Origin: a virus
Taxonomy: Duplodnaviria; Heunggongvirae; Uroviricota; Caudoviricetes
Strand: one strand, 5' to 3'
IMG/VR virus record: IMGVR_UViG_3300005337_000004
Coordinates: 1 to 60,744 of that record
Length of the DNA stretch: 60,744 bases
Below the pieces are notes generated by a model. That model ran no database searches. It saw only the letters and a list, made by a program, of their open reading frames with translations, and was not told the origin of the DNA. Positions within the stretch are counted from its first letter, which is position 1; each line of letters opens with the position of its first letter. The position numbers were made by a program, and so were the translations under genes. Below are positions 1 through 60,744 of the stretch, one piece after another.

Positions 1-1
1 G

Positions 2-685
2 TACGACGCCGAAGGCCGGGAGCACCCGGTTATCAGCTACGCCGACGCCTGGGAGAAGCTCGGCGGCCGGGTTGTGCGCTCGTGGCGGGCGCTGCCGCTG
101 GCGGAACTGGCACGGATGGCGGAGGAGAACCGCAAGCTTGACGGGACCGCTGCGACCGGTACCGACGCCGAAGGCTGGGTAGTGCGGTTTGCCGACGGCG
201 CCCGGGTGAAGCTGAAGTACGCGGAGTACATGCGGCTCCACAAGAGCCTTACTGGAACCAACGCCCGCGACGTCTGGCAGTACCTCGGCGCGCAGAAGTT
301 CGGCTTCATGCCGCCGAAAACGCTCGGTCAGGCGCTTGGCTGCTCCGCCGAGGAAGCGAAGCAGCTTGCCGAGATTGAAGGTGGCGCGCTATCGAAGCTG
401 CTGGAGAACGTCCCTGACGAGTTTGACGCCTGGGTCCGCGGTGTCTGTGCCGACCTGGAGGCGGCTTTCGACGCGCTCACCGCCCGGATTCATGCCGAGT
501 TCGATGCGCTGTCGCACCTCCGCAGTGACCGTTCCGCATTCGCCCGCGCCGCACAGAACGTTGAAGACCGGACGGTCCGGGCGGCGCTGTTCCTAGTCCT
601 GGACGGCAAGTCGCTCGATCTGCATGTGTGGAAGGCGATCCGACCGGAGCCGTCCGACCCGTTCGCAGCAGACGAGGAGGGCTGA
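2..685 (+). CDS. T4 Rnl1-like RNA ligase, C-terminal part (5' end outside window)
   Basis: Frame open to window edge; EGWVVRFADGARVKLKYAEYMRLHKSLTG matches ligase motifs IV/V; directly upstream of Pnkp. Confidence 0.8.
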   Translation, partial: YDAEGREHPVISYADAWEKLGGRVVRSWRALPLAELARMAEENRKLDGTAATGTDAEGWVVRFADGARVKLKYAEYMRLHKSLTGTNARDVWQYLGAQKFGFMPPKTLGQALGCSAEEAKQLAEIEGGALSKLLENVPDEFDAWVRGVCADLEAAFDALTARIHAEFDALSHLRSDRSAFARAAQNVEDRTVRAALFLVLDGKSLDLHVWKAIRPEPSDPFAADEEG

Positions 686-686
686 G

Positions 687-1595
687 ATGCCCACAGTGCA
701 CCTGACGGTCGGGCTTCCCGCGAGCGGTAAGACCACTTTCGCACGGCAGCTCGTCGCCGAGTCCGCCGGCCGGATGCGCCGCGTAAGCCTCGACGACCTG
801 CGCAGGATGCTCGACGACAACGACGGCAGCGTCCGGCTCGGCAAGGATCACGAGGAGACCGTACTGGCGGTTCAGGACGCGGCGGTCCTGGCTGCGATCA
901 ACGGCGGCTTCGACATCGTCGTGGACAACACGCACTTGGTGTCGCGGATCCCGAACAGGCTAAAGCGGGTCGTGTGCGGCCGGGCCCGGTTCGAGGTCCA
1001 CGACTTCACCGGCGTGGACGCCGAGGAGTGCATCCGCCGCGACAAGCTGCGGGAGAACACGGTCGGCGAGGACGTGATTCGGCGCATGGACGCCCGGTTG
1101 AAGTCGGCCAAGGACGGCTGGTGGCGGCATCCGGAGCGGCTCAACGACGTGCCGGAGCCTGCCGCCTACGTCCCGGACCCGGCGCTGCCGACGGCGGTGT
1201 TGTGCGACATTGACGGCACCTTGGCGCTGCACGCTGGCCGCGGACCTTACGAGATCGACAAGTGCGAAACGGACCTGATCAACCCTGAGGTGCGGCGCGT
1301 TCTGGAGTTGTGCGCCGGCACCGGGGACCGGATTGTTCTGTTGTCCGGGCGGCAGTCGGAGTTTCGGGCACACACGTTGCGGTGGCTAGCCGCACATGAG
1401 GTGCCGTTCAATGAGTTGTGGATGCGTGCCGAGGACGATCGCCGCAGCGACGACATTGTGAAGGCCGAGCTGTTCGACGCGCACGTGCGGGACCGGTACG
1501 CGGTGCGGGTCGTGCTCGACGATCGATCGCGGGTCGTGGCACTTTGGCGCCGGATGGGCTTGCCGTGCTGGCAGGTCAACTACGGGGACTTCTAA
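687..1595 (+). CDS. Polynucleotide 5'-kinase/3'-phosphatase (T4 Pnkp/PseT-like)
   Basis: N-terminal P-loop GLPASGKTT; C-terminal HAD CDIDGTLA, LSGR, DDRSRVVALWRRMGL. Confidence 0.92.
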   Translation: MPTVHLTVGLPASGKTTFARQLVAESAGRMRRVSLDDLRRMLDDNDGSVRLGKDHEETVLAVQDAAVLAAINGGFDIVVDNTHLVSRIPNRLKRVVCGRARFEVHDFTGVDAEECIRRDKLRENTVGEDVIRRMDARLKSAKDGWWRHPERLNDVPEPAAYVPDPALPTAVLCDIDGTLALHAGRGPYEIDKCETDLINPEVRRVLELCAGTGDRIVLLSGRQSEFRAHTLRWLAAHEVPFNELWMRAEDDRRSDDIVKAELFDAHVRDRYAVRVVLDDRSRVVALWRRMGLPCWQVNYGDF

Positions 1596-1613
1596 GGCAA
1601 CGAAAGGGCTGAC

Positions 1614-1952
1614 ATGCTGCGCGCATTCATTCAGGAGCGCTTTGCCGGTTCCGTCGCGGTGTCACTAGTGCGGGGTGAGTTCAACTACGACGGGCACCCC
1701 ATGGTCGCCCGGCTTGTCGGCGACGGTTTCACCCCACGCACAACATGGGAGACCGTCGAGGATCCGCACAGTGCTATTGAGCCGACGCTCATCCTTGGCG
1801 AGGAGGAGGCTCGTGTGCTGCTGGATGCACTTGCCCACCATTACGAAGGCTCCTCCGACATGCGGCTGCTGCAAAAGGACCGGGACCACGAGCGCGGGCG
1901 CGTCGACAAGCTGCTGGACGTCGTGGCCGAGATCGCGAAGGGGCGTCCGTGA
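1614..1952 (+). CDS. hypothetical protein
   Basis: 112-aa ORF continuing the operon. Confidence 0.7.
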   Translation: MLRAFIQERFAGSVAVSLVRGEFNYDGHPMVARLVGDGFTPRTTWETVEDPHSAIEPTLILGEEEARVLLDALAHHYEGSSDMRLLQKDRDHERGRVDKLLDVVAEIAKGRP

Positions 1953-2131
1953 GGATCCGTGTTGACTACGACGTGTCGATCCGGTGCCGTCTACGTCAAC
2001 ACGACCGGGGCGACGCCGAGCACGGATGCCAGGGTGGCTTTAAGCCGGTGTTGGGTGTGATCCGATTCTGTCTGTGCGAGTGCCACAACGGACCTGCGAA
2101 GAGGGCATTGCGTGACCAGCCCAACCGATGA
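1949..2131 (+). CDS. small Cys-containing hypothetical protein
   Basis: GTGA overlap with upstream stop. Confidence 0.5.
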   Translation: MRIRVDYDVSIRCRLRQHDRGDAEHGCQGGFKPVLGVIRFCLCECHNGPAKRALRDQPNR

Positions 2132-3092
2132 ACTGATCCTCGTTGACGGCCCCGGCGCCGGCAAGCGGGTCCGTTTCGAGCCGGACTGGCCGTCTACCTA
2201 CGTGCTCACGTCGTGGCCCGAGGTTGGCGATCTGCTGTACCTCGGTTCGATCGACGAGATGACGTTCGCCGGCCCAATCCACACGGTGTACCGCACCGGC
2301 CAGGTATACGGCCTGGACCGGCAAATCATTCGTGTCGGTTGGTGCAGTGGCGAGCCGCGGCCAGATCGGGAGCAACTTGAGTACTGGATTCGCTTTGAGT
2401 TGCCGATCCAGGTGATTGCCGGCGCTGACGCATGGCCTTCGGGCTGTGACCTCGGAACGAGTGAAGATCAGGTTGGCGCCACGATTCAAGCCACATGCCG
2501 GTGTGGCTGGAAAACGGAAACGGTGCCGCGCCGCCGCAGCCGCGAGTTGATGGAGTTGGTGGGCGCACACCACAGGGTCGGCATGGCCTTGGCGTTTCGC
2601 GCCAGCGGTAGAGATGTCAGCGCGTTTGGGTTGGATGCCGCCCTACTCGGCACCCATTCCATAGGCGAGGCCACACGGTACGAGGCGGTCTTGAACAGGG
2701 CGACGGCGCTCGGGATGTCCCGTGAGCGGACCCGGGTGATCTTTGATGAAGCACAGCTGGCGGCCTGCAGCTTCGAAGACGCCGTTGAGCGTCTCCAGCA
2801 CCGCGTCCGCCTGTTCGAGATGTACGGCTACGAGCCGCTGACCGTTCGGGACGTTCTGGCGCAGCGCGACATCAGTGCGCAGCGGCTCGATCCCGAGATG
2901 ATCCTGAACAGGCCGCGCTGGATGCCGGATCCGCTGGGGCGGCAGTTTGCGAAGATGAGGCGCGACCGGCAGCGGATCCTGGTGCAGGCTGCTGTTGAGT
3001 TGACCGCGCAGGTCGGTGGTGACGCTGCAGGCTGGCCGCTGGAGCGCGCGGTGGCTGCCGTGATGCCGTGCAAGGAGGATAGTCGGCAGTGA
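2112..3092 (+). CDS. hypothetical protein
   Basis: 326-aa ORF in co-oriented operon. Confidence 0.65.
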   Translation: MTSPTDELILVDGPGAGKRVRFEPDWPSTYVLTSWPEVGDLLYLGSIDEMTFAGPIHTVYRTGQVYGLDRQIIRVGWCSGEPRPDREQLEYWIRFELPIQVIAGADAWPSGCDLGTSEDQVGATIQATCRCGWKTETVPRRRSRELMELVGAHHRVGMALAFRASGRDVSAFGLDAALLGTHSIGEATRYEAVLNRATALGMSRERTRVIFDEAQLAACSFEDAVERLQHRVRLFEMYGYEPLTVRDVLAQRDISAQRLDPEMILNRPRWMPDPLGRQFAKMRRDRQRILVQAAVELTAQVGGDAAGWPLERAVAAVMPCKEDSRQ

Positions 3093-3427
3093 CGGCGGCA
3101 GATCCACCGCCCGACACCCCGTGCCCGCGTATCGTCGCCAGTTTCGAGCCGTGCGGCCTGTTGCGGCAACACCCCGGGCCGTGTGTGCCGTTCGTGCCCG
3201 GGGAGTATTTGCCACCGCCGATGCTGCACCCGCTTGATTTCAGCATGCCACCGGCGCCCCGGTGGCACATGATGTGCCCGTTGTGCTGGCGTCCGACTAC
3301 CGGCTGGAACGCGTCCGCGGGCACCGTGTTCCGTGGCGACAGCGTCAACTGGAACCAGCCGAGCGCGGAGTGGGAGTTCAAATTCGAGCCGTGCGGGTGC
3401 GTCGGGCGCGTGGTCGTCGAGGGCTGA
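3089..3427 (+). CDS. Cys-rich hypothetical protein
   Basis: GTGA overlap; CPLC and CGC motifs. Confidence 0.6.
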   Translation: MTAADPPPDTPCPRIVASFEPCGLLRQHPGPCVPFVPGEYLPPPMLHPLDFSMPPAPRWHMMCPLCWRPTTGWNASAGTVFRGDSVNWNQPSAEWEFKFEPCGCVGRVVVEG

Positions 3428-3431
3428 AGCG

Positions 3432-3776
3432 CTACCGATTGCCGAACGCCACGTCGAACAGCGCCGCCTGTTCTGGCGTCACCCACACGAGGATCGTTTC
3501 GCCCACGTCCCGGATTGACTCGTCCTCGTCGCGGCGGTAGATCCGGCCTATCGCCCGGTTGCAGTCCGACCACGCGGACACGGCATCACAGATCCCGTAG
3601 CCGAAGTCGCCGCATTCGGGTCCTTCGTCTGTGAGCAGCCGGTCCTCATGGCACTGGCAGTCGGCGCCAAACACGGTGACCGGAACCAGCCGTATCGGCA
3701 CCAGGCCGGCGGGGGCGCCGTCGGGGTAGAGGCGGGCGAGTTGCTGCGGCAGTGTTTCCCGTAGCGTTTCAGCCAC
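3432..3776 (-). CDS. hypothetical protein
   Basis: Last gene of a leftward coupled operon. Confidence 0.65.
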   Translation of the reverse strand: MAETLRETLPQQLARLYPDGAPAGLVPIRLVPVTVFGADCQCHEDRLLTDEGPECGDFGYGICDAVSAWSDCNRAIGRIYRRDEDESIRDVGETILVWVTPEQAALFDVAFGNR

Positions 3777-4074
3777 CCGTGCGTTCCCATCGCATCGTCA
3801 CGCCTTCGGGCAGGCGACCGCACGCGATCATCCGTGCCGTGAACTCGGCCGCGAACTCTTCGGCCCGCGCCGGGATCTCGGCCTTGAACGCCTCGAACTC
3901 CGCGTCGGCCTCGATGCGCGCGGCGCCGTAGCTGCCGGGCTCCGTGGAGAAAACCTCCTCAACGTCTTCCGGAGTGAGCGCGAACGCCTGGATGATCTCG
4001 CAGCGGACGAGGTCGTCGAATGCCTCGTCCGCAGTCGTGGGCTGCATGGGTCCAGTGTGGACTAGCGATCTCAC
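3769..4074 (-). CDS. hypothetical protein
   Basis: GTGA overlap; acidic helical ORF. Confidence 0.65.
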   Translation of the reverse strand: MRSLVHTGPMQPTTADEAFDDLVRCEIIQAFALTPEDVEEVFSTEPGSYGAARIEADAEFEAFKAEIPARAEEFAAEFTARMIACGRLPEGVTMRWERTGG

Positions 4075-4400
4075 CTGGCGTGCGGGTTAACCAGCGCCGC
4101 CGGGTCGATCTCCCAGGAGAACGGCTTGTCAGCGTAGTCGGCGCCACCCCAGCTGGTCCGCACCGATGCCTCGGCCGTGACGGTGACGACGTCCGCGTCC
4201 GCGAGGCTGAACGGCCGGGTCGGGTAGGAGTCGAACTTGCCGACGGCGGTGATGGTGAACTCCAGGCCGGTGTTGTTGCCGAGGCGGCCGGCGAGCATGT
4301 CTGTGATCTGGCGCGGGGTGGCGTCTACGAGCGGAATGTACTCGCCGGTAATGCATTCGGTGCAGCCGCAGTTCGGCGGGTCGATCGCGATGGGGTTCAT
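4071..4400 (-). CDS. hypothetical protein with CGCTEC motif
   Basis: ATGA overlap with upstream stop. Confidence 0.7.
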   Translation of the reverse strand: MNPIAIDPPNCGCTECITGEYIPLVDATPRQITDMLAGRLGNNTGLEFTITAVGKFDSYPTRPFSLADADVVTVTAEASVRTSWGGADYADKPFSWEIDPAALVNPHAR

Positions 4401-4651
4401 GTCTGCTCCGGTGGGATGGTGATGACGGCACGCGCGCACGCCTGGTAGATCGCGTCGCGCAGGTCGTCGAGCATGTTGTCGTCAAGGGCGTAGCCGCGGA
4501 GCTCGGGGTAGTCCTGGACGAGGTCTGCGGCGGCGCGGGTGGTGCTGATGGTCTGAGCCTGGTACTGAAGCAGGTCGACGGCGATGCGGTTGACGAGTTC
4601 TGGGCTGGGTTCCCAGGCGCGGTACAGGCCGTCAAGGCGGCGGGTGGGCAT
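4397..4651 (-). CDS. hypothetical protein
   Basis: 84-aa ORF in coupled operon. Confidence 0.65.
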   Translation of the reverse strand: MPTRRLDGLYRAWEPSPELVNRIAVDLLQYQAQTISTTRAAADLVQDYPELRGYALDDNMLDDLRDAIYQACARAVITIPPEQT

Positions 4652-4654
4652 GGC

Positions 4655-5236
4655 CTAGCCCTCCTTCGAATTGACGTTTTCGCTGGATGCTGTCGTGCGT
4701 GCTGGCCTGCCTCCGCCAGCGCCTTGTCCTGGGCGCCCTGCTGCCCACGCCAGGATCTTGTCGTCGCTGGTGACGAACCAGTACGAGACGTTCCCGAGGT
4801 GTCCGTCGGGCTCGGGGAACGGGTGGTTGGCGTAGCGGCCTCCGGGGGCTGATACGGCGCGGTAGTGACGGATGGTGGCGGTTTTAACGCCCAACATGAC
4901 AGCCACGTCGGCCATGGTCATTTCCCCAGCCTCGTAGGCGTGATCGGGAATCGGCGCCATTACGGACGCTGGACGTCGCTTTTTGGGTACTGCACGCGGA
5001 CGATATCGGACGATGTTGTGGAGCGGGTGTTCCGTTCGTATGGCGCGGATCTCCGCCAGAAGCGCGGCCGATCGGGACTCATACCACTCGATCACGCGCA
5101 TGACGACCTGCGACGCCCACGGCTTGTTACCAACGTGCTGGCGCCAACGAACCGTCGGGTCCTGGCTTATGCCAACGTACAGCAGGCTTTCATCGTCATC
5201 GAAGAGCCGGTAGAGCGCAGTTCTCTCAGCTGCCAT
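4655..5236 (-). CDS. GIY-YIG nuclease-domain protein fused to C-terminal HTH
   Basis: ALYRLF..LLYVGIS..P..RWRQH and E..AIRTEHPLHN; C-terminal MADVAVMLGVKTATIRHY. Confidence 0.8.
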   Translation of the reverse strand: MAAERTALYRLFDDDESLLYVGISQDPTVRWRQHVGNKPWASQVVMRVIEWYESRSAALLAEIRAIRTEHPLHNIVRYRPRAVPKKRRPASVMAPIPDHAYEAGEMTMADVAVMLGVKTATIRHYRAVSAPGGRYANHPFPEPDGHLGNVSYWFVTSDDKILAWAAGRPGQGAGGGRPARTTASSENVNSKEG

Positions 5237-5486
5237 CGGCCGGCTCGCTCTCCCGCCTGGCAGAGGTCGCAGGCTTAAGGTGCGCGTAGCTGGGGTGCGG
5301 AGGAAGGTTGTGCTTGCGCCGTAGCGCTCTTACATGGCTGTCGGAGACGCCGATCGCGGCAGCAACTTCGGCGGGCCCGATTCCGGCCTCTAGTGCCGCC
5401 ACGATGGCCGGCTCGGTTTCGGCTGCTGCGCGCTCACGGAGCCGTTTGACGTGGTGGAGCTTGGCGAGTGCTTCTTCACGGTCCAT
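5226..5486 (-). CDS. small HTH DNA-binding protein
   Basis: AALEAGIGPAEVAAAIGVSDSHVRALRRK. Confidence 0.75.
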   Translation of the reverse strand: MDREEALAKLHHVKRLRERAAAETEPAIVAALEAGIGPAEVAAAIGVSDSHVRALRRKHNLPPHPSYAHLKPATSARRESEPADGS

Positions 5487-5542
5487 ACCTCGATGATACC
5501 TGTTGCCACTTCCGGAATCCATCCCCGGAACCCTCTTGCGGA

Positions 5543-5562
5543 AGTAGCTTCCGGAAGCTACT
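5543..5562. promoter_or_regulatory. 20-bp perfect palindrome, putative operator in divergent intergenic region
   Basis: AGTAGCTTCCGGAAGCTACT; second TTCCGGAA core at 5510; seven GGAAG/CTTCC pentamers in 5509-5602. Confidence 0.65.
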
Positions 5563-5608
5563 GTTAGAGATGTCAGGAAGCAGGAAGCAACCGAGGGGGA
5601 AGCTCGAA

Positions 5609-5854
5609 ATGACCACCATCGCCAAGCAGGTCAACATCCGGACCGCCGACCGCACCGCCCCGCTGGCCCTGCTGGTCATCCAGGCCAAGTTCGCGGCCAT
5701 CGCCGAGGTCGAGGCCGACGAGTTCCACACCTGCCCGATGTGCGGCCACGCCACCGCCGAGTTGTTCACCCGCATCGACAACCGCGACGACGCGGAGATC
5801 GAAATCTGCGAGGACTGCGCGGACACGCAGGACGTCTCCCATGTCGCCGACTGA
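5609..5854 (+). CDS. Zn-finger hypothetical protein
   Basis: CPMC...CEDC; purine-rich RBS upstream. Confidence 0.7.
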   Translation: MTTIAKQVNIRTADRTAPLALLVIQAKFAAIAEVEADEFHTCPMCGHATAELFTRIDNRDDAEIEICEDCADTQDVSHVAD

Positions 5855-5911
5855 CCCCAAGGCCGAAACGCCTTCGGGCGTCGAGCGGTGGGACCGCTCC
5901 TGACGATGGCC
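5855..5911 (+). ncRNA. Type II hammerhead ribozyme, predicted cleavage after GUC at 5882
   Basis: GGCC-GAAA-CGCC(UUCG)GGCG-UC-GAGCGG(UGGGA)CCGCUC-CUGACGA-U-GGCC; 5' CCCA can pair with loop I UGGG. Confidence 0.9.
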
Positions 5912-5936
5912 GTCAGCAATCCAGTAGGGGGATCCG

Positions 5937-6383
5937 ATGTTCCAGGGCTACCTGCGCAAGGGCCAGAACCGCCCCGCCCTCACCGGCCGCACGCTCCGTC
6001 GCCACGAGCAGCGCGCCCAGGCCCGCACCGAGCAGCGCCCCGGACGTCCCGTCATCAACCACCGCGACCGCGCCATCGTCGCCGCCCGCAACACCAACGC
6101 CGGCCTGATGACCGTCGGCGAGTACCTGCACGGCATCGGATTCCCCGAGGCGAACCTGTACGCGTCGGCTTTCGGCCGGGCATGCGCCAAGACCTACCGC
6201 GCCAACCACGGCACCGAGCCCCAGCGCATCTACGCCGCCGTCAACGGGCGGATCCGCCGCAGCCAGTTCGGTTACGCCGACGTCGCTGACTTGCTGGCCG
6301 GCGCCTACGTCTACAGCCGCACCGCCGAGTTCCTGGCCGCCGAGCAGAACACCGCCGACGTGCGCGCCCTCGTCAACGCCTGA
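5937..6383 (+). CDS. hypothetical phage protein
   Basis: 148-aa ORF with C-rich codon usage and AGGGGG RBS. Confidence 0.75.
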   Translation: MFQGYLRKGQNRPALTGRTLRRHEQRAQARTEQRPGRPVINHRDRAIVAARNTNAGLMTVGEYLHGIGFPEANLYASAFGRACAKTYRANHGTEPQRIYAAVNGRIRRSQFGYADVADLLAGAYVYSRTAEFLAAEQNTADVRALVNA

Positions 6384-6422
6384 TTCGCCGCCCACACACC
6401 ACCCTGCTTCGAGGAGAACCCC

Positions 6423-6923
6423 GTGTCCATCACGACCGCCGCGCCGATCACCATCGACCCCGCCACCGGCATCCGCGAGATCAAGCCCACGCTCCCGGCC
6501 ACCACCCGCATCTTCACCAACGGCCGCAACGCCAAGGGCCAGTTCGCCCGCTGGGACGCGACCCGCGTTGCCGTCACGGCCCAGGGCCACTGGTACCGCT
6601 CCGGCGACGTCGCCGACAGCCTGCACAACGACACCATCTGCCGCGGCTGCGGGTACCACGGGCACTACGACTACATCCTCGACTACGAGCGGTGCACCCA
6701 CCCGGCGACCGCCGAGGACGTGGTGGCCGCCCTGTCCGGGCCGGCGCGGCACGTGCAGCCCGGCGACCGGGTGCGGCTGGTCGTCAGCGAGTACCCGGAC
6801 CCGGTCTACGGCGTAATCCGGAGCATCTACCGGGACGTGACCGGTACGGACGTCGCGGACATTGACCTGGACAACGGCCACGCGTTCCTGCAGAACCTCG
6901 AGTTCCTGACCGCGGCGCGCTGA
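6423..6923 (+). CDS. hypothetical protein with C-terminal SH3/KOW-like segment
   Basis: GAGGAG RBS; VQPGDRVRL...GVIRSI. Confidence 0.7.
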   Translation: MSITTAAPITIDPATGIREIKPTLPATTRIFTNGRNAKGQFARWDATRVAVTAQGHWYRSGDVADSLHNDTICRGCGYHGHYDYILDYERCTHPATAEDVVAALSGPARHVQPGDRVRLVVSEYPDPVYGVIRSIYRDVTGTDVADIDLDNGHAFLQNLEFLTAAR

Positions 6924-6928
6924 CCGCT

Positions 6929-6966
6929 CATCGGGAGTCCCGGAAACGGGGCCGGGGCTCCCGATG
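6929..6966 (+). other. 15-bp intergenic hairpin
   Basis: CATCGGGAGTCCCGG / CCGGGGCTCCCGATG (one G-U), 8-nt loop. Confidence 0.65.
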
Positions 6967-6982
6967 TACGACCAGACCGTCA

Positions 6983-7291
6983 ATGCTCGACACCCAGAGG
7001 AACCTTATGTCCTGGACGCCCGAAGCCAGCACCCTGTGCGCCGACCCAACCTGCTCTCAGCCGAAGCGCCACACCGGCGACTGCAACGGCACCGCGCCGA
7101 CCTACGCCCAGACCGTCACCCGTCTGGCCCGCGAGTACCGCTCGTACAGCGACGTCGGCGAGCCGATCCCGCCTGCGGACTACGTCCAGATCGTCGACCG
7201 GCTCCACGCCGCCGCGGACCTGGCCGGGATTGACCGGCCGGAGGCGGCGCGGGACCTGGTCGAGGAGATCAACGCCGAGCCGGTTGCCTGA
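6983..7291 (+). CDS. hypothetical protein
   Basis: 102-aa ORF, C..P.C...H motif. Confidence 0.65.
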   Translation: MLDTQRNLMSWTPEASTLCADPTCSQPKRHTGDCNGTAPTYAQTVTRLAREYRSYSDVGEPIPPADYVQIVDRLHAAADLAGIDRPEAARDLVEEINAEPVA

Positions 7292-7339
7292 CTGCTCATC
7301 GGCCCCCGGGGAGGACGAAATTCAGGCCCGCCCGTGGAA

Positions 7340-7371
7340 GTGAAGGCCCCCGTCTATTCGGGGGCCTTCAC
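7340..7371. terminator. Likely bidirectional terminator between convergent genes
   Basis: GTGAAGGCCCCCG-TCTATT-CGGGGGCCTTCAC, 13-bp stem. Confidence 0.75.
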
Positions 7372-7375
7372 GCTG

Positions 7376-7879
7376 TCAGGGATCTTTTCGGACCGGGGCC
7401 GACGGCCGCCGGAACTGCCACCAGTGCTTGCGGTACGGCAGGTCGTAGCGAAGATCAACCCGGATGGTCCGGAGGAAGTCGTTGAGCCTCGGGTCGAACT
7501 TCCCGACCGCATCGGCCACGCCTTCCTTGCCCATGTTCGGCTTGAACAGCGTTAGACCAGTAGCAACCTGTTCAGCAGCGTCTACAACACCCTGCGGCGC
7601 TACCGTGTACAGCCCGCGCAGCGCCTTTCCGAACTCGCTGGTTTCGGTTTCAAGCCGAAGCATCAGCGGTTCGGGAAACTTCGCCCCTGACTCGTAGGAT
7701 GCGGCGATCATCAGCATGACGCTCATTGTTGCCACCGCGGCGTCCTGGAACCGCATGTACGCGGCCTTGCGGTCGTTGTGGGATGGTTTGACGCGCATCC
7801 GCGCCTTGCCGGCCTGGAAACTCTGCTGTGCCACGACTTTCGCGGCGGCACTCAATGCGCCTGGGGTGACAGGGTCCAT
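7376..7879 (-). CDS. hypothetical protein (moron-like)
   Basis: 167-aa ORF, more A/T-ending codons than neighbours. Confidence 0.7.
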   Translation of the reverse strand: MDPVTPGALSAAAKVVAQQSFQAGKARMRVKPSHNDRKAAYMRFQDAAVATMSVMLMIAASYESGAKFPEPLMLRLETETSEFGKALRGLYTVAPQGVVDAAEQVATGLTLFKPNMGKEGVADAVGKFDPRLNDFLRTIRVDLRYDLPYRKHWWQFRRPSAPVRKDP

Positions 7880-8269
7880 GAAGGAAGTAGAGACGGCATG
7901 AAGCGGTCGGCGCTCTTACGTTGCTGAATCGAGTCCGGCTTGTCAGCCCTGCGCGACAAAAAGGACGCCGAGTTCTGTACGCTGGGGCTACTCCGCTCCT
8001 GCCGCTGGAAACAACGGCACCCGGCACGCCGGCATAGCAGCGGAGATAGCAAGGCGGTCGGCACGCCCGGTCGAGGTGGAGTCGCAGACCGGGGCCAGGT
8101 AATCACCCGGGAGACTTGGAAGCCGAAGACGCCGGACACGGCCGGCCGCCATGGCTTCGGAAGCTGGACCGACAGCGCCCTTCGCGTCCGAGTTATACGC
8201 TGGTGACGCCTCGCCTGCACTGCGTGGGAACCGCAGTCGGTGGGGCTTTTCGCAACCCTGGAGGATGCC

Positions 8270-8455
8270 GTGCCCCAGACTCTGCCCGACCCGAACAGCA
8301 CACCTCGCGTAATCGTTGCCACAACCGCCGTCGAGAACGTCCGCGCCGTGCCGCTGTGGCAGCTGGCCGACACCGCCGAGCGGATGCTGCAGCGAATCAT
8401 TCCGCCGGCTGATGCGTCGAAGGCGCCGTTCCCAGCGTTCGACGCGTCGTTGTGA
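8270..8455 (+). CDS. 61-aa peptide resembling FxSxx-COOH RiPP precursors
   Basis: GGAGG RBS 5 nt before GTG; VPLWQLA..MLQRIIP..PAFDASL C-terminus. Confidence 0.5.
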   Translation: MPQTLPDPNSTPRVIVATTAVENVRAVPLWQLADTAERMLQRIIPPADASKAPFPAFDASL

Positions 8456-8655
8456 CCGCGGTCCCGACTGAGATGTGGCGTCGTTCGTCGGCGTGCTCGG
8501 AAGGCAGCAACTGCGTGGAGGTGGCGCCGTGTGGCAACGGGGTGGCGGTGCGGGATTCGAAGCGTCCTGACGGTGCGGTGCTGGTGTTTGACCGGGGCGC
8601 GTTCGCTGGGCTGCTGGATGCGGTGAAGGCCGGGGAGTTCGACGACCTGGCGTAA
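8452..8655 (+). CDS. DUF397 family protein
   Basis: WRRSSACSEGSNCVEVA...VAVRDSKRPDGAVLVF...F..LL.AVKAGEF. Confidence 0.92.
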   Translation: MTAVPTEMWRRSSACSEGSNCVEVAPCGNGVAVRDSKRPDGAVLVFDRGAFAGLLDAVKAGEFDDLA

Positions 8656-8674
8656 CCGCGACGGGCTTACGACG

Positions 8675-9079
8675 TCAGAGCCCACGTTTCGCAAGCTCGA
8701 CCTCGGTCGCAGCCTCACATACAGCCGATGCCGTCTTGGCACTGGTCGCGTAGGCGTTGACCACCACCGATCCTCGCGGCTCACAGATCAGCAGCGTCGG
8801 GTCTTCGTGTTCGTAGTCCCATCCGCTGCGCGGCTTCTGCTCATACTTCCGGACCGTACCGTCCACGTGGAGGCTGGCCTGCCGGTGATGCCACGTCACC
8901 CGCTGCGGGGCCGCATCCAGCAGGGAAATCACCACAACGGCGTACCGGCCGCGACAGTCAGCGTTCAGGGCTGCACAGTGTTCGTTCGCAAGGCCTTCAG
9001 AGGTGAAGGCGACGATGGGCCCGTTCGACTCCCACTCGTCCTCGCAGACGGCCCAGACGGTGGTGCGATCGTTGCCCAT
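8675..9079 (-). CDS. hypothetical protein
   Basis: ATG at 9079 within a longer ORF; start uncertain. Confidence 0.55.
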   Translation of the reverse strand: MGNDRTTVWAVCEDEWESNGPIVAFTSEGLANEHCAALNADCRGRYAVVVISLLDAAPQRVTWHHRQASLHVDGTVRKYEQKPRSGWDYEHEDPTLLICEPRGSVVVNAYATSAKTASAVCEAATEVELAKRGL

Positions 9080-9263
9080 GCGCCAATGGTAGAAGTTGCC
9101 ACGGATCGGCTTCTTGCCAGCCGCTGGCAACTTCGGCATTCGTGGCAACAAAGTGCCCCGGCTGCGGACCTTTCGGAAGTTCGCCGCCGGGGCTGTTGCC
9201 TTGGGGGAAGGCAACGTGTAACCGGAGCGCGTGGGACAAGCACGCAATGTCAGGCTACGCCCG

Positions 9264-9506
9264 TCAGGCCACGTCCGGCGCGCAAACGAGGAACCGGGAC
9301 CCACGCCGCGCGTACCAGTCGTCCGTCAGCTCGGTAATGATCTCGCCCAGTTCCTCGAGCACGCCTTCCAGGTGCGCCCCGTCGGGTAGCTCGGATGCCG
9401 GCTTCAGTGTCACGGCGACCAGCAGCGACCCGACTGACACCGGTTCGCGCCGCACGGGTCGCTCCTCATGGGGACGGTCGCGAGGCGTCCACCACCGCAT
9501 GTACAC
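9264..9506 (-). CDS. hypothetical protein
   Basis: 80-aa ORF; start uncertain. Confidence 0.45.
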   Translation of the reverse strand: MYMRWWTPRDRPHEERPVRREPVSVGSLLVAVTLKPASELPDGAHLEGVLEELGEIITELTDDWYARRGSRFLVCAPDVA

Positions 9507-9654
9507 CGCCCTGGACGTGATGGTGCGCCCCGCAGGCTGCTGGGGCGCCGGTCCATTCTCTCACCCTGTCGCGTTGTGCCGCACGCCGTGAACGTGCCGT
9601 CCGGTGTTGGCGAAACCGCAGCTCGGCGCCGGTTTTTGCCCTACCTTTGAGTCC

Positions 9655-9957
9655 ATGACCAGCTCGTTATCCGACGACGCCCACCCCGGGTACGCGCACG
9701 CCGAAGCCGAGTTGAAGTCCGCCGCGGATATGGGCACGAAAGCCATCATCGACGCGATCGGCGCAATGGCGATCCTTGGGGAGATGCAGCGACTGCGGGA
9801 CCGGCTCGACGCGGCGACACGGCTGCTGCGGTGCGTCGCGGACGGGCGTTCGTGCTGGGCTTCGACAGCACACGGGCTCGAGGCCTGCGAGGTGTCGGGC
9901 TTGGACGAGTTTTTGGCCAGGCGGCCGGCGCGCAAGCGCTGGTGGAGGCGGACTTAG
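9655..9957 (+). CDS. hypothetical protein
   Basis: Helical ORF ending RKRWWRRT. Confidence 0.55.
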   Translation: MTSSLSDDAHPGYAHAEAELKSAADMGTKAIIDAIGAMAILGEMQRLRDRLDAATRLLRCVADGRSCWASTAHGLEACEVSGLDEFLARRPARKRWWRRT

Positions 9958-10265
9958 CCGCCGTACTCCCGCGCCGCCTCCTCAATGACCCGCTCCGCCT
10001 CGCTCTTGGAGAACGCGCCGTACCACCAGGGGTGCCGGTGGAATGCCAGCGCCGCCGCAGACTCCGCCGCGTCCGCCTCAACCAGCCGCGGATCCCTCAC
10101 CGGCATGATGATCCCGCCCGCGTCCGTTTCCCTGACTGGCGGCAGCGTCGCCTCAAGCTCGACCCGCCGATCCCGCGCGGCCTGCCAGGCGATGTACAGC
10201 CGGACAGCGTCCCCCGGCGGCGGATCGAGCGGCGGCCGATCGTCCCATGCGGCATGCTCAGCCAT
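9954..10265 (-). CDS. hypothetical protein
   Basis: Last of a long coupled leftward operon. Confidence 0.65.
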   Translation of the reverse strand: MAEHAAWDDRPPLDPPPGDAVRLYIAWQAARDRRVELEATLPPVRETDAGGIIMPVRDPRLVEADAAESAAALAFHRHPWWYGAFSKSEAERVIEEAAREYGG

Positions 10266-10530
10266 CTACAGCCCGCGCAGCCTTCGACGCCTCGGTATCG
10301 AGCGTGTACCGCCCCATCTGGTCCAGCCCCTCGAACGCCGCGTGCCGGCGAACCTGCATCGCGAGTCCGGTCATCTCGGCCTGCGTCTGCCGCATCCGCC
10401 CGTGCTGGTCCTCAGTCATCTCCAGTGCTGGCGGCAGGGTCATGCACCATAGCGCATGCTGCTCGTTCAAGTCGTAGAGCTGGCGTTTGAGGCGAACCAG
10501 GTCGGCGAAGGCTTCAGGACTGTTGGTCAC
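10258..10530 (-). CDS. hypothetical protein
   Basis: Helical ORF overlapping neighbours. Confidence 0.6.
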   Translation of the reverse strand: MTNSPEAFADLVRLKRQLYDLNEQHALWCMTLPPALEMTEDQHGRMRQTQAEMTGLAMQVRRHAAFEGLDQMGRYTLDTEASKAARAVDG

Positions 10531-10903
10531 GGGGAGATCCTGCCATGCGCTTCTCCCACTCCCGCCGCCACGCCTCGAACTCTTCATGCGACAACACCGC
10601 ATCCGTGGTGATCCAGCCGCTCGGCTTCGGCCCCAGCGCTTCCCGCCCCGCGTCGGTGATCACGGTTATGTCCGTAGGCCCGGTCGGCAACTCGGCCAGC
10701 AGCCCCGCCTTGTAGAGCGTCATCGCTGCCCGCACCATTTCTTCCCAGCGCAGACGCCACGTGCGCTTCCCGCCGCGACGTGGCCCGCGCGGGCGGGGAG
10801 GCAGTAGCGACTTCACCACATCGCCCCAGTCGAGCGGTTCGGTGGCTTCAGCGAACACGGCGAGGATCGCACGTTCGTCGTCGGACAGGACAGTCACGCT
10901 CAC
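10514..10903 (-). CDS. putative winged-helix protein
   Basis: LSDDERAILAVF...LYKAGLLA...ITDAGREAL. Confidence 0.55.
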   Translation of the reverse strand: MSVTVLSDDERAILAVFAEATEPLDWGDVVKSLLPPRPRGPRRGGKRTWRLRWEEMVRAAMTLYKAGLLAELPTGPTDITVITDAGREALGPKPSGWITTDAVLSHEEFEAWRREWEKRMAGSPRDQQS

Positions 10904-11097
10904 CACTCCGTGTCGAAGCGAAGGTCATCCCGGATTTCCGGCGGAGGAAGCTCCCCGGCCCGGAACCGGCCGGCGACGTCATAGGTCCACGAGCCCCCGC
11001 ACGGGCAGATATGCGGAGGGGCGTGGCCTGCCGGTTGGCGGCAACGGCAGTAGGACGTGCGGTCGTCGCAGAAGGCGGAATCGGGAACCTCGTTCAC
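10900..11097 (-). CDS. small Cys/His-rich hypothetical protein
   Basis: GTGA overlaps at both ends; CRCRQPAGH...HICPCGGSW. Confidence 0.6.
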   Translation of the reverse strand: MNEVPDSAFCDDRTSYCRCRQPAGHAPPHICPCGGSWTYDVAGRFRAGELPPPEIRDDLRFDTEW

Positions 11098-11462
11098 CGC
11101 GCCGCCTCCAGTTCCCGTCGTTTGGACGCAGCCTGCTCGGCCTGCTCCAGGTAGTACCGCTCCCGCTCGGCAAGGCTCCGGATCTCCCACTCCACGTGCG
11201 ACCGCGGCGGCGGTTTCGGCGCCAACTCCGGCACCTCGTCGCGCTTCTGCCCGGCCCCGATGCGCACCCACGGCCGGTACTCACCATCTTCAAGCCGATA
11301 GATCACCATGCCGTGGCGGGCGGCACCGCCGTACAGCTTGTTAATGATTGCGTTCTTCGCCTGCCCGACACCCTTGTGGGTCTTGAACATCGGCCGGCGA
11401 TCCGGGATGTGGGTGGCGTAGTCGTGCGGCGCGACTGCAGGAATCGCGGTCAACTCAGACAT
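11094..11462 (-). CDS. hypothetical protein
   Basis: Coupled ORF. Confidence 0.65.
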   Translation of the reverse strand: MSELTAIPAVAPHDYATHIPDRRPMFKTHKGVGQAKNAIINKLYGGAARHGMVIYRLEDGEYRPWVRIGAGQKRDEVPELAPKPPPRSHVEWEIRSLAERERYYLEQAEQAASKRRELEAAR

Positions 11463-11697
11463 CAGCGGCACCCTCGCGATAGAAGTCGTCGATCGGGTCC
11501 CCGGCAACCACGGACGCCCGCAGCGCGTTCTCAATGTCCACCAGCGCGCCCCACGCGGCTTGGCAGGCCAGGTACTCGCCGTACAGGTGCACGGTCGGAT
11601 CGTTCTTCACCGTCTCCGCCAGCTTTGCCGCCGTGTCGGCGTAGACCTGGGCCAGGTGGGCGCGAGCAGCCTGAAAGCGCTCAACGTCGCCCATCAC
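11455..11697 (-). CDS. hypothetical protein
   Basis: Coupled ORF. Confidence 0.65.
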   Translation of the reverse strand: MMGDVERFQAARAHLAQVYADTAAKLAETVKNDPTVHLYGEYLACQAAWGALVDIENALRASVVAGDPIDDFYREGAADV

Positions 11698-11924
11698 TGC
11701 CAGCCTCGCGCCGCGTCCACGCGCGACTGCCGCACCTCGTCAACCAGATCCCGCAGGTCCCCGGCGTGCAACGGCACATACTCGCGGTTTTCGCCGGGCC
11801 AATGGGCTTCGTGGCCGTACTGGCAGGAAACGATCGACTTGCCGTGGCCGTGGCGCTCCAGCGCTTCGACGAACGTCTCCACGCGGTCCAGTGGGGTGTC
11901 GGGATACATCAGCGCCTCCTGCAT
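11694..11924 (-). CDS. hypothetical protein
   Basis: Coupled ORF. Confidence 0.6.
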   Translation of the reverse strand: MQEALMYPDTPLDRVETFVEALERHGHGKSIVSCQYGHEAHWPGENREYVPLHAGDLRDLVDEVRQSRVDAARGWQ

Positions 11925-11960
11925 CTATGGTGCCGCATGCCGAGGGCTACTCCCCCGCTG

Positions 11961-12137
11961 CTATCCGACCGGCACCTGCACGGGCTCGATCGCGATGACG
12001 TAAGCCGTGGGCCCGTACAGCGGCAGCTGCTCCTGTGCCTCGGCGAGGGTCGCGAACGTCTGCTTCTCGGCGCCGGACAGAGTCGGCCACTCAATGGCGT
12101 AGGCGTGAGTTTCGTACTCGGTGTTGTCGATACTCAT
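11961..12137 (-). CDS. small hypothetical protein
   Basis: 58-aa ORF from ATG 12137. Confidence 0.55.
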   Translation of the reverse strand: MSIDNTEYETHAYAIEWPTLSGAEKQTFATLAEAQEQLPLYGPTAYVIAIEPVQVPVG

Positions 12138-12166
12138 TCGGCCAGTGTCGCACCTGTTGAGCAGCG

Positions 12167-12781
12167 CTATGGCAGGTCGGCCACAGCCAGCCGGTACACC
12201 TGCTCCGCGAACCGCCATGCCGCCGTGGTGTGCCGTATCGCCTTGTATTCGGCCGGCTCCAGCAGCATCCGCACGCCACCTTCGCCCGCCACCAGCACCC
12301 CGACGCCCCAGAAGTCTGCCTCGAACAGCTTCTCATCGAGCTTGCGCGGTGCCTTCTCCAGCAGCATCGCCCGCCGCGAAAACGGCGCGAACTGCGACGC
12401 CGCGTGCAGGCCGGCGCGGAACGTCTTGGCGCGGGCCACGATCAGGTCCACACGCAGCGGACGCACTGCCAGGCGGGTTACGGACTGCCGGTCGACTTCG
12501 GCACAGCCCTTCGGAAGCCGGCGGATCTCCGGACGCAACGCAGCGCCCAGCGACGCCCGCTCCACGCGCTCACCAACCGGCAGGTTCATCAGCGCTTCCA
12601 GCGGCCTGAAGTCGTCGAGCCAGCCCGCATCGGCCGCGACGCGCCGTTCGTGCTCGACGTGGTCAAGGCGGTGAAACACCAGGCAGTCGGCGGCGCGCAG
12701 ACGCAGCGGCGCCATCTCGCAGCCAGCGGGAAGCAGGCTGGCAACAGCGGCGTGAACCGGGTCGGTAAGGATGTCAGGCAT
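12167..12781 (-). CDS. hypothetical protein, possibly degenerate restriction-endonuclease-like fold
   Basis: RVDLIVARAK...FAPFSRRAMLL...EADFWGVGV; fold call is inference only. Confidence 0.55.
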   Translation of the reverse strand: MPDILTDPVHAAVASLLPAGCEMAPLRLRAADCLVFHRLDHVEHERRVAADAGWLDDFRPLEALMNLPVGERVERASLGAALRPEIRRLPKGCAEVDRQSVTRLAVRPLRVDLIVARAKTFRAGLHAASQFAPFSRRAMLLEKAPRKLDEKLFEADFWGVGVLVAGEGGVRMLLEPAEYKAIRHTTAAWRFAEQVYRLAVADLP

Positions 12782-13163
12782 TGAGCACTGCTGTCGCCGT
12801 AGTGGTGAGGGGCGCCCACATTGCCAGCAGGTGATCCAGTCGCGCCTGCAGGTACGTTCGCACCTCAGGCTCCTCATCGGGATGCACCTGAACGTCGATC
12901 GAGTAGTTGTATCCCTTGCGCTGCCGAACGAAGTACAGGCTCAACGTGCCCATGACGCCGGCATCGGGCTTGTGCCAGTCCCAACGGAACAGCAGGTCCA
13001 TGTCCAGGTCCCAGCCGCCGGCTGTCGCAATGAAGTCGCCCCAGGTCGGGTAGTTGCTGTGGTAGCCAACCTTAAAGAAGTTGCCGCTAGCGCAGTAGTA
13101 CGGATGCTCAGGCTCCCACAGGTGCAGGCCGGCCGCCTTAGTTCCGCTGGCGGCGTCAGTCAT
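12774..13163 (-). CDS. hypothetical phage protein (aromatic-rich)
   Basis: HPYYCASGNFF...DMDLLFRWDW. Confidence 0.7.
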   Translation of the reverse strand: MTDAASGTKAAGLHLWEPEHPYYCASGNFFKVGYHSNYPTWGDFIATAGGWDLDMDLLFRWDWHKPDAGVMGTLSLYFVRQRKGYNYSIDVQVHPDEEPEVRTYLQARLDHLLAMWAPLTTTATAVLNA

Positions 13164-13563
13164 CGTTCTCCCACTTCCGGACCGCCTCGGCAAGCGCTTC
13201 AGCGCCGCCCCAGTCTTCGTCCGCGTCGTTCCAGTCCTCGCCGGCAATGGTGTCCGGGCGCCCGGTCAGCCGGTCCCTGGCACGGACCGCAACGACTTCG
13301 GGCGCGGCGTAGGTGTCGAGGTCCAGCGGGAACAGGGTGCGGGTGTCGTCGCACAGCGACCATCCGTCGCGCTGGTCCCAGCCGAGCCAAACCTTCCCGG
13401 TCCACAGGTCCAGGTTCGCGGTGTCGCCGAGGACGATGACGCCGTCGAGCTGCTCGCCGTCCGGGGACTCGGTCCACCACTGCACGGGCTCGTGGCCGAG
13501 CTGGGTGAGGTAGTAGGCGACGGCGTTGATGTAGTCATCGTGCGGAAGGGGCGGAACGAACAT
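13156..13563 (-). CDS. hypothetical protein (DUF6292-like)
   Basis: YINAVAYYL...LGWDQRDGWS. Confidence 0.55.
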   Translation of the reverse strand: MFVPPLPHDDYINAVAYYLTQLGHEPVQWWTESPDGEQLDGVIVLGDTANLDLWTGKVWLGWDQRDGWSLCDDTRTLFPLDLDTYAAPEVVAVRARDRLTGRPDTIAGEDWNDADEDWGGAEALAEAVRKWENDD

Positions 13564-13817
13564 CAGGACGCCTCCGTAGTCTTGTCGGCGGGTGCCAGCG
13601 CCTCAAGCGCTGCCGTGCAGGCCAGGCAGGTCACGTCGGGGCCGGTCTTTTGCCGCGCCCGGTCGCCATCCACCCACTTGCCGCAGGCGCTCTGCAAGTT
13701 GTTGATACAAACGGGCCGGACGGCGTGGATGATCCGCGCGTCGCCGTACCAGCAGCACGACATGCGATGCTTGAACTCGGCCGCAGACTCAGGGGCGGGC
13801 GGATTGCCAATGGGCAC
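13563..13817 (-). CDS. Cys-rich hypothetical protein
   Basis: IIHAV...SACG...VTCLAC. Confidence 0.6.
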   Translation of the reverse strand: MPIGNPPAPESAAEFKHRMSCCWYGDARIIHAVRPVCINNLQSACGKWVDGDRARQKTGPDVTCLACTAALEALAPADKTTEAS

Positions 13818-13818
13818 G

Positions 13819-14115
13819 TCAGTCCTCCACGTCTCGCGGCTGCCCAGTGCCGCAGTAGGTGCAGATCAGGTTCCCACCGAACCCGCCACACGACGGGCAC
13901 GGCGTCTTCGTAATCGGGCCAGTACCGGCCACGCACGCCGGGCACACGTCTTGGCCACGGTCGCCCCAAGGGAAGTACTCATCCAAAGCCACCTGCCAGC
14001 CGGAGGCCTTCGCGACTTGGCGAGCGGTGACGTCGGGTGCGCCGCCGAGGTAAATCAGGGACCCGAAGCACCCGAAGGTTTCGCAGGTGACAAGTTCGGC
14101 TTTCTGGACAGTCAT
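13819..14115 (-). CDS. multi-Zn-finger hypothetical protein
   Basis: CETFGC, CPAC, CPSCGG, CTYCG. Confidence 0.7.
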   Translation of the reverse strand: MTVQKAELVTCETFGCFGSLIYLGGAPDVTARQVAKASGWQVALDEYFPWGDRGQDVCPACVAGTGPITKTPCPSCGGFGGNLICTYCGTGQPRDVED

Positions 14116-14119
14116 GTGA

Positions 14120-15046
14120 TCAGCCCACTTCGACAGTCTCGGACTCGATCCCGAACGCCTCATCAAGGCGTTGTTCCCAGTCACTGGCATTGAGGTCGAA
14201 CACGGTCACCCCGTTGCCGAACCAGTAGCCAGCCCAGTCTTCCGGCCTCAGTTCCAAACGCCCCGGATCCTCACGCAGACCTGCCATGCCGGCGGCCCAC
14301 CGTTCGGCGTCCGACAGCGCGGCCCAAGCATCCCCGACGGCCGTCTCCTCGAAGTACTCGGCCCGTTCATCCTCATCCAGTTGCTGCCACTCGGCATCGG
14401 TCCAGCCGGGGCGCTGCCACCCATCCGGCATGACGGGTTGATCCCACGTTGCAATATCTCTGTCCGGGAACCCGCCGGTCACCGAGTAGAACGTGACAAC
14501 TGCTTCGTCGTCACGGGAGCGCAGTAGCTTGGTCACACCCTCCCAGCCCTGCGCCTGCTTGGCCTTTGGTTCGCCGAAAGAACCTGAAGGGCGGAGTGTG
14601 CGGCGCAACAACCCAGCATCGAGCGCTTCGTTGATGAGGTCGGCAAGCCACTTTCGGTTGGGGCCGTCAACCCAGCCGTGGATCTCGTTCTGCGCGGCCA
14701 TCCGGGCGACGAGCCGCCACGGGTCGCTGTCGGCTTCGAGCGCAGTGTTGAGGCTGATCGACATTGGGTCGAGTGGCCGGCCGCGCCATACGAAGTCTTC
14801 GCCGGTAATTCGCCACGCCGTGTGGAAAAAGCTTGCCCAGGTTGGGAGCCAGCCATCGCCGCTGCGCTTGATGATTCGCATGTGATGGTCCGGCGGCAAC
14901 AAACGCAGCAGGCGGTCGGTGTCGGCCTCGTCGCGGATTTCAAGCAGGCTGATCGCGCGGTCGTAGACGAGCTTCCACACGTGGTGTTGCTCGGAGCCCG
15001 CGACCTCGGCGGTGCCGCTGGGGGAGTGGAAGTAGATGCGGCTCAT
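14120..15046 (-). CDS. hypothetical phage protein
   Basis: 308-aa Trp-rich ORF from ATG 15046. Confidence 0.7.
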   Translation of the reverse strand: MSRIYFHSPSGTAEVAGSEQHHVWKLVYDRAISLLEIRDEADTDRLLRLLPPDHHMRIIKRSGDGWLPTWASFFHTAWRITGEDFVWRGRPLDPMSISLNTALEADSDPWRLVARMAAQNEIHGWVDGPNRKWLADLINEALDAGLLRRTLRPSGSFGEPKAKQAQGWEGVTKLLRSRDDEAVVTFYSVTGGFPDRDIATWDQPVMPDGWQRPGWTDAEWQQLDEDERAEYFEETAVGDAWAALSDAERWAAGMAGLREDPGRLELRPEDWAGYWFGNGVTVFDLNASDWEQRLDEAFGIESETVEVG

Positions 15047-15047
15047 T

Positions 15048-15434
15048 TCAGGACTCCTTGTCGTGTTCGCTGCTGTGCGACGCCATAGCCTCAAGGATCT
15101 CCGCTATGTCGGCCGGGTTCTCGGCGAACGACTCGACGGGCGCAGCGCCCTCCGGGCAGCGCCGGCACCGCAGACGCATAAAGTCGCAGTCCCAGGTAAC
15201 GGTAAAGCCCGCGAAGCCGCGGATCGTTTCGGCACGGACCTGCTCGGCGTGCGGCCGGACAGCCTTGCCCGCCTCGGCAGCGATAGCAACAACCGCCGGC
15301 GCGAGAAGGCTTTCCAGGCTGTTGCCGGGCCGCCACGTCGCGGTGCGGGTGGCGTCGACTGCGATGCGCAGCAGGTCGTACAGCTCTGTTGCGGCGGCGG
15401 TGCCGACTGTCTCGTCGGGTGGACGGGCGGTCAC
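15048..15434 (-). CDS. hypothetical protein
   Basis: GTGA overlap; CRRCP motif. Confidence 0.65.
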   Translation of the reverse strand: MTARPPDETVGTAAATELYDLLRIAVDATRTATWRPGNSLESLLAPAVVAIAAEAGKAVRPHAEQVRAETIRGFAGFTVTWDCDFMRLRCRRCPEGAAPVESFAENPADIAEILEAMASHSSEHDKES

Positions 15435-15997
15435 GACGCGTTCTCCATCCCCGGCAGCGTTGCGGCCACCGTCTCCACGGGTTTGGCCTTCGCCGCCTTC
15501 TTCTGGTCGCGCTTGGCCGCGTCCTTGCCGATGTCGGAGAGCTTCATCAGGCCCTTCGCGATCTCGGTGTAGGTCATGGTCGGCTCGGGTTCGTTCCGGA
15601 GCTTCACCGCGGCCTGCGCCTGCTTCTCCAGGCTGAACGCCTGATTCGTCGCGGCCATGCTGATCCGCTGGTGGGCGAGGATCGCGGCCTGCTCGGCTTC
15701 GTGCATGCGATGCATGTGCGCGTTATCCTCGTCCAGGTGCGCCCGCATGGTAGCGATGAGGGCGCGCAGCCGGGACGCCTCATCGTCATCGCCACCGTCG
15801 GCTGGTGGCGTCCAGCCCGCGGCGATCAGCGAGCGGACAGCGTGCTCAGCGGCAGGGCGGTACTTGATCCGGCCCATGCCACGATCCAGGTCCAGGATCA
15901 TGGCCTCGGCGATGATGAACTCGGCGTCGAGCATTGGGTTGCCGCTGCGTTCGGCATGCGGGACCTCGATGGGCGGGCGGTGGGCGGCGTTGTTCAC
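15431..15997 (-). CDS. coiled-coil hypothetical protein
   Basis: Helical ORF in operon; start uncertain. Confidence 0.6.
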   Translation of the reverse strand: MNNAAHRPPIEVPHAERSGNPMLDAEFIIAEAMILDLDRGMGRIKYRPAAEHAVRSLIAAGWTPPADGGDDDEASRLRALIATMRAHLDEDNAHMHRMHEAEQAAILAHQRISMAATNQAFSLEKQAQAAVKLRNEPEPTMTYTEIAKGLMKLSDIGKDAAKRDQKKAAKAKPVETVAATLPGMENAS

Positions 15998-15998
15998 G

Positions 15999-16412
15999 TC
16001 AGCCCTCCGGCTTCGTAGCAACACGCCAGCCGACCGGCTCCATCGGCCCGTACTCGCCGGGCAGACCTTCGGGATCCCAAGGCATGGGGTCGGTGTAGAG
16101 CATCCGCATCATCCCGTCCGCGCACAGTACCCACACGTCGCCCTCACTGTCCCGCCAGCCGTCACCGGGGACACCCGGGTAGCCGGCGACGCGGGCGCGC
16201 AGCTTGTACAGCACCTCGTCGATCCCGGAGGCGAGCGCGCGGTGGAACGCGGCGGACTCCTCGTGGCCGATCCGTCGCTTGAGGTTGGGCTCCCGCTCGG
16301 CAGCAGAGTCTTGCTGTGCGGCGATGTGCACTGCGTCGGCATGGATCTGCTGCAGCTTCTCGATCAGGTGCTCGGCCGCCTGTTCGGCAGCGGTGGGCTT
16401 GGTGTCGGCCAT
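15999..16412 (-). CDS. hypothetical protein
   Basis: GGAGA RBS; WRDSEGDVW...YGPM motif. Confidence 0.7.
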   Translation of the reverse strand: MADTKPTAAEQAAEHLIEKLQQIHADAVHIAAQQDSAAEREPNLKRRIGHEESAAFHRALASGIDEVLYKLRARVAGYPGVPGDGWRDSEGDVWVLCADGMMRMLYTDPMPWDPEGLPGEYGPMEPVGWRVATKPEG

Positions 16413-16494
16413 CGCGGTTCTCCGTGTTCTGTCGGTTAGGGCTGGTCGCCTGCGGCAGCCGCCGGGCACGAGGTCCGGTTGCCGCCGGGGGCGG

Positions 16495-17703
16495 TCAAGC
16501 AATGATCTGGGGTCTAAATTGAGCCACTCCGAACACTTCCGGGAACGCCAGCGGCCAGTGCAGCGGTTTGCGCGGTGGGCGGCCTGCGGGCAGGTCGGTG
16601 TCGAGGAGTTCCCGGGCCCGGAGCCGCGCTGCTTCGATCGCGCCGGGATCGCCGACCGCCACCCGCACAGCAAGCGGCTCGATTTCGGCAGCCATCCTGC
16701 GATGCGCCGTCGCACTCTTCCCTGCCGTTGCCAACACAGCCCCGCACAGGAGATCAGCAAGCAACCACAGCATGTCGAGGCCGCCGGTCGCGGCCACGGC
16801 GTTAACATCAATGACGGGACGCCCGTGAACGGACCTGCCGTGCTGGGCGTCAAGATCCCAGTACTGCAGCTGGTCAATACCGGCAATGCCAAGCAGCGAG
16901 TCGCCGTGCCGGAACCGGCGGTGGATCTCCGCGTCCACGTCGACCAGCGGCACCATCAGGGCCAGCGCGATGCGGCACAGCTCCAGTGACGCCAGATCGA
17001 TATCGGCGCCGTACAGGCAGGAGGTGATGACGGCCTCGCGCACCGCATGCTCCCGTTCCAGATCAGTACCGCTGTCGGCCGGCAGTTGTTCCAGGATGCG
17101 GGCCGTCAGGTACCGGACCGCCGCGATCGGAAAGGGTCCAGCGCCGACAGAGATGTCGGCGACCGACTTGGACAGGATCTGCCTGGGCGCCAGCAGCCTC
17201 CACTTGGATTGGTCGGCGGTCACCAGCGGGCCCGGATCGTAGACGACAGCCTCCAGGGTGTTGTCGGTTACCTCCTCGGCGAGTTCGCGGGGCGTCCAGT
17301 GGGCACCGCGGGCCTTGATGTCGCCGGGCTGCGGCGCCGGGTCAATGGCGAGCGCGCCGGGTTCACAGCCGAAACCGTCGGGGTGGTCGCACAGGTGCAG
17401 GCCGGCGAATTCGACGCCGAGGGGGCGGATCGCGAGGATGGCCAGGCCGCGGGTAACCGCGCTGGTGACCTCGTCCGGGTGAGGTTCAACACCGACGCCG
17501 CGGTACAGGGGTTTGCCGGCGCATCTGCGCTGCTGCGCGAGGTGCTTCTCGTTCCACCACATCATGATCCCGGCCTGGCTGATCAGGTCGGCGCAGCGTT
17601 CGGCCTCGGCAATGATGTGTGCGGCACCCCAGCCGCGGACGGTTTTGATTTCGTCGGGAACGGCGGCGAGTGCGGATTCCAGCGGAGTCGCGGCGGCAAT
17701 CAT
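16495..17703 (-). CDS. Truncated type IIG/Eco57I-like adenine methyltransferase N-half (no NPPY), with a small N-terminal domain
   Basis: GAHWTPRELAEEV, DISVGAGPF (degenerate motif I), CLYGADID, HGDSLLG, PLHWPLAFPEVF, stop 10 codons later. Confidence 0.72.
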   Translation of the reverse strand: MIAAATPLESALAAVPDEIKTVRGWGAAHIIAEAERCADLISQAGIMMWWNEKHLAQQRRCAGKPLYRGVGVEPHPDEVTSAVTRGLAILAIRPLGVEFAGLHLCDHPDGFGCEPGALAIDPAPQPGDIKARGAHWTPRELAEEVTDNTLEAVVYDPGPLVTADQSKWRLLAPRQILSKSVADISVGAGPFPIAAVRYLTARILEQLPADSGTDLEREHAVREAVITSCLYGADIDLASLELCRIALALMVPLVDVDAEIHRRFRHGDSLLGIAGIDQLQYWDLDAQHGRSVHGRPVIDVNAVAATGGLDMLWLLADLLCGAVLATAGKSATAHRRMAAEIEPLAVRVAVGDPGAIEAARLRARELLDTDLPAGRPPRKPLHWPLAFPEVFGVAQFRPQIIA

Positions 17704-18554
17704 GGCGCGTACCCCGAATCGCCGACCACCTGGCCGCAGCGCCGATCTGGTGCCGGGCTGCGCGTACCACGCAGCAGCGCCGAGAGCGTCGATACCGGCA
17801 CCCCCGCATCGGCAGCGACGGCGCTGAGCGTTTCGCCGGCGGTGTACCGCGCGCGCAGCACCTCGACCTCGGACGCGGTAAGACGCGCCTTGCCTGCGCT
17901 GTCGACTGAGCTTCGCTGCCGGGTGTCCTTCCGCCACGGCCTCTTAGGTGCCGTTTCGCCCTGATGCCACGCTTTGTAGAACCGGCTCCGCGCCTGAACG
18001 ATGAGGCTGCAAAACGTCATGTAGGTCGAGCCGATCGATGTCGCCGCGTTGGTGTAGTCCTCATAGACGGCCAGCGCGGTCAGCGCCTCACGCTGACGCT
18101 TGGTCAGGAGCGGCAGGACCTGGTAGAGGGCGGTGCGCTCAACGACACGGTTTTCCGGCGACGGGCTGGGGCAGGTCGTCCAGTACCGCTCGTAACCGGG
18201 GGCGCTGCGACCAATATGGAGCTGGTCGCGGCCGAGGTGCCGCATCTCGGCTTTGACGTGACTGTCGGCGGCAAAAATTCCGGTGGTGAGCAGCGACCGG
18301 CGGCTCGGTGCTGTTTCCGCAACGAGGAGATCTTCGGCGATGGCGTGCCAGATTGCGGCGTAGCGTTCGTCGGTATCGCCGCCGTTCCAGCGGTCCATGC
18401 GCAGCGCCTGCCGGGCGATGGCGTCGATGTCGGCAAGGGTGTAGCCGTGCATCGGGTCGGCGGGCGCGGCCGGCGGTGCGGGCGGCTCGCCCTGGGGTGC
18501 CGGTGTGATTTTCCAGCCGCGCACCTGGGCGGCGGACGGCATGCTTTTGCGCAT
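17700..18554 (-). CDS. sigma-70 region 4-like regulator with extra C-terminal HTH
   Basis: SPENRVVER.AL.QVLPLLTKRQREAL...ARSRF; second HTH GETLSAVAADAGVPVSTLSALLRG. Confidence 0.65.
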   Translation of the reverse strand: MRKSMPSAAQVRGWKITPAPQGEPPAPPAAPADPMHGYTLADIDAIARQALRMDRWNGGDTDERYAAIWHAIAEDLLVAETAPSRRSLLTTGIFAADSHVKAEMRHLGRDQLHIGRSAPGYERYWTTCPSPSPENRVVERTALYQVLPLLTKRQREALTALAVYEDYTNAATSIGSTYMTFCSLIVQARSRFYKAWHQGETAPKRPWRKDTRQRSSVDSAGKARLTASEVEVLRARYTAGETLSAVAADAGVPVSTLSALLRGTRSPAPDRRCGQVVGDSGYAP

Positions 18555-18615
18555 TTCAGTCCTCACCGAAGTCGGTGTACATCTCAGCCTTTATGATCCG
18601 TCGGCCGGTTCGGCA

Positions 18616-19053
18616 TCAGCGCCCGTTCAGGTAGGACTGTGCGTGGTTCAGCTCCCAGCCGCGCACGTCCCCGTCGGAGATGTCCTGGCGGATGTGGTGG
18701 GCTGCCGGGATGCGGCGGTTGCAGTCGGCCTCGATCTCGGTGGCGGCCTCGGGGTGAGCGGCGGTGAACGCAGCCCAGTTGGCGGCCCGCAACACCTCAC
18801 GCTCGGCCTGCCACACCAGGCGGGCGGCCTCGGCAGCCGTCAGCGTCCAGCCGGTCAGCACCTTCACGCAGCCGCGACCGACAGTCATATCCTCACCGGC
18901 CGGGTTGGTCACGGTGTAGCAGTGCTTGAGGGTGCGTGCGCAGTGGTCGCAGATGCCGCCGTCGGCGGTCTTGCCGGTGATGCGCCAGTCGGTGGTGCCG
19001 AGGCGGGGGTAGGCGATGTCCGGGGCGGTCGTGATGGTGGTCTGGGTGGTCAT
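18616..19053 (-). CDS. hypothetical protein with CDHC motif
   Basis: ICDHCARTLKH...VGRGC. Confidence 0.7.
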   Translation of the reverse strand: MTTQTTITTAPDIAYPRLGTTDWRITGKTADGGICDHCARTLKHCYTVTNPAGEDMTVGRGCVKVLTGWTLTAAEAARLVWQAEREVLRAANWAAFTAAHPEAATEIEADCNRRIPAAHHIRQDISDGDVRGWELNHAQSYLNGR

Positions 19054-19079
19054 CGTCGTCTCCCTCAACGCAACGTTTC

Positions 19080-19193
19080 TGTGTACACAAAAACTACGCC
19101 TCAGCGCTCGCCGGCGCAAGAGGTTCGGCGCTATTCTTGTGTACACAGAAACCGGCGACACGGAAGGTTCATGATCGTGGGAGTGTGGACACA
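19080..19193. promoter_or_regulatory. Three palindromic operator-like sites
   Basis: TGTGTACACA at 19080 and 19138, TGTGGACACA at 19184; last two followed by GAAACC. Confidence 0.7.
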
Positions 19194-19221
19194 GAAACCC
19201 GGCTCCGATAGAAGTGAGCCC

Positions 19222-19446
19222 ATGGGGCGACCTGCAACTGGCAAGACACCGATCCAGCATGTCCGCGCGCCGAAAGAAGAGTGGGACATCTACAAGGGCG
19301 CGGCCGGCTTGGTAGGTAGCGACGCCTCGAAGATCACACGCGAGTTCGTCCGCTGGTTTACCCGGCAGCCCGGCGCGAAACTCCCGCAACGACCAACCGT
19401 CGAACAGATCGCCGAGGTCGTTGGCAAGCGGGAGTCCGAACAGTGA
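19222..19446 (+). CDS. ribbon-helix-helix DNA-binding protein
   Basis: MGRPATGKTPIQHVRAPKEEW...SKITREFVRWF. Confidence 0.7.
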   Translation: MGRPATGKTPIQHVRAPKEEWDIYKGAAGLVGSDASKITREFVRWFTRQPGAKLPQRPTVEQIAEVVGKRESEQ

Positions 19447-20042
19447 CCGAGGTCGTTTACGTCATCGGCGCCTGCGGATCGCCACGCGCCAAGATAGGCC
19501 GGTCCAAGAGCGTCGGAACGCGCCTGGGCACTATCCAGCGCATGAGTCCGATCCCGCTGTCAATCCTCTGGCAAACAGATGGCGGATCCGAACTGGAGTC
19601 CGCCCTCCATCGCCGCTTCGATGCCCACCGCGTCCACGGCGAATGGTTCGATTTTGGCGACAGGGACCCGGCAGTCGAAGTCGCGGCGGCAGTCGATGGC
19701 ATCCGGGCAGAATTGACAGAAGCAGCCACAGCAGCCGAGGAGAGAGAACGTCGCAGGCGCGAACGGCGCCAACCGGCAAACTACGGCGAGGCACTGCGGT
19801 TCCTTGACGAGGCCACCGTAAGAGTTCTACGGCTCCGCACTGCACTGGCTGAAGCCGAGACGGAAGCAACCGAGGCGGTAGCCGCAGCCCTGAAGTCCTG
19901 CCTCGCCGCCGGCGCCAACCGCACCGAGGTTCAGAAGCACTCGCCGTTCAGCCCGCCGACCGTGCGCAAAATCGGCGAGGACGCTGGGATCGCGCCGGAC
20001 GAGCGATACGTGCGGTCCATCAAGGACAAGCCCGAGTCCTGA
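19443..20042 (+). CDS. T5orf172/MUG113-like GIY-YIG domain fused to C-terminal HTH
   Basis: VYVIG...KIGRS...RL..IQ...LESALHRRF...GEWF. Confidence 0.8.
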   Translation: MTEVVYVIGACGSPRAKIGRSKSVGTRLGTIQRMSPIPLSILWQTDGGSELESALHRRFDAHRVHGEWFDFGDRDPAVEVAAAVDGIRAELTEAATAAEERERRRRERRQPANYGEALRFLDEATVRVLRLRTALAEAETEATEAVAAALKSCLAAGANRTEVQKHSPFSPPTVRKIGEDAGIAPDERYVRSIKDKPES

Positions 20043-20103
20043 CCCGCCAACGCCCGGCCGCACTGTCGCAGCCGGGCGTTTTCGTGCTTAGACGACGGCC
20101 GCC

Positions 20104-20430
20104 TCAGAACATCCCGCCGATCTCGTGGAACCCGGCCGCACACTCCCGCAGCCGCCCCGCCAAGCTCGCCACACCCTCGGGCCGCTCCTCGTCGTCGAGG
20201 TCCGCCATCCACTCGCCGATCAGCGTCTCGGCAACCTGCGCAGCCGACGCCAGCGCCATCGACAGATCCAACGCCAGGCAACCCGGATCCAGGGAGCGCA
20301 CGCCGGGCAGTCTCTCGGCCATGCGGCGGGTCAACTCTTGAACCACACGGCCGTCGGAATCCACGGTCTTGGCGCGGATGGCGTCGAACAGGTCGGCGTT
20401 CACCCAGGGCTCGAAATCGGTGTCGGTCAT
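20104..20430 (-). CDS. hypothetical protein
   Basis: ATGA overlap with Panacea gene. Confidence 0.65.
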   Translation of the reverse strand: MTDTDFEPWVNADLFDAIRAKTVDSDGRVVQELTRRMAERLPGVRSLDPGCLALDLSMALASAAQVAETLIGEWMADLDDEERPEGVASLAGRLRECAAGFHEIGGMF

Positions 20431-20900
20431 GATGCTCCTTCAGTCACGTCGCACGCGGCAGCAACCAGCACCTCGAAGTGCTCAGCAATCTCGTCCGTTC
20501 GAAGCTGCTCGCTGCTACGCTCCAGCACGCCCACGCCGGCCCGCTCACGGGCCAGCAGCCATGGCGGTTCCCCGTGGGTCATCTGCGACAGGACATGCGC
20601 GCTAAGGCCACCCAGGCTCTCAAGGACGATGTCGACCGACTCCCGCTCGCCGTCGTCAAGCGCGCCCGGATCGCCGTCAATGTCGCCGTCGTTCAGTTCG
20701 AACCGGCCGCGGTGCTGCTGGTACAGCACTGGGGCGACCGGGCCGTTCGCCCACGCCTCAAAAGGCTCGTCAAACAGCGGCCGGTCCTCCCACGCCAGGT
20801 GGTAGCCGTTTGCGTAGTAGCAAAGCCTGTGAAGTTTCATCGCGGTCATCGGGCCAGCCTGTTTCAGCACGTGCGCGGCAACGTCGGCTATCCGGGTCAT
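20427..20900 (-). CDS. Panacea-domain (DUF4065/SocA-like) antitoxin
   Basis: MKLHRLCYYA..HL...PLF.EPFEAWANGPV..LY; LSQMTHGEPPW..AR. Confidence 0.85.
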   Translation of the reverse strand: MTRIADVAAHVLKQAGPMTAMKLHRLCYYANGYHLAWEDRPLFDEPFEAWANGPVAPVLYQQHRGRFELNDGDIDGDPGALDDGERESVDIVLESLGGLSAHVLSQMTHGEPPWLLARERAGVGVLERSSEQLRTDEIAEHFEVLVAAACDVTEGAS

Positions 20901-21406
20901 GACGGGTCCGCATCCGGATCGTGAACCGGGCACCCAACAGTCAGCACGCCGTCGCGCACAAGCTTGTCGTCCGGCTGGTAGGTGTGCGGACACTCGCACG
21001 CCGGCCGCGGCGGCGCGTCAGCGAACGGAAGCCCCTTCTCCCACGAGGCCTCTATCAGCCACCGTCCGGGGTGCCGGATGAACTTCTGTTCCCGGCCCGT
21101 GTCCTTGCAGAAGTCCCGGAACTCCTCGGCCGCGGCAAGGATCGCCGCCGGGTCGGCGCCGTCGCTGATTTGCTTGGCGTAACGGGTTCGGGCGTGTGCC
21201 TTGCTGACCTTGCGCGGGTAGACGCGCCAGAACTCTTCGAAGGTGCCGACGAGCGGGTCCGGCAGTACCGGGGTCACGCGCCGTTGTCTCGGAACCGGTT
21301 CCAACGACGGTTCGGGATTCGCGGGCTGATCGCAAGGTTCCGGCACCGCGTTCAGTTCGAGCTGCGAAGTTGGCGGCTGTACGTAAAACAGCAGGTCGTC
21401 GGACAT
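20897..21406 (-). CDS. phage replication-associated protein (initiator C-terminal-like domain)
   Basis: FEEFWRVYPRKVSKAHA...FIRHPGRWL. Confidence 0.7.
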   Translation of the reverse strand: MSDDLLFYVQPPTSQLELNAVPEPCDQPANPEPSLEPVPRQRRVTPVLPDPLVGTFEEFWRVYPRKVSKAHARTRYAKQISDGADPAAILAAAEEFRDFCKDTGREQKFIRHPGRWLIEASWEKGLPFADAPPRPACECPHTYQPDDKLVRDGVLTVGCPVHDPDADPS

Positions 21407-21418
21407 GGTTCCTCCTGA

Positions 21419-22453
21419 CTAGAACGTGCCTTCGTAGGCATCAGGATCGGTGGGGTTCTGCCAGCCCACGTGCCCGCCCTTCGGCGGGCGGTAGGCGTCG
21501 GCATCGGGGTTCTCATACGTGCGGTGCCCGGTTGCTTTGACAAGCGGCGGCTTGATGACGAACTCCTTTTGAAGCCGATACCGCCACACGAGAAAGCGGC
21601 TGTCGGCCCCGTCCAGGCCGGCTTCGCACTTGGCTGCGAGTGCATCGTGAGTCCAACCCTCAACAAGCCACCGGGCGACGTCGTTGGCGAGCATGGCCCG
21701 TTCCAGGGGGCTGGGCTGCCGGTCGTGCGGGAGCTTGTCAACGAAGATCCGTGCCTGCTTCATCGTTTCGTCGTCGGCGACGAAGTCGACGACCTTCCCG
21801 GCCGGTGCATGGCGGGTCGGGATGTTTTCCCCGCCCTCCCCCCCCTCCTGCACCACCACCCCCTCCTCCGACGCGGGGAACCATTCGGGAGGTCCAGCGG
21901 CGGCGGGTGGGGGTGGTCGATCTAGAGGGGAGTTCTTACCTGAGGGGATAAGAGGGGTGGGGGTTAGCTCCTGGCTAACCCGTTCTGTAGCTGTGGGATA
22001 ACCCAAACGGCTGCTTGGGTTATCTGGGGGATAACCCATCCCCGTTGAATGGGTTAGCTGAGGGCTAACGCATTCGACCTCAGGTTGGGTTACCTCCTGG
22101 CTAACGCGCTCGGGGCGCGTGCACTGACCCCACAGCCCGTCGTGCGGGGCGTCCGGACACAAGACGGGGATGCGGTAGATGGCGTGCTGACCCGGGCGGC
22201 CGGCCATCTGTCGCCCCTTATGAACGGCGTACTCCAAAACGTTCTTGCGCTTGAGTGCGTCCAGGGCTACGCGCCAACTGTCCGCCTTCTTGCCGACTCG
22301 ACGCAGGATGTAGTCGGCGTGGACGGACTTGAAGGTCTCGCGGGTGACGTCGTTGGCGTTCTCCGCTAGGACGATCAGATCGTCGCGCTCGCCCTTGGTC
22401 AGCCCTGCGTCCTGCCAGTGGTTCATGACCTCGACGATTAGCTTGACGCCCAT
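21419..22453 (-). CDS. replication initiator 1 (N-terminal HTH, internal iterons)
   Basis: Lambda-O-like layout: HTH, repeat-encoded linker (RVSQEVTQ/RVSQELTP), helical C-terminus. Confidence 0.7.
   Translation of the reverse strand: MGVKLIVEVMNHWQDAGLTKGERDDLIVLAENANDVTRETFKSVHADYILRRVGKKADSWRVALDALKRKNVLEYAVHKGRQMAGRPGQHAIYRIPVLCPDAPHDGLWGQCTRPERVSQEVTQPEVECVSPQLTHSTGMGYPPDNPSSRLGYPTATERVSQELTPTPLIPSGKNSPLDRPPPPAAAGPPEWFPASEEGVVVQEGGEGGENIPTRHAPAGKVVDFVADDETMKQARIFVDKLPHDRQPSPLERAMLANDVARWLVEGWTHDALAAKCEAGLDGADSRFLVWRYRLQKEFVIKPPLVKATGHRTYENPDADAYRPPKGGHVGWQNPTDPDAYEGTF
21961..22107. repeat. Five 21-bp palindromic iterons, putative origin 1
   Basis: GGGTTA(G/T/C)C-N5-G(C/A)TAAC(C/G)C at 21961, 21984 (half-degenerate), 22017, 22051, 22087. 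Confidence 0.8.
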
Positions 22454-22509
22454 TAGCGAACCACCGCCCCGCAGGCGATAGATGATGCTATGGTGGTCTT
22501 GAACTCCAT
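22453..22509 (-). CDS. 18-aa leader ORF coupled to initiator 1
   Basis: AGGAG 7 nt before ATG; its TAA overlaps the initiator ATG (TAATG). Confidence 0.4.
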   Translation of the reverse strand: MEFKTTIASSIACGAVVR

Positions 22510-22857
22510 ATGTGCGCTCCTGCTTTCGAGATGGCGGGTCGTACTTTCGGCGAGGGTGGTGCCTCGTCGTCCTGATACCGGCCCTTCGTGGCCGGTATCG
22601 GTGTTTCTGTACGAAAATCTTACCGTGATCAGGGTGCTGCTGGGCCCCAAAACACCGACTCTGACCTGCTCCGGAGCACCTTTACGATCACTTTGCCAAG
22701 CGGTATGGACCACCACCCACTCAGGGTGATGAGTCCAGCGCAAACCAGCCCGATCAACACCGCCCACGGCTACCGTGTAACCAGCCCCGACCTGCGGTTT
22801 CCGCAACACCCAGACACCGCACGCGGGCATCATCGGGTTTTGATCCAGGAGGTACGG

Positions 22858-23247
22858 ATGCGTCGCATGCCCATTGCGTCTGCCGCAGTTGTTCTGGTGC
22901 TCGCCGTGTGTGCGAGCTCCCGTAGCGATGTGGCTGTTCAGTTCACGGGCCCCGAGCCGGCCAGCAACTCCACGGCCCAGCCGCCCGTGTGCACCCTGGC
23001 CCCGACAGGCGACGTGATTGTGCGCGTGGTCGTGCCGGGTCTGCCGGCGTTCGCGATGCGCATGGGCGGTATCGATCAGGTCCGCTGCGCGACGATGTTC
23101 GATGTGATTGCCAGGACCACCACGTCCGCGCCGGGTTACTGCACGACCGTTGCTTGGTTGCAGGACAACGCCGGCTGCGACTTCGGCTTCGTACCCGCAC
23201 CGCCGCCGCGGGACGTGCAGGTGTCCGCTGGTGGCGGCTGCGGCTGA
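22858..23247 (+). CDS. putative lipoprotein/exported protein, paralog of 23932-24354
   Basis: AGGAGG RBS; signal peptide with atypical LAVC; shared Cys pattern. Confidence 0.65.
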   Translation: MRRMPIASAAVVLVLAVCASSRSDVAVQFTGPEPASNSTAQPPVCTLAPTGDVIVRVVVPGLPAFAMRMGGIDQVRCATMFDVIARTTTSAPGYCTTVAWLQDNAGCDFGFVPAPPPRDVQVSAGGGCG

Positions 23248-23343
23248 TGAGCGGATCAGCAACGATCCGGACACGGGCCGTAGCATCAGGGCGTCGGGCC
23301 CGTAGCGTGGCCGGGTCTGTCGTCGATCCCTGGGGGGATTCAC

Positions 23344-23922
23344 ATGCGCCGAACCCTGTCCGCTGCCGCCGCGGTCGCGCTCGCTACGGGACTCACCGCC
23401 TGCTCGTCGAGCAAGGTCAGCACCACGCCGGCTAACAGCCCCACCGTGCCAGCTGCCGCCGCACACAGCACCGCACCATCCACGGCCGCCACCACGTCGG
23501 CGTCGCAGAAGAAAGCCGGCCTCGGCGACACCATTGAGATCAGCGGCCGGGACACCAAACTCGCCGTGACCCTCGTGAAGATCGTCGACCCGGCGAAGGG
23601 GTCCGACGACATCATCGTTCCCGACGCGGGCAAGCACTTCGTTGCCGTTCAGGTCCGCATCGTCAACAAGGGCCAGAAGGTGTACTCCGACGACCCGGCC
23701 GCCGACGTGAAGGTCAAGAACGCGGTCGGCGAGACGATGAGCATCGCGTTCGCCACGACCACGGCCGGGGCGGACATGCCGAACAGCGTGGATCTGACGC
23801 CGGGCGATACGGCGCTGGGTTTCGTCGACTTCCAGGTCCCGGACGGCCAGAAGATCGCCCAGGTGCAGTATGCGCTGCTCAGTTTCGGCGGCGACTCCGT
23901 TGCGCAGTGGACGATCGGCTAG
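23344..23922 (+). CDS. DUF4352-like lipoprotein
   Basis: Lipobox LTAC; GLGDTIEI, GKHFVAVQVRIVNKG, LTPGDTALGFVDFQVP. Confidence 0.8.
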   Translation: MRRTLSAAAAVALATGLTACSSSKVSTTPANSPTVPAAAAHSTAPSTAATTSASQKKAGLGDTIEISGRDTKLAVTLVKIVDPAKGSDDIIVPDAGKHFVAVQVRIVNKGQKVYSDDPAADVKVKNAVGETMSIAFATTTAGADMPNSVDLTPGDTALGFVDFQVPDGQKIAQVQYALLSFGGDSVAQWTIG

Positions 23923-23931
23923 GGGGCTGAC

Positions 23932-24354
23932 ATGCGACGTGTACTGATTTTCGCCGCCGCTGGTCTTGCGCTGGCCGGCTGCTCCAGCAGCGCCAGCAAG
24001 CCCGCTGCCGCCCCGGCCGCGACCAGTGTTGCGACTACCGCAACACCCCCGGCCGACTCCAGCACCAGCCAACCGCCAGCACCTGCCGAAACCTGCGCCA
24101 CACCGTTGCCGGACCGCGGCGACATCATCGAGTGGCAGAAGGCGCCCGGCCTGCCGGACTCCGCTCTGGAACTCGGCGGCACGGATCCGGAGCATTGCGT
24201 GCTGACGTTCGACACGCTGAAGACGTCGTCGCCCACTGGCAGCGGGTACTGCACCGAGGCAGCTTGGGTGTCGGACAATCCGAACTACAACCCGGATGCT
24301 GTACCGGCTCCGAGGCTGGAGAAAGTCCAGGTCACGATCGGGGACTGCGGCTGA
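23932..24354 (+). CDS. lipoprotein with four conserved Cys
   Basis: Lipobox LAGC; GYCTEAAW...GDCG C-terminus. Confidence 0.8.
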   Translation: MRRVLIFAAAGLALAGCSSSASKPAAAPAATSVATTATPPADSSTSQPPAPAETCATPLPDRGDIIEWQKAPGLPDSALELGGTDPEHCVLTFDTLKTSSPTGSGYCTEAAWVSDNPNYNPDAVPAPRLEKVQVTIGDCG

Positions 24355-24484
24355 GATGGGACGCCCGGTGGCGGTCACTGATGCTGTAACGCCGCATGTG
24401 ACCAGCAGATCTTGCAAAAAAGTGAAGGCACCAAAGTATGAGGTGGCACTGACAGATGCCGCACGGCGCCGATACTCTCGAAAG

Positions 24485-24739
24485 GTGACCGCGCTCCCGA
24501 TCGAATCAGACCACCTTCCGCCGGTGCCGAACACTGTCGCCGGGATCCGCGCACTCCTGCCTGCGAACCGCCGAGCCGAGTTCGACGCCGAGCTGCTGGC
24601 CGCAGTCGACACCGAGAACCTCGACAAGATTCGGGCGTTCCGCGAGCGCTGGTGGATTCTTGCGGCGTTCGAGACGGACCCGGCGCTGCACAACATTCCG
24701 GAGGGTGAGCAGATGTTCCCCTCCCCGATCCCGCGGTGA
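24485..24739 (+). CDS. DUF6247-like protein (putative antitoxin)
   Basis: TVAGIRALLPANRRAEFDAEL...ERWW; start uncertain. Confidence 0.6.
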   Translation: MTALPIESDHLPPVPNTVAGIRALLPANRRAEFDAELLAAVDTENLDKIRAFRERWWILAAFETDPALHNIPEGEQMFPSPIPR

Positions 24740-24987
24740 CCTACTGGGAAGACCTGTGGTCCGGGACGGCGCTTGCGCAGTACGAGGCGCTTCCGCTTGC
24801 CGCCCGGGACCAGGTCGACGCGTGTGTTCGGGAGATCCGCCGGGATCCGCACGGCGCTGGCGAGGAATTGCCGGTTCAGATGAGTAGGCCGCTGTACGGC
24901 GCGCGGGCCGGGTTGGTGAACGTCGTGTACCAAATTGACGAGATCGGCGAGCCCGTGTTGATCGTGCGGGTTGTGGACCGCGGGTAG
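24736..24987 (+). CDS. RelE/ParE-like protein (putative toxin)
   Basis: WSGTALAQYEALP...REIRRDP...VVYQI...LIVRV; GTGA overlap. Confidence 0.6.
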   Translation: MTYWEDLWSGTALAQYEALPLAARDQVDACVREIRRDPHGAGEELPVQMSRPLYGARAGLVNVVYQIDEIGEPVLIVRVVDRG

Positions 24988-25052
24988 GACTACGTCGTGA
25001 CCGACTTCGAACCGATCCTTCGTGACGCCAACCGCCGTCTAACAGCCGACCG

Positions 25053-25499
25053 CTAGTCGGCTGGGTCGTCGCGCCGCTTCAGCATCTCGTCCGCCATCGC
25101 CTGGGCCTGCTTTCGGGCCGCTTCGGCATGCTCCCGGTAGACGTCGACGAGCGTGGCCTTCAACTCGTCCGGGAGGTGCTCAAAGCCGATGATCTCCCGA
25201 GCCGGGTCGTTCGCCACGAAAGCCTCTTCACCCTCTGCCGCCGCCAACCTGGACATGGCACCGGCAACCTTCAGGTAACCGCTCGCACCCAAAGCCTCGG
25301 ACTCCGGAACGCCAAGGATCTCCGCAACGAGGAGGGCCGTTTCCGCGTCGGGTCGCGAATCCCCGTTCAGCCACCGACTTGCGGCGGTCTTGCCGAACCT
25401 CCCCTGGCCGCGGGCAACCAACTCGGCTGCATCGATACCCGCTTCAGCCATCCGGTCGGTAAGCCACTTGCCCCACAGCTCGGCTTCGTCGTTCGGCAT
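25053..25499 (-). CDS. XRE-family HTH regulator (repressor-like)
   Basis: GKTAASRWLNGDSRPDAETALLVAEILGV. Confidence 0.8.
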   Translation of the reverse strand: MPNDEAELWGKWLTDRMAEAGIDAAELVARGQGRFGKTAASRWLNGDSRPDAETALLVAEILGVPESEALGASGYLKVAGAMSRLAAAEGEEAFVANDPAREIIGFEHLPDELKATLVDVYREHAEAARKQAQAMADEMLKRRDDPAD

Positions 25500-25571
25500 G
25501 ACGCCCTCCCCCAGGCAGCTTTTAGGGGTCAACGTAGCAACGGGGAGCGGAAGCGCAACGGTGGCGAAGGA

Positions 25572-26912
25572 TCACGTCTCCGCCATGTCGATCGCCCGCG
25601 AATAATGCCCCTGGAACCCGACGGTGATTTTGCACTGCGGGCCTTGCCGGTTCTTGGCGACGATCAGTTCTAGTTCGCCGGCGCGCGGGGACTCGCGTTC
25701 GTAGTAGTCGTCCCGGTACAGCAGCACGACGATGTTGGCGTCCTGTGCGATGGTGTCGGATTCGCGAATGTCGGACAGGATGGGCCGCTTGTCGGCGCGG
25801 GCGGCGGGTGACCGATTGAGCTGGGCGCCAACGACGACGGGCACGCGGAAGTCCATGGCTATGCGCTTGATGCCACGGGACAGTCCGCCGACGTCAATGG
25901 TACGGTTCCCAGATTCTCTCTCGGGCGTGAGGATCTGCAGGTAGTCAATGACGACCAGCTCGGGCAGGGCTTGGCGGGCCTGCATGCGACGCAGGGTAGA
26001 GCGAATCCGGCCGAGGGTGACGGTGCCGTCGATAATCATGTCAAAGGGGGCGCCGAGGATCCGGCCGGCCGCTTTACCGAGCCGCTTCTGCTCGAAATCG
26101 TCGATGCTGACGTTACCGCGCAAATGATGCAGCGGCACTTTCGCCTCGGCCGCGAACAGGCGCTGCATGACCTGCTCTTTGCTCATCTCCACTGACACCA
26201 GCAGGGTGTGCTTGCCGCATTCGATGGCGGCATGCCGGGCAAAGTCGACCATCACCACTGACTTACCCATGCCGGTGGCGCCGCCCACGACCACCATGTC
26301 ACCGCCTTCGATAGGCACGGCGCCACGGAAGTCCCGGTACGGGGTGGGCAGGTAGTTGCGGGGCTTGTCGCGGTCCAGGAGGTCGTCCAGGAAGCTCTCA
26401 GCGGCATCTGCGACGGCGGTGACGTCCTGACCGCCGGTGTCGCCGGTGACAGCCTGGATTTCGGCGGCGGCCAGATCGACGATTGCGGCGGTGTCGGAAC
26501 CGTCGGTGACGTAGGACATCTGCACGATCCGGGTTCCGGCCTGCCCGAGGCGCCGCAGGATCGCGGTCTCTTTGACGATGTCGGCGTAGTAGCCGGCGTT
26601 CGCGGCGGTCGGCACCGTGTGGATCAGTTCTTGCAGGTACGGTCCGCCGCCGATTTGGTTGAAATCGCCGTTCTTGGTGAGCAGCGCACCGACGGTGACG
26701 GGGTCGGCTGGTTCGCCGCGGGCGTTGAGGTCGCAGATGGCGGCGAAGATGGTTTCGTGTGCGGGCTTGTAGAAGTCGGCGGGCGTCAGGGGCACGTCGA
26801 GGACGTCGCCGATGGCATTGGGTGAGAGCATCATGCCGCCGAGGACGCACCGTTCGGCGTCGAGGTCGGACGGCGGGGTGCGGTCGTATCCGGGCTCGTC
26901 GGGGTTGGTCAT
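25572..26912 (-). CDS. dnaB: DnaB-like replicative helicase
   Basis: AERCVLGGMM, GATGMGKS, SVEMS, IDYLQI, AQLNR, SDIRES, IVAKNRQGP. Confidence 0.95.
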   Translation of the reverse strand: MTNPDEPGYDRTPPSDLDAERCVLGGMMLSPNAIGDVLDVPLTPADFYKPAHETIFAAICDLNARGEPADPVTVGALLTKNGDFNQIGGGPYLQELIHTVPTAANAGYYADIVKETAILRRLGQAGTRIVQMSYVTDGSDTAAIVDLAAAEIQAVTGDTGGQDVTAVADAAESFLDDLLDRDKPRNYLPTPYRDFRGAVPIEGGDMVVVGGATGMGKSVVMVDFARHAAIECGKHTLLVSVEMSKEQVMQRLFAAEAKVPLHHLRGNVSIDDFEQKRLGKAAGRILGAPFDMIIDGTVTLGRIRSTLRRMQARQALPELVVIDYLQILTPERESGNRTIDVGGLSRGIKRIAMDFRVPVVVGAQLNRSPAARADKRPILSDIRESDTIAQDANIVVLLYRDDYYERESPRAGELELIVAKNRQGPQCKITVGFQGHYSRAIDMAET

Positions 26913-28081
26913 GCGGCGCTCCGTTGGTTGGCGGCCGGGTGGCCGGGTGGTGGGCTATTGGGGTGCAGGCAGCGGGCGTCATGGCCGCTTTCGTGCTCGT
27001 ACCAGCCGAAGGGGTCGCACCAGCGGCAGTCGGCGGCGGTGCGGCCGGTAGCGCCGGGGGCGGACTGTTCCGACTTCGGCGGCGTCCAGTACTCCAGGTG
27101 CTTGCGCAGGTTGTTCCAGCCGTGCGTCGCCATGTCGGCTGCGGCCAAGCACAGAAGCTCGGCGCCTTCGCCTTCGTTGAGAAGTTCGCGGGCAGTGCGA
27201 CGGATGGCGTCCGGGGCCTTCACGGGGTGCGCGGCGCCGTTGCGAGTCCTGGCCCATGCTTCGATCCAGGCCTGCACGATCGACTCGGCGGGGTCGGAGG
27301 TGTTCGGCTTGCTGAGATCTTCTTTCTCTCGGGGTTTGTTCGGATCCGCCTCGGGCGGTCGCGTGGTGACCGTAGAGAGAGAAGCTTCTTTGAGAGACTT
27401 ATTAAAGAGATCGTTTCCGCTGGTCAGGTCATGATCAAACGCGGAATTCCGAAGATCGAACGCGGAATTCCGCGCGTGATCTTCGGAATTCCGACACTCG
27501 AAACGACCTGCGGAACTACCGTGTTCTACCTGGTCAGTTCGCGTGTCGGAATTCCGACTCTCGAAAGGATGTGCGAGACCGTTCGGGGCGTCCTTCGGCC
27601 GCGCAGGTGTCGAGCCGATTGCCGGCGGATCCGCCGGACTGGCACGCCAGTCCTCGCGGTAGCTGTCCAGCTTGTCCCATGCGTTCCGCCAGCCCTGGAA
27701 CCCCTCGGGTGGCAGGTCGTTCACCTGGAAGCGACGACGAGATTCGATGCCACCTCGGCCCGTCGATGCGACCAGCCGCTCACCGTCCCGGTTCGTTACC
27801 AGGCCCAGATGGTTCAGCACCTTCAGCGCGTCTCTGACGGCGGTCAGTGAAGTCGGCTTGCCGTTTACGCCAGGCAGAAGCCAGCACAGGTGATCCAGGG
27901 TGAGGCGCCGCGACGACTGATTGTCGCCCTTCTCGATCACCAACGATCGCATGATCGCGTACAGCTGGAACGGCGTGCCGCGCAGCTCGGGATGGAGCAT
28001 CGTCCAGTCCCGTATCGGCGTGAAGGACAGGCGTAACCCGTCGGCCGCGACGAGGTCGAACGACTGATTGTCGGTGGTCAT
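26909..28081 (-). CDS. replication initiator 2 (winged HTH, internal iterons)
   Basis: FTPIRDW...FQLYAIMRSL HTH; RNS repeats; ATGA-coupled to dnaB. Confidence 0.75.
   Translation of the reverse strand: MTTDNQSFDLVAADGLRLSFTPIRDWTMLHPELRGTPFQLYAIMRSLVIEKGDNQSSRRLTLDHLCWLLPGVNGKPTSLTAVRDALKVLNHLGLVTNRDGERLVASTGRGGIESRRRFQVNDLPPEGFQGWRNAWDKLDSYREDWRASPADPPAIGSTPARPKDAPNGLAHPFESRNSDTRTDQVEHGSSAGRFECRNSEDHARNSAFDLRNSAFDHDLTSGNDLFNKSLKEASLSTVTTRPPEADPNKPREKEDLSKPNTSDPAESIVQAWIEAWARTRNGAAHPVKAPDAIRRTARELLNEGEGAELLCLAAADMATHGWNNLRKHLEYWTPPKSEQSAPGATGRTAADCRWCDPFGWYEHESGHDARCLHPNSPPPGHPAANQRSAA
27442..27556. repeat. Four CGGAATTCCG palindromic iterons in 21-bp phase, putative origin 2
   Basis: Starts 27442, 27463, 27484, 27547 (spacing 21, 21, 63). 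Confidence 0.85.
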
Positions 28082-28167
28082 CGGTTGCCTTCAGTGAGGG
28101 GTGGCGCAACGTGGCGGATGACGGGAGGGGTTGCGATCAGTCGCAGGTCCGGCTGTACGTTGTCGGG

Positions 28168-28461
28168 GTGACCGAACCAACCCCGGAGCCAACGAACGCC
28201 GAGCTGCTGGCCGCAATGAACGAGCAGGCCGCGGCGATGATGGCGCTGACCGAGATGGTGCGGCAGGGCTTCGCGCACGCCATGACGGAGGTCGCCGGCG
28301 TGAAGGGTGACGTGGCTGCCGTGAAGAACGAGGTTCAGCGGTCCGAAGCGTCCATTACGGCCCGCGTCGCCGACGTACAGAACGTGGTGCGGACGCTCAA
28401 GGCGGATTTGTCGGGGCATGTTGACGATCCCGGCGCGCATCCTCACCGACACGCGGCTTAA
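28168..28461 (+). CDS. coiled-coil hypothetical protein
   Basis: Heptad-rich ORF ending HPHRHAA. Confidence 0.65.
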   Translation: MTEPTPEPTNAELLAAMNEQAAAMMALTEMVRQGFAHAMTEVAGVKGDVAAVKNEVQRSEASITARVADVQNVVRTLKADLSGHVDDPGAHPHRHAA

Positions 28462-28509
28462 CGGGCAGCTCACGTCGGGTCTACCGGTCAACCACCGTAC
28501 TAGGCGCAC

Positions 28510-28526
28510 CAGGTTTCGCGTACTGT
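28510..28526 (-). promoter_or_regulatory. 17-bp site, left copy of inverted repeat
   Basis: CAGGTTTCGCGTACTGT is the exact reverse complement of 29975-29991. Confidence 0.75.
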
Positions 28527-28590
28527 TGCTAACCTTATCGAGAAGGTTGCACGGTTCAGCCAATCCCACGTATGCCTGAGGATTCCGCCT

Positions 28591-29124
28591 ATGCCCGATC
28601 AGCCCAAGGCTGACGACTCCACCGCCTACCTTGTGCCAACCGGCGGTGCGGACGCATGGTCCGCAGCCACTGCTGATCGCAATGGCAGCCAGCAACTTCT
28701 GGCGGTCGAGACCATCACTCCCCCGCAGCGGATCGCCGACGCGCTTCAACTCGGTGCGTCCGAGCGCGCCGTGGTTCGGCGTCGGCTTATGCTGATTGGC
28801 GGCCGGCCGGTGGAGATTGCGAACTCCTGGTACCCGGAGCTGCTGGCGCACGGCACACCGCTTGCCGACGAACGCCGGATCAAGGGTGGCGCGGCAACAG
28901 CGATTTCCGCACTCGGTCTGGTGCTGTCCTATGCCGACGAAGAGGTCGAACTGGACTCGTCCCCCACCGCGGACGAAGCCGGGCTGCTTGAAGTGCCGGA
29001 GTCCGAGCGGGTGGTGCGGCTGTTCCGCACCGCATACACGAGCGAGGACACGCCGGTCGAAGTAACTGACTCCGTGATACTGCCTGCCGGCCGGGTTCTT
29101 CAGCACCGGATTGAGGTGGGCTGA
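28591..29124 (+). CDS. stand-alone UTRA-domain protein (no HTH)
   Basis: AVVRRRLMLIGGRPVEIANSWYP...IKGG...PVEVTDSVI. Confidence 0.85.
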   Translation: MPDQPKADDSTAYLVPTGGADAWSAATADRNGSQQLLAVETITPPQRIADALQLGASERAVVRRRLMLIGGRPVEIANSWYPELLAHGTPLADERRIKGGAATAISALGLVLSYADEEVELDSSPTADEAGLLEVPESERVVRLFRTAYTSEDTPVEVTDSVILPAGRVLQHRIEVG

Positions 29125-29127
29125 GCC

Positions 29128-29901
29128 ATGGCCGACGGCGCCTACACCGATCCCCGGCCGCGACGTGAGCAGATCGCAGCAGACCTTCGAGCGGTCATCC
29201 TCGCAGGCAAGTACCCAGAGGTGCTTCCAGGGGTCAACATCCTGGCCGAGTGGTTCGACACGACGGTTAACACCATTCAGCACGCCCTGGCGATCCTGAA
29301 GGAAGAGGGGCTGATTCAGGCGGAGAAGGGCAAAGGGACCGAGATCATTGCCGAGCCGAAGATTTTGGTTCTTGCTGATCCGGACCCGCAGCTCGACGTC
29401 TACCGCTACGACTCGCTCGCCGTTGACGTCCTTCGAGTTGCGGTACCCGAGCGGAAGCGGCAGGAGCGTCTGGACGAGCGCGACCCCGAAACCGTGCCGA
29501 CGGATGTTGCCCGCCTTCTTGGCTTGAGTGCTGACGGACAGGCTGTGCGCCGCTTCAGAGTGATGCGCGTAAGGGCGACGGATGAGCCCGTCGAGGTGGA
29601 CTGGTCCTACTACCCGGTAGAGATTGCGGCAGGCACCCGCATTGCCCAGCCAGGATCGATCAAGGGCGGTGTACAGAGGATCCTCGATGAGATGGGCCTG
29701 CCCGTAGTTGACTACGAGGACCGCGTCTCGACGCGCGTTCCCACCACACAGGAACTTGAGCTGCTGCACCTGCCGCCGTTCGTGTCGGTGTTGCAGACGC
29801 TCCGAGTTGTGTGGTCGCACGACAGGAAGCCCATTGAGGCGACTGTCATGGTGAAGGGTGGTCATCGCTTCGAGTTGCTGTATCGCAGGTCCACGCATTG
29901 A
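29128..29901 (+). CDS. GntR/HutC-family regulator (KorSA/TraR-like)
   Basis: QIAADLRAVILAG...LP....LAEWF.....IQHAL..LKEEGLI...GKGT plus UTRA domain. Confidence 0.88.
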   Translation: MADGAYTDPRPRREQIAADLRAVILAGKYPEVLPGVNILAEWFDTTVNTIQHALAILKEEGLIQAEKGKGTEIIAEPKILVLADPDPQLDVYRYDSLAVDVLRVAVPERKRQERLDERDPETVPTDVARLLGLSADGQAVRRFRVMRVRATDEPVEVDWSYYPVEIAAGTRIAQPGSIKGGVQRILDEMGLPVVDYEDRVSTRVPTTQELELLHLPPFVSVLQTLRVVWSHDRKPIEATVMVKGGHRFELLYRRSTH

Positions 29902-29921
29902 TCGCACCCCCCTGTGTCTCT

Positions 29922-29949
29922 GGCCCCCGGCTCAAGCCGGGGGCCTTTT
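29922..29949 (+). terminator. intrinsic terminator
   Basis: GGCCCCCGGC-TCAA-GCCGGGGGCC-TTTT. Confidence 0.85.
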
Positions 29950-29974
29950 CGTTGTGCCGAGGTTGAGGCTTAAC

Positions 29975-29991
29975 ACAGTACGCGAAACCTG
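29975..29991 (+). promoter_or_regulatory. 17-bp site, right copy of inverted repeat
   Basis: ACAGTACGCGAAACCTG. Confidence 0.75.
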
Positions 29992-30041
29992 CTAATCTCA
30001 GCAATGACAGCACACCGAGCAACGCCGACAAGGGAGGCAGC

Positions 30042-30245
30042 GTGAGTAAGACCGCAGGTCAGGTCAATTTCTTGCGAGTGGCTGACGTCGCCCTTCGCAT
30101 CGGCGCGAGCGAATCCAAGGTCCGGATCTTGATCCGGAAGAAGCTGATCGCCGCCGAGCGCGACGGAGACCGCGGCATGTACCTGGTCAACGAGACCGAG
30201 TGCGACCGCTACCTGGCTGACCGGCGCGCACGCGCCGCCGCCTAG
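30042..30245 (+). CDS. excisionase-like HTH protein
   Basis: FLRVADVALRIGASESKVRILIRKKLIAA...MYLV. Confidence 0.75.
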   Translation: MSKTAGQVNFLRVADVALRIGASESKVRILIRKKLIAAERDGDRGMYLVNETECDRYLADRRARAAA

Positions 30246-30318
30246 CAAAGCGGCCCAGCCAGCGATAGCGCGCCGACCGGGCCTAGACAGCCATCCGCTC
30301 CAGGAAACGGAGACCGCC

Positions 30319-30618
30319 GTGACCACCACCGTACAGACCGCAAACCAGAACTGCCCCGCCTGGTGCCTGCGCCATGAGCCGGCAGTCGAGGGCCTGTGCA
30401 TTGGCCCCGCCGTCGAACTCGGCTTCGGCCCGAACCCGGACAACCCGCAGCACGCCCGCGACGCCCGGATCCTCACCTACAACGAGCCCGGCGGCATCAT
30501 CACCCTGTCGCTGATCGTAAACGGCACCGAAAGCTTCGACATGACCCCGGCGCAGGCCCGGCAGATCGCCGCCGCGCTGAATCAGGCCGCGGACGCCACC
30601 GAGGACGGCGCGCGATGA
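30319..30618 (+). CDS. hypothetical protein (DUF6907-like)
   Basis: CPAWCLRH...MTPAQARQIAAAL. Confidence 0.6.
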   Translation: MTTTVQTANQNCPAWCLRHEPAVEGLCIGPAVELGFGPNPDNPQHARDARILTYNEPGGIITLSLIVNGTESFDMTPAQARQIAAALNQAADATEDGAR

Positions 30619-30821
30619 GCGGCTTCGGCAACGGCGAACGCGTCGACTTCACCACCGACCACGTCAACCGCAAACTCACCGGCACCGTCGTCGACTTCGA
30701 ACCCAACTGGGACGGCAGCAAGGTCGAGTACACGGTCCGCGTCGACACCGCAAGCGGCGGGGGCACGCTCCAGACCACCGCAGACAAGATGCGCCGGAAC
30801 ACCAGCGGCGGTGGGCGATGA
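30615..30821 (+). CDS. small SH3/KOW-like protein
   Basis: MSGFGNGERVDF...TGTVVD...YTVRVD; ATGA overlap. Confidence 0.6.
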   Translation: MSGFGNGERVDFTTDHVNRKLTGTVVDFEPNWDGSKVEYTVRVDTASGGGTLQTTADKMRRNTSGGGR

Positions 30822-30985
30822 CCGGCCCCGTCACCATCAACGCGAGCAGCCAGGGCTACGACGCCCTCATGGCCACGCTGATCGGCACCAGCACCGCGCA
30901 GCCCGCGAGCTTCCAGGCCCGTGTCGCCGACCGCATCACCCGACAGCAGAACGCCGCGAAGGCCGGCAGCAAGGCTGGTGCGTGA
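30818..30985 (+). CDS. small hypothetical protein
   Basis: 55 aa, start/stop overlaps at both ends. Confidence 0.6.
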   Translation: MTGPVTINASSQGYDALMATLIGTSTAQPASFQARVADRITRQQNAAKAGSKAGA

Positions 30986-31197
30986 TGGCCAAGTACTCCT
31001 GGATCGCGACCTTCAACTACCCGGCCCCCGGCGGATCGGTCACCGTCAGCGCGCAGAACACGTTCGAGACATCCGAGACGGTCAGCCGGTCCGCGACGCT
31101 GGCGATGATCGTTCAGCACCTGAACGAGATCAAGGGCATGCCCCTCGACGCCAACGTGCTGTTCTTCAGCATCGAACCCGACGAGGTGGCGCGATGA
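30985..31197 (+). CDS. small hypothetical protein
   Basis: 70 aa, TGATG overlap. Confidence 0.65.
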   Translation: MAKYSWIATFNYPAPGGSVTVSAQNTFETSETVSRSATLAMIVQHLNEIKGMPLDANVLFFSIEPDEVAR

Positions 31198-31949
31198 TGA
31201 CCGCGACCCGCCCGGCGCCCATCCAGTACCCCGGCGACTCATGGCACCGCATCGCCATCCACGAAGCCGGCCACGCCGTAGCGCACCTGCTGCTCGGCCA
31301 CCACGTCCTCGACACCAGAATCGGGCCCGGCGCCGACGGCCACATGGGCACCATCAGCGGCAACACCAGATTCACCGGCCTGAACGCCAGCGCCCTGCCC
31401 GAGCTGGTCGGTACCGCGGCTGGCGAGACCGCCGTGCTGCACCTGCTTAACCGGCAGTGGACTCCGAACGCCGACGCGATCGCCCGTGCCACCGCAAACC
31501 ACGACCGGGAACGCGCCACCAGCATCACCGCCGGAACGACGCTGCCGATCGGCATCGAAACGGCGCTGGCCACCCGGATCGTCGCCGACTACTGGGACGC
31601 GGTCGAGAATGTCGCCGACGCCCTGCGCAGGTCGGACATCGGGCGCCTCGACCAGTTCGAGATCCTGGCCGCCGCCGACCTGGGTGCCGCCGAAATCGAC
31701 TGGTCCGAGCTCTACTCCATGGCCAACAACGCCATGCCCTTCAACTCCGACCTTCAGGCCTACCTGAACGGTCCGGGGTCGCAGGAAGAGAACGTCCGTG
31801 TTGAGTTCCTGCGGCAGCTTCGCGCGCACAACATCCTTTTCAGCCCGGAAACGGCACCGCGCCATCAGGTGGTCGCCGAGATTTTCGACCGCGGGCTGCC
31901 GGAGATTCAGGCCGCGTACCAGGCCGCCGCCGAGGAGCGTGCCCGATGA
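31194..31949 (+). CDS. stand-alone M41-like HExxH metallopeptidase domain protein
   Basis: RIAIHEAGHAVA...AAGETA...HDRE...WDAVENVADAL. Confidence 0.7.
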   Translation: MMTATRPAPIQYPGDSWHRIAIHEAGHAVAHLLLGHHVLDTRIGPGADGHMGTISGNTRFTGLNASALPELVGTAAGETAVLHLLNRQWTPNADAIARATANHDRERATSITAGTTLPIGIETALATRIVADYWDAVENVADALRRSDIGRLDQFEILAAADLGAAEIDWSELYSMANNAMPFNSDLQAYLNGPGSQEENVRVEFLRQLRAHNILFSPETAPRHQVVAEIFDRGLPEIQAAYQAAAEERAR

Positions 31950-32296
31950 CCGGCTTCGACCTCAGCGACCTGGCCCTGTTCACCAACAGCGCCGGCCGCC
32001 GCGTTGTGAAAATCATCGAGATCCTCGACCCCGCCCACGACTACATCGTCCACGCCGTCGGCGGCACCGCGTACTTCGCCCACCACAGCGAACTCGAACC
32101 GCTACCCGCCGACACGCCCGCGTTCGCCGCAGACACCAGGGTCCTGGTGGCCGACGCCGGCCGTACCGGCATCGTGTCCGCCCCGGAATTCCGGGGCAAC
32201 CTGTTCGGCTACTGGCTCGACCTTGACGACACCGGCGAGCACGTGTGGGTCCCGGCCGAACTGCTGACCGCGCACGAAGGCGGTGAGCAGCGATGA
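31946..32296 (+). CDS. tandem SH3-like protein
   Basis: FGYWLDL..G..W.PA..L shared with next gene. Confidence 0.65.
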   Translation: MTGFDLSDLALFTNSAGRRVVKIIEILDPAHDYIVHAVGGTAYFAHHSELEPLPADTPAFAADTRVLVADAGRTGIVSAPEFRGNLFGYWLDLDDTGEHVWVPAELLTAHEGGEQR

Positions 32297-32661
32297 CCGA
32301 CTTCAAGCCCGGCAACCTGGTGATGTTCACCCTCGGACGCGGCAACTACATCGGCACCATCCGGCCTAACGTCAGCGACGGACTCGGCTGGGCCATCGAA
32401 ACCCAGTCCGGGACCTTCTACGCCGACGACGACATGCTGACGCTGCTGCCCGACAACACGCCGCTGCTCTGGCGCGGCGACACCGTCCAGATTCGGCTCC
32501 TTGCTGAGGATCCCGAATACGCCGGGCAGACCGGGCAGATCTTCGAACCCGGGTTCGATAGCGGCGGCGAGACGTTCGGCTACTGGCTGGACCTCACTTC
32601 GGGCGGGCGGGGATGGTTTCCGGCCTACGCCCTGATCGCTTTGGGCGGTGACCGGCGATGA
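32293..32661 (+). CDS. tandem SH3-like protein, paralog of 31946-32296
   Basis: FKPGNLV; GDTVQI...GQTGQI...FGYWLDL. Confidence 0.65.
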   Translation: MTDFKPGNLVMFTLGRGNYIGTIRPNVSDGLGWAIETQSGTFYADDDMLTLLPDNTPLLWRGDTVQIRLLAEDPEYAGQTGQIFEPGFDSGGETFGYWLDLTSGGRGWFPAYALIALGGDRR

Positions 32662-33083
32662 CCGGCTTCAAGTCCGGCGACTGGGTCGGCATCGGCCAGC
32701 ACCCCGACGAGAACCTCGAAGGCCGCACCGGCACCGTTGAGCACGAGACCGGCGAGCACGGCCCGTTCATGGTGCGCCTCGACAAGCCGCTGCCCGACGG
32801 CAGCGAATACGTCGAGGCGTTCGGCCACGAGCTGGAGCTGCTGCAGTCCCGCGACGTCATCACCGTCGTGACCGGCGCGGACGGCGCGGACGTGGCCGCG
32901 GTCCACGACTCGGCCACGCGAAGCGTCGACATCGTTTGCTCCGCGCACCCCGACTTCCTGACCTTTACCTACGACGTCGGCACCGTTGACGCCGTCCGTA
33001 ACGGATTCCGCGCCGACGCCGCCATGTACGCGGACAAGCACGCCACCGGCAAGCACGCCACCGACGCTCTCGACAGGAGCTGA
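32658..33083 (+). CDS. SH3-like N-terminal domain protein
   Basis: FKSGDWV...GRTGTV...FMVRLD. Confidence 0.6.
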   Translation: MTGFKSGDWVGIGQHPDENLEGRTGTVEHETGEHGPFMVRLDKPLPDGSEYVEAFGHELELLQSRDVITVVTGADGADVAAVHDSATRSVDIVCSAHPDFLTFTYDVGTVDAVRNGFRADAAMYADKHATGKHATDALDRS

Positions 33084-33088
33084 CCACC

Positions 33089-33520
33089 ATGACCGTCGCC
33101 ACCCTGACCCGTCTGGACCGCTCCGTGACCGATGCGCCGCGCTTCGCCAAGACCGACCTGCCCCGTGCTTTAACGTCCGTTGGCGAAGCCCGTGCGTGGA
33201 CGGGAAAGACCCTGGCCGGCTGGGACGCGCCCGGCGACACCATCGACGACGCGGTGCTGCTGGTCTCGGAGATCGTGACCAACGCCCTCGTTCACAACGC
33301 CGGCGCCGGAACCACCACCGTCACCGCGGCCTTCTGGCACGGACACCTCCGCATCACCGTGTCCGACCCCGACCTCCAGGTCCCCGTACCGGACCGGGCG
33401 GACGACGAGCACGGACGCGGCCTGATGATCGTGTCAATGCTGGCCACGCGGTGGGGCGAGACGAAAACCCTCGCCGGGAAGTTCGTGTGGATCGAGCTGA
33501 CTGCGGAGTGGCCGCGATGA
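33089..33520 (+). CDS. HATPase_c RsbW-like ATP-binding protein (anti-sigma-like)
   Basis: VSEIVTNALVH, ITVSD, EHGRGL.IV, RWG...GKFVW. Confidence 0.9.
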   Translation: MTVATLTRLDRSVTDAPRFAKTDLPRALTSVGEARAWTGKTLAGWDAPGDTIDDAVLLVSEIVTNALVHNAGAGTTTVTAAFWHGHLRITVSDPDLQVPVPDRADDEHGRGLMIVSMLATRWGETKTLAGKFVWIELTAEWPR

Positions 33521-33714
33521 CCCAGCCCACGACTGCCGGCGACGCCTACGACGCGGTGCTGATCGCAGGCCTGCGCGAGCACGTCTTCGACCTCGAAGAC
33601 TACGACGCCGAAGCCGCCGCACGAGAAGCAGCCAGCGAGATCCCGCAGCTCGGGAGGTTCGCTCAGGACCTACGCGCGGCCGAGATCCAAATCAGGAAGG
33701 AGACCGGATCGTGA
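33517..33714 (+). CDS. small hypothetical protein
   Basis: ATGA overlap. Confidence 0.6.
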   Translation: MTQPTTAGDAYDAVLIAGLREHVFDLEDYDAEAAAREAASEIPQLGRFAQDLRAAEIQIRKETGS

Positions 33715-34184
33715 ACGCGCTCGCCATCGCACGCTACCTCGGCACCCGCCTGCACTCCGCCGAACTGACCGCCGCCGCGTGGCTCGATACCCGCCGCCAT
33801 GTCCGTCTGTTCCCTCTGGCTTGGGTACACCAGGGCGTGCGCCCGTGGCTCCCGACCGGTATCGCGGTTGCCGTTTTGGCGCTCGGCCACCCCAGCCGGG
33901 CCGCTGGCGCAGTTATCACCATCGTCGGCGTGGCCCTTACCGTCTTCTCCCGCATCGCAGCCAAGAGTCACCACATTCTCAACGAGGAAGACCGGCCCTG
34001 CCCGTACTGCCCCAAGGGCGAAGGACCCGGTAACGGTGGCCTGTGGCTCGACTGGGACATCGACGACGACGACATCCCGCCCGCACCGAACGAGCTGACA
34101 GAGATAACCGACGAGGAGATCCGCGAGTCGCTCAGCAACTTCGACGCCGACTATGCCGAAGTGTGCCGGGAGGCAACGCGATGA
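33711..34184 (+). CDS. membrane protein with acidic tail
   Basis: Two hydrophobic segments, CPYC. Confidence 0.65.
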   Translation: MNALAIARYLGTRLHSAELTAAAWLDTRRHVRLFPLAWVHQGVRPWLPTGIAVAVLALGHPSRAAGAVITIVGVALTVFSRIAAKSHHILNEEDRPCPYCPKGEGPGNGGLWLDWDIDDDDIPPAPNELTEITDEEIRESLSNFDADYAEVCREATR

Positions 34185-34624
34185 AGATCCTGCGACGCAA
34201 CCGCTCCGGCGACCTGACCGGCCCCAACAGCCCCTACAAGACCGAACGCGCCGCCTACTGGGCCTGGACGTTCCTGCGGCACCCCAGCTTCATCCTCAAC
34301 CGCCCCGTCATCGTCCGGCTCGCCGACGACACCATCGTCAGCCCCCTGTTCGTGTACGGCAACCTGCAGGTCCCGGCATACAGCGGCGTCCAGTTCTACA
34401 ACGGCGTCAACATCGAAGGCGACGCCCGCAGCCTGCAACGCCTGGCCGCGCTGCTGATCGACCGGGCCGAACGCGTCGAGCACGTGCAGGCGCTGCTGGA
34501 CACCGGGGCGATGCCCGGCGACGAAGACACGGCGGCGTTCCCGGACGGGTTCGGCCCGGACGTCGCATGGCAGGACCTGAGGCTCGGCAACGCCAAGCGA
34601 GCCGGCCGCTGGACCGGTGCCTGA
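34181..34624 (+). CDS. hypothetical protein
   Basis: ATGA overlap. Confidence 0.65.
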   Translation: MKILRRNRSGDLTGPNSPYKTERAAYWAWTFLRHPSFILNRPVIVRLADDTIVSPLFVYGNLQVPAYSGVQFYNGVNIEGDARSLQRLAALLIDRAERVEHVQALLDTGAMPGDEDTAAFPDGFGPDVAWQDLRLGNAKRAGRWTGA

Positions 34625-34893
34625 TGAACCTCTTCCGACGCCTCGAAGCCCCGCCGAACCCGCTGCACCAGGCCTACACCGCCGCGACCGGACGAACCGT
34701 GCAGGACGCCGTCGGCGACACCACCGGCGGCACGCCGACCGGCTGGATCCCCGCACCCGAGCACCCCGAGATCTGGGCCGCGCTCGCGACCGCCGGCAAC
34801 AACCCCGGCGTCATCGACCACACCACGACCGCACTCCCCGTGCTCACCTCGCCGACGGAACCCAGCCGCGAGACCGACAACACCGACCAGTGA
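34624..34893 (+). CDS. hypothetical protein
   Basis: TGATG overlap. Confidence 0.6.
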   Translation: MNLFRRLEAPPNPLHQAYTAATGRTVQDAVGDTTGGTPTGWIPAPEHPEIWAALATAGNNPGVIDHTTTALPVLTSPTEPSRETDNTDQ

Positions 34894-34954
34894 AACCAAG
34901 GGCGCCAGAACGCCCCCGACCCGCAAGACCCAACCGCGCGAAAGGAACCCGGCC

Positions 34955-35140
34955 ATGGCGAAGAACATCGGGATCATCACCGGCGGCAACGTCGTCATCG
35001 AAGGCGACGTGAACGTCACCAGCGACGACAAGCCCTCCAAGGACACCAACGTCGGCATCATCACCACCGGCGACAGCAACGTCGTCATCAACGGCACGTT
35101 CAACGTCGGCGGCGGCAGCCAGAACGGAGAGCCGCAATGA
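34955..35140 (+). CDS. 61-aa two-repeat N/V/I/G-rich peptide (amyloid-motif-like)
   Basis: GAAAGGA RBS; NIGIITGGNVVIEGDVNV and NVGIITTGDSNVVINGTFNV. Confidence 0.7.
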   Translation: MAKNIGIITGGNVVIEGDVNVTSDDKPSKDTNVGIITTGDSNVVINGTFNVGGGSQNGEPQ

Positions 35141-35532
35141 TCGCCGAAGGCCTCCTCGCCCACCTCGTCGGCGACTACCTGCTCCAGTCCCACTGGATGG
35201 CCACCAAGAAGGTCAAGCACTGGTGGCCCGCCCTGGCCCATGGCGCCGCCTACACCCTGCCGTTCCTGATCATCACCCGCTCGCTGTGGGCGCTGCTGGT
35301 CATCGGCGGCACCCACGCCATCCTCGACCGGTACCGCGTCGCCAAATACGTGACCTGGGCCAAGAACCTGATCGGCCCCAAGTCGTTCCGCACGCCCCTG
35401 TCCGAAGCCGTCACCAACAGCGGATACGCCGCCACGGTCCCGGCCGGACTGGCAACCGCACTGCTGATCATCGCCGACAACACCGTGCACATCGCCATCA
35501 ACACCGGCGCCCTGTACTGGCTCGGCAGATAG
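35137..35532 (+). CDS. DUF3307 membrane protein
   Basis: LLAHLVGDYLLQS..MA..K; H...Y; TH..LD; IADNTVH. Confidence 0.85.
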   Translation: MIAEGLLAHLVGDYLLQSHWMATKKVKHWWPALAHGAAYTLPFLIITRSLWALLVIGGTHAILDRYRVAKYVTWAKNLIGPKSFRTPLSEAVTNSGYAATVPAGLATALLIIADNTVHIAINTGALYWLGR

Positions 35533-35591
35533 AGCCTGCAGCCGCCACAAACTCCCGGCTGTCAGCGCCGGGTCAACTGAAAGGACCCGAC

Positions 35592-35765
35592 ATGGGCCTG
35601 TTCCGCCACAACCAGGAAGTTCGCACCGCCCAGGCCGCGCTCGACGCGAACGCCGCCTACGAGCGCAAGAACGGCATCGACTGGGAGACCGACCAGTACC
35701 TGCAGCTCAACCAGAACGTCAACGACGCGTTGAAGGCCGAGAAGAAGGCCAAGAAGCGCCGCTAA
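35592..35765 (+). CDS. small hypothetical protein
   Basis: GAAAGGA RBS; 57 aa, basic tail. Confidence 0.65.
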   Translation: MGLFRHNQEVRTAQAALDANAAYERKNGIDWETDQYLQLNQNVNDALKAEKKAKKRR

Positions 35766-35822
35766 CCCACAAGCCTCCGGCCGTCACCGAACACAGCCGG
35801 ACAACCACGAAAGGACCAGACC

Positions 35823-36002
35823 ATGGCACTGCTCAAGAAGAACACCAGCGACGCCGAGGCGTACAACCAGGCCGGCGACGACGCCGCCAAGCAGGGCCGG
35901 ACCGACAGCGCCGAGATGTTCTACGACATGGCCGTCGCCGAGGCGACCGACGCCGACCGCGCGGCCCGCGGCAAGAGCCCGCGCGGCGGACGCCGCGGCT
36001 GA
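35823..36002 (+). CDS. small hypothetical protein
   Basis: GAAAGGA RBS; 59 aa. Confidence 0.65.
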   Translation: MALLKKNTSDAEAYNQAGDDAAKQGRTDSAEMFYDMAVAEATDADRAARGKSPRGGRRG

Positions 36003-36012
36003 CCCACCAACT

Positions 36013-36059
36013 CCCGGCCGCCTCAGTCCGAGGTCCCCAAGCCCACTGAGGCGGCCGGG
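36013..36059 (+). other. 15-bp perfect intergenic hairpin
   Basis: CCCGGCCGCCTCAGT-N17-ACTGAGGCGGCCGGG. Confidence 0.7.
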
Positions 36060-36086
36060 CTTCACCGCCGAAAGGAGAACCGAGCC

Positions 36087-36425
36087 ATGACTACCACCAT
36101 CACCCTCGCGCTGCTCCTCATCGGCGCATGCCTCGCCGGTTTCGGCACCCTTGCGTTCCTTGCCGCCGTTCCCGCCGCACCTGACCCCGACGGCACCAAC
36201 CCCAGCGCGCCCGATGTCGAAACGCTGCGCCTCACCTGGCTCGCGGCCCGCCATGGACGCCACGTCGCCGGACTCGGCCTCGCCATGTGGCTGGCCGCAC
36301 ACCCCGCCACCGCCGCCCCCTATACCGCGCTGCTTATCGCCGCCGGTGTTGCCTTTGCCACCTCGTACCTCACCACCCGCGCCGCCCCCGAACTCATGAA
36401 GAGGGCAGCCGCATGGACCTTGTGA
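36087..36425 (+). CDS. membrane protein
   Basis: GAAAGGAG RBS; three hydrophobic segments. Confidence 0.7.
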   Translation: MTTTITLALLLIGACLAGFGTLAFLAAVPAAPDPDGTNPSAPDVETLRLTWLAARHGRHVAGLGLAMWLAAHPATAAPYTALLIAAGVAFATSYLTTRAAPELMKRAAAWTL

Positions 36426-37462
36426 TAAATCAGGATTCTGCCGCCACCAACGAAAGCGATAAGATGCATTCGGGCTTGGGGCCAAAGAACCCGACCGTCG
36501 GGAAGGACGGCCGGGCTTTGCCGCACGCGATTGTTGGGATCGACGTGAGCGACAAGCCCCACGGTAAGGCAAAAAGGCGCGACAAGAACAGCGCGCCCAC
36601 CCTGGCCGTCCCCAAAGAAGCCATCCGCGACTCCCGCATCGGCGGGACCATCGCCCTACTTTGCGCCGCTGCCATTTCCGCACAAACCCTGTTCGCCCTC
36701 GGGCGGCTCATCGGCCTGTCCCCCTGGACCGCATGGCTGCTGCCGGCCGCGCTCGACGTCTACGCCATGACCGCAACCCGCGTCGCCTTCCAGGTGCCCG
36801 TCGGCCACACCGCCCGCGACAAGGCCATCTGGAACGCCCGCGTCGCCCTGTTCTTCACGATCTCCAGCAACTGCCTCTACCACGCCATGCACCTCGCTAA
36901 GGGGCACCACAACTGGACCGCCTCCGACTGGGCCCTCGTCGGCGTCTCGGCGCTCCCGCCGATCGTCGTGGAGCGTCTGCTGCACTTGCAGTCGATCGTG
37001 AACTCCGGCACGGTTCCGGCCGCGCCGGAAGAGGCGAGTGGAAGCCGGAAGGAGTCCGCAGCCGGAAACGGAAGCGCCGACCGGAAGCAGCGGCCGGAAG
37101 CTCCCGCTTCCACTCCCGCTTCCGTTCCGGCTTCCAGCCCGCTTCCGGTATCCGCTCCCGCCGGAAGCCCCGCCGCTTCCAGCGGAAGCAGACCGGCCGC
37201 ATCCACTGCAAGCCGGCACACCGCATCCGGACCCATCCCCATCCAGCGCGGCGAGCGACTGAAAGTCGTCCGCGACTGGATCGACAGCGCCGGCGGCGAC
37301 AAGAAGTCCGTGCCGCTGAAGGAGATCCAGGAGCGCTTCGGCGTGTCCCAGGCGACCGCCTCCCGCATGCGTGACGACGCCGCAGATCTGCCCTCCAAGC
37401 CCGCGCCGCAGCCCGAGCAGGCCGGCGACGAGGAGCCCGAACGAGCGCGGGAGGCGAGCTGA
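36413..37462 (+). CDS. DUF2637 (Spd-like) membrane protein with C-terminal HTH
   Basis: AWLLPAALDVYA, NARVAL, SNCLYH, VSALPP; C-terminal LKEIQERFGVSQATASRMR. Confidence 0.78.
   Translation: MDLVINQDSAATNESDKMHSGLGPKNPTVGKDGRALPHAIVGIDVSDKPHGKAKRRDKNSAPTLAVPKEAIRDSRIGGTIALLCAAAISAQTLFALGRLIGLSPWTAWLLPAALDVYAMTATRVAFQVPVGHTARDKAIWNARVALFFTISSNCLYHAMHLAKGHHNWTASDWALVGVSALPPIVVERLLHLQSIVNSGTVPAAPEEASGSRKESAAGNGSADRKQRPEAPASTPASVPASSPLPVSAPAGSPAASSGSRPAASTASRHTASGPIPIQRGERLKVVRDWIDSAGGDKKSVPLKEIQERFGVSQATASRMRDDAADLPSKPAPQPEQAGDEEPERAREAS
37027..37188. repeat. Cluster of 13 GGAAG/CTTCC motifs in the DUF2637 linker
   Basis: 37027, 37040, 37047, 37070, 37083, 37096, 37107, 37119, 37131, 37142, 37163, 37176, 37184; forward copies fall in all three codon phases. 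Confidence 0.85.
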
Positions 37463-39654
37463 TGACACGACACGACGCGGAGATCTTCGACGAGACCACC
37501 GAAGATTTTCGGTGGAGCAGCGGCCACGACCTGAGTCGCGTCATTCCTGGATCTGCCGCACAAAGGGGCGACGAACAGGACTTGACCTGGCCTTCTGCCG
37601 TTTTTCCCGGCCCCGGCGTGGGCTACGACGCGCTGAGTCAGCACGGTCAGCTCACTTTGAACGCGCTGCTCGCCCCCGACCTGCCGCGGCCCATGAACGC
37701 CGCCTGGACCAAGTGGCCCGGCTGGCAGTACGTGTGGCCCGGTGCGCTCGCAGGCGGCTGGTCCGGGCTCGGGTTCTGGGCGCACTCCGAGCCGCTGCAC
37801 CCGCTGTTCGCCGGCGGTTTTGGGCTGGCCGGCGCAGCCCTAATGGCGCTCGGCGCGCTCGGCATCGCCGCCAGCAACACCGGGAAGCGGGATGCGGAAG
37901 ACCACCCGGCCGACACCGCCGGAACCCGCGCTCTCATCGGTCTCGGCGGGGCTGCATGGGCCGGCGCCGCGGCTTCCGGTGCCGGGTTCTCCGGTATCGG
38001 ATGCATGCTCGCTTTCGGAAGCCTCGGCGCCGCATACCTCGGCGCAAGCGGATGGAAGCACATGCGACGCCACAACGCCATCCGCGCCGTCATCGACTAT
38101 GCATCCGCTTCCAATCCGGGACCCGGAAGCGGCATGCCGCTTCCGGTGATCCCGCCGTTTGCACTGCCGGACAACCGGATGCCGTCGAACCCCTATGAGC
38201 ACCGGTTGCGGCAGGCCGTGTCGGTACAGGGAGTCGACGACATCTGGTTCGGGCCGCCGATGAGGGTGGCCCAGGACACCTGGCAGCTGCCGTTCGAACT
38301 GGGCGAGACCTCCAAGCTGTCGCCGCAGGCCCTTGTGAAGAAGGAAGACCAGCTCGCCACCAACGCCCGCGCCCGGCGTATCGAGGTCGAACCCACCCAC
38401 GGACCCCGCGGCACCATGACCGTGTACGACGGGCCTGACCGCACAGACGAGACCTTCCCGTGGAACGGCACCCTCATTAAGAGCGTCGAGAAGCCGTTCC
38501 TCATCGCCTACGACGAAGCCAGCCGGAATACCGAAATCGACTTCACCGAGCACATTCTGCTCACCGGCCGCACGCGCTTGGGCAAGTCGGCACTTCTGCG
38601 CTACCTGCTCGTCGCCACCATCGAATGCGACATCGTCCGATTCGGCGTCGACTGCAAAGACGGCGCACCAGGCTTCGGAATGCTCGAACCGGTCTTCACC
38701 GAGCTGGCCACCGACCCGATGGACGGATGGCGCCAACAATTCGGCATCAAAGGCATTGCCGCCGTCCGCGGCCAGTGGATGCGCCGCAAAGGCATCGACA
38801 AGTGGGACCTGGCCGACGGGCCCCGCGTTGTCCAGGCCACCGACGAGCTCGCCGAGATGATCCTGCGCTACCCCGACGCCGCAGAGATTTTCAAGTCCAA
38901 CCTGTCGCTCGTTGCCGCCTCAGCCATCACCTACCTCACCGCGACACAGACCCCCTCCAAGGCTGTGTTCGGGAAGAACACCGACGGCCGCAAGCAGTTC
39001 GGCGTCCGCATCGGCTTCAAAAACGACATCGAGGCCAACACCATGGTTTTCGGTGGGCTGCCCGGCTACCGGGTGCAGGATCTGGATGCCGCCGGCAAGC
39101 TCCTCATTGCCTCGCTGGAACACCAGCGTCCTCGACGCCATAAGTCCGTATGGATGGACCGGGACCCGGCGCTTGCCCTAATGGAGCGATACGACGGGCG
39201 CCTGCCGAAGATCGATGCGATGTCATGGGAGGGCTACCTGGCCGCCTGCGAGGCTTTCGACGAGGCGTTGCGGACGGGAGCGAACCCACTGGAGACATTT
39301 GAGCCGCCGCCATCCGGTGGGGGCGGACGGCGCACCGACTCGTTTGTTGATTCGGCACAGGCAGAGGAACGACGTCGGGGCTTTCGACTGGTCACGAACT
39401 ATCCGGGTACGGACGAGCCGATTGAGATGAAGCACCTGGCGCTGTGGAACCTGCTCGGCGAGTACGGCGCTGACGGCACCACCGCCATGGAATTGGCGGC
39501 GCGCCAACTCGACGGGTTTACCTCGGAGTCGAACGTCCGTAAGCAACTGCGGGCCTGGGACGCCCGCGGTTTCATTACCTCGGTGAAGGACGGCCGGGCC
39601 GAGCGCTGGTGGCGCATCGATGTGGTCGACGAGCCAGCCCGGAAGGACGCGTGA
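37462..39654 (+). CDS. FtsK/SpoIIIE-family ATPase, TraB-like (N-terminal TM helices, C-terminal winged HTH)
   Basis: Walker A GRTRLGKS, Walker B VQATDE, ATQTPS; C-terminal ESNVRKQLRAWDARGFI. Confidence 0.85.
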   Translation: MTRHDAEIFDETTEDFRWSSGHDLSRVIPGSAAQRGDEQDLTWPSAVFPGPGVGYDALSQHGQLTLNALLAPDLPRPMNAAWTKWPGWQYVWPGALAGGWSGLGFWAHSEPLHPLFAGGFGLAGAALMALGALGIAASNTGKRDAEDHPADTAGTRALIGLGGAAWAGAAASGAGFSGIGCMLAFGSLGAAYLGASGWKHMRRHNAIRAVIDYASASNPGPGSGMPLPVIPPFALPDNRMPSNPYEHRLRQAVSVQGVDDIWFGPPMRVAQDTWQLPFELGETSKLSPQALVKKEDQLATNARARRIEVEPTHGPRGTMTVYDGPDRTDETFPWNGTLIKSVEKPFLIAYDEASRNTEIDFTEHILLTGRTRLGKSALLRYLLVATIECDIVRFGVDCKDGAPGFGMLEPVFTELATDPMDGWRQQFGIKGIAAVRGQWMRRKGIDKWDLADGPRVVQATDELAEMILRYPDAAEIFKSNLSLVAASAITYLTATQTPSKAVFGKNTDGRKQFGVRIGFKNDIEANTMVFGGLPGYRVQDLDAAGKLLIASLEHQRPRRHKSVWMDRDPALALMERYDGRLPKIDAMSWEGYLAACEAFDEALRTGANPLETFEPPPSGGGGRRTDSFVDSAQAEERRRGFRLVTNYPGTDEPIEMKHLALWNLLGEYGADGTTAMELAARQLDGFTSESNVRKQLRAWDARGFITSVKDGRAERWWRIDVVDEPARKDA
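37883..38144. repeat. Second cluster of about 11 GGAWG(C) motifs inside the TraB-like gene
   Basis: 37883, 37890, 37896, 37972, 37999, 38017, 38054, 38101, 38107, 38125, 38139 (both orientations). Confidence 0.7.
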
Positions 39655-39655
39655 G

Positions 39656-40432
39656 ATGAGCGAGACCTGCGTTGCTGCTGATTTCGGCAGTGAGTGCACC
39701 ACAAAGGCAACGATGGTTACCCCCGTGCCGTTGTGTGATGAGCACCGACTTCAGGTGGCTTTGCTAGTTGTACCGGACGTCCTGACCGCGGCTCTGCGGC
39801 ATGCGGGCAGCGACGTGAGGCCGGCGCCGCTGGCGCCGGAGGAACGAGCCGCCATTGTTGCCGGGGCACGTGCAAAGCCTGTTGGCGCGTACATGGGCGG
39901 AGTCCACGGCCCGGTCGTGTACTTCGCCGACACCGGAGCGCGCATCAAGATCGGCACCTCGACGAACCTGCGCAAGCGGATCCGATCGCTGTCTCTGCAG
40001 GACAAGGATGTGGTGCTGCTGCTCCAGGGCGGCCTGATGCTCGAGCGGGCGCTGCACGACACGTTCGCGAAGGAGCGGATTGACTCCACCGAATGGTTTG
40101 CCAAGTCCGAGCGGCTCATGAAGTTCATCGAAGGCAAGCGCGGAGAGCTCGGCGTCCAGCCGAAACAGCAACCCCAACGGCGAGCGAACAAGCCGTCCCC
40201 GACGCCGCAAACCGGCCGTGCCGGCGCGCGGTCGCTACCCGAGTGGGCGAACCTGGCGCTGCCGCTCTACCAGCAGCATGTGGCCAAGGTTGGACGCAGG
40301 CCGTCCGGGACGGAGCTGGCCAAGCTCATGGCGGACGCGGGCTACGGCGAGATCAAGGAGGCCCGCAGTCGCTACATCCGCAACGCTGCCGCAAAGCTGG
40401 CCGGTTCACCGGACGCCAAGGGGCGCGGCTGA
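39656..40432 (+). CDS. T5orf172-like GIY-YIG domain protein with C-terminal HTH
   Basis: VVYF...IKIGTSTNLRKRI...LERALH..F...EWF. Confidence 0.78.
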   Translation: MSETCVAADFGSECTTKATMVTPVPLCDEHRLQVALLVVPDVLTAALRHAGSDVRPAPLAPEERAAIVAGARAKPVGAYMGGVHGPVVYFADTGARIKIGTSTNLRKRIRSLSLQDKDVVLLLQGGLMLERALHDTFAKERIDSTEWFAKSERLMKFIEGKRGELGVQPKQQPQRRANKPSPTPQTGRAGARSLPEWANLALPLYQQHVAKVGRRPSGTELAKLMADAGYGEIKEARSRYIRNAAAKLAGSPDAKGRG

Positions 40433-41037
40433 TGCCTGCGAAGAACTGGCGCGGCAAGAGCCACCCCGGCTTGATCTGGCGCTTCGTGTTCGGCCACAAC
40501 GGGCCAACCCGCGCGCGGCTTCGAGCCGAGCTGGAGCGCAAGCTTCGCCTGTCGCTGAGCTCAGACTTCGAGGTCCCGATTCGAGACCCGGCGACGGGCC
40601 GAGTCGGGAAGCAGCGGTGGCGTATCGAACCTGACGGCAAAGTCCGTGAGGTGAAGACGCCCCCGAAGAAGAAGGGATCGGCGACGAAGCGTTCGGCGGC
40701 AAAGAAGACGACCACGAGCCGGACGGCTTCAAAACCATCGAAGCCGTCGCGCACCTCGAAGTCCGGCAGCGCGCAGCAGCGCCGCCAGCCGGCCGCAGCC
40801 CCGACGCCCCGCCGTGCCCGAGCAGAGACGATGTCGGAGCGGGTGCTGCAGAACCCCGACGGCACCTTCGCAGGCTCACGGAAACAGAAGCCGGTTACCT
40901 ACGCCCAGGCCCAGCAGGAGTACGCGAAGGCCATGCGGAACGCGCAGGCGGCGTCGAAGCGCGCCGAGGAGCTGCTCGGGTGGGACCAGCCGCGAACCCG
41001 TCGATCCACCACCAGTAGAGGAGACCGAACATCATGA
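40432..41037 (+). CDS. highly basic hypothetical protein
   Basis: K/R/S/T-rich central segment; TGATG overlap. Confidence 0.65.
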   Translation: MPAKNWRGKSHPGLIWRFVFGHNGPTRARLRAELERKLRLSLSSDFEVPIRDPATGRVGKQRWRIEPDGKVREVKTPPKKKGSATKRSAAKKTTTSRTASKPSKPSRTSKSGSAQQRRQPAAAPTPRRARAETMSERVLQNPDGTFAGSRKQKPVTYAQAQQEYAKAMRNAQAASKRAEELLGWDQPRTRRSTTSRGDRTS

Positions 41038-41384
41038 CCGCCATGACCGACTGGAACCTGTTCGCGGACGTCGCGGACATCACCGCCTGGCTGGACAACT
41101 CGAACCCGACCGGCCCGCACGAGGACGCGATGCGCGTCATGAAGCTGATGGAGGAAGCCGGCGAGGCCGCGGCGGCCTACATCGGCATGGTCGGGCAGAA
41201 TCCGCGCAAGGGGGTGACGCACACGCTCGATGAGTTGCTGAACGAGCTTGCAGACGTCGCGATCACCGCACTGTGCGCCATGCAGCACTTCACCCAGGAC
41301 GAGGCGGTGACCCGCGCGCACCTGGCCTCGAAGGTGGACGGAATCATCAAGCGTTCGGGGATCACCAAGGCCGGCGTTCACTGA
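41034..41384 (+). CDS. MazG-like nucleotide pyrophosphohydrolase
   Basis: MKLMEEAGEAAAAYIG..GQNPRKG...ELADV. Confidence 0.85.
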   Translation: MTAMTDWNLFADVADITAWLDNSNPTGPHEDAMRVMKLMEEAGEAAAAYIGMVGQNPRKGVTHTLDELLNELADVAITALCAMQHFTQDEAVTRAHLASKVDGIIKRSGITKAGVH

Positions 41385-41405
41385 CCGGCCGCTCCGCACA
41401 GCACG

Positions 41406-41437
41406 AAGGCCCGGACCGCCACACGGTCCGGGCCTTT
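41406..41437 (+). terminator. intrinsic terminator closing the transfer-like operon
   Basis: AAGGCCCGGACCG-CCACA-CGGTCCGGGCCTT-T. Confidence 0.75.
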
Positions 41438-41557
41438 ACCCGTCCTGCCCTTAAACTCGGTGAAACCGCGTAACCAGCACGGGCCGCCATCCACCACTGG
41501 CAACACGCGACTCACAACCACCGCACCCTCAGGGTAGATCAAACCGAGGAGTCCGCG

Positions 41558-42271
41558 GTGCACAACGTCCCCTCCCCGAGCGCATGCCCGGGAATCTGCA
41601 ACTCCGGCTGGCGCCGAGCCGAAACCGCCCGCCTTAACGACGCCACCCCGCACGAGTACACGCCCCGCGCCGGTGACCCCGTATGGTGCAACCCCTGCGT
41701 CCGACACCTGCACACCGAACTCGGGAACTTGCCCTACATGGTCGCCCAACTCCAACTCGAAGTGGAAAACGCCACCAACGCCGGCCACGAGCAGGTGTCC
41801 GGATCAAAAGAGCGGCCCATCCACGAACGGGAGCGGTACACCATCTGCATCGAGGACATCGACGGCGTCCTCGACTCCTGGGCGGTCCTCGTCCGCGACG
41901 AACGGAACCTGCACGTGGTCCGGCCCGCACGGCAGGGTCCGCGGATTTGCGCATCCACCACGCTGCTGGTCACCCACTTCGACTGGCTCACCGCCGAGCA
42001 TCCCGCCGCCGCAGAGTTCGGTCTCGAGGTTCGCCGCGTCCACCTGCGTGCCGCCGCACTCACCCACACCAGCGACGTCCGCCCTGAACGCTGCGACGGC
42101 GTGATCTGCCCCCGCTGCGACGTCATGGCGCTCGAGCACGAACTGGACTGGCAGGGCCGCGCCACCGGCTACATCTCCTGCCGCAACTGCGGCACCCTGC
42201 TGTCGGCGGCCGAGTACGAACGCTGGCTGAAAATGCTGGCCGCGCCACTGCGGGGACGGCTGGCCGCATGA
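41558..42271 (+). CDS. Zn-ribbon phage protein, putative late regulator
   Basis: CPGIC, WCNPC, CPRC, CRNC; position just before the late region. Confidence 0.65.
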   Translation: MHNVPSPSACPGICNSGWRRAETARLNDATPHEYTPRAGDPVWCNPCVRHLHTELGNLPYMVAQLQLEVENATNAGHEQVSGSKERPIHERERYTICIEDIDGVLDSWAVLVRDERNLHVVRPARQGPRICASTTLLVTHFDWLTAEHPAAAEFGLEVRRVHLRAAALTHTSDVRPERCDGVICPRCDVMALEHELDWQGRATGYISCRNCGTLLSAAEYERWLKMLAAPLRGRLAA

Positions 42272-42525
42272 ACGCCGACTCCATTGACCCCACCGATCCG
42301 CTGTTCCGCCCGATCAGCATCGCCGACGCCATGGCCCGCACCGGCCGTTCCCGCCGCACCATCGACCGGTGGATCCACGACGGCCGGCTGCGCACATTCC
42401 ACCTCGACAACCCGCCCGAGGATGTGCTGATCGAACGTGACGTGGTGGCGCTGGAGAAGGCTTGCCGGGATGCCCGGCGGCAAGGCAGACCGCCACGCAA
42501 CACGTCGCAGATCGCGGCGAGTTGA
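42268..42525 (+). CDS. MerR/Xis-like HTH protein
   Basis: ISIADAMARTGRSRRTIDRWIHDGRL. Confidence 0.8.
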   Translation: MNADSIDPTDPLFRPISIADAMARTGRSRRTIDRWIHDGRLRTFHLDNPPEDVLIERDVVALEKACRDARRQGRPPRNTSQIAAS

Positions 42526-42550
42526 CGCAGGTCAAAACTTTGGCGATCCT
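42522..42550 (+). promoter_or_regulatory. putative late promoter
   Basis: TTGACG-N17-GATCCT. Confidence 0.4.
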
Positions 42551-42581
42551 AGGGGCGGATCATTGCGTCCTGAAGACATCG

Positions 42582-42608
42582 AACCCGCCGCACCGTCGGC
42601 GGGTTTTT
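42582..42608 (+). terminator. terminator/attenuator at the head of the late operon
   Basis: AACCCGCCG-CACCGT-CGGCGGGTT-TTT. Confidence 0.7.
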
Positions 42609-42626
42609 GCGTTCCTGGGAGGCGCC

Positions 42627-42803
42627 ATGTTTGGGATCCTCGCCGTCATTGCTGCTGCTCTTGGTTTCCTCCTCAATGGGCTCGCGGCACACACCAACAC
42701 CTGGTTCAGCCCGATAAGCCTGGCGCTGCTGTCACTGGCGTTTCTGGGGCTGCACCTTGCCGGTTTCGGCACTGCGGTGGGTTCGTGGATCCGGCGCCCC
42801 TAA
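42627..42803 (+). CDS. small two-TM membrane protein
   Basis: GGGAGG RBS; hydrophobic 58 aa. Confidence 0.65.
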   Translation: MFGILAVIAAALGFLLNGLAAHTNTWFSPISLALLSLAFLGLHLAGFGTAVGSWIRRP

Positions 42804-42835
42804 CGCTGGAGCGCGCGCACGCCCTCGATGCGCCG

Positions 42836-43003
42836 ATGCTCGACTTCGACATCTGGCTCAACAAGCTCGTGTTCGGGCTGTGCACCGCGTGCGGCCGGGA
42901 CGCCTGGTCCGGCGTGACCGGGTGGTGGCATGACGACGGGCCTGTGCTGTGTCCCGAACGCGGCAAGCGCACGCCCGGGTTCTCGCCCGACGACCCTGAA
43001 TGA
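42836..43003 (+). CDS. small Cys-containing hypothetical protein
   Basis: CTACG...WWH...C. Confidence 0.5.
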   Translation: MLDFDIWLNKLVFGLCTACGRDAWSGVTGWWHDDGPVLCPERGKRTPGFSPDDPE

Positions 43004-43069
43004 CCGGCGCGTGATGCGCCGCTGAACGTCCGCCCCGAACGCAGGGCGGTTCTCCGTGACGGAGTTGGC

Positions 43070-43444
43070 GTGATGCCAAAGGAACAGATCAACTACCCCA
43101 GCGCGATCGAACACCCCGGCCGTATCACCACCGCCGCATCTGGCGATCCCGCCAGTAGCGGGTTGGATGGCGACGAGGCCTGGTACGAGCCGGTCGTCAA
43201 CGTGCGCTGGCACACCGCCGGTCACGACCGCGCGGGCAATGTCCAAGTCTCGCTGCAGGCGCCGATCGCAGCATGGGCCCAGATGGGCGACCGCCTTCGC
43301 GACGCAGAGCGGAACAAGACCGTGGAGTGGGAAGAGGGCTGGATGCCCGAGGCCTACTCGCCATCGCTCTCCCGCTCCGAGATCAACGGGCTCATCAAGG
43401 TTCTGCGCCGAGCGCGGGATCAGGCCTACGGCCGCGACGAATAG
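43070..43444 (+). CDS. hypothetical phage protein
   Basis: LSRSEINGLIKVLRRARDQAYGRDE. Confidence 0.75.
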   Translation: MMPKEQINYPSAIEHPGRITTAASGDPASSGLDGDEAWYEPVVNVRWHTAGHDRAGNVQVSLQAPIAAWAQMGDRLRDAERNKTVEWEEGWMPEAYSPSLSRSEINGLIKVLRRARDQAYGRDE

Positions 43445-43511
43445 ACAACACCGGCGCCGCGGCCAACCCCGCGGCGTCTTCACGATCAACACTGCGAGGA
43501 GGTCCCGCGCA

Positions 43512-44084
43512 GTGACCACAGAACGGGCCTGGCGACGCGCCGCAGCCCTCGAAGCCGCCGCCACCTTCTATGCCGGCACCGGCGCCGACTGCCGCGACAA
43601 ACACGAAGCCGCCCGACGAATCACCGGCCTCGCCGGCCTGCTCGAGCCATGGCTTGCCCGGCCCGCCCCCATCGCCACCGTCCAAATCATCGCGGGGACC
43701 CCGATCCCACGAGACGACACGAAAGGCACACCCGTGTCTCTGGTCATGCCCGACGACGACATGGTCGTCATCACCGCCACCGCTTTCGACGCCGAGAAGG
43801 TTCCGGTCCCGTCCGACTTCACCGACCCCAACGGCCCGTTCCTCGCCCCGTTCACCTGGACCGCCGACAACGCGGCGTTGGTGGAGCTCGCGCCCGCCGC
43901 GGACACCCTGTCGGTGAACGTCCGCTCCGTGCCCGGTTCTGTCGGCACCGTCGCGATCACCGGCACCGATGTCAACGGCAAGGCGCTTGCGCCGTTCACC
44001 ATCGAGATCGACCCGGGCGCGGTCGCGACCGCGGGCGCTGTGGCCGGCACTCCGGTCCCGCGCGACGACGCCCCGCCGGCCTGA
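43512..44084 (+). CDS. beta-rich (Ig-like) protein with possible second in-frame start at 43734
   Basis: GAGGAGG before 43512 and GAAAGG before 43734. Confidence 0.6.
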   Translation: MTTERAWRRAAALEAAATFYAGTGADCRDKHEAARRITGLAGLLEPWLARPAPIATVQIIAGTPIPRDDTKGTPVSLVMPDDDMVVITATAFDAEKVPVPSDFTDPNGPFLAPFTWTADNAALVELAPAADTLSVNVRSVPGSVGTVAITGTDVNGKALAPFTIEIDPGAVATAGAVAGTPVPRDDAPPA

Positions 44085-44095
44085 CCGTGAGCGCC

Positions 44096-44389
44096 ATGAA
44101 GGAGGCGTGGCACGACCTCGAAGCTCGCGGCCACGCCCTAATCGCGCATCTCGAAGAACGAGGCCACGAGTTGGGCCACGAACTCACCACCGAGTTCTGG
44201 GCCTGGTTCGATGAGATCACCGGGAAGCTGCAAGAGATCGAAGCCAAGGCGAAGGCCGACACCGAGCAGGTCGCGCACGACGCTGTCGCGGCCGAGGCGC
44301 CGGTCGCCGCCGAAGTGATGCAGGATGTGGCGGCGGTCGCCGACCACGCAGGCGAGGCCGTGACCGCGCCGGAGACCAAGAGCGCGTGA
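44096..44389 (+). CDS. Ala/Glu-rich hypothetical protein
   Basis: 97-aa helical ORF. Confidence 0.65.
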   Translation: MKEAWHDLEARGHALIAHLEERGHELGHELTTEFWAWFDEITGKLQEIEAKAKADTEQVAHDAVAAEAPVAAEVMQDVAAVADHAGEAVTAPETKSA

Positions 44390-44625
44390 CCGACAAGCCG
44401 CGCCCCACCGTCCGGATCGTTCACCCCGGCGGTGTTCGCCGGGCTGCGGGCCACACGAAGGTTCTCGTGAACGGCAAAGACATCGCCGGCACGGTAACCC
44501 GCATCGAGATCGTCATGTCGGCCGACGACAACAAGCCGGTCGAGGTGAAGCTCACGCTCATCGGCGCCGAGCTCGACATTACTGGCGACCTTGCCGAAGA
44601 CGAGCAGGCCTCCCAGGAGGTGTGA
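44386..44625 (+). CDS. hypothetical protein
   Basis: GTGA overlap; KVLVNGKDI beta-rich. Confidence 0.65.
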   Translation: MTDKPRPTVRIVHPGGVRRAAGHTKVLVNGKDIAGTVTRIEIVMSADDNKPVEVKLTLIGAELDITGDLAEDEQASQEV

Positions 44626-45149
44626 TGCCGCCTGAGACTGCGTTCCGCCGCGACCTCCCGCCGACCGGCGTATACGGCTGCGTCCGTACCAGCGGGTTCG
44701 TGCCGTGGCTCATACGTGCGGTGACCCGGAGTTGGGCGGACCACGTCTTCGTCTCCATTGGCAACGGCCGCATTGTCGAAGCCGAACCCGGTGGCGTCCG
44801 CATCGGCGACGTCTCCGAATACGCCGGCTGCCGCATCGAATACAACACCGGCGAACCCATGACCGACCTGCAGAGCGCCGCGGTCGCCGAGTTCGCCGAG
44901 TCCAAGCGCGGTGAACCCTACGCCTGGACCGCCGACGCGGTCGACGGCCTGCGGTGCCTCGGACTGCGCTGGCGGATCCTCGCACGCTTCGAACGCGCCC
45001 GACGATCCGTCATGTGCTCCGAACTCGCCGCTCAAGCCGGGCAGCACGCCGGGCTGGACTGGCTGTGCGGGCAGGACGATCCGTGCCAGGTCACGCCGTC
45101 AATGTTGGCCCGACGGCTGGTCATACAGCCTTGGAGGCATTCCGAATGA
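44625..45149 (+). CDS. permuted papain-like amidase (YiiX/YaeF, C92-like)
   Basis: DHVFV...IVEA...GEPY...MCSEL (His before Cys). Confidence 0.8.
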   Translation: MPPETAFRRDLPPTGVYGCVRTSGFVPWLIRAVTRSWADHVFVSIGNGRIVEAEPGGVRIGDVSEYAGCRIEYNTGEPMTDLQSAAVAEFAESKRGEPYAWTADAVDGLRCLGLRWRILARFERARRSVMCSELAAQAGQHAGLDWLCGQDDPCQVTPSMLARRLVIQPWRHSE

Positions 45150-45412
45150 CCCTCACCGGCCGAGCCGCTGAAGAACATCCCGAAATCAACGACCTGAAGT
45201 CCGTCCGGTACGGGCTCGTCACACACGCCGCCCGCATCAACGGCGCCGGCGGACGCGCATGGGTCACCGCAGGACCCGGCCGTACCGGCTTCGGCGACGT
45301 CGACTCCGGAACCGGCGCCTACCAGGCGGTCGCCCCCGCCATGACCGAAGCCGAACGGCGCGCAGCCGGGCTACGGCGCAACGGCAGCCCCCGGCACAAG
45401 GGCAGCGTCTGA
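45146..45412 (+). CDS. hypothetical protein
   Basis: ATGA overlap. Confidence 0.55.
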   Translation: MTLTGRAAEEHPEINDLKSVRYGLVTHAARINGAGGRAWVTAGPGRTGFGDVDSGTGAYQAVAPAMTEAERRAAGLRRNGSPRHKGSV

Positions 45413-46044
45413 TGGCCGACACCCGCACCGTCTACGCCAGCATCGGCAACTCCGACGACAAGCTCACCCAGGCCCGCTGGGCAGAGTTCCACGCCAAGGT
45501 CACAGCCACCGTCCGCAGCCACGCGCTGCGCGTCTACGGCGACTGGACCTCCGGCAGCGCCGACCCGTGGCAGAACGCATGCATCGGCTTCGAGATCGGC
45601 CACGAGACCACCGAACGGCTGCGGCGAGACCTGGCCGAACTTGCCGCCGAATACGGTCAGGACTCGATCGCCTGGGCCGAGGCCGAAACCCGATTCATTA
45701 CTCCCGCGACGTCCGAGCCCGCAGCCGTGCCGACGGCGAACAGCCTCGCCGACGACGCCCTTGACTGGGCACGCGAACGGGAACTGTACGAAGACCGCGC
45801 GTCCGGCACGCCCGTCACCATCCACCAGGACCCCGACGGCACCGTCCGGATCATCGACCCGCCGGATGTCGTCGCGATCGACATCGCACTGCTCCGCAAC
45901 CGCGGACTGTCCGGCGTGAGTTTCGCAGACGGGGTCCTCACCGTTGAGGCCGAGCCCGAAACGGTTCGATACCGGCTGATGTGCGCCACCGACCACGGCT
46001 TCACCATCGTGTTCGGGCGCGAAGACCTGGCCGGGAGGCAGTAG
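45412..46044 (+). CDS. two-domain hypothetical phage protein
   Basis: VYASIGNSDDKLTQARW...WQNAC...GQDSIAW. Confidence 0.7.
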   Translation: MADTRTVYASIGNSDDKLTQARWAEFHAKVTATVRSHALRVYGDWTSGSADPWQNACIGFEIGHETTERLRRDLAELAAEYGQDSIAWAEAETRFITPATSEPAAVPTANSLADDALDWARERELYEDRASGTPVTIHQDPDGTVRIIDPPDVVAIDIALLRNRGLSGVSFADGVLTVEAEPETVRYRLMCATDHGFTIVFGREDLAGRQ

Positions 46045-46057
46045 ATGAGGACCCGAC

Positions 46058-46537
46058 ATGGGCCGTGAGCGCGGCAACCAGAAGCACCAGAGCGCGCTGC
46101 TTCGCGCCCGCATCGTGGAGCTTCGCGACGAAGGCCTGACCTTCCGCGAAATCGCCGCCGAAGTAAACCGCGACGTGCACACCACCTGGAACCACTACCA
46201 GAAGGCGATGCGGGACATTCCGGCGCCGATGGTTGCTGCGCACGCCGAGCAGATGGCGAACCGCCGCGAGGAGCAGCTGCGCCGCATCGACATGGAACGC
46301 GAAGCCGTTCTTGAGGTGCTGGCCGCACGCCACGTCACCGTGTCCAACGGCAAGGTCATGTACGAGGACAGTGAGGCGATCCTTGACGACGCGCCGGTCC
46401 TGGCCGCCGTCGATCGCCTGGTCAAGCTTGACGACCAGGAAGCGAAGCTACTCGGCCTGTATGCCAAGACCGAGGTCAATGTCAGCGGCGGCGTGAAATA
46501 CGAGGTCGTCGGCGTACCGGTCGAAGACCTGATGTGA
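46058..46537 (+). CDS. terminase small subunit
   Basis: N-terminal HTH (GLTFREIAAEV), AKLLGL motif, GTGA-coupled to terL. Confidence 0.8.
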   Translation: MGRERGNQKHQSALLRARIVELRDEGLTFREIAAEVNRDVHTTWNHYQKAMRDIPAPMVAAHAEQMANRREEQLRRIDMEREAVLEVLAARHVTVSNGKVMYEDSEAILDDAPVLAAVDRLVKLDDQEAKLLGLYAKTEVNVSGGVKYEVVGVPVEDLM

Positions 46538-47937
46538 CCGCGCCGGCCGTCGTCCGCTACGAGCCGCGCGGCGCAGCGGTCGAACTGTTCAAAAGCACCG
46601 AGAAGGAAGTTCTCATCTCGGGACCGGCCGGAACCGGCAAGTCGGTGGCCGCGCTGTTCCGCATGCACCTGGCCGCGCTGAACAACCCGGGCTTTCGGGG
46701 TTTGATCGTCCGCAAGACGGCTGCCTCGCTGGGTTCGACGACACTGGTGACGTTCGAGAAGAAAGTCGCCTCTGAAGCGCTAGCCGAGGGCGTCGTCGTC
46801 TGGTACGGCGGATCACCTCGCGAAGCGCCGTGCTACCGCTACTACCGCGACGGCAGCGTTTCTTCAACGATCGTCGTCGGCGGCATGGACAAGCCGGCAA
46901 AGATCATGTCGAGTGAGTATGACCTCATCTTCGTCGACGAGGCCACAGAGCTCACGGTCACCGACTGGGAATCGGCCCGCACCCGCCTGCGCAACGGACG
47001 CCGCGCCCGCCAGCAGCTGATGGGTGCGTGCAATCCCGATTCCGAACATCACTGGATGAACCAGCGCGCCACCGAAGGGCGCCTGCGGATGCTGTACTCC
47101 ACGCACCGCGACAACCCCGCCTACGTCAACCGTGACGGCAGCCTGACCGAAGCCGGCCGCGACTACATCGACGGAACCCTCGCCGGCCTGACAGGTATCC
47201 GGCGCAAGCGGCTATACGAAGGCAAGTGGACATCGGCCGAGGGCGTCGTCTACGACAGTTGGGATCCCGCGATCCACCTCGTCGACCGAATGCCGACGAG
47301 CAGCAAGACGTGGACCCGCTACTACTCGGTGGACTTCGGATTCAGCAACCCCTTCACGTGCCAGTTCTGGGCCGAGGACCCCGATGGGCGCCTCTGGCTC
47401 TACCGCGAGATCTACCGCACCAAACGGCTCGTCGAAGACCACGCCCTGGACATCCTCGCCACCGTGCGCCGCCCGCACGGGGACGTCAACTGGACCCACT
47501 CCGGTCGCATCCCGGACCCGAAGAACCCGGCGCATTGGGAATGGACTGAGCCGAAGCCCCGGGCGATCATCTGCGACCACGACGCCGAGGACCGGGCCAC
47601 CCTGGAGCGGCACCTGGGCATGTCGACCGTCGCGGCCCGCAAGTCCGTGTCCGACGGTATCCAGGCCGTGCAGTCGCGGTTGAAGGTCCAGCCAGACGGG
47701 AAGCCGCGGCTGTTTGTCGTGCGGGGGGCCCTGGTCGAGCCGGACCCGGATCTTGTCGCGGCGAAGAAGCCGCTGTGCTTCGCCGACGAAATCCCTGGCT
47801 ACGTATGGCCAACCGGGGTGAAGCCGGACAAGCGTGAGGCGCCGGTCAAAGAAGACGACCATGCGATGGACGCAGGCCGCTATATGACAGCGCACCGTGA
47901 TCTCGGCGCCCGACCAGGAATCAGGATCGTCAAATGA
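46534..47937 (+). CDS. terL: terminase large subunit
   Basis: GPAGTGKS, FVDEATE, CNP...HW, VDFGFSNP, DDHAMDAGRY. Confidence 0.95.
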   Translation: MTAPAVVRYEPRGAAVELFKSTEKEVLISGPAGTGKSVAALFRMHLAALNNPGFRGLIVRKTAASLGSTTLVTFEKKVASEALAEGVVVWYGGSPREAPCYRYYRDGSVSSTIVVGGMDKPAKIMSSEYDLIFVDEATELTVTDWESARTRLRNGRRARQQLMGACNPDSEHHWMNQRATEGRLRMLYSTHRDNPAYVNRDGSLTEAGRDYIDGTLAGLTGIRRKRLYEGKWTSAEGVVYDSWDPAIHLVDRMPTSSKTWTRYYSVDFGFSNPFTCQFWAEDPDGRLWLYREIYRTKRLVEDHALDILATVRRPHGDVNWTHSGRIPDPKNPAHWEWTEPKPRAIICDHDAEDRATLERHLGMSTVAARKSVSDGIQAVQSRLKVQPDGKPRLFVVRGALVEPDPDLVAAKKPLCFADEIPGYVWPTGVKPDKREAPVKEDDHAMDAGRYMTAHRDLGARPGIRIVK

Positions 47938-48206
47938 GCACAGCCACCGTCGGCGCCCACACCCGCCAGCCCGTGAACCGCTGGGCGCCCGCACGCCAAG
48001 GCTTCGCAGCGTGGCGCCACAAGGCCGCGCTCAAGGTCCGGGGCGCCTCCGTTCACATCGTCGGCGCCCAGGCCACCGCCCGCAGAGTCGTCCTGACGGC
48101 CACAGCGTTCGGGTTCCTCGACGCCGCAGCCTGGGACTTCAAGACCATCGCCGGGCTCGCCGCCACGGGCGTTTCCCTGCTGCTGTTCAACGAGTGCCTG
48201 AACTGA
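47934..48206 (+). CDS. small membrane protein
   Basis: Two C-terminal hydrophobic segments. Confidence 0.65.
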   Translation: MSTATVGAHTRQPVNRWAPARQGFAAWRHKAALKVRGASVHIVGAQATARRVVLTATAFGFLDAAAWDFKTIAGLAATGVSLLLFNECLN

Positions 48207-48258
48207 CCGCCGCCGCACGCCCCTCCCCCACCTGAACGAACCGGCGGGAGGTGCGCAC

Positions 48259-50523
48259 GTGGTCCGGTCGGTGTTCAACGTCGTCGGCTCCCTGTTCAAC
48301 AAGAACGCCGACGCCTCCCCGGTCCCCTACGCCGCACCCGGCCGCTACATCATCCCCGCGCTGTCCGGACGCTCGGACAACGAGGTCTACATGCGGACCA
48401 TGGGGACCGCCGGCACCATCTTTCAGATCGTCTCCATCCTCGCCGGATCCGTCGCCGCCCCGCAGTGGCACCTGTACCGCAAAGCCAAGGCCGACGGGCG
48501 TGTCCGCTACACCACCGGCGACCGCGGATCCGACCAGCGCACCGAAGTGCTACAGCACCTGGCGCTGAACGTCTGGAACAACCCCAACCCGTTCAACACC
48601 GGCAGCGCGTTCCGCGAAGCCGGCCAGCAGCACATGGAACTCACCGGCGAACAGTGGTGGGTCGTCAGCCGCGATAGCCGCGCCACGTTCCCGACCGGCT
48701 TGTGGCTGGTGCGCCCGGACCGCATGGAGCCGGTCACCGACGTCGAGACATACATCAAGGGCTACATCTACACCGGGCCGTCCGGCGAGCGCGTACCGCT
48801 GATGCCGGACGAGGTCATCCTCACTAAATTCCCGAACCCGCTGGACCCGTACCGCGGGTTGGGCCCGGTGCAGTCGGTGCTGGTGGACCTGGACGCCATG
48901 AAGTACGGCGCCGAGTGGAACCGGAACTTCTTCATCAACGGGGCCACGCCCGGCGGCATCATCACCGTGCCGAACAACATGTCCGACGACGAGTTCGACG
49001 CCTTCACCAACCGGTGGCGCGAAGCCCACCAGGGTGTGGCCCGTGCTCACCGCGTCGCGGTTCTCGAAGGCGGCGCCACTTGGTCTCCGACGCAGATCAG
49101 CTTGCGCGACATGGACTTTTCCAACCTGCGCAAGGTCAGCAGGGACGTCATCCGCGAGGCCTGGGGCATCCACCAGTCGATGCTCGGCAACTCCGACGAC
49201 GTCAACCGCGCGAACGCCCAAACCGCCGAGGAAGTTTTCGGGCGCTGGAAGGTCATTCCACGGCTGGACCGGATCCGCGACACCCTCAACAACGTCTTCC
49301 TGCCCATGTTCGGCGCCACCGGCGAAGGCGTTGAGTTCGACTACGTCAACCCTCTGCCGGACGACCGCGAAGCCGACAACGCCGAGCTCACGGCGAAGAC
49401 GACCGCGTGGGCGGCGCTGGTCAACGCCGGCGCTGACCCGGATGACGCTGCCGAAGTCGTCGGCCTGCCGGCCATGAAGATGGTGGCAGTCCCAGCACTG
49501 CCGCCCCCGGTGCCGGCCCATGCGACGGACCCCGGCGAGCTTGAGCAAGCAGGCGAATCCGACGGCGAGCCCGCCGAGGACGACAACCAGCCCGGCAACC
49601 GGATGCAAGAACGCTTCACCACCCGCGCCATCTCCAACGCCGCGGCCACCGACCACGACCCCGCCGCGGTAGACCTGTCCGAGATGGACGCCCAGCACCA
49701 ACAGGCAGCCGACCAGCTAGCGGCCGACTACCAGCAGCAGATCACGCCCGACCAGCAGCAGCAGGCCCTCGACCAGATCCGGCAACTCGTCGAGTCCGAG
49801 GCGATCGGCCAACTCGGGAACCTGATCATCGACTACGAGGCGGCGAAAGCGCTGCTCCTTCTGGCGATGATGGCGTTCGGGAAGACCGCCGCACACCAGG
49901 CCGTCAAGGAAGCCGCGAAGCAGGGCGTGACGATTACTGCGGTCGCGCCGACCTCAACGCAACTGAACGGGATCGCAGAATCCGCCGCGTCGCTGATGGC
50001 ATCCGAGCTGGCGACCTCGGCCGGCCGCGAAGCCACCCGTGTCGCCGGCGGCGTTTCAGCCCCGAGCGCGGACACGGTCGTCACCCACGTGGAGAAGTTC
50101 CTGCAAGGGCTGTCGACCGCCGGACCTGCGGCACACCTTGGCGGGGCCCTCGCGGCAGCCGCCAATCAGGCCAGGCACGCCACATTTACTGCCGGACCTC
50201 GCTGCGAGCTAATCGCCAGCGAAATTCGCGACACGAACACCTGTTCCAATTGCGAAGAGATCGACGGCCACTCATTCGGTTACAGCGATGACGCTGCCGC
50301 TGTAGCCGCAGCATCCGCCGCCTACCCGACATCGGGCTACATCCACTGCCAGGGCCTGGAACGCTGCCGCGGCGCGCTGATCGCCCGGTATGAGGCGGTG
50401 GCGGAGCCGGAAAACAAGGCGGACACGTCACTACTGGCGATGCTCCGGAAGATCGTCGATCTCATCGAGCCGGATGTGGCGCCCATCAACGGACACGATC
50501 ACGAACGCGAGGTGCTGGCCTGA
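48259..50523 (+). CDS. HK97-type portal fused to MuF-like head morphogenesis domain
   Basis: Portal motifs (NPNPF, YRGLGPV, FFINGATPGG, LEGG); C-terminal RDTNTCSNC..IDG...CRG. Confidence 0.9.
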   Translation: MVRSVFNVVGSLFNKNADASPVPYAAPGRYIIPALSGRSDNEVYMRTMGTAGTIFQIVSILAGSVAAPQWHLYRKAKADGRVRYTTGDRGSDQRTEVLQHLALNVWNNPNPFNTGSAFREAGQQHMELTGEQWWVVSRDSRATFPTGLWLVRPDRMEPVTDVETYIKGYIYTGPSGERVPLMPDEVILTKFPNPLDPYRGLGPVQSVLVDLDAMKYGAEWNRNFFINGATPGGIITVPNNMSDDEFDAFTNRWREAHQGVARAHRVAVLEGGATWSPTQISLRDMDFSNLRKVSRDVIREAWGIHQSMLGNSDDVNRANAQTAEEVFGRWKVIPRLDRIRDTLNNVFLPMFGATGEGVEFDYVNPLPDDREADNAELTAKTTAWAALVNAGADPDDAAEVVGLPAMKMVAVPALPPPVPAHATDPGELEQAGESDGEPAEDDNQPGNRMQERFTTRAISNAAATDHDPAAVDLSEMDAQHQQAADQLAADYQQQITPDQQQQALDQIRQLVESEAIGQLGNLIIDYEAAKALLLLAMMAFGKTAAHQAVKEAAKQGVTITAVAPTSTQLNGIAESAASLMASELATSAGREATRVAGGVSAPSADTVVTHVEKFLQGLSTAGPAAHLGGALAAAANQARHATFTAGPRCELIASEIRDTNTCSNCEEIDGHSFGYSDDAAAVAAASAAYPTSGYIHCQGLERCRGALIARYEAVAEPENKADTSLLAMLRKIVDLIEPDVAPINGHDHEREVLA

Positions 50524-52079
50524 TGGACCCGTCGCGGCTGAAGACGACCAGGAACATCGCCAACCTCAAGCAGGGGCGAAACGACTGGTACAAGATCCTG
50601 AAGAACCAGGCCGATCCGTCCCGAACCTCGGTGATGCTGTACGACGAGATCGGCTGGTTCGGTGTCACTGCGCAGGATTTCATCAACGACCTGAAGCAGG
50701 TCACCGGCCCGATCGACCTCCACCTGAACTCCCCGGGCGGAGAGGTGTTCGACGGGATCGCGATTCACGCCTTCCTCGCAGCCCGCGGCAACGTCACCAC
50801 CTACGTCGACTCCTTGGCAGCGTCCATCGCCTCGGTGATCGCGATGGCCGGGACCGAGATCGTCATGGGCCGCAACGCCAGCTTCATGGTCCACGACGGC
50901 TTCGGCATGTGCATCGGCAACGCCGCCGACATGCGCGAGCAGGCCGAACTGCTGGAACGCGTCAGCGACAACATCGCCTCGATCTACGCCGACCGCACCG
51001 GCAAGCCCAAGGACGACTGGCGTACCGCGATGCTTGCCGAGACCTGGTACATCGGCCAGGAGGCTGTTGACGCCGGGCTTGCTGACCGGCTGGCCGTGAA
51101 CGGCGCTGCACCCGAGAACCCTGACACGGTCGTTCCCGGGACCAGCCCCGACGAGGACTCCGAGTGGCAGCCGCTGCCCGGGATGGCCGCGCACTTCGAC
51201 CTGTCGATCTTCCGGAACGTTCCGGAGCGGCTGAAGAACCAGGCCACCCCCGCAGCCAAGACGCCGGACGCCATCGGCGACACCGTTCAGATCGACTGGA
51301 ACAGCCCCAACTCGGCCAACGACTTCATCAACCAGATCAGGCAGCACATTCGCGTTCGCAACCACGCGGACAGCGCCGCGCCCCCACCTCCAGCGCCTGA
51401 ACCCCCCGACGAAGCCCCGGCCGAACCCGACCGGGGCTTCGTCGTTCCCGAGGTCGAAATCCAGGGCGAGCCCGGACCCGAACCGGAGCCGCAGCCGGCG
51501 TCCCAGCCCATCGAACAGGAGTCCGCGATGGACACTGCGCGCGTCGCCGAGGAGCTTCTGGCCCTTATGCGCGACGGCTTCAAGAAGGAGTTCGGCAGGA
51601 GCCCCACGCCGCTCGGCATGGAATCGATGCCGCTGCTGAACAAGGCGCTGGCCGTGCACCACACAGCCACGACAGACGAGGCCTGGGACGGACCAGCCGC
51701 TGTCGCGGCGATGCCGAACGACGACTCGGTCCTGCGGTACTGCCACGCCTGGATGTCCGACGAGGCCGCGGCCGAGAAGCCCACACAGGGCGACGACGAC
51801 GCCGACGACCAGAAGAGCAGCTACAAGTTCCCGCACCACAAGACCAAGGGCGGGCCTGCGAACCTCGCGGCCTGCCGCAACGGCCTGGCGCGGCTGTCCG
51901 GCGCGGACATCCCGGATTCCGACCGCGCCGGTGTGAAGGCGCACCTGCAAGCCCACCTCGACGACGCCGACAACGGCGACGACGAAGGCTCCGGCGACAC
52001 CGAAAACCACACCCACACCGACTTCAACTTTGTGTGGGACCCGAGCATGACCGCGGCCTTGAAGGAGGCAATGCAGTGA
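50523..52079 (+). CDS. ClpP-like prohead protease with C-terminal scaffold-like extension
   Basis: LNSPGGEVFDG, AASIASVIAMAG, FMVHD, ETW...EAVDAGLAD. Confidence 0.9.
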   Translation: MDPSRLKTTRNIANLKQGRNDWYKILKNQADPSRTSVMLYDEIGWFGVTAQDFINDLKQVTGPIDLHLNSPGGEVFDGIAIHAFLAARGNVTTYVDSLAASIASVIAMAGTEIVMGRNASFMVHDGFGMCIGNAADMREQAELLERVSDNIASIYADRTGKPKDDWRTAMLAETWYIGQEAVDAGLADRLAVNGAAPENPDTVVPGTSPDEDSEWQPLPGMAAHFDLSIFRNVPERLKNQATPAAKTPDAIGDTVQIDWNSPNSANDFINQIRQHIRVRNHADSAAPPPPAPEPPDEAPAEPDRGFVVPEVEIQGEPGPEPEPQPASQPIEQESAMDTARVAEELLALMRDGFKKEFGRSPTPLGMESMPLLNKALAVHHTATTDEAWDGPAAVAAMPNDDSVLRYCHAWMSDEAAAEKPTQGDDDADDQKSSYKFPHHKTKGGPANLAACRNGLARLSGADIPDSDRAGVKAHLQAHLDDADNGDDEGSGDTENHTHTDFNFVWDPSMTAALKEAMQ

Positions 52080-53488
52080 CCACTACCGCCATCCCGACGT
52101 CCTCGGCCGAGCTCGAGGAGTGGATGAACGACGGCGAACGCATGACGAACGTCTTCAAGGAGGGGAAGTTCAAGGAGTTCGTCGGCAACTACCAGGCGGC
52201 GAACGCCAAGGCGAACCCCGACATCAAGGCTGAGATCGCCGAGCAGGTGCAGCTCGGCATGGCCCAGTTCATGAAGGACAGCGGCGAGAAGGCCGGCAGG
52301 CCGCCGGTCGACCTCACCGCGGAACTCACCTCCGGGCCGGCCGCGCAGCCGCGCGTCCACTTCGAGGACAACGGCCGGCGCACCAGCGCACAGAAGGCCC
52401 TCAACGGCCAGCGCGCCATCGGCCGCGCCCTGGACGGGATGTTCCAGGACTCCGCCGAGTTCTTCAGGGCCACGCACTTCGACGAGATGCGGGTCAACCG
52501 CTCCACAGACCTGTCGGCGAAGCGCGCCAAGGTCACCGAGATCATGAACTCCTTCGGCTCCGAGGTTCCGGCCGACGGTGGCTTCCTGATCCCGGAGACG
52601 CTGCGCTCGAACCTGCTGCAGGTCGCACTGGAGCAGGCGGTCGTCCGGCCGCGGGCGCAGGTCATCCCGATGGAGACGCTGCGCGTCCCGATCCCGATGA
52701 TCGACTCCACCAGCAACGTGTCCTCGGTGTTCGGTGGTGTGATCTGCTACTGGACCGAGGAAGCCGCGGCTCTCGTCGAGTCGCAGGCCAGCTTCGGCCG
52801 CGTCACCCTGGACGCCAAGAAGCTCACCGGCTACGCCGAGATCCCCAACGAGCTTCTGGCCGACGCCCCGGCGTTCACCAGCTTCTTCGACGACGTCTTC
52901 CCTCGCGCTCTCGCCTGGTACGAGGACATCGGCTTCATGAACGGCACCGGCGCCGGCGAGCCCCGCGGCTTCGTCAACTGCCCGGCGGCCGTCGCGGTCG
53001 CGGCTCAGGCCGGCCAGCCGTCGGCGACGATCGTGTGGGAGAACATCGTCGCGATGTACGCGCGGATGCTCCCGACCGCGCTGCAGAACGCGGTGTGGAT
53101 CGCGAGCATCGACACGTTCCCGCAGCTCGCGACGATGGCGCTGTCTGTCGGCACCGGCGGTTCCGCGGTGTGGCTGGGCAACCTGCAGCAGCCCGGTTCG
53201 GCCGTGCCGCCGGTCAGCATCCTTGGCCGTCCGGTCATCTTCACGGAGAAGACGCCGGCGCTGGGCAGCCTCGGCGACATCAACTTCGTCGACCTGTCCT
53301 ACTACCTCATCGGCGACCGGCAGATGATGCAGTCCACGTCCTCGCCGCACTTCAAGTTCGCGAGCGACAAGACCGTATTCCGAATTATCTCCCGAGTTGA
53401 TGGCCAGCCGTGGCTGCAGTCTCCGATCCAGCCTCATAATGGCGCCGGCTCCTTGTCGCCGTTTGTGAGCCTGGCCGCCCGTCCGTAA
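52076..53488 (+). CDS. major capsid protein (HK97 fold)
   Basis: DGGFLIPE, WTEEAA, AKKL, GTGAGEPRG, LGRPV. Confidence 0.95.
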   Translation: MTTTAIPTSSAELEEWMNDGERMTNVFKEGKFKEFVGNYQAANAKANPDIKAEIAEQVQLGMAQFMKDSGEKAGRPPVDLTAELTSGPAAQPRVHFEDNGRRTSAQKALNGQRAIGRALDGMFQDSAEFFRATHFDEMRVNRSTDLSAKRAKVTEIMNSFGSEVPADGGFLIPETLRSNLLQVALEQAVVRPRAQVIPMETLRVPIPMIDSTSNVSSVFGGVICYWTEEAAALVESQASFGRVTLDAKKLTGYAEIPNELLADAPAFTSFFDDVFPRALAWYEDIGFMNGTGAGEPRGFVNCPAAVAVAAQAGQPSATIVWENIVAMYARMLPTALQNAVWIASIDTFPQLATMALSVGTGGSAVWLGNLQQPGSAVPPVSILGRPVIFTEKTPALGSLGDINFVDLSYYLIGDRQMMQSTSSPHFKFASDKTVFRIISRVDGQPWLQSPIQPHNGAGSLSPFVSLAARP

Positions 53489-53490
53489 TC

Positions 53491-53516
53491 TCAATGCGCC
53501 AATCATGGCGCATTGA
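53491..53516. other. 11-bp AT-rich hairpin upstream of endonuclease gene
   Basis: TCAATGCGCCA-ATCA-TGGCGCATTGA. Confidence 0.7.
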
Positions 53517-53541
53517 CGATGCACAATTGCTAAACTGAGCC

Positions 53542-54153
53542 ATGCCCGGTAGAGCAAAGTGCGAGCCCGGCTGCACGTGCGAGAAGCACAGCAGGCCGCG
53601 CATGTCCCCAGAGCAGGAAAAGGCCCGCCGGAACGAAATTTCCCGAGCGTACTACAAGGCCAACCGCGAGAAGGTTTCCGAAGCCGCGAAGGCCAAGCGT
53701 CGCGATCCAGTGGCGGGCGAAGAAATCCGCGCGAGACAGCGGGAGCGAATAGCCAACCTGTCACCCGAAGAACGTGAGCGCAAAGCCCAGCTCAATCGCG
53801 ACTGGTACAGCCGAAACCCCCGTCCGACCGAAGCGAACGTGCGACTTCACCTTAAGCATCGATACGGACTCACGCCTGAGGACTGGCAGCAAATGCTGGA
53901 CACTCAGAACGGGCGCTGCTATCTCTGCGAAGACGTGTTCGATCTCAGCGAGAGGCGCAAGATCCATACGGACCACGATCGCTCGTGCTGTCCAGGGTCG
54001 CGTTCGTGCGGCAAGTGCATCCGTGGCCTCAGCTGCGAGCACTGCAACCGCGGCATAGGGATGTTCGACGACGACCCTGACCGCATGCGCCGCGCAGCCG
54101 ACGCACTCGAAGCCGCGAAGGCGCGGGTCCAGTCCCGGTCCCAGCCCACGTAG
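53542..54153 (+). CDS. endonuclease VII-family HNH (free-standing homing endonuclease candidate)
   Basis: RYGLT..W..ML..QNGRCYLC...HTDHD...IRGLSCEHCNRGIG. Confidence 0.9.
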   Translation: MPGRAKCEPGCTCEKHSRPRMSPEQEKARRNEISRAYYKANREKVSEAAKAKRRDPVAGEEIRARQRERIANLSPEERERKAQLNRDWYSRNPRPTEANVRLHLKHRYGLTPEDWQQMLDTQNGRCYLCEDVFDLSERRKIHTDHDRSCCPGSRSCGKCIRGLSCEHCNRGIGMFDDDPDRMRRAADALEAAKARVQSRSQPT

Positions 54154-54171
54154 CAGTCCACCTCGACATCG

Positions 54172-54197
54172 AAGGCCCCTCCCCGTGAGGGGCCTTT
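54172..54197 (+). terminator. intrinsic terminator
   Basis: AAGGCCCCTC-CCCGT-GAGGGGCCTT-T. Confidence 0.7.
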
Positions 54198-54375
54198 CGC
54201 ATGTCCCGATCCAGCAGCACCGAAAGACCTCACTCAACCGAGCGGGGTCTTTCTGCTTTCCCGCACCACCCCATCGCAGCACCCGTAGGCGGCCGGCCTT
54301 CACCTCCCGGCCGCCGAGCAGGCAACCCCGGCAGTGGCGCCCCGGGGCCAAGTCACCAGCCAGAAAGGCACCATC

Positions 54376-54792
54376 ATGGCAATGGAGGGCTTGGGTCGCG
54401 CCTACAACGTGATCCCGATCGCCGCAGGCGCCGGTTTCAGCCTCAAGGGGGCCACCGGCGTGACGTTCATCTGCACCGGCAACGACACTTTCACCCTGAC
54501 CGTCGCGTCCACGTTCGGCGGCTCGTATGCGACGCCGGGCAACATCATCACCCGCATCTACACCAACACCAGCACCAACGGCACCGCCGCGTGGGTCAAG
54601 GCGTCGCAGGCCGCGTCGAACGCGGTCACGATCGCTTCCGGCACCGTCGCGTTCGAGGTGTACGGCATCCAACTCGCCGACCCAAAGGCCTACGTCAAGG
54701 TCAGCGCCGGCGGCTCGGGTCTGGTCACGGCGATTCTGCACGACCTGACCGCCTCTCGCGGCCCGGCGAACCTCGCGATCCTGGGGGCGTGA
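54376..54792 (+). CDS. virion structural protein (head decoration candidate)
   Basis: GAAAGG RBS; beta-rich, first structural gene after capsid. Confidence 0.65.
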   Translation: MAMEGLGRAYNVIPIAAGAGFSLKGATGVTFICTGNDTFTLTVASTFGGSYATPGNIITRIYTNTSTNGTAAWVKASQAASNAVTIASGTVAFEVYGIQLADPKAYVKVSAGGSGLVTAILHDLTASRGPANLAILGA

Positions 54793-54794
54793 CC

Positions 54795-55262
54795 GTGACG
54801 ACCCTGATCCAGGCCTCGGCGGTGCGGCTCATCACCGAGGGCTATCTCGTCTCTCGCGCCACCGCGGCGCTGCCGGCCACAGCGACCGGCAACATCTTCA
54901 CCGTCACCGGCGGCCGGATCCTGATCGTGTCGCTGGTCGGCGAGGTCACCACCGCGGTGCAGAACCAGGCGTGCACGGTCGCGATCGGCTACGCCCCGAC
55001 GGTCGGCACGGGATCGACGACGGCGCTGGGTACCGCGTCGTCGGTTATCGCCGCGCCAATCGGCACGCATGTCGGTATCAACCCGGGCAGCGCGGCCGTC
55101 ACCGACCTGGCCACCCAGGCGGGCGTGACCACGCCGGCGGGCAGGTTCCTGGTGGACGCCGGCTCCGTCACCATCACCACGTCGGCGACGAACACCGGCA
55201 GCCTGAAGTGGGACCTGATCTACGTCCCCGTCGACACCAACGCCACGGTGGTCGCGGCCTGA
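54795..55262 (+). CDS. virion structural protein
   Basis: Thr/Ala/Gly beta-rich ORF. Confidence 0.65.
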   Translation: MTTLIQASAVRLITEGYLVSRATAALPATATGNIFTVTGGRILIVSLVGEVTTAVQNQACTVAIGYAPTVGTGSTTALGTASSVIAAPIGTHVGINPGSAAVTDLATQAGVTTPAGRFLVDAGSVTITTSATNTGSLKWDLIYVPVDTNATVVAA

Positions 55263-55702
55263 TGGCGTGGATGCAGTGCCGCGACTGCTCCGCCAAGTTC
55301 GCGGTGGGGCTGTTGCGGTGTCCTCAGTGCAACGCCATGTCGGAGTTGTACGCGGTCCCCGAGGAAGTCATCGAAGCCGAGCAGGAGGAGGCGAACGTGC
55401 CGAAGATCAGCGTGGGGAGCGGGCCGTCGAACGCTCTCGGCGAGCCGCTCGAGGAGGAAGTGTCGGCAACCGAGCCGGCCGAGGCGCCGGAGCACCTCGA
55501 GTCCGAGACGTCCGACGCGACATCGGACGCTTCGGACGAGGGAGCCGAACCCGAGGAGGGCGCGGACGGTGCCGAAACGTCGCCTGCGGCTTCGGGCGCG
55601 GCCGTGACTGCCGAGCCCGAGCCCGCGCCGGCGTCGAAGCCCGCGAAGAAGGCCGCGGCGAAGAAGACGGCTGCGAAGGCGGAGCCTGCGCCCAAGGAAT
55701 GA
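55262..55702 (+). CDS. Zn-ribbon protein with acidic linker and Lys-rich tail
   Basis: CRDC...CPQC; KKAAAKK. Confidence 0.65.
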   Translation: MAWMQCRDCSAKFAVGLLRCPQCNAMSELYAVPEEVIEAEQEEANVPKISVGSGPSNALGEPLEEEVSATEPAEAPEHLESETSDATSDASDEGAEPEEGADGAETSPAASGAAVTAEPEPAPASKPAKKAAAKKTAAKAEPAPKE

Positions 55703-55713
55703 GGTGACCGGCG

Positions 55714-55911
55714 GTGAGTTGGTATCAATACCTCGACATCCTCAAGGCAGCCCACGTCGAGTTCGAGTACTGGGCATCCAACCCGCCGCTCGCTTGCCCG
55801 CACTGCGGGGAGCCGCTCATTCCGGGACCGCAATCCGCCGAAGTGACGCTCTTCTGCCGGTACGACGGATTCTCGTACCCGCGCGATTGGGTGCGCCCGG
55901 AAATCCTGTAG
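55714..55911 (+). CDS. small Zn-binding phage protein
   Basis: CPHCGEPL...FCRYDG. Confidence 0.7.
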   Translation: MSWYQYLDILKAAHVEFEYWASNPPLACPHCGEPLIPGPQSAEVTLFCRYDGFSYPRDWVRPEIL

Positions 55912-55963
55912 CCACCGCTCACCACCCCACCAGACCCACTGATTCGAGAAAGGTGGGGTGGCC

Positions 55964-57787
55964 ATGAGCCTTGCCGGTGACGCCCTGAGCGTCCACAACC
56001 GCAAGCCCGAGCGTGTCGCCGCGCAGATCACGCAGGACCCCTCCAGCACCCTGCCGGCATTGGCCATCGGCGGGGACCTGCTGGTCACCGGCGCCGTCAC
56101 CACCGGCGGCGTGAAGTCCGGCGGTGCCGCGGCAACCGGACAGGTGCAGGCGGCAACATCATCGGCGGCCTCGACATGGCAGTCGGCGGTGAACGTCGGC
56201 TCCTGGGTTTTCGACGTCCGGGTCTACGGCGCCGTCGGCGACGGGCAGGTGGCCACCGACGGGGCGATCACCTCCGGACAGAACATCCTGACCTGCGCCA
56301 CCTTGAAGCCGTTCACCCCGGCCGACGTCGGCAAGGCCGTCATGGTGAAGGGTGCGCTCACGTCCGGCGCGACCACCCTGGTCACCACGATCACCGGCTA
56401 CACGTCGCCGTCCACGGTAACGCTGGGCGCGAACGCCACCGCCACCATCTCCTCCGGCGGCCTGGTGATGTGGGCCACCGACGACACGGTGGCGATTCAG
56501 AAGACCATCAATGCGGCGTTCGCCTACGGCCAGAAGCAGGGCACGGCGATCGTGTGGATCCCGCCCGCAGCCGGCCTGTTTTACGGCATCGCCGGCCCGC
56601 TCGTCGCGGGAGGAGCCACCAAGGCCAACGGCCAATTGGTGATCCCGATCCAAGCGCCGACCGGAATCAAGGTCGAGCTGACGTTGCTTGGTGCCACGGA
56701 CGGCGGAGCCACCCGGCACTGGCAGCAGCTGATGCCGCAGATGTCCGGCAGCACCCTGGTGAGCTTCGGCGTCTTTGCGAACGCCACCGCGCAGACCAAC
56801 TCCCTGAACGCCAACGGCTCACCCGCCTGCATTTCCGGCCAGACCGGCGCCAACGGCTACGGCACCGACGCGCTGCTGTACAGCAATGTGCTGCTGCGCC
56901 TGCAGAACTTGCAGGTGCACACCACGCACTCGTTGAACGGGTGGGGCTATGGGGCCCTCAATGCGCACGGCCTGGCGGCGTGTGCGCTGGAGAACTTCGG
57001 CTACGGCACCGCCGCCACCTACGCCGCGGGCGACTATAACAATCCGAACGGTTTCTCGGCGGGGTTGTCGATCGGCGTCTTGATGCCGTCGGCCGGCAAC
57101 AACGACATGAACCAGATGCGCAATGTGCTCTGCCACGGCGGCTACACGCGCGGGATCTTCCTGACCGAGCATTCCGACTGGTCCGGCGGCACGATGCTGT
57201 ACTGCTGGTCCGGGGTCTGCCCGGTCGGCAACTACGGCGACGGTGGTAACGGCGTCGGGGCGTCCCACGGTGTGCACCTGTCGCAGATCTCGATTGAGGG
57301 CTGCAACAACCAGTTGGAGATCATCGGCCCCGGCCAGTCCGGCATCGGCCCGATGATCTCCGGGTCCTTCGATACCGAAGGCCAGAGCACCATCCGAGAC
57401 AACTCCTCCGGCATGGTCGCGGCGTGCGGGACGCTTCACCTGAAGGGCAACGGCGGGTCCTCGCCGACGGTGAACGCCGGAACGAACTTGGCGATCATCT
57501 GCGACTTCCAGTTTCCGGGGCCGGTGGCCAGTCCGCCCGCCCTCACTATCAACACCGCCATTCAGAACCCCTACGGCCGGTACGCGACGGTGACGCTGGC
57601 TGGCGGAACGGTCACTTCGGTGCAGGTGGGGACGCTGATGTGCGGATCCGCCGCGCCGCCGATGAGCAGTGTCTATACGCAGTCCTCCGGCACGCTGCCG
57701 CTGTACACGGTGCGCGTGGCGCCGCTGGGCTGGATCCAGGTCAACGGGACGGTGACGCCGACGACCAACACCTGGGTTCTTGAATGA
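55964..57787 (+). CDS. beta-helix spike/depolymerase-like protein (pectate-lyase-3-like)
   Basis: FDVRVYGAVGDG...DDTVAIQKTINAA; G/N-rich coils. Confidence 0.72.
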   Translation: MSLAGDALSVHNRKPERVAAQITQDPSSTLPALAIGGDLLVTGAVTTGGVKSGGAAATGQVQAATSSAASTWQSAVNVGSWVFDVRVYGAVGDGQVATDGAITSGQNILTCATLKPFTPADVGKAVMVKGALTSGATTLVTTITGYTSPSTVTLGANATATISSGGLVMWATDDTVAIQKTINAAFAYGQKQGTAIVWIPPAAGLFYGIAGPLVAGGATKANGQLVIPIQAPTGIKVELTLLGATDGGATRHWQQLMPQMSGSTLVSFGVFANATAQTNSLNANGSPACISGQTGANGYGTDALLYSNVLLRLQNLQVHTTHSLNGWGYGALNAHGLAACALENFGYGTAATYAAGDYNNPNGFSAGLSIGVLMPSAGNNDMNQMRNVLCHGGYTRGIFLTEHSDWSGGTMLYCWSGVCPVGNYGDGGNGVGASHGVHLSQISIEGCNNQLEIIGPGQSGIGPMISGSFDTEGQSTIRDNSSGMVAACGTLHLKGNGGSSPTVNAGTNLAIICDFQFPGPVASPPALTINTAIQNPYGRYATVTLAGGTVTSVQVGTLMCGSAAPPMSSVYTQSSGTLPLYTVRVAPLGWIQVNGTVTPTTNTWVLE

Positions 57788-58839
57788 GCGTCACGGAGCC
57801 TGCGTACATAACTAGAGAAGCACTCAAGAAGGCTCTCGACGTCAAAGGCACCTCCCGCTCCGACGACGACGTCGACCGCGCCATCCAGGCCGGGTCGCGC
57901 GCAGCCGAGGGCCTGCTGCACCGGGTGTTCTACCCGCGGGACATGACCCGTTACTTTGACTGGCCGAACTACACATACGCCTATCCGTGGCGGGTGTGGC
58001 TCGACGCCTGGGAACTCGCGGGGATCCCCACATCGGTGACCACCGGCGGCCAGGCCATCCCCTTGGGGGACCTGTTCTTCGAGCCGGCGAACAGCGGACC
58101 GCCCTACACCTACTTCGAGATCAACCGGGCGACCAACTCCGCGTTCGGCGTCGGCCCCACCCCGCAGCGGGACGTGGCCGTGACCGGGACGTTCGGTTTC
58201 AACCTGAACACCGCTTCTGCCGGGGCGCTTGCTGCCGCCGTCAACGACACCACCACCGGCGCGGTCACCGTAACAAACAGTGCCGGCGCCGGCGTCGGAG
58301 ACGTCATCACTGTCAATGCCGAACGGATGCTGCTCGCTGACAAGGCGCTTGCGGCAACCGGTCAGACGCAGCAGGGAAGCATCGGTGCCAGCACAGCCGA
58401 CCAGGCGCTGACCGTACAGAACGGCACCGCCTTCTACGTCGGCGAAACGGTGACGCTGGACCAGGAGTCCATGCTGGTCACCGCCGCCCCAGGCAACGTC
58501 CTGACGGTGAAGCGCGGCTGGGACGGCACCACGCCGGCCGCACACACCGGCGCAGCCATCTACGCGCCACGGCTGTGGACCGTCACTCGCGGTGCTTTCG
58601 GCACCACGGCGGCCACCCATCTGAACGGCGCGGGCATCTCCCGTTACGCGTATCCGTCGCTGGTGGCGCAGTTGTCGCTGGCCGAGGCGGAGAACGACTT
58701 GCTGCAAGCGGTGTCCGGCTATGCCCGAACCGTCGGTGCTGCGGACAATGCCCGGCCGGTCTCCGGGCAGTCCCTCGCCGACATCCGCGCCATGGCCTAC
58801 GCGCAGTACGGACGCAAGGTGAGGCGGCGGACCGTATGA
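57784..58839 (+). CDS. head-tail adaptor with inserted beta repeats
   Basis: YITREALKKAL...AIQAGSRA; VKRGWDGTT.AAH and VTRGAFGTTAATH. Confidence 0.7.
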   Translation: MSVTEPAYITREALKKALDVKGTSRSDDDVDRAIQAGSRAAEGLLHRVFYPRDMTRYFDWPNYTYAYPWRVWLDAWELAGIPTSVTTGGQAIPLGDLFFEPANSGPPYTYFEINRATNSAFGVGPTPQRDVAVTGTFGFNLNTASAGALAAAVNDTTTGAVTVTNSAGAGVGDVITVNAERMLLADKALAATGQTQQGSIGASTADQALTVQNGTAFYVGETVTLDQESMLVTAAPGNVLTVKRGWDGTTPAAHTGAAIYAPRLWTVTRGAFGTTAATHLNGAGISRYAYPSLVAQLSLAEAENDLLQAVSGYARTVGAADNARPVSGQSLADIRAMAYAQYGRKVRRRTV

Positions 58840-59237
58840 CCGAGGTTGAGTTCCGCTTCTCTGGTCCGATGTTCGATGGCCGGGCCGTTGAGGCAATGAA
58901 GCGCCTTGTCTCCGAGACGCAGACGACGGTCGCCGAGTACACCGAGGACACGTGGCGGGCGTTCATGGACGCCAGCTTCCGCCACCAGTCCCTTAGTGGC
59001 TACCAGTCGCACGTGAACATCGGCCGCCGCGACAAGGATTTGGTCGTCAATGACGGCTGGCCCGAGTCGGGGTTGGAGTACGGGCCCTGGCTGGAGGGCA
59101 TTGGCTCCCGCAACTCGCCGGTCACGCGCTTTCCCGGATACTTCGCGCTGCGCCGCGCCACGCAGAAGGTCCGCGGTGAACTTCACGAAGTCACGTCGCC
59201 GATCGTTGAAAAGTACGTCCGCGAGGCCAACGCGTGA
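58836..59237 (+). CDS. neck protein (HK97 gp10-like)
   Basis: YGPWLEG...FPGY..LRRA; gene order. Confidence 0.65.
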   Translation: MTEVEFRFSGPMFDGRAVEAMKRLVSETQTTVAEYTEDTWRAFMDASFRHQSLSGYQSHVNIGRRDKDLVVNDGWPESGLEYGPWLEGIGSRNSPVTRFPGYFALRRATQKVRGELHEVTSPIVEKYVREANA

Positions 59238-59698
59238 CCGGTCTGAATACACCGGCGGTCATCACCGCGGCAATTGACCACCTGGTCCAGACCGGACTGT
59301 TCGAGTCGGTGCAGGACCACGAGAGCACTTCGGCCTCTTCCGGCGGGCTCACGGCTGACGTGTGGGTTGCCGACATCAAGCCGGTCGCCGGGCAGTCCGG
59401 CCTGGATATCACGTCGGCGCTGCTGACGCTGACGGTGCGGATCTACCTCAACGCGATGCCGCCGGCCAGCAACGAGATCGAGCAGACCATTACTGGTGCG
59501 GCGGACGTGCTGCTGACCGCCTACAACAAGTCGTTCACGTTCGACGGCACCGTGTCGTGGGTCGACCTGCTCGGCGAGTACGGCACGCCGCTGTCGTCGA
59601 TCGGCGGCTACGTCACCGTCGGCGGCGTGTTCTTCCGCTGCATGACCGTCACCGTGCCGTGCGTCATCGACGACGTCTGGCCGCAGAGCCCGGCGTAG
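59234..59698 (+). CDS. tail terminator/completion protein
   Basis: Position before major tail protein; typical size. Confidence 0.65.
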   Translation: MTGLNTPAVITAAIDHLVQTGLFESVQDHESTSASSGGLTADVWVADIKPVAGQSGLDITSALLTLTVRIYLNAMPPASNEIEQTITGAADVLLTAYNKSFTFDGTVSWVDLLGEYGTPLSSIGGYVTVGGVFFRCMTVTVPCVIDDVWPQSPA

Positions 59699-59807
59699 GC
59701 CGGCCAATCCGCGCGACACCTTCCCGAGGTGGTTTCGCGCACCAATTCATCGAGGTCGCGCCGCGAACCCGTCGTGGCGCGGCGATACCTGCGCTAGCGC
59801 CCGGGAG

Positions 59808-60014
59808 GTGACCGTGGCCGAGGTCGAGCTTCCCGAAGCAAGGATCCTGCGGCTTCAAGAAGGTGACGTGTTGCTGTTCCAGGCGCCGAAACACCTGAGT
59901 GACTACGAAGCCGAAACTTTAGTCGAGCAGGTTCAGCACGTCTTCCCGGGGCATCGCGCGATGGTCGTTGACGGCGACATCAAGGTCACCGTGGCGCGGA
60001 TCGAGGCGCACTGA
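59808..60014 (+). CDS. small hypothetical protein
   Basis: GGGAGG RBS; TGATG overlap with tail gene. Confidence 0.6.
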   Translation: MTVAEVELPEARILRLQEGDVLLFQAPKHLSDYEAETLVEQVQHVFPGHRAMVVDGDIKVTVARIEAH

Positions 60015-60744
60015 TGGCTGGGAAGGTCAGCGGGCTTGGCGACAACCTATACGTAGGTGGATACGACCTATCCGGTGACGTCGGTGAGCTGTCGAAGATC
60101 AGCGGCTCAGTGGCGCTGCTCGACGTCACGCCGATCAACGTCAAGGCCTACGCGCGCATCGGTGGGCTACGCGACGGACAGATCACCTACAAGTCGTTCT
60201 TCAACCCGTCCGCGGGCCAGGAGCACACGGTGCTGTCGGCACTCCCGACGGCGGACCAGCACATGATGTACTGCCGCGGCACCACCCTCGGCAACCCGGC
60301 TGCATGCATGGTTGAAAAGCAGCTCGAATACAACCCCACTCGCGACAATAAGGGCATGCTGACGTTCGCCATTCAGGCCGACGCCAACGCCTTCGGCCTG
60401 GAGTGGGGCAACCTGCTGACCGCTGGACTGCGTACCGATACCGCGGCCACCAACGGGACCGGCGTGGACTCGGCGGTTGGTTTGGTAACCCCCTCGGTTC
60501 CGGCGTCCGGAACTCCGGCAACCAATACGAGCTCGATCCCGGTGACCGTGGTCATCAGCGGCGGGACCATGACGGCGGTCGTCATCAACGGCGTTACCGT
60601 CGGCACGGGCGCGGGCACGTACACACTGCCTGCCGGACAGTCCATTACCTTGACGTACACCGTCGCACCCACCTGGACGTGGACGGCCGTGACAGCGTTT
60701 GGCGCGCAGGCCTATCTCCAGGTAACCGCTTTTACCGGTACCGA
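60014..60744 (+). CDS. major tail protein (partial, runs off window; absent from ORF track)
   Basis: Translated by hand: MAGKVSGLGDNLYVGGYDLSGDV...GGLRDG...GLEWGNLLTAG...FGAQAYLQVTAFTGT, no stop. Confidence 0.85.
   Translation, partial: MAGKVSGLGDNLYVGGYDLSGDVGELSKISGSVALLDVTPINVKAYARIGGLRDGQITYKSFFNPSAGQEHTVLSALPTADQHMMYCRGTTLGNPAACMVEKQLEYNPTRDNKGMLTFAIQADANAFGLEWGNLLTAGLRTDTAATNGTGVDSAVGLVTPSVPASGTPATNTSSIPVTVVISGGTMTAVVINGVTVGTGAGTYTLPAGQSITLTYTVAPTWTWTAVTAFGAQAYLQVTAFTGT

Follow-up and report, generated by a model that had tools for sequence, protein, structure and literature searches.

The spacer between two small same-strand cistrons of an uncultivated, high-GC phage holds, at positions 5861–5911, what is probably a working type II hammerhead ribozyme, and the functional unit to which it belongs probably extends over 5851–5916. 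The element lies in the window, the whole 60,744-nt stretch of DNA analysed here, which forms part of a 124,744-bp IMG/VR virus record (IMGVR_UViG_3300005337_000004) that carries terminal repeats and is rated 100% complete. Phage hammerheads have been known since 2011, and the copy in the window is a new example rather than a new kind; with it, a large lineage of temperate-type phages, whose host is probably an actinomycete, gains a well-supported type II hammerhead that Rfam does not detect.

Architecture of the hammerhead

The element has the type II permutation, with stems I and III capped and stem II open to the flanks. Read from its 5′ end on the plus strand, it begins with the 3′ strand of stem II (positions 11.4–11.1, GGCC, 5861–5864), which pairs with GGCC at the far end of the element (the 5′ strand, positions 10.1–10.4, 5908–5911). 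This is followed by core residues G12 A13 A14 (GAA, 5865–5867) and by the stem III hairpin (5868–5881), formed from A15.1–U16.1 and four G–C pairs, five pairs in all, around a UUCG loop (5873–5876). The GUC triplet (5880–5882) ends with C5882, which occupies position 17, and the hammerhead consensus places the predicted cleavage site directly after it, at 5882/5883. The stem I hairpin (5883–5899) has six pairs (5883–5888 with 5894–5899) and the loop UGGGA, and leads into the second part of the core, C3 U4 G5 A6 C7 G8 A9 (CUGACGA, 5900–5906), after which a single extra U (5907) is inserted between A9 and G10.1.

The pairs adjoining the core, G5908–C5864, G5883–C5899 and A5868–U5881, are all Watson–Crick, and every position of the invariant core given by Perreault et al. 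2011 is present (C3–A9, G12–A14, A15.1–U16.1 and H17). The minimum-free-energy fold of the 51-nt minimal element is the hammerhead fold. The initial annotation, which had proposed an intact type II hammerhead in a phage, proved accurate on base-by-base reading: each core element, stem and loop, and the extra U, lies where it had been placed, in type II order and within a virus record of IMG/VR.

On either side of the minimal element are short stretches that become important below. The 5′ flank CUGAC (5851–5855) holds the upstream stop codon UGA (5852–5854) and is followed by a CCCAA spacer (5856–5860), in which CCCA is the arm of a proposed pseudoknot and A5860 lies directly 5′ of stem II. The 3′ tail GUCAG (5912–5916) is complementary both to the 5′ flank CUGAC and to CUGAC of the core (5900–5904), the latter pairing amounting to 6 bp once G5905–C5911 is counted.

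Specificity of the motif and the scope of the Rfam model

A relaxed type II descriptor, comprising CUGANGA, GAAA, a stem II of at least 3 pairs with 0–1 inserted base, a stem III of at least 3 pairs, U–H, and a stem I of at least 4 pairs, was applied to both strands of the whole 124,744-bp genome, and the window site was the sole match, with stems II, III and I of 4, 5 and 6–7 bp, respectively. Among 300 dinucleotide (first-order) Markov genomes of equal size, nine relaxed matches were obtained in total, none having stems as long.

The scan with the Rfam type II model that the initial annotation had suggested gave a divided outcome: Hammerhead_II (RF02276) aligns with 5861–5918 from end to end at 27.2 bits (E = 8.5e-4 in a 211-nt search), but does not reach its gathering score of 37 bits, and at gathering thresholds neither the window nor the remainder of the genome matched any Rfam family. 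Four weak RF02276 sites were listed in a whole-genome search, the window element not among them; the best of these (65520–65565, minus strand, 18.1 bits) was rejected, as it is without the CUGANGA…GAAA core.

The scope of the model becomes apparent from the relatives of the element. A pattern consisting of the window's stem III and CUGANGA matches more than 120 IMG/VR phage contigs, compared with ~0.2 matches expected by chance on our rough assumption of ~1e11 bases in IMG/VR, and nearly all of the matches also form stems I and II, neither of which the pattern requires. The window element belongs to a short-stem-I group, abundant among phage contigs, whose stem I hairpin spans 17 nt and whose stem II has 4 bp (63 of 69 members, the sequence varying). 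In a long-loop group the stem I region measures 22–25 nt, stem II has 3 bp, and loop I forms a pseudoknot with the 3′ tail, in line with the published consensus (PMC3088659). At the gathering threshold, none of 18 hammerheads in 17 short-stem-I loci reaches 37 bits, and an E-value search of 12 such loci produced only two matches, at 28–29 bits; 15 long-loop loci gave 25 matches above threshold. As the short-stem-I members tested all score below the threshold, the low score is a property of model scope and not a defect of the window copy, RF02276 having been built on long-loop pseudoknot members. That the whole short-stem-I subclass lies below the Rfam threshold represents a practical annotation gap.

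Of the type II hammerheads in the phage loci that were fetched, 45 of 213 have the extra U behind A9, made up of 23 of 118 with a short stem I and 22 of 95 with a long loop, which agrees with the earlier statement that a one-base insertion here is a natural variant; the U is missing from the close relative L132. On these counts it is a recurrent, apparently tolerated natural variant and not a defect. De la Pena and Flores (reference 17 in PMC2632901) are said to have described, in 2001, an extra residue between A9 and G10.1 in the CChMVd (+) hammerhead, the same core position as in the window, where an extra U is reportedly tolerated.

Conservation in homologous loci

Carrier loci were collected from the contigs of homologues of the downstream 148-aa protein, of which a large protein search found 66; one pattern scan of viral sequences and one of metagenomes added to these. 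The ribozyme is kept in L131, L132/133, L137, L138, L140, L141, L166, L171 and L173, and is also found in two cousin loci, L142 and L153. Five of the ten metagenome pattern matches (three distinct sequences: L165/L174, L169 and L170/L172) were discarded as chance matches with an unpaired stem I. The number of chance metagenome matches was about what we had expected.

While the neighbouring protein of the carriers has diverged to 73–94% identity, the 13 core nucleotides do not vary. An alignment of ten sequences (A2) was compared with a structure of 20 pairs, made up of the three stems and the proposed pseudoknot; both parts of the core, GAA and CUGACGA, are invariant, and 98.5% of the cells are paired. 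The observed pairing values were reached in none of 500 shuffles, and slid controls were ~40% paired. Pairing reaches 100% in stem I and 98% in stem III, five pairs of these two stems having changed on both sides, along with one in the proposed pseudoknot. Three pairs of stem I show compensatory changes, GAGCGG/CCGCUC being replaced by GCGAGG/CCUCGC or by GCGCAG/CUGCGC, and stem III combines compensatory changes with paired insertions, a C–G pair having been added in some relatives. Stem II is invariant within the lineage, and varies across the subclass with its pairing kept.

Covariation around a fixed core is the pattern expected of a ribozyme under selection. Conservation of the core in homologous loci had been named beforehand as a test able to refute the hammerhead, and the core was found to be invariant in A2, with stems that compensate.

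Contacts between the loops

The initial annotation had also drawn a pseudoknot between CCCA (5856–5859) and UGGG of loop I (5889–5892). The complementarity is there, but the comparisons leave the pseudoknot itself possible and unsupported. In the lineage, 38 of 40 cells (95%) are paired, with three flank changes to wobble pairs and one compensatory change (L153); 39 of 500 shuffles, however, are as good, and the short-stem-I group carries no signal of complementarity between loop I and the 5′ flank (2.50 vs 2.48 permuted). Further evidence against it comes from the second hammerhead of L142, which has the same flank and a non-complementary loop, and from L163 and L147, between which the loop changes without a compensating change in the flank.

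The pseudoknot of the type II consensus, between loop I and the 3′ tail, is likewise absent from the window, where UGGGA can form at most 3 bp with the tail and the consensus has at least 4. The mean best run of such complementarity is 4.13 in the long-loop group (2.80 permuted), and the short-stem-I group shows no signal (2.38 vs 2.30 permuted). The pseudoknot is present in the majority, not all, of type II hammerheads (PMC3088659).

A different contact is suggested by residues that the subclass conserves. An A lies directly 5′ of stem II in 56 of 60 members (A5860 in the window), a purine directly 3′ of it in 51 of 60 (G5912), and a U is the first base of loop I in 46 of 47 (U5889). The UNmYN/RNnA loop–loop motif, with its U–A reverse Hoogsteen pair, has been described for most natural hammerheads (PMC2632901), and the window fits it, having U first in loop 1 and A/R at the positions that would close loop 2. 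Because the conserved A, purine and U match this motif, a tertiary contact of the loop 1 U/loop 2 A type, involving U5889, A5860 and G5912, seems more likely than a Watson–Crick pseudoknot.

Competing folds and possible regulation

When the flanks are included, the minimum-free-energy fold of the single sequence is not the hammerhead; it combines the tail/core hairpin with a pairing of the 5′ flank to stem III. Computed energies are −24.2 kcal/mol for the active fold, −25.6 for a masked fold with the tail/core hairpin, and −28.7 for the active fold with an added flank/tail helix. One alternative, at −34.6 kcal/mol, joins the 5′ flank to the 3′ strand of stem III; it is specific to the window and was treated as incidental, being absent from the lineage consensus and requiring stem III loop bases that vary freely. 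Because the calculations favour folds other than the hammerhead, the active one may form only transiently or under regulation.

This allows an elaboration of the working-hammerhead reading that is possible, if somewhat doubtful, namely that the hammerhead is bistable, with GUCAG of the tail either masking the core or clamping stem II through the 5′ CUGAC. A ribosome ending at UGA 5852–5854, or refolding after cleavage, would shift the balance, and this would link cleavage to the translation of the upstream gene or prevent its reversal once it has occurred. The energies above are consistent with such behaviour, as is the RNAalifold consensus of the lineage, in which the tail/core hairpin is chosen over stem II, but computed energies leave out tertiary contacts and kinetics. 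A NUCAG tail is found in 55 of 118 short-stem-I hammerheads, compared with 7 of 95 long-loop ones and a background of 8.6%, and its first base covaries with N7 of the core (C with G 36 to 1; U with A 15, plus 2 G–U), giving 7 Watson–Crick, 1 wobble and 1 mismatched combination at cluster level; the tail is, however, absent from half of the subclass. In the high-GC lineage, 5′ CUGAC follows no fewer than four different upstream gene ends at a constant spacing, and by pairing with GUCAG it could lengthen stem II through a distal helix (IIb). Tail, core and flank are nevertheless unvarying in the lineage of the window, which provides no covariation for a flank/tail helix, and CUGAC could be merely a stop codon in a GC-rich context.

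Taken to its most specific form, the idea becomes a three-way RNA switch, in which the tail would pair with either the core (masked) or the flank bearing the stop codon (clamped stem II, active), and the terminating ribosome would decide cutting. This is unlikely; if true, it would be a natural case of a phage ribozyme whose self-cleavage is controlled through translation. Regulation of the short-stem-I ribozymes can be put to the test through their conserved tail/core complementarity.

Gain and loss at mosaic junctions

The upstream protein has one IMG/VR relative, L005 (92% nucleotide and 86% amino acid identity), which has no ribozyme and a different downstream gene, its similarity to the window stopping exactly at the spacer. 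In L141, an 88%-identical unit, including CUGACCCCAA and the GUCAG flank, lies one gene further upstream, before the zinc-ribbon gene, and the spacer corresponding to that of the window holds a hairpin instead. The upstream gene ends also vary between ribozyme carriers. Judged from these alignments, the ribozyme appears to sit at mosaic junctions, and the distribution of carriers may have arisen through recombinational movement or through the differential loss of members of an ancestral array; arrays of 4–7 hammerheads are found in other phages.

The same junctions would suit a role at the DNA level, with the 66-nt unit serving chiefly as a mobile or recombinogenic module boundary (a ‘linker’) and its RNA activity being secondary. 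This is quite unlikely, however, given that selection is visibly on RNA pairing and on the catalytic core, that differential loss of array members accounts for the pattern just as well, and that neither transposition machinery nor a target duplication has been shown.

Ribozyme-less relatives (L134/135, L136 and L139), along with the second spacer of L141, have a 12–15-bp hairpin right after the stop codon. Several close relatives thus do without the ribozyme, which is therefore dispensable for the gene cluster. The hairpins, together with the more stable competing folds, could be taken to mean that the window element is an inactive relic or a plain structural element, acting through its hairpins as a factor-independent terminator or 3′-end stabiliser, after useful cleavage had been lost through the extra U, the missing pseudoknot or the competing folds. 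This is very unlikely: a mere hairpin would not need 13 non-helical core nucleotides that stay invariant while the stems compensate, and the extra U is frequent in natural relatives. On the preferred reading, of a working hammerhead, the two kinds of spacer have something in common, in that with either one a stable hairpin would close the 3′ end of the upstream message. A natural comparison for mRNA fate is thereby available, between a ribozyme, a long hairpin in the same spacer, and a ribozyme one gene upstream.

Gene neighbourhood

The upstream cistron (5609–5854, plus strand) encodes an 81-aa CxxC…CxxC zinc-ribbon protein, its likely start being ATG 5609 behind GAGGGGG, within a longest open reading frame that starts at GTG 5468. 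Homologues of 82–91 aa are encoded in L131, L132 and L141, and the protein has a weak, sub-threshold match to the Lar family. The downstream cistron (5937–6383, plus strand) encodes an arginine-rich protein of 148 aa and is preceded by a Shine–Dalgarno-like GGGGGA (5927–5932), conserved in relatives. The 148-aa protein matches no Pfam, PHROG or NCBIfam family, and its AlphaFold model (pLDDT 80) has no PDB match at E ≤ 0.001, matching only unnamed AFDB clusters; a pattern scan found no IMG/VR relative of it. Neither a near nor a distant nucleotide match was obtained among GenBank phages, where both flanking genes also lacked protein matches.

As had been reported earlier, the ribozyme stands between a stop codon just upstream (TGA 5852–5854) and ATG 5937. 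The gaps measure 6 nt from the stop to stem II and 25 nt from 5911 to the ATG. This arrangement is typical of the family: in over 90% of 121 relatives, stem II is preceded at a distance of a few bases (median 1 nt) by the end of a long open reading frame on the same strand, and the next one starts a median of 24–26 nt after the ribozyme.

The ribozyme follows the first gene of a short plus-strand cluster, which diverges from a small open reading frame on the minus strand (5229–5522) with sub-threshold HTH matches; a perfect 20-bp palindrome (5543–5562) separates the two. In view of the HTH-like divergent frame and the palindrome, the operon is plausibly controlled by a repressor. A sigma-70 promoter scan found none, and a terminator scan remained at background level. 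Of the ‘phage early operon’ proposed initially, the sense-strand intercistronic spacer in a phage is upheld, but ‘early’ is not.

The neighbourhood also includes a T4-type Pnkp gene (624–1592, on the strand opposite to the ribozyme) ~4.3 kb from the ribozyme. Ends consisting of a 2′,3′-cyclic phosphate and a 5′-OH match the substrates of Pnkp/Rnl enzymes, and L132 and L138 have Pnkp, Rnl1 or Thg1 genes beside the ribozyme operon. It is nonetheless extremely unlikely that the ribozyme and phage RNA-repair enzymes (T4-type Pnkp, Rnl1, Thg1-like) form a system that heals or seals the cleaved ends, as no Pnkp, Rnl1 or Thg1 homologue is present in the flanks of 143 other hammerhead phage loci (1.22 Mb), the co-location is limited to one phage lineage with the repair genes on the opposite strand, and these enzymes have a known target in tRNA repair.

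Proposed action on the phage transcript

By analogy with the hammerhead family, from which both self-cleavage and its consequences for mRNA fate are extrapolated, the working ribozyme would act as follows. Upon transcription, stems III and I would fold as local hairpins and the 4-bp stem II would close the three-way junction, allowing the RNA to be cut between C5882 and G5883 by internal transesterification. C5882 would keep a 2′,3′-cyclic phosphate and G5883 a 5′-OH, as in PMC8782182. The message for the 81-aa zinc-ribbon protein would consequently end with the cyclic phosphate one base past the stem III hairpin, and that for the 148-aa protein and the following genes would begin with its 5′-OH directly on the stem I hairpin, at the head of a 54-nt leader carrying the ribosome-binding site. 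One transcript could in this way give rise to separately stable or separately translated mRNAs.

The same role, the conversion of long transcripts into gene-length mRNAs, has been proposed for phage and prophage hammerheads, although what they do is still described as undefined (PMC3088659, PMC6765202). Hammerheads of phages and prophages lie beside genes and are active in vitro as well as in vivo (PMC3088659), and in Desulfovibrio cells cleavage has been demonstrated for type II hammerheads close to phage genes (PMC8782182). Cutting of a polycistronic mRNA, as the initial annotation had proposed, would fit the stop–ribozyme–ribosome-binding-site geometry of more than 100 relatives.

Relationship to known hammerheads

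The closest known systems are the RF02276 type II hammerheads of bacteria, prophages and phage metagenomes, which share the core, the circular permutation, the intergenic, sense-strand habitat between small phage genes and the proposed role in transcript cutting (PMC3088659). The window copy departs from the RF02276 consensus in being without the loop I/3′ tail pseudoknot, and in its 17-nt stem I hairpin, 4-bp stem II and extra U.

HHphage of the haloviruses HF1 and HF2 is also situated a few nucleotides upstream of a start codon in a polycistronic phage transcript, and a 5′ end has been mapped within three nucleotides of its cleavage site (PMC3088659). It is a salt-adapted ribozyme with core insertions from an archaeal virus (PMC3088659), whereas the core in the window is canonical save for the extra U and the host is probably an actinomycete.

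The triple hammerhead flanking ardA in Agrobacterium tumefaciens and the type II hammerheads of Desulfovibrio vulgaris likewise enclose small phage-type genes, with cleavage demonstrated both in vitro and in cells (PMC3088659; PMC8782182). In contrast to these, the window ribozyme is a single copy in its genome and not an array, and its neighbour genes are unrelated. The hammerheads noted above for an extra residue between A9 and G10.1 and for the UNmYN/RNnA motif are viroid ribozymes of type III and have a closed loop 2, whereas the equivalent of loop 2 in the window is either open or closed only by the possible CUGAC/GUCAG helix.

The spacer downstream of the zinc-ribbon gene

In relatives that carry no ribozyme in the homologous spacer, that position is occupied, directly 3′ of the stop codon, by a near-perfect long hairpin of 12–15 bp (L134:2906-2960, L136:2902-2945, L139:1358-1410 and L141:4764-4810). 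None of these four hairpins has a U-tract, and the hairpin may be a functional stand-in for the ribozyme, acting as a terminator or 3′-end stabiliser. The related phage represented by L141 (133.8 kb) also carries a ribozyme unit of 66 nt (L141:4425-4504), 88% identical to that of the window, including the CUGACCCCAA and GUCAG flanks. This copy precedes the zinc-ribbon gene rather than following it as in the window, a shift of one gene in the upstream direction.

The operon and its surroundings

The ORF preceding the ribozyme (5468-5854) encodes a CxxC...CxxC zinc ribbon, and probably starts at ATG 5609, which is preceded by GAGGGGG and gives an 81-aa product, rather than at GTG 5468. Its match to the Lar-family restriction-alleviation proteins is weak (21.4 bits, below the 39.6 cut-off). 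A perfect 20-bp palindrome, AGTAGCTTCCGGAAGCTACT (5543-5562), lies between the ribozyme operon and an ORF on the minus strand (5229-5522) whose HTH matches stay below threshold. The palindrome is accompanied by several further CTTCCGGAA/GGAAGC copies, and the stretch containing them (5505-5591) resembles an operator/promoter region.

The operon is adjoined by a GIY-YIG homing-endonuclease-like gene (4655-5233, minus strand). As an HNH/NUMOD4 endonuclease (L138:383-1282, minus strand) occupies the same position in L138, a ribozyme-carrying relative, one selfish endonuclease seems to have been exchanged for another. Further upstream, the window encodes a T4-type polynucleotide kinase-phosphatase (624-1592; PHROG 505, E = 1.4e-86), a gene found near none of 143 other hammerhead loci.

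Elsewhere in the same phage genome, outside the window, ARAGORN called a tRNA-Ala(CGC) (L126:9583-9659; genome ~70282-70358, minus strand). The Rfam gathering scan reported no tRNA in this stretch, and the call is likely to be either spurious or due to a tRNA-like element that has degenerated.

Detection and distribution of type II hammerheads

Standard annotation is blind to an entire subclass of phage hammerheads, the short-stem-I forms: at its gathering score, the Rfam Hammerhead_II model RF02276 recovered none of 18 such ribozymes on 17 phage contigs (L009, L021, L025, L028, L031, L037, L038, L041, L043, L050, L058, L064, L065, L067, L077, L078 and L079). At the same score, 25 hits came from loci with long-loop relatives. 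Two short phage contigs, L035 (4.2 kb) and L066 (7.0 kb), each carry a dense array of seven Rfam-scoring type II hammerheads, and in L154, L159 and L161 short-stem-I hammerheads occupy consecutive spacers, in four copies.

Follow-up and report, generated by a model that had tools for sequence, protein, structure and literature searches.

The stretch analysed here (the window, 60,744 nucleotides) is the first half of a genome of 124.7 kb (~125 kb) with a mean G+C content of 66%, recorded as a metagenome-derived viral contig with a 110-bp terminal repeat. It is a complete temperate actinophage genome, and the hosts are filamentous soil bacteria. The genome contains three replication starter genes, two within the window (modules A and B) and one outside (module C). 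Both window initiators are read leftward, from the - strand, as the initial annotation stated; its separation of 4.5 kb is right from gene to gene (4.46 kb), but the candidate origins inside the two genes lie ~5.4 kb apart (Table 1).

Table 1. Features of the replication modules and their surroundings (positions in the window unless given for the genome)
Feature	Position	Strand	Description
SocA/Panacea-domain gene	20427..20900	-	PF13274 4e-15; next gene of the leftward operon with initiator 1
Partner of initiator 1	20897..21406	-	169 aa; PHROG matches
Initiator 1	21419..22453	-	344 aa; AlphaFold model and family of homologues
Local G+C minimum beside origin 1	21914..21953	.	50% versus 66% genome mean
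Origin 1 candidate	21961..22107	.	four 21-bp dyads GGGTTAnC-N5-GnTAAC(CC) and one half-site, 21997-22004
Possible 18-codon upstream ORF	22456..22510	-	AGGAG ribosome-binding site; read from sequence
Accessory block between modules A and B	22930..24987	+	rightward; frame plot, Pfam, PHROGs
Lipoprotein-like genes	22930-23247; 23344-23922; 24106-24354	+	the second with DUF4352
DUF6247 gene and RelE-like gene	24485-24739; 24736-24987	+	pair
XRE-type HTH regulator	25053..25499 (or to 25532)	-	PF01381 3e-5, phrog_3949 1.5e-9; last gene of the initiator 2/dnaB operon
DnaB-family replicative helicase 1	25572..26912	-	446 aa; PF03796 6e-63, PF00772 4e-31
Initiator 2	26909..28081	-	390 aa; structure model and homologues
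Candidate DNA-unwinding element of origin 2	27378..27417	.	35% G+C; inside coding sequence
Origin 2 candidate	27442..27556	.	four exact CGGAATTCCG palindromes, start-to-start spacing 21, 21, 63
Stand-alone UTRA gene and GntR/UTRA regulator	28591..29901	+	PF07702, PF00392; divergent from initiator 2
Fifth exact CGGAATTCCG	32184..32193	.	extended palindrome CCCCGGAATTCCGGGG, inside gene 31946-32296 of the transfer-side operon
Module C	genome 98.1-101.9 kb		initiator 3, DnaC-like loader, DnaB2, SSB, in that order
Initiator 3	genome 98093-99091		followed by DnaC-like loader, DnaB2, SSB

Two initiator genes with internal repeat arrays

Initiator 1 consists, in its AlphaFold model, of a winged-helix N-domain (aa 1-105), a disordered linker (106-225) and a helical C-domain (228-295), and it ends in a conserved acidic tail with the last residues ...AYEGTF. 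The GGGTTAnC repeats that had been noticed within its gene stand up to counting: the window has 11 copies of GGGTTANC where 2.6 are expected, seven of them within 21961-22094, and the dyad GGGTTANC-N5-GNTAAC (at most one mismatch) is found at four sites, 21961, 22017, 22051 and 22087, against 0.05 expected. All of the dyads, and the half-site at 21997, fall inside the initiator 1 ORF, where the array codes for aa 115-164 of the linker. A G+C minimum beside the array, among the lowest 1.4% of the genome's 40-bp windows, might tentatively be taken as a candidate unwinding element. The partner gene resembles the C-terminal part of phage replication-initiation/primosomal protein PHROGs (phrog_270, 2e-14; phrog_9327, 1e-10) and, judged from its motif, looks DnaD-like; no helicase gene is adjacent to initiator 1, again as initially described, nor is there a loader gene next to it. 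The ORF is intact and keeps every family-invariant residue. At its other end, the stop codon of the possible upstream ORF overlaps the initiator 1 ATG (TAATG).

Initiator 2 is modelled with a winged-helix N-domain (aa 24-150), a disordered linker (157-261) and a helical C-domain (262-335), and has a Cys-rich, zinc-ribbon-like C-terminus with the last residues ...RSAA. Five exact copies of CGGAATTCCG are present in the window against 0.09 expected, and four of them, at 27442, 27463, 27484 and 27547, are set on a 21-bp grid within the initiator 2 ORF, where each encodes an Arg-Asn-Ser triplet in the linker (aa 175-213). The candidate unwinding element, 25 bp off these iterons, has the highest A+T content among all 40-bp windows in the entire genome (rank 1). 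The fifth copy, which may offer initiator 2 a further binding site, is absent from the Catenulispora relative described below. The claim that initiator 2 is coupled to DnaB is borne out by a 4-nt overlap (ATGA) of dnaB with the initiator 2 stop, through which DnaB is predicted to be translationally coupled. Walker A and B motifs (GKS, IDYLQ) are seen in the alignment of this DnaB, which scores 340 bits against TIGR00665, below the equivalog cut-off of 385. The initiator 2 ORF is also intact, with all 17 invariant residues of its 56 homologues kept. The XRE gene does abut dnaB and has no divergent cro-like partner, its other neighbour being a convergent RelE-like gene.

The two initiators had been called unrelated, and this is so for their sequences (hhalign probability 0.6%), but they have one common architecture, and both appear to lie near winged helices of HTH_36 / DnaD-N / RepA_N type. 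The best fold matches of the initiator 2 N-domain are 5wtn, a Bacillus-type primosome DnaB (Z 8.6, rmsd 3.1, 87 aligned), the RepA_N initiator 4pta (Z 7.5) and the DnaD N-domain, with 8ojj at Z 6.2, and those of initiator 1 are 5wtn (6.6), 8ojj (6.5) and 4pta (6.5), tied with MarR-type folds; Z scores of 6.5-8.6 lie in the tool's middling range, where generic MarR-like winged helices score similarly. The Atlas clusters closest to both N-domains bear HTH_36, DnaB_2 or RepA_N. Profile search gave no PDB relative for the initiators, neither of them matches a Pfam family at E <= 0.01 (lambda O's Phage_rep_O included) or NCBIfam, and initiator 1 matches no PHROG.

Surrounding genes and the third module

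The accessory genes between modules A and B run rightward, and an 826-aa ORF on the opposite strand there (22453-24933, -) was rejected as a shadow ORF by frame plot, Pfam and PHROGs; the 609-aa ORF to the right of initiator 2 (28078-29907, -) is likewise a shadow of the UTRA and GntR genes on the + strand. These UTRA and GntR genes are the apparent head of a TraB-type transfer-like operon. GntR, initiator and integrase, three of the components that AICEs combine, are all on one genome, and an FtsK/TraB-like transfer gene is putative here.

Module C is canonical in make-up and sits at the usual early-gene position, with modules A and B in a leftward block apart from this region. The genome encodes a tyrosine integrase, which is ~50 kb from the rep gene and not adjacent to it. 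A domain search of the genome for ParA gave no AAA_31 match and a sole, sub-threshold CbiA match inside dnaB; ParB_N-domain genes are present at 93-95 kb, in the early region and close to a gene for a cytosine methylase, and have no ParA partner.

The tail of initiator 1 is nearly identical to that of initiator 3. A related, looser tail with the core Y-Q-x-P...D...Y...F (two loci have a few extra residues beyond it) is found at four of the five loci where an initiator precedes a DnaC-like gene and at none of the nine where DnaB is directly next (Fisher p about 0.005, by hand, for 14 loci that are partly related). At those nine loci the initiators end in Cys pairs like initiator 2.

Relatives of the initiators

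Initiator 2 is, on sequence grounds, a member of the pZL12.82-like family of actinomycete plasmids, the homology extending over the N-domain and in many members over the C-domain as well. Its homologues, 56 in total, include those of 41 actinomycete plasmids (at most 86% of the query covered) and of the plasmid-phage pZL12, the 41 plasmids comparing with two viral contigs. In phage contexts the gene is coupled to DnaB every time, whereas the plasmid versions are without DnaB. Homologous genes in six of six relatives examined, which come from the Catenulispora provirus, a viral contig, pZL12 (pZL12.82) and plasmids of Saccharopolyspora and Nocardiopsis, contain an internal 1+3 palindrome pattern (51-108, 21, 21 bp); the iteron sequence differs between relatives, but the pattern and its 21-bp spacing are constant. 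Comparable A/T- and AG-rich repeats come after the iterons in L012 and pZL12. As in the present phage, GntR precedes the Rep homologue and a TraB-like FtsK/SpoIIIE gene is close by, both in pZL12 and in a Saccharopolyspora plasmid of 18 kb. This plasmid carries FtsK/SpoIIIE-like, GntR, Rep homologue and ParA genes, and no other recognisable Rep was found in it.

Initiator 1 has 71 homologues, all without annotation, which were seen only in viral contigs and proviruses, with no match in the plasmids searched. An internal half-site array is present in 19 of 19 viral loci with its N-domain, as 5-13 copies of an 8-mer at the matching gene position, and the 8-mers differ (GGGTCACC, GGGTCCGG and others). 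In 14 of 18 viral loci the gene with the N-domain homologue is immediately followed by DnaB and/or a DnaC-like loader. Three complete relatives of 80-88 kb have an initiator 1-type protein and wholly lack DnaB, so that this type can apparently work without a phage helicase. Relatives support both arrays as candidate origins.

Of 205 proteins, 92 are common to the phage and a provirus integrated in the chromosome of Catenulispora acidiphila, and their order agrees; the synteny check that had been proposed comes out positive, since the provirus retains both modules with matching neighbours. Its orthologues are 60% (initiator 2), 82% (DnaB) and 69% (DnaD-like partner) identical, the last being encoded directly after the initiator 1 orthologue. 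The C-domain and tail of that orthologue are kept, but its N-domain has been swapped and its internal repeats are different, a joint exchange of the kind that selection to keep an origin functional would produce. The provirus carries three initiators, and the one at the syntenic third site is a different one; there is no homologue of the DnaC-like loader or DnaB2 in the provirus although the initiator 1 tail is kept, and the partner of the tail may therefore be a host factor and not the phage loader. An XRE homologue is absent throughout the provirus, where a UTRA-like gene comes after dnaB. Homologues of both initiators with 83-85% identity are also found on contigs of ~127 kb.

Possible roles of the three modules

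Lambda O / ori-lambda and the RepA_N initiators of plasmids (e.g. pSK41 Rep) have their origin within the gene for the initiator itself. The origin of SPP1 (G38P/oriL) likewise lies within the initiator gene (PMC5615212). Both window genes have the lambda-O-type design of at least four dyad-symmetric iterons in the linker-coding segment, and the likeness includes ~four dyad iterons plus an A+T-rich tract in the flexible-linker segment, a winged-helix N-domain, a C-terminal partner-binding domain and a helicase or helicase-loader gene after the initiator gene. The A+T-rich region beside the iterons is clear at origin 2 (35% G+C, the genome minimum) and weak at origin 1 (50%). Unlike the lambda case, there are three units per genome, two with their own DnaB and one (module A) without an adjacent helicase or loader, and no homology to lambda O is detectable.

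The Streptomyces plasmid-phage pZL12 / phiZL12, reportedly described by Zhong et al. in 2010 in J Bacteriol 192:3747 (cited in PMC7157519 and PMC4487206), is a tailed phage of Streptomycetales and resembles the present phage in several ways. Its pZL12.82, labelled hypothetical in the GenBank record, is 41% identical to initiator 2 over the N-domain (E 5e-25), the only part that aligns; pZL12.82 likewise contains four palindromes in a 1+3 array, spaced by 21 bp, and the neighbours are GntR and FtsK/SpoIIIE (TraB-like) genes. The present phage differs in having an integrase, no ParA, an integrated relative and two further initiators, and pZL12.82 is without an adjacent DnaB. pZL12 itself carries ParA and ParB (PMC4487206) and persists as a plasmid. 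In P1, RepA/oriR serves the plasmid prophage and lytic growth relies on RepL/oriL, where oriL is contained in repL (PMC9948254). It too has separate initiator/origin pairs for each mode of its life cycle and an origin inside an initiator gene, but it partitions, does not integrate and uses other protein families; the present phage has three modules, encodes helicases and has a conjugation-like module joined to one replicon. In AICEs (pSAM2, SLP1, pMEA300) an integrase, a GntR-family repressor, an initiator and an FtsK-like transfer gene occur together, the repressor being in control and autonomous replication being needed for transfer (in pSAM2, after excision) (PMC2440964). Their initiators, however, are rolling-circle RepSA, RepAM or Prim-Pol, and AICEs are 9-24 kb with no virion genes, whereas the module here is within a 125-kb tailed phage and has its own DnaB.

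The reading that we favour, and hold to be reasonably probable, is one of three lambda-O-like modules, each with a winged-helix initiator whose binding repeats lie where its own gene codes for a disordered linker, with B of plasmid/transfer type, A a second phage-type origin and C the canonical lytic module. Module B (27378-27556, 26909-28081, 25572-26912) would be a theta replicon of plasmid type, from the family of pZL12.82 and actinomycete conjugative plasmids, joined divergently to a GntR-TraB transfer-like module. It would most likely drive autonomous replication of the excised element, linked as in AICEs to transfer or spread through the mycelium, rather than its stable upkeep as a plasmid. 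A stable plasmid prophage of the P1/pZL12 type, with ParA/ParB partition and no integration, is unlikely, because a tyrosine integrase is present, ParA is absent and the provirus of the relative is integrated. The Cys-rich C-terminus of initiator 2 would probably contact the adjacent DnaB directly. At module A (20897-21406, 21419-22453, 21961-22107), initiator 1 would probably recruit in trans either the loader and helicase of module C or a shared host factor. The initial annotation had offered separate lytic and plasmid/transfer replicons, or a fusion of a phage with a second element. The first proposal fits the plasmid-borne family of initiator 2 beside GntR/TraB-like genes, but the canonical third module means that initiator 1 is not simply "the lytic one"; the second is plausible, but a fusion would be old, its layout being kept in the Catenulispora provirus. 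Repeats, domain architecture, distribution of the families, neighbouring genes and conservation in a relative are what we observe; that the arrays fire, the life-cycle stage of each origin and the targets of the tails are what we infer.

A purely lytic set of modules, redundant or host- or stage-specific (e.g. early theta versus late) and with no plasmid or transfer role, would suit the phage-like origin-in-gene design of all three, the constant coupling of initiator 2 to DnaB in phages when plasmid versions lack it, the missing ParA, and the cassette swaps at two of three positions between relatives, which resemble ordinary mosaic replication-module exchange. Set against the overwhelmingly plasmid-borne family of initiator 2, its retained plasmid-like surroundings, with GntR and TraB-like genes, and the position of modules A and B away from the early region of module C, such a set seems unlikely. 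It is slightly less likely still that one of the window modules is silent, as a regulator/operator array, an incompatibility or exclusion decoy or an old co-integration relic. Iteron-binding Rep proteins of iteron plasmids often autoregulate, initiator 1 has neither its own helicase or loader nor a strong A+T-rich element by its repeats, and a third, complete module is available. Both ORFs are nevertheless intact with all family-invariant residues, the provirus exchanged the initiator 1 N-domain and repeats together while keeping the C-domain, tail and DnaD-like partner, and complete relatives make do with an initiator 1-type protein and no phage DnaB.

The worry that the window is a chimeric assembly of two elements, which the metagenomic origin of the contig and a terminal repeat that could be an assembly overlap might encourage, is answered by the Catenulispora provirus, with its three initiators and its ordered proteins including both modules, and by the ~127 kb contigs with homologues of both initiators; a chimera is extremely improbable.

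The phage thus seems to combine several replicons, an unusual make-up, although the principle is not new. An extension of the favoured reading that we regard as speculative and rather unlikely is a division of labour in which an origin of plasmid type, equipped with a helicase of its own, would serve replication of the excised genome and its virion-free, TraB-type mycelial spread, and two phage-type origins would use one helicase-loading machine via a common C-terminal docking tail of 12 residues, tail type being a modular helicase-route code. If this is true, an acidic end in Phe as opposed to a Cys-rich end in Ala-Ala would choose the helicase route.

Repeat arrays and protein architecture

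The initial annotation placed a repeat array within each of two leftward initiator genes, and both arrays are real and in excess over expectation. In the gene for initiator 1, seven of the 11 window copies of GGGTTANC (2.6 expected) lie within 21961-22094, and four dyads (0.05 expected) all fall in 21961-22107, the candidate origin 1, with an extra half-site at 21997. Exact CGGAATTCCG occurs five times in the window against 0.09 expected, and four of these copies form the candidate origin-2 array inside the gene for initiator 2. The fifth (CCCCGGAATTCCGGGG) is found at 32184-32193, 4.6 kb from origin 2, in a gene (31946-32296) of the transfer-side operon, and is absent from the Catenulispora relative discussed below. 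The proposed coupling of initiator 2 to DnaB was likewise borne out by the overlapping genes, with an XRE gene coming after dnaB. The 169-aa gene after initiator 1, encoding its DnaD-like partner, was matched by the C-terminal part of phage replication-initiation/primosomal PHROGs.

Features of the predicted replication modules in the window and elsewhere in the viral genome
Feature	Coordinates	Strand	Remarks
Initiator 1	21419-22453	-	344 aa; holds origin-1 array
Shared tail, initiator 1	21419-21460
dnaB (DnaB1)	25572-26912		overlaps initiator-2 stop
Initiator 2	26909-28081	-	390 aa; holds origin-2 array
Candidate origin-2 array	27442-27556		four CGGAATTCCG copies on 21-bp grid
Tyrosine integrase	genome 78972-80144	-
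Module C	genome 98093-101913 (sequence handles L006:18093-19790, L010:790-2913)		initiator, DnaC/IstB-like loader, DnaB2, SSB
Third initiator	genome 98093-99091		PHROG replication initiation protein, 1e-31
Internal repeats, third initiator	genome 98723-98777		three, 16 bp, GATATGGATGGGAAGG type
Shared tail, third initiator	genome 99050-99091

AlphaFold models of the two initiators, built from 36-sequence alignments, have a common plan: a confidently modeled winged-helix domain (aa 1-105 in initiator 1, aa 24-150 in initiator 2), a long disordered linker (aa 106-225 and aa 157-261), a four-helix C-domain and a tail. The iterons encode part of the linker in both cases (aa 115-164 and aa 175-213). 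This layout matches that of lambda O, in which the iterons lie in the linker between a winged-helix N-domain and the C-domain. No other 40-bp stretch of the genome is as A+T-rich as 27378-27417 (35% G+C), which lies 25 bp away from the iterons of origin 2. At origin 1 the G+C minimum is weak (50%).

Sequence searches of Pfam, NCBIfam and PDB gave no match for either initiator or for the DnaD-like partner, and Foldseek against PDB returned only generic winged-helix matches (E >0.1). The fold closest to the initiator-2 N-domain was Bacillus-type primosome DnaB (Z 8.6), followed by a plasmid initiator of the RepA_N type (Z 7.5) and the N-domain of DnaD; the N-domain of initiator 1 matched the same proteins at Z 6.5, level with MarR-type folds. 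Language-model neighbours of both carry HTH_36, DnaD or RepA_N. The description of the two initiators as unrelated stands by profile comparison of their families (probability 0.6%), but is qualified by their shared plan and similar winged-helix neighbours, and the families may belong to one ancient winged-helix class.

Several other reading frames in this region deserve comment. Long leftward ORFs of 826 aa (22453-24933, between modules A and B) and 609 aa (28078-29907, just right of initiator 2) were rejected as shadow ORFs, since third-position G+C and Pfam reveal genes on the + strand, namely lipoprotein-like genes (DUF4352 among them), a DUF6247/RelE-like pair, a UTRA gene that stands alone and a gene for a GntR regulator. 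Such long shadow frames are an annotation trap in a high-G+C genome. The DUF6247 gene is coupled to the RelE-like gene (24485-24987, +) in an arrangement convergent with the XRE gene, and the two are likely a toxin-antitoxin pair; only a UTRA-like gene was seen after dnaB in the Catenulispora relative. At 22456-22510 (-) a leader ORF of 18 codons with an AGGAG site is possible; its stop overlaps the initiator-1 start codon.

Distribution of the two initiator families

Searches of plasmid and phage records with initiator 1 gave no matches. The family comprises 71 protein homologues and 19 viral loci, all 19 of which carry, at nt 290-545 of the gene, an 8-mer half-site in 5-13 copies, with variants that include GGGTCACC, GGGTCCGG and GGGTCCTC. 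The initiator lies directly upstream of DnaB, a DnaC-like loader, or both in 14 of 18 loci. In three complete relatives of 80-88 kb the initiator-1-type gene is full-length, and no gene of the DnaB family is present.

Homologues of initiator 2 were found on 41 actinomycete plasmids of 18-136 kb, in the Streptomyces plasmid-phage pZL12 (gene pZL12.82), and in only two viral contigs. The neighbourhood seen in the phage, in which the initiator gene adjoins a GntR gene and an FtsK/SpoIIIE (TraB-like) gene is close by, recurs in pZL12 and in a Saccharopolyspora plasmid of 18 kb, on which no second Rep could be recognised. Five other relatives gave no TraB homologue. Six relatives have four palindromic iterons within the gene in a 1+3 pattern (spacing 51-108, 21 and 21 bp), and the iteron sequences differ among them (GGTCGGAATTCCGACC, TTCCAGAATTCCGGAA, TTCCAGGATTCTGGAA, GGGCGGAAATCCGCC, GGGCGGAATTCCGCCC). 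A constant pattern, with sequences that vary along with diverged N-domains, is as predicted for a working origin. Contigs of ~127 kb carry homologues of both initiators at 83-85% identity.

A third module and a related provirus

The window makes up bases 1-60744 of the viral record. That record, rated complete, is 124,744 bp long, with a 110-bp terminal repeat, 66% G+C and 205 genes called by frame-plot and codon-based methods. Homologues place its host among Streptomycetales-like actinomycetes, e.g. Streptomyces, Catenulispora and Streptacidiphilus. A third replication module (module C) lies outside the window, and its DnaB2 is 39% identical to DnaB1; upstream are an exonuclease, a RecT-like protein and an RNase T-like gene. 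The genome has the integrase, and a profile search found no ParA in it; module C therefore occupies the usual lytic-replication place of temperate siphoviruses. Initiators 1 and 2 with their partners (modules A and B) form a separate leftward block adjoining the transfer-like operon.

Several of the genome's most A+T-rich windows lie just beyond the integrase, at 80.2-80.9 kb, and together with that gene are likely to mark attP and an immunity region. The right end (genome 121299-124065) encodes a TROVE (Ro-like)/vWA protein and a Thg1-like tRNA-His guanylyltransferase. Cumulative GC skew (minimum near 104 kb) was dropped as origin evidence because it tracks transcription direction. A promoter/terminator consensus scan was uninformative (one promoter-like site, 1.1 expected), and megablast of the replication region against phage records gave no useful match.

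A provirus of 132,775 bp in Catenulispora acidiphila has 92 of the 205 proteins in common, in mirrored synteny. Both modules of the window are retained, which answers the call for synteny in relatives: the lipoprotein genes are kept, as are initiator 2 (60% identical, with the same iterons), DnaB1 (82%) and the DnaD-like gene (69%), and the initiator-1 orthologue shares its C-domain and tail with the phage protein but differs from it in the N-domain and the internal repeats. A T5orf172/MUG113-like domain is fused to the DnaD-like partner in the provirus (16640-17638 of its sequence, L011); in the phage it is a separate gene (19443-20042) oriented opposite to that partner. A search of the provirus for the third initiator found none; the module C position is occupied by an initiator of a different family (phrog_8064, 2e-60), and neither a DnaC-like gene nor DnaB2 was found. 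Judged from these sequences, the presence of three initiators per genome is conserved while cassettes exchange.

C-terminal tails and the roles of the modules

Initiators 1 and 3 end in near-identical, acidic, Phe-ending stretches of 12 residues (...NPTDPDAYEGTF and ...NSTDPNAYDGEF), and the phage SSB ends in DTDPPF. The shared tail may serve in docking, with a loader, a helicase or an SSB-client protein as its partner. A related tail, looser but with the Y-Q-x-P...D...Y...F core kept (in two loci it is followed by a few residues), is present in four of five initiators preceding a DnaC-like gene, as against none of nine directly preceding DnaB, among viral loci that are partly related (Fisher p ~0.005, computed by hand). 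DnaB-coupled initiators have Cys-pair ends, often finishing Ala-Ala, as in initiator 2. From this association we infer that it is the tail that determines which helicase route is taken, and that the loader of module C may serve initiator 1 in trans. A host factor is an equally possible partner, since the Catenulispora relative lacks that loader but retains the tail. In 80 viral loci that have the N-domain of the third initiator, the C-termini are of many kinds and no DnaC-like neighbour was detected, so these loci neither support nor refute the tail hypothesis. Ala-Ala ends occur on 14 of the 205 predicted proteins, among them initiator 2 (RSAA), the loader of DnaC type (RRAA) and DnaB2 (RDAA), and on many homologues from both initiator families. 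One possibility is that these ends signal to a protease, as ssrA does; another is that they result from GCATGA stop/start overlaps.

The initial annotation suggested separate lytic and plasmid/transfer replicons. Module B is indeed of plasmid type by family and neighbourhood, but the existence of module C makes that dichotomy incomplete. The reading that we consider somewhat probable is that module B is a replicon of the plasmid/AICE type tied to the GntR-TraB module, that module A provides a second origin of phage type and that lytic replication falls to module C. AICEs must replicate after excision in order to transfer, and a GntR repressor holds that replication off (PMC2440964). Module B would by analogy carry out AICE-like replication of the excised element, linked to GntR-TraB transfer, and module A would provide an additional phage-type origin beside module C.

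It is possible, though unlikely, that all three modules are redundant and serve lytic growth. That one of them is now regulatory or a relic seems quite unlikely, and the retention of three initiators in the Catenulispora provirus despite cassette exchange counts against a dead relic. The same syntenic provirus contradicts a chimeric assembly, which is so improbable as to be effectively excluded.

Origin-in-gene initiators and dual-replicon phages are known, with analogues in lambda O, SPP1 oriL, RepA_N plasmids and pZL12. To our knowledge, no integrating phage has been described with three initiator/origin units and two helicases, an arrangement that is here also conserved in a relative. Phage P1, with its oriR/oriL pair, is a dual-replicon analogue (PMC9948254). 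Experiments are feasible because Catenulispora acidiphila DSM 44928, the bearer of the related provirus, is culturable. The analysis defines two large initiator families of Streptomycetales elements that had no annotation, one carried by phages and the other by plasmids; their iteron logic helps to annotate origins and build actinomycete vectors. The phage may have retained an AICE-like replicon for virion-free movement, and short C-terminal tails may set the route by which an initiator loads its helicase.

Follow-up and report, generated by a model that had tools for sequence, protein, structure and literature searches.

The DNA transfer systems of Streptomyces plasmids such as pIJ101, pSVH1 and pWTY27 are built around Tra/TraB, an FtsK-like motor that is anchored in the membrane and has a winged HTH at its C-terminus (PMC4447253, PMC3583192). 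These tra systems also have a GntR regulator of the KorA type and a neighboring DUF2637-type membrane protein, and short repeats, known as clt, are clustered at the tra gene. As cited in later papers, pZL12/phiZL12 and pSLE1 are plasmids of ~86-90 kb with ParA/ParB (Zhong et al. 2010, via PMC4487206, PMC3583192), and the conjugal transfer of pZL12 is described as needing the major tra gene plus adjacent genes (PMC3583192). Spd homologues on actinophages were proposed to help spread phage DNA (PMC4447253), and for the FtsK-like genes that are common in actinophages, lytic ones included, a role in replication was proposed (PMC11536984).

We describe a block of phage genes that resembles the Streptomyces systems in its membrane-anchored FtsK-like pump with a C-terminal winged helix, its KorA-homologous GntR regulator, its neighboring DUF2637-like membrane protein and its short repeats clustered at the pump gene. 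Unlike in the Tra/TraB plasmids, the pump belongs to a virion-encoding, integrase-bearing phage, its sequence kinship to TraB is remote, with no match to the NCBIfam TraB model, the GntR gene does not lie beside the pump gene in divergent orientation, and what the repeats track is the HTH of the DUF2637-like partner, whereas under the TraB/clt paradigm they would track the winged helix of the pump. We see roughly an even chance that in this block the phage has its own form of the Tra/TraB-type dsDNA transfer machinery of actinomycetes, serving capsid-free spread. Homology of the module to Streptomyces plasmid transfer genes, as the original prediction proposed, is supported by sequence comparisons of the pump with pIJ101 Tra and TraB, of the GntR protein with KorA, and of the DUF2637-like protein with a traB-linked protein.

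The window (the whole stretch of DNA analysed, 60,744 nucleotides) belongs to an uncultivated, metagenomic viral contig of 124.7 kb, which is single and complete (110-bp terminal overlap; CheckV completeness 100%) and is the genome of a temperate, tailed phage, probably of soil actinomycetes. The block, at 28510-41437, sits between DnaB (25572-26912, minus strand) on the replication side and the terminase, portal, protease and capsid genes (46534-53488) on the virion side, just where it had been predicted to lie, and the second replicon included in the same prediction is located outside the block. The genome contains one tyrosine integrase (79074-79643); no ParA (AAA_31) was found in its 124.7 kb, where a ParB_N-like protein (93111-94097) was the sole Par-type match. 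Among the features that the original prediction had named for inspection, an integrase is present, but at 79 kb, and neither ParA nor att-like repeats in the flanks were found. The GC content of the block resembles that of the remainder of the genome. The GC skew changes sign near 30 kb.

The core of the block is a four-gene cassette composed of a two-TM protein, the DUF2637-like protein, the FtsK-like ATPase and a basic protein of about 200 aa (all genes and hairpins of the block are on the plus strand). The first gene (36087-36425) encodes a small membrane protein of 112 aa, recognized by its TM segments, which aligns with proteins of 95-98 aa from five related loci (L013, L006, L012, L008 and L014) through a common PD.ETLR motif. 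The fourth (40432-41037) encodes a K/S/T-rich protein of 201 aa that can be aligned across six loci and is 47% identical to the product of the gene directly 3' of the pump in L013. It is followed by a gene for an all-alpha protein of 116 aa (41034-41384), weakly MazG/PRA-PH-like (PF01503 at E 0.09 only), with a 4-nt overlap between its start and the stop of the gene before it. A hairpin with a perfect 13-bp stem (41406-41436) closes the block, in keeping with the terminator predicted there.

The pump (37462-39654, 730 aa) is an FtsK/Tra-type membrane dsDNA translocase by its motifs and by PHROG, PDB-profile, Foldseek and hhalign comparisons. It consists of a hydrophobic N-terminal segment, with hydrophobic helices within aa 88-216, a motor domain and a C-terminal winged helix. 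Walker A (GRTRLGKS, aa 369-376), Walker B (VVQATDE, aa 456-462) and the ATQxPS signature (ATQTPS, aa 494-499) are all in place, as predicted for the Walker motifs, and G369, G374, K375, S376, D461, E462, Q496 and P498 are invariant in an alignment of 15 homologues, so that the pump looks like a catalytically intact member of the FtsK family. It matches PHROG 1358 at 1.3e-6, its family profile retrieves TcpA (1.7e-8) and FtsK (5.7e-7) from the PDB with hmmsearch, and Foldseek pairs it with the FtsK motor (2ius) at 8.9e-12. At E<=0.01 the pump itself matched no Pfam family, PF01580 included, and no NCBIfam family, the TraB model included; some of its homologues do carry PF01580, partly as faint matches. 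With hhalign, its alignment matched pIJ101 Tra at 94.5% (E 7e-8, 271 columns) and the PGAP-named TraB of NZ_CP109424 at 95.6% (335 columns). The predicted TraB-like ATPase is upheld by these profile matches, but judging from them the kinship with TraB is remote and confined to the motor.

The motor fold and catalytic motifs are also those of FtsK/SpoIIIE and of TcpA from pCW3, from which the pump differs in its N-terminus and in being encoded by a phage beside a predicted DNA-binding membrane partner. Its winged helix (aa 656-718; H-H-H-strand-strand, pLDDT 80-93) is at most a candidate gamma domain. The nearest named relatives, 28-32% identical, are gp10 of the Streptomyces phage Gilgamesh (NC_073461), annotated as 'FtsK-like DNA translocase', and the proteins of five circular Streptomyces 'plasmids' of ~130 kb, and they bear nothing beyond this generic 'FtsK-like' name. 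The pump family HMM matches them at 1e-64 to 8.5e-76 across membrane region, motor and winged helix, and these five plasmids were the only ones in PLSDB in which similarity to the pump was detected. Gilgamesh and the ~130-kb plasmids are, like our phage, large temperate phage-type genomes, but their backbone is unrelated, having a portal-MuF fusion, ParA/ParB and two integrases. Neither in the Gilgamesh stretches searched (~122 of 129 kb) nor in 25 kb of plasmid sequence surrounding the pump gene was a DUF2637-like gene found.

In the phage, that partner gene directly precedes the pump gene (36413-37462, 349 aa; its true start is 36413, not 36287). The protein scores 22.2 bits against Pfam DUF2637, with the cut-off at 22.8, and the predicted DUF2637 assignment is borne out by Catenulispora homologues carrying PF10935 and by an hhalign probability of 95.8% with a DUF2637 protein encoded two genes downstream of traB in NZ_CP109424, a 15-kb Streptomyces plasmid. 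The Catenulispora proteins are its closest cultured homologues, with coverage restricted to the DUF2637 membrane domain, and in that genus a DUF2637 protein ends a T4SS-type ICE. Four TM helices (68-198 in the AF2 model, at low pLDDT) lead into a disordered linker, and the C-terminal part forms an HTH of three helices (aa 279-325, FGVSQATASRMR). No homology was seen when the protein was compared with the characterized SpdB of pIJ101 (hhalign probability 0.1%).

Upstream of the cassette, the block opens with a UTRA-only protein of 177 aa (28591-29124; Pfam UTRA 1e-18, GntR domain absent), a truncated GntR paralog without the DNA-binding domain, whose gene is missing from the equivalent position in the relatives L006 and L013. 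Next comes the predicted GntR gene (29128-29901), encoding a GntR/HutC-type, KorA/TraR-like regulator of 257 aa (Pfam GntR 1.6e-10, UTRA 5e-13) with 30% identity both to pIJ101 KorA (E 2e-9) and to the GntR protein of SAP1 (E 4e-23). A strong intrinsic terminator directly 3' of it (29922-29945; a stem of 10 G-C pairs with a 4-nt loop, followed by TTTTCGTTGT as its T-tail) closes this regulator unit, which is therefore a separate terminated unit ~6 kb upstream of the cassette. The Xis-like HTH of the original prediction is a small MerR/Xis-type protein of 67 aa (30042-30245) with scores slightly under the Pfam cut-offs (HTH_17 23.8 bits, Rv2175c_wHTH 26.4 bits), and in relatives the syntenic gene does match HTH_17.

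Between this gene and the cassette lie ~14 small early genes (30319-36002), characterized by Pfam or profile matches and TM segments. They include genes for a DUF6907 protein, an HExxH protein (31194-31949), three tandem paralogs (31946-33083), an anti-sigma-kinase-like HATPase_c_2 protein (33089-33520), a membrane protein (33711-34184) and a DUF3307 membrane protein (35137-35532), the last two accounting, together with the 112-aa protein, for the membrane proteins predicted. The HATPase_c_2 gene is kept at the equivalent position in relatives, and its product is 29% identical to an 'ATP-binding protein' of the SAP1 region; homologues of this protein and of the DUF2637-like protein occur within the same 7-kb stretch of SAP1. 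A perfect 15-bp inverted repeat (36013-36059) forms a hairpin just before the cassette. Given this hairpin, the terminator after the GntR gene and intergenic gaps of 190-440 nt, the block is not the one coupled operon that had been proposed, and translational coupling is seen only in sub-runs.

The same gene order, that is, replication genes, GntR, small genes (in some loci with HTH_17 and/or HATPase_c_2), small TM protein, DUF2637-like protein, pump, basic protein and virion genes, recurs in contigs with pumps 34-94% identical to ours, two independent 134-kb contigs among them. The cassette is present in every relative found. The GntR gene is found in nearly all of them but is missing in L012, although L012 has the cassette, there on another phage backbone, which indicates that the cassette moves between backbones. 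NUDIX (pif-like) genes occur near the cassette in relatives.

Such synteny agrees with the predicted integration of the module in a virion-encoding genome and bears on whether the block could be mere cargo, an AICE or a piece of a plasmid that was inserted recently and may be missing from packaged DNA. The set of GntR, Xis-like HTH, DUF2637 and FtsK-like proteins does resemble AICE modules, and the turn of the GC skew near 30 kb could also be read as a mark of insertion. Nevertheless, neither an integrase nor a Rep gene lies within the block, the only tyrosine integrase being the one at 79 kb, the longest direct match between its flanks (11 nt) is no longer than the null mean of 11.6, its GC content is genome-like, and even relatives with pumps only 34% identical carry it at the equivalent site. 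We regard an inserted AICE as largely refuted and the chance that the block is such cargo as very slight; by sequence comparison, it has long been a conserved component of a lineage of temperate tailed phages with genomes of 125-134 kb.

The start of the pump gene is flanked by two arrays of the hexamer GGAAGC/GCTTCC, which occurs on both strands, 18 times within 1.1 kb and 107 times across the 124.7-kb genome. Array A (37025-37190) has 11 copies, ordered as three direct copies spaced 13 bp and then four inverted copies spaced 11-12 bp, falls in all three reading frames, exceeds the 1.7 copies expected under codon resampling (p<2e-4) and is retained in position in L015, L013 and L017. Array B (37883-38144) lies inside pump codons 131-270 and has seven copies against 1.3 expected (0/3000 resamples reach 7, p<3.3e-4), with none in the other 1.4 kb of the pump gene. 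Being far denser than these nulls, as expected from the predicted cis sites, the arrays behave in a way that suggests candidate cis sites.

Since array A falls within the sequence for the disordered linker and array B within that for a membrane segment rich in Gly and Ala, they might instead be by-products of low-complexity Ala/Ser/Gly/Pro coding, and a conservative test based on the commonest k-mer was just moderately significant in some loci. However, a motif defined from a single locus greatly exceeds its codon-resampled expectation in independent loci (10 copies against 1.4, 10 against 2.5 and 11 against 2.5), the hexamers are spelled with the rare codons GCT, GGA and CTT, and the same amino acids are coded with CTT in one group of loci and CTG in the other. 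Use of both strands and all three frames, and the sharing of one hexamer by both arrays in every one of 11 loci, likewise speak against a coding by-product, which appears improbable.

Each of these 11 loci uses one of two hexamers. It is GGAAGC in both arrays where the DUF2637-like protein ends in a FGVSQATASRMR-type domain (seven loci, one weak) and GCGGCA in both where it ends in a PGSPRSERNIR-type domain (four loci), irrespective of how the pumps are related. The winged helix of the pump is nearly invariant although the array hexamers differ, so that classical TraB-clt recognition fails to explain the arrays. The two arrays are new here, and their hexamer tracks the HTH type of the partner.

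A capsid-free route for phage DNA can be outlined from the observed gene content, homology, motor fold, catalytic motifs, synteny and the statistics and covariation of the arrays. The HTH of the DUF2637-like protein would bind the two arrays, whose copies are phased at 11-13 bp, and would in this way tether phage DNA to the membrane next to the pump. Pump and partner would form a complex, and the pump, as a hexamer, would drive phage dsDNA through the septal cross-wall or the cell envelope, with direction and target as we infer them. The GntR protein would control the module and may act as the kil-kor partner of the pump, a predicted link given that the KorA homologue is encoded in a separate unit. 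The phage may thus pass its own DNA from one host cell or hyphal compartment to another with no need for virus particles; capsid-free spread by a phage-specific dsDNA translocation apparatus is plausible, if unproven. If true, this would mean capsid-independent spread between hyphal compartments and possibly into neighboring mycelium. Conjugative transfer from cell to cell may be what the module performs, but the sequence data fit equally well a movement across septa within one mycelium. An integrated prophage is already present in every compartment of the lysogen, and therefore only during infection or induction would there be a benefit.

Pump and partner could also act like FtsK, SpoIIIE or SffA for inheritance instead of transfer, clearing or pumping the phage genome, when replicating or excised, across closing cross-walls or sporulation septa, where the arrays would be centromere-like or would serve for loading. 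In favor of this, the pump shares its motor fold and motifs with FtsK, the arrays have the look of a tethering site, and, with no ParA found, an alternative means of inheritance would help the phage during an extrachromosomal phase. DUF2637 and KorA-like GntR partners, however, typify transfer modules and not chromosome segregation, and because an integrase is present stable inheritance requires no segregation device. We consider this septal role unlikely on balance; it overlaps mechanistically with spread within the mycelium. Less credible still is a domesticated module that leaves its own genome unmoved and blocks plasmids, AICEs or superinfecting phages, or acts on host DNA. The movement of the cassette between backbones, as in L012, is typical of accessory genes, the PHROG class of FtsK/SpoIIIE-like phage proteins is 'moron, auxiliary metabolic gene and host takeover', and the nearby NUDIX (pif-like) genes of relatives would fit as well. 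But presence of the cassette in every relative found is atypical for defence genes, and the arrays, being part of the phage genome itself and covarying with the predicted DNA-binding domain that the phage encodes, point to self-recognition.

With regard to capsid-free transfer, the pZL12 precedent cited in the original prediction holds in part: like pZL12 and pSLE1, as far as their published descriptions go, the phage combines the virion genes of a tailed phage with a Streptomyces-type tra function in a single replicon, but by the same descriptions it differs in its size of 124.7 kb, its tyrosine integrase and its lack of a detectable ParA. For the latter two reasons a pZL12-like plasmid-phage was rejected as a description of this genome. 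Finally, the T5orf172/MUG113 (GIY-YIG-like) gene recognized with Pfam at 39656-40432 is likely a mobile insertion 3' of the pump gene; it is missing between the pump and the downstream gene in the five related loci whose small TM proteins were aligned, and is found in L029 and probably also in L015.

The contig of this tailed phage is 124,744 bases long (the window is its first 60,744), its initial 110 bases are repeated at its end, and the IMG/VR record lists direct terminal repeats, with completeness put at 100% by CheckV. GC content stays close to 67% along the sequence. We found genes for the large terminase (46534-47937), the portal (48259-50523), a ClpP-type prohead protease (50523-52079) and an HK97-type capsid (52034-53488), and a DnaB gene on the minus strand (25572-26912), confirming that the block at 28510-41437 lies between replication and virion genes, as the original prediction had it. 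Outside the window there are genes for a GH25 lysin, a GDSL lipase, a ParB_N-like protein, a DnaC/IstB-like loader, an SSB, a putative tape-measure protein (recognized by size and position only, with no family match) and, at 79 kb, a single tyrosine integrase. No ParA was found in the genome. The virion genes, the single integrase and the terminal repeats with full completeness therefore identify a complete, integrase-type temperate tailed phage. The sole ARAGORN call, a tRNA-Ala, falls inside the GDSL-lipase gene; it was taken as a false positive and gave no clue to attP.

Genes of the block were called by third-position GC and their starts then corrected. The GntR regulator proved solid, with GntR and UTRA domains at 29128-29901. 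Directly upstream (28591-29124) lies an equally solid UTRA-only paralog devoid of the DNA-binding domain, which was absent in the relatives examined and whose product could act as an effector titrator or as a partner in inactive heterodimers. The supposed Xis-like HTH protein (30042-30245) falls slightly short of the Pfam cut-offs; the corresponding proteins of relatives do match HTH_17. Likewise, the DUF2637 protein, whose start is at 36413, reaches 22.2 bits, just below the cut-off of 22.8. In the case of the TraB-like ATPase (37462-39654; hereafter the pump), Walker A, Walker B and an ATQxPS signature are present, but Pfam and NCBIfam gave no match; its kinship emerged from a PHROG match to FtsK/SpoIIIE, PDB profile matches to TcpA and FtsK, and structural similarity to the FtsK motor in Foldseek. 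The predicted model also contains a confident C-terminal winged helix. Among the corrected small ORFs nothing exceeded the Pfam cut-offs; three tandem, translationally coupled paralogs at 31946-33083 (116, 122 and 141 aa) share a G(Y/H)WLDL motif and match no family.

The closing hairpin (41406-41436) is real, but the block is not the single coupled operon that had been proposed: there is a strong terminator behind the GntR gene (29922-29945), a perfect 15-bp hairpin (36013-36059) precedes a cassette of four genes, and several gaps exceed 190 nt. This cassette encodes a small two-TM protein, the DUF2637-like protein (349 aa), the pump (730 aa) and a basic protein (201 aa). A T5orf172/MUG113 (GIY-YIG-like) gene at 39656-40432 separates the last two. 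Relative to most of the other phages of this kind, which lack it at that place, it is an insertion; L029 has it, and L015 probably does too. It is likely a mobile homing-type gene.

Megablast of the DNA at 36-42 kb against INPHARED phages returned zero matches, and 185,579 species genomes, scanned once by pump alignment and once with the capsid protein, yielded no relative and therefore pointed to no host and no prophage copy. The 19 pump homologues found (34-98% identity) are metagenomic without exception. Among full-length members of the pump family in a library clustered at 50% identity, about 25 reach E<1e-60. Down to 34% identity, relatives share a common layout, in which replication genes on the opposite strand are followed by GntR, a run of small genes (including HTH_17 and/or HATPase_c_2 in some loci), the cassette, and then terminase and portal. 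Within the cassette, the order is two-TM protein (95-112 aa), DUF2637-like protein (290-360 aa), pump and basic protein (160-220 aa). Moreover, contigs of 134 kb with the shared layout came from two independent samples. Insertion of an AICE was rejected because this layout is shared by relatives, the block has no integrase or Rep gene, and no repeats common to its flanks exceed chance. To judge from this synteny, the module is a conserved core feature of an integrase-type temperate phage lineage, whose 125-134-kb members probably have a host other than Streptomyces.

A different situation was found in a 51-kb Logan contig (SRR29837704; L012), which has only the four-gene cassette (8818-12735), with no GntR operon, flanked by a tyrosine integrase and lysis/tail genes in a different or rearranged phage backbone. 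The cassette is therefore modular itself, able to pass from one backbone to another. In relatives a NUDIX gene adjoins the cassette (L013, 7724-8182; contig of P0021), reminiscent of pif of pSAM2-type AICEs. The window has no NUDIX gene and carries in its stead a weakly MazG-like gene at 41034-41384.

In a k-mer scan, no other hexamer of the genome clustered as densely as GGAAGC/GCTTCC. Two arrays of it flank the start of the pump gene. Array A (37025-37190) comprises 11 copies, among them three direct ones 13 bp apart followed by four inverted ones at 11-12 bp, and spans all three reading frames of the sequence coding for the disordered linker in the DUF2637-like protein. Array B (37883-38144) has seven copies, in the region coding for the membrane segment of the pump, and the remaining 1.4 kb of the pump gene has none. 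When codons were redrawn according to the codon usage of the genome, leaving the protein sequence unchanged, only 1.7 copies were expected in array A and 1.3 in array B (p<3.3e-4 each). A codon shuffle scoring the commonest k-mer of any kind was marginal in some loci, and a cross-locus test with a pre-fixed motif was used instead; the motif fixed from one locus was also enriched in independent loci. A non-functional origin of the arrays is a weakly supported alternative. A third small cluster of the same hexamer (five copies in 57 bp, 5547-5603) lies within the gene at 5468-5854.

The hexamer was identical between arrays A and B in 11 of 11 loci, and its type follows the C-terminal domain of the DUF2637-like protein. 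GGAAGC accompanies a FGVSQATASRMR-type domain in this phage, L015, L013, L017, L029, L027 and, weakly, L008; GCGGCA accompanies a PGSPRSERNIR-type domain in L028, L012, L006 and L014. The same residues (PLP, ALP) are encoded with CTT codons in one hexamer group and with CTG in the other. The hexamer does not track the pump tree, as the pumps of L017 and L006 are 76% identical and their hexamers differ. Recognition of the arrays by the winged helix of the pump was rejected as the main interpretation: identical recognition helices were found with both hexamers, so the hexamer does not track them either. In the model of the DUF2637-like protein, four TM helices are followed by a disordered linker, and residues 279-325 form a confidently predicted three-helix HTH. 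A wide VIA-align search with this model gave generic helical-bundle matches only (Z<10), for the membrane part, and the C-terminal HTH matched no family. Most simply, it would be this HTH that recognizes the arrays, and the covariation implies that specificity would reside in the DUF2637-like partner rather than in the pump. Complex prediction with pump residues 40-250 and residues 60-349 of the DUF2637-like protein returned no verdict (score 0.00).

Several of these proteins resemble those of conjugative elements. The pump profile aligned over the motor with Tra of pIJ101 (94.5%) and with the PGAP-named TraB of a Streptomyces plasmid (95.6%), in which a DUF2637 protein encoded two genes 3' of traB aligned with the phage DUF2637-like profile (95.8%); this profile gave no alignment with SpdB of pIJ101. 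Additionally, KorA of pIJ101 is 30% identical to the phage GntR protein, and the linear plasmid SAP1 encodes homologues of the GntR, HATPase and DUF2637-like proteins inside 7 kb. Among cultured organisms, the nearest homologues of the DUF2637 membrane domain come from Catenulispora, one of them from one end of a T4SS-type ICE. Named relatives of the pump are gp10 of Streptomyces phage Gilgamesh ("FtsK-like DNA translocase", NC_073461), whose backbone is unrelated to that of our phage and has ParA/ParB, and FtsK/SpoIIIE proteins of five circular Streptomyces "plasmids" of about 130 kb. These five (including NZ_CP107821.1), typed as non-mobilizable, have the Gilgamesh-type pump and look like phage-plasmids related to Gilgamesh; one of them carries queuosine-pathway genes.

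To our knowledge, phage spread is assumed to be by virions alone. In filamentous actinomycetes a second route is available, the FtsK-type transfer of double-stranded DNA employed by their plasmids. The best-supported reading of the block is a phage-specific dsDNA translocation apparatus, in which a membrane adaptor would hold the phage DNA, via the arrays, beside an FtsK-type pump, and the DNA would then be moved across septa or envelopes. The destination may be either an adjoining compartment within one mycelium or a different individual, which sequence alone does not distinguish. Within-mycelium spread was proposed by Thoma et al. for Spd homologues on actinophages (PMC4447253). For transfer to another individual the precedent is the plasmid-phage pZL12, in which, according to the passages citing it in PMC3583192 and PMC4487206, virion and FtsK-type routes can be combined. 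Other roles compete with this reading: the pump apparatus may serve segregation, or exclusion or takeover. The FtsK-like genes common in Streptomyces phages are usually dismissed as replication-related (PMC11536984; bioRxiv 10.1101/2024.02.16.580700). More specifically, and tentatively (probability of about 0.3), the DUF2637-like protein might be a membrane-anchored, sequence-specific "clt adaptor", whose exchangeable C-terminal HTH would read the arrays in its own gene and in the pump gene and hand the 125-kb genome to the pump. The temperate phage would then pass as naked dsDNA from one hypha or cell to another, with GGAAGC and GCGGCA marking separate self-recognition groups.

Tailed phages carrying Streptomyces-type transfer genes are already known in kind from pZL12, the Gilgamesh annotation and the Spd homologues on phages. 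What is new is that such a module is conserved in a 125-134-kb lineage of integrase-type phages, probably not of Streptomyces, together with the codon-resampling nulls for the arrays, the cross-locus covariation and the division of labour it implies. A swappable HTH with covarying hexamer arrays would represent a concrete recognition system, making capsid-independent phage spread testable, and Gilgamesh offers a cultivable relative for such work. These data also bear on the origin of phage-plasmid-ICE hybrids and on the passage of phage infection beyond compartment barriers in mycelial hosts.

Other repeat clusters were found along the genome. The palindrome CGGAATTCCG occurs four times at 27442-27556, with three of these copies spaced by 21 bp, and a single further copy exists in the genome; the four lie within a gene for 390 aa on the minus strand (26909-28081), immediately upstream of dnaB, and are likely an iteron or origin in an initiator gene. 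A second iteron-like cluster, with seven of the 17 genomic copies of GGGTTA/TAACCC (21961-22092), is located in the gene at 21419-22453 (minus strand) and adjoins an 826-aa gene with no family match. Finally, all seven genomic copies of TAGCTACA, arranged as overlapping palindromes, fall inside 100 bp at 110656-110755 of the contig, outside the window, a candidate operator or parS-like site.

Follow-up and report, generated by a model that had tools for sequence, protein, structure and literature searches.

Arrays of a lineage-specific DNA word within a phage gene for a membrane protein with a helix-turn-helix and within the adjoining TraB-like pump gene

Two neighbouring genes of a large phage of filamentous soil bacteria (genome 124.7 kb), one encoding a membrane protein with a C-terminal helix-turn-helix (HTH) and the other a TraB/FtsK-like DNA pump, carry about 25 copies of a GGAAGC-type word in two arrays over ~1.1 kb. 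Evidence from codon choice supports selection on the DNA as what maintains the arrays and, by sequence comparison with relatives, the word tracks only the C-terminal HTH of the membrane protein among the neighbours compared. The word varies together with that HTH and with no other neighbour; the arrays are therefore read as docking sites for it, and on balance they are probably groups of sites that it binds in double-stranded DNA, by which phage DNA would be tethered at the membrane beside the pump. No published description of such HTH-linked intragenic arrays was found in the literature.

The two genes and their arrays

The window, by which is meant the whole stretch of 60,744 nucleotides analysed, contains the features of Table 1. 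The open frame of the membrane-HTH gene extends upstream to a GTG at 36287, and the choice of the ATG at 36413 as its start agrees with the protein length in relatives. In the product, four hydrophobic helices with weak resemblance to DUF2637 are joined by a disordered linker to a three-helix HTH, and the chain closes with an acidic tail, D-E-E-P-E-R. PF10935 (DUF2637) scores 22.2 bits on the long ORF and 23.9 bits on residues 43-245, where the cut-off is 22.8; for a second type of membrane domain, that of the relative L006, the score is 20.9. As the four hydrophobic helices have a basic stretch before them, the positive-inside rule predicts that the C-terminal HTH faces the cytoplasm. Its third helix is S-Q-A-T-A-S-R-M-R, and there are weak HTH_IclR, MarR and HTH_23 matches on its residues; a Foldseek search with the HTH model returned only non-significant generic HTH domains and no specific DNA-binding family.

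Table 1. Positions of the genes, coding segments and repeats discussed
Feature	Position	Strand	Details
Membrane-HTH protein gene	36413..37462	+	~349 aa; profile search, sequence reading
Array A	37026..37229	.	11 exact GGAAGC/GCTTCC (37040-37189), with GGAAG and GGATGC variants
Three-helix HTH coding segment	37247..37387	+	P0001 residues ~321-367; pLDDT 85-92 across the three helices
TraB/FtsK-like translocase gene	37462..39654	+	730 aa; profile matches, predicted fold
Array B	37883..38182	.	7 exact GGAAGC/GCTTCC and 4 GGATGC, mixed orientation
Perfect 24-bp palindrome	38123..38146	.	two sites, CCGGAAGCGGCA / TGCCGCTTCCGG
TraB C-terminal winged helix coding segment	39424..39621	+	predicted fold; relatives compared

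The stop codon of the membrane-HTH gene overlaps the traB ATG (TGATG). The pump has the parts of a TraB-type translocase, with an N-terminal membrane part (hydrophobic helices ~90-200), then an FtsK/SpoIIIE motor with Walker A and B motifs (Walker A, G-R-T-R-L-G-K-S, at residues 369-376), and then a C-terminal winged helix. It matches phrog_1358 (FtsK/SpoIIIE-like) at 1.3e-6 and conjugative coupling protein at 0.0023; PF01580 is found on the TraB of relatives, the window's own Pfam match being under the cut-off. The predicted fold of the winged helix is ArsR/MarR-like (rmsd 1.4-2 A), and its helix 3, S-E-S-N-V-R-K-Q-L-R-A-W, is conserved among relatives from every word class.

Array A codes for the linker joining the membrane domain to the HTH, and array B lies within the codons of TraB residues ~141-240, that is the last membrane helices and the next segment. 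For GGAAGC/GCTTCC, expectation is ~0.1 in 37040-37189, where 11 are observed, and ~0.2 in 37883-38144, where 7 are; both values derive from the whole window, which has 56 copies where dinucleotide shuffles give 38.9 +/- 6.9. Nowhere else in the complete 124.7-kb phage genome is a hexamer clustered so densely. The copies in array A are oriented ++++----+-+ with a dyad centre near 37101. The longest word shared, ACCGGAAGCGG, occurs four times over the two arrays. Distances between sites are irregular, peaking at 6, 12, 15 and 18 bp, and do not keep strictly to the helical repeat.

An earlier note, made from the sequence of the window, had counted 13 GGAAG/CTTCC in 162 bp, and a recount finds the same number in 37027-37188. 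The spaced run with a change of orientation that it described is also there, with spacings of 13, 13, 10, 12, 12 and 11 bp in 37070-37141 and the strand flipping at ~37101, and its figure of about 11 more copies in 37883-38144 is close to the 10 given by GGAWGC. Its description of the repeats as frame-independent holds in that all three codon phases are present, but goes too far, two thirds of the exact copies being in one phase: 12 of 18 are in phase 0 (GGA AGC for G-S, GCT TCC for A-S), with 3 each in phases 1 and 2.

Selection on the DNA

When codons are redrawn according to the codon usage of the phage itself and the protein is kept fixed, the mean is 1.15-1.29 copies per array and the maximum in 2000 trials is 5, against the 11 and 7 observed; with only ~1.2 copies per array to be expected from the protein, selection therefore acts on the DNA. 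The arrays of the relatives tested, each scored with its own word, all exceed the codon-redraw expectation (P<=0.0005 for each testable array). Word switching at conserved TraB residues is synonymous: G-C is GGA TGC in one class and GGC TGC in another, and P-L-P is CCG CTT CCG or CCG CTG CCG, with CCC GTG CCG in a third class. The proposal in the earlier note that selection is on DNA and not on protein thus gains support from both the redraws and the synonymous switching. That the word is used on either strand and in each of the three phases points to duplex DNA, and not RNA or peptide, as what is recognised. If sites they are, this is a natural case of putative binding sites overwritten on two protein-coding sequences through synonymous codon choice.

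Array A is partly tandem, with TRF units of 13 bp (x2.5) and 12 bp (x3.9) coding for x-P-A-S repeats in a disordered linker, as would be left by slippage that copied a 12-13 bp unit in P/A/S/G-rich sequence with no function at the DNA level. Such an origin for the whole pattern is very improbable and is already contradicted by array B, which carries the word, through synonymous codons, where a second gene encodes a conserved membrane segment free of repeats, and by the switching of word in arrays A and B together in sixteen lineages. Copies of the word, moreover, occur in either orientation and in three phases, and a 13-bp unit shifts the frame with every copy. RNA structure was also considered: in the window, array A folds into a long hairpin (z -5.6) that is absent in L003, L005, L006, L007, L008 and L009 (z -0.9 to +1.3), and with six relatives lacking it the hairpin is not a conserved feature. 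No Rfam family is present in 36000-40000.

Words of the relatives and the HTH they follow

Sixteen related lineages have two arrays each in the same two places, the membrane-HTH linker and the transmembrane part of TraB, with 7-28 copies per array across the family. Among them are eight words, including GGAAGC, GCGGCA, CGGCACG, GCAACS, TCGGCAC, GGCAAC, CCGTCCA and GCGCAC. Twelve of the sixteen were found via TraB; in these the arrays are at -520..-150 and +350..+920 relative to the traB ATG, and the words, GGAAGC/GGAWGC, GCGGCA(G), CGGCACG and GCAAC(C/G), are mutually exclusive. The other four are more distant family members chosen for new third helices, and so served as an out-of-sample test: all four have an overlapping TraB-like gene next and arrays at the predicted places, with the new words GCGCAC, TCGGCAC, CCGTCCA and GGCAAC at 12-30 per kb in the arrays versus 0.4-2.2 per kb elsewhere. 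Type II lineages have array A mainly on the + strand and array B mainly on the - strand. The word of a 133.8-kb relative is common in GC-rich DNA, and a whole-record pattern scan there is uninformative. A scan of genome contigs gave no relatives in the genomes of cultured species. Streptomyces phage Gilgamesh and 130-kb Streptomyces plasmids, with distant TraB (28-30% identity), have no upstream membrane-HTH gene and no comparable arrays, and a clear array was not seen at gp30 of phage mu1/6, which is distantly homologous to the membrane domain and has no TraB neighbour.

The identity of the membrane protein's HTH is 54% within a word class and 19% between classes, a partition by word; 2 of 70 labelings reach this value, and fewer than 2 is not possible. 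The third-helix variant matched the word in all sixteen lineages, including the four that had been picked beforehand for their new helices; L005 has a class-1 third helix, yet its array is weak and degenerate. No partition by word is seen in the membrane domain, in the small membrane protein encoded upstream or in the basic protein encoded downstream, nor in TraB residues 131-270 (53% identity within and 52% between) or the TraB winged helix (58% for both). The check proposed in the earlier note, whether the motifs of homologs co-vary with the HTH, is positive for that of the membrane protein.

Of the two readers that the note had offered for the repeats, the HTH of the membrane-anchored DUF2637 protein fits this co-variation; a clt/TRS read by TraB does not, as its winged helix and recognition helix are conserved across lineages with different words. 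On the latter account the repeats would be TraB recognition sequences for the winged helix of the pump, as in pSVH1, pJV1 and pWTY27. Clusters of short 6-9 bp repeats at or in traB are indeed what characterises clt (PMC4447253, PMC3583192), the pWTY27 clt extends into its tra gene, and the pump here does have a winged helix; a short, element-specific repeat cluster at traB is found, but co-variation of word and winged helix is not. L004 (GCGGCA) and L005 (GGAWGC) share an identical helix 3, S-E-S-N-V-R-K-Q-L-N-V-W, and the winged helix of the window is nearer to class-2 L004 and L009 (73-74% identity) than to class-1 L005 and L006 (51-54%). Classical clt is accordingly an improbable description of these arrays. 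A TRS common to all loci, sought as a shared 7- or 8-mer for the conserved TraB winged helix, gave only generic GC-rich words.

Array A is 20-200 bp from the HTH codons, and so co-inheritance could explain part of the co-variation; array B argues against this, though it is still <1 kb from those codons. The relative L007 combines a membrane domain of the window's type and an array-B protein segment nearest to class-1 L005 and L006 with a type II HTH and the GCGGCA word. Sites for some other phage or host DNA-binding protein, or polar signals of the Chi or KOPS kind, would vary along with the host or an unlinked gene, and the comparison took in only the four nearest genes; the strand polarity of type II lineages is also reminiscent of KOPS or Chi. 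Such a factor seems unlikely to be the reader, however, as closely related phages differ in word, the third helix matches the word throughout, and the word is not enriched elsewhere (outside the arrays the genome has 33 copies of CGGAAGC versus ~28 by base composition).

Putative membrane docking and comparison with known systems

Under the favoured reading of the arrays as docking sites for the membrane HTH, many copies of the membrane-anchored protein would bind, through their C-terminal HTH, ~25 sites over ~1.1 kb, placed in the linker codons of the binder's own gene and in the 5′ third of the pump gene. Multivalent binding would hold this region of phage DNA on the cytoplasmic membrane adjoining the pump, and the tethering may serve hand-over of DNA that is to be transferred between cells or between compartments, or else its retention or segregation in the mycelium. 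The physical binding, the membrane tethering and the link to TraB function are what we infer from the patterns above.

The same HTH could instead bind the arrays for control of a potentially toxic traB, by roadblock or autoregulation, and not to position DNA. The arrays lie to either side of the traB start, translation of the two genes is coupled at their overlap, and traB of Streptomyces plasmids is a kil gene needing tight control (PMC4447253). Yet 20-50 sites in two stretches of 200-500 bp are far above known operators, a promoter-like site between the arrays was not found (nothing in a promoter and terminator scan is above chance), and the usual traB repressor, a GntR-type regulator, is encoded elsewhere in related operons, which together leave regulation a rather unlikely purpose.

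The clt/TRS loci of pSVH1, pJV1, pIJ101 and pWTY27 are read by TraB or TraA (PMC4447253, PMC3583192). The likeness to them lies in short repeats (5-9 bp), specific to the element, in or next to the gene for an FtsK-like double-stranded DNA pump with a C-terminal winged helix, and in a presumed cis action on the element's own DNA. The differences are that here the word follows the HTH of a separate membrane protein and not the winged helix of the pump, and that there are two arrays of 7-28 copies, wholly in coding sequence and in mixed or mutually inverted orientation, in a 125-kb tailed phage. In architecture and gene position, and likened on these alone, the membrane-HTH protein resembles SpdB2 of pSVH1, a four-helix membrane protein required for intramycelial spreading that binds both double-stranded DNA and TraB; homologues of it are reported from actinophages (PMC4447253). 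SpdB2 is described as oligomeric, pore-forming and TraB-binding; its DNA binding is reported as non-specific, and a cognate site array is not described (PMC4447253).

SpdA2 of pIJ101 is a DNA-binding protein of the Spd module with specific sites inside its own coding sequence; synonymous recoding separated site from protein, and loss of the site, sps, affected stability and not transfer (PMC4170104). It has 117-163 aa with no membrane domain described, and sps is a conserved 12-bp palindrome present in 1-3 copies on many plasmids (PMC4170104). The present case is alike in that the putative sites of the binder are within its own gene, and differs in having an integral membrane protein and arrays of lineage-specific words. 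The sps palindrome CGTCACGTGACG is absent among the repeats of 36900-38300, and the protein architecture also differs from the SpdA type.

ParR/parC, ParB/parS and RacA/ram position DNA in the cell by means of many sites for a single small DNA-binding domain, which are grouped together and often lie in or about the gene for the binder. Many clustered sites around or inside the gene of a putative binder are shared with these centromere-like arrays and pole anchors; here, however, there is no adjacent gene for a ParA/ParM-type motor, the binder is integral in the membrane, its neighbour is a DNA pump, and the irregular site spacing is unlike that of classical iterons or parC.

A broader proposal, possible though tentative, is that the pump's choice of DNA is delegated to a separate integral-membrane adaptor, HTH and arrays being re-specified together, with a private ‘membrane centromere’ for each phage or plasmid. 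If so, tailed phages could move or segregate as naked DNA through mycelium. For Streptomyces-type transfer of double-stranded DNA, substrate choice is known for a few small plasmids only, with TraB reading clt, and the role of Spd membrane proteins is largely open; a membrane HTH reading private arrays would give an SpdB2-like protein a specific role and would explain the presence of such modules in large temperate phages. The family supplies at least eight candidate orthogonal pairs of HTH and word.

Two site arrays in overlapping genes

The virus record is one contig of 124.7 kb (66.6% GC) whose ends overlap, the window being its first half, and with genes for large terminase, portal, protease and major capsid at 46.5-53.5 kb the element is a tailed phage. 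Its membrane-HTH protein has four hydrophobic helices (a marginal DUF2637 match), which a disordered linker joins to an HTH of three helices at the C terminus; the HTH model has pLDDT 85-92, and Pfam gives weak HTH matches on these residues. The stop codon of its gene is overlapped by the ATG of traB, whose product carries a membrane part at its N terminus, a Walker A motif (residues 369-376) and a winged helix at its C terminus, and of which residues ~141-240 are encoded under array B.

Features of the window
Feature	Position	Strand	Remark
Second GGAAGC cluster	5500-5605		intergenic, between divergent genes
Small membrane protein gene	36087-36425		~100 aa; just upstream of membrane-HTH gene
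Membrane-HTH protein gene	36413-37462	+	array A in its linker codons
Array A RNA hairpin	37032-37181		-84 kcal/mol, z -5.6
Array A	37040-37189	both	GGAAGC/GCTTCC, n=11
Acidic C-terminal tail	37430-37459		(D/E)-E-P-E-R-x-x-E
TraB/FtsK-like gene	37462-39654	+	730 aa; FtsK-like PHROG match
Array B	37883-38144		GGAAGC/GCTTCC, n=7
Perfect palindrome	38123-38146		24 bp, made of two sites; in array B
T5orf172/MUG113-domain protein gene	39620-40432		directly after traB

The hexamer GGAAGC/GCTTCC occurs 56 times in the window against 38.9 +/- 6.9 in dinucleotide shuffles, and from the latter ~0.1 copies are expected in array A and ~0.2 in array B. Array A is the densest cluster of the hexamer in a genome-wide sliding scan (11 per 300 bp, runners-up 7), and the longest word common to both arrays is ACCGGAAGCGG, with four copies in total. 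The count of 13 GGAAG/CTTCC within 37027-37188 in the earlier note is reproduced, and the strand change it placed in the run at 37070-37141 is present at ~37101, with spacings of 13, 13, 10, 12, 12 and 11 bp. Its description of the sites as frame-independent is only partly right: all three codon phases are used, but phase 0, reading G-S or A-S, holds 12 of the 18 copies. Because its sites are arranged ++++----, array A as RNA folds into one long hairpin, which RNA folding of the relatives' loci showed not to be kept in most of them.

That selection acts on the DNA, as had been proposed, is borne out by redrawing codons from the phage's own usage with the protein fixed: 1.15-1.29 copies are expected per array (maximum 5 in 2000 trials), far below those observed. 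Rare codons underlie the copies (GGA, 11% of Gly; GCT, 9% of Ala; CTT, 10% of Leu). Slippage may have helped to build array A, since part of it is a 12-13 bp tandem repeat, but as a whole explanation it has against it that each copy of the 13-bp unit shifts frame and that array B sits in a conserved, non-repetitive membrane segment. In the relatives every testable array beats its own codon-redrawing expectation.

Words of the related lineages

The TraB relatives turned up by protein and locus searches range from 95% to 34% identity; all come from metagenomes or viral contigs, and several are on contigs of 50-134 kb. Every lineage has two arrays in the same places, -520 to -150 and +350 to +920 from the traB ATG, filled with GGAAGC/GGAWGC in the window and the related loci L001, L002, L003 and L006 (class 1, with a weak, degenerate version in L005), GCGGCA(G) in L004, L007, L009, L012 and L015 (class 2, with a type II HTH tail), CGGCACG in L008 and GCAAC(C/G) in L016. 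These words exclude one another: arrays of lineages with another word have 0-1 GGAAGC copies. At conserved TraB residues the word is switched through synonymous codons: the G-C of G-I-G-C-M is GGA TGC in five of five class 1 lineages versus GGC TGC in five of five of class 2, and P-L-P is CCG CTT CC(A/G) versus CCG CTG/TTG CCG, class 3 having P-V-P (CCC GTG CCG). Site spacing is irregular (peaks at 6, 12, 15 and 18 bp; 46% of spacings not multiples of three), and type II lineages have array A mostly on the plus strand and array B mostly on the minus.

The traB gene is a recombination mosaic: compared with the window's TraB, that of L001 is 97-100% identical to residue 600 and 70% over the last 130 residues, and that of L002 reaches 87-94% at its two ends and 56-59% in the motor. 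Among cultured relatives those closest to the pump, L018-L020 (28-30% identity; Streptomyces phage Gilgamesh gp10 and 130-kb Streptomyces plasmids), are on phage or 'plasmid' records of 129-133 kb, a size like that of the window's phage; inspection of these loci found neither an upstream membrane-HTH gene nor comparable arrays.

The protein that co-varies with the word

The membrane protein tails fall into unrelated-looking types, with a third helix that corresponds to the word: S-Q-A-T-A-S-R-M-R accompanies GGAAGC, H-K-S-T-A-S-R-L-R accompanies GCAACS, S-(P/E)-R-S-E-R-N-I-R accompanies GCGGCA and S-D-R-W-E-R-K-L-N accompanies CGGCACG. The co-variation of homologs' words with the HTH, for which the earlier note had suggested a check, is found across eight lineages: HTH identity is 54% within and 19% between word classes, part of this being inflated by linkage of HTH and array A, and the difference is reached by 2 of 70 class labelings, the minimum possible. 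Corresponding values are 41% and 35% for the membrane domain of the same protein, 53% and 52% for TraB residues 131-270 (the array B codons), 56% and 53% for the TraB motor, 41% and 45% for the small upstream membrane protein, and 31% and 35% for the basic protein encoded downstream (seven lineages, the window having another gene there). For the TraB winged helix both are 58%, and with this the idea of a TraB-read clt, the repeat locus of Streptomyces conjugative plasmids, fits poorly: the arrays fail the test that defines a clt, namely specificity residing in the TraB winged helix.

L007 combines a window-type membrane domain, and an array-B protein segment nearest those of class 1 L005 and L006, with a type II HTH and GCGGCA as its word; the TraB of the window is nearer class 2 L004 and L009 than class 1 L005 and L006; and TraB helix 3 is identical in L004 and L005, whose words differ. 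Judged from these three discordances, array B has been rewritten to fit the neighbouring HTH instead of descending with the protein lineage around it.

When the membrane protein was the query of an exhaustive search without a profile, 208 cluster representatives came up, whose tails vary greatly. For an out-of-sample test, four were picked for previously unseen third helices and their contigs fetched. In all four an overlapping TraB-like gene comes next and arrays stand where predicted, each time with a new word: GCGCAC (11.7 per kb in arrays, 1.0 outside them), TCGGCAC(C) (16 versus 2.0 per kb), (A)CCGTCCA (27-30 versus 1.1-1.4 per kb, array B lying beyond the contig) and GGCAAC (22 of 23 copies inside arrays).

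The small upstream membrane protein is kept in all relatives and is nearly identical across lineages of different word classes. The C-terminal 64 aa of the window's T5orf172/MUG113 protein are similar to the HTH tail of type II that other lineages have on their membrane proteins (38% identity to L007, with E 3e-7); in the relatives the place of this gene is taken by one for an unrelated basic protein. The acidic tail is conserved behind every HTH type, and is present in many of the 208 representatives; a peptide for partner binding is one possibility, constraint from the overlapping traB ribosome-binding site another.

Candidate docking sites and a second cluster

The most economical reading of this wholly comparative evidence is that the arrays are candidate sites at which the membrane-anchored HTH, predicted cytoplasmic by the positive-inside rule, would dock on duplex DNA; the other suggestion of the earlier note, sites for the membrane-anchored DUF2637 HTH, fits in that the word tracks the HTH. 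Many array-bound copies of the protein would pin the locus to the membrane beside the pump. The arrays would work like a clt or a centromere, and their purpose may be to pass the DNA to the pump, to segregate it or to control traB. The docking-site reading agrees with the features of SpdB2: this membrane protein of four helices binds both dsDNA and TraB, intramycelial spreading depends on it, and actinophages carry homologues (PMC4447253). It agrees also with SpdA2, which binds sites within its own gene (PMC4170104). Full-text literature searches found no paper on site arrays co-varying with a DUF2637/SpdB2-like membrane HTH.

The genome's only other local cluster of GGAAGC has five copies, including a 14-bp palindrome, AGCTTCCGGAAGCT, with more TTCCGGAA-type half-palindromes directly upstream of an ATG at ~5610. 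It may be a secondary site for that same HTH, or else an operator whose regulator has a like specificity.
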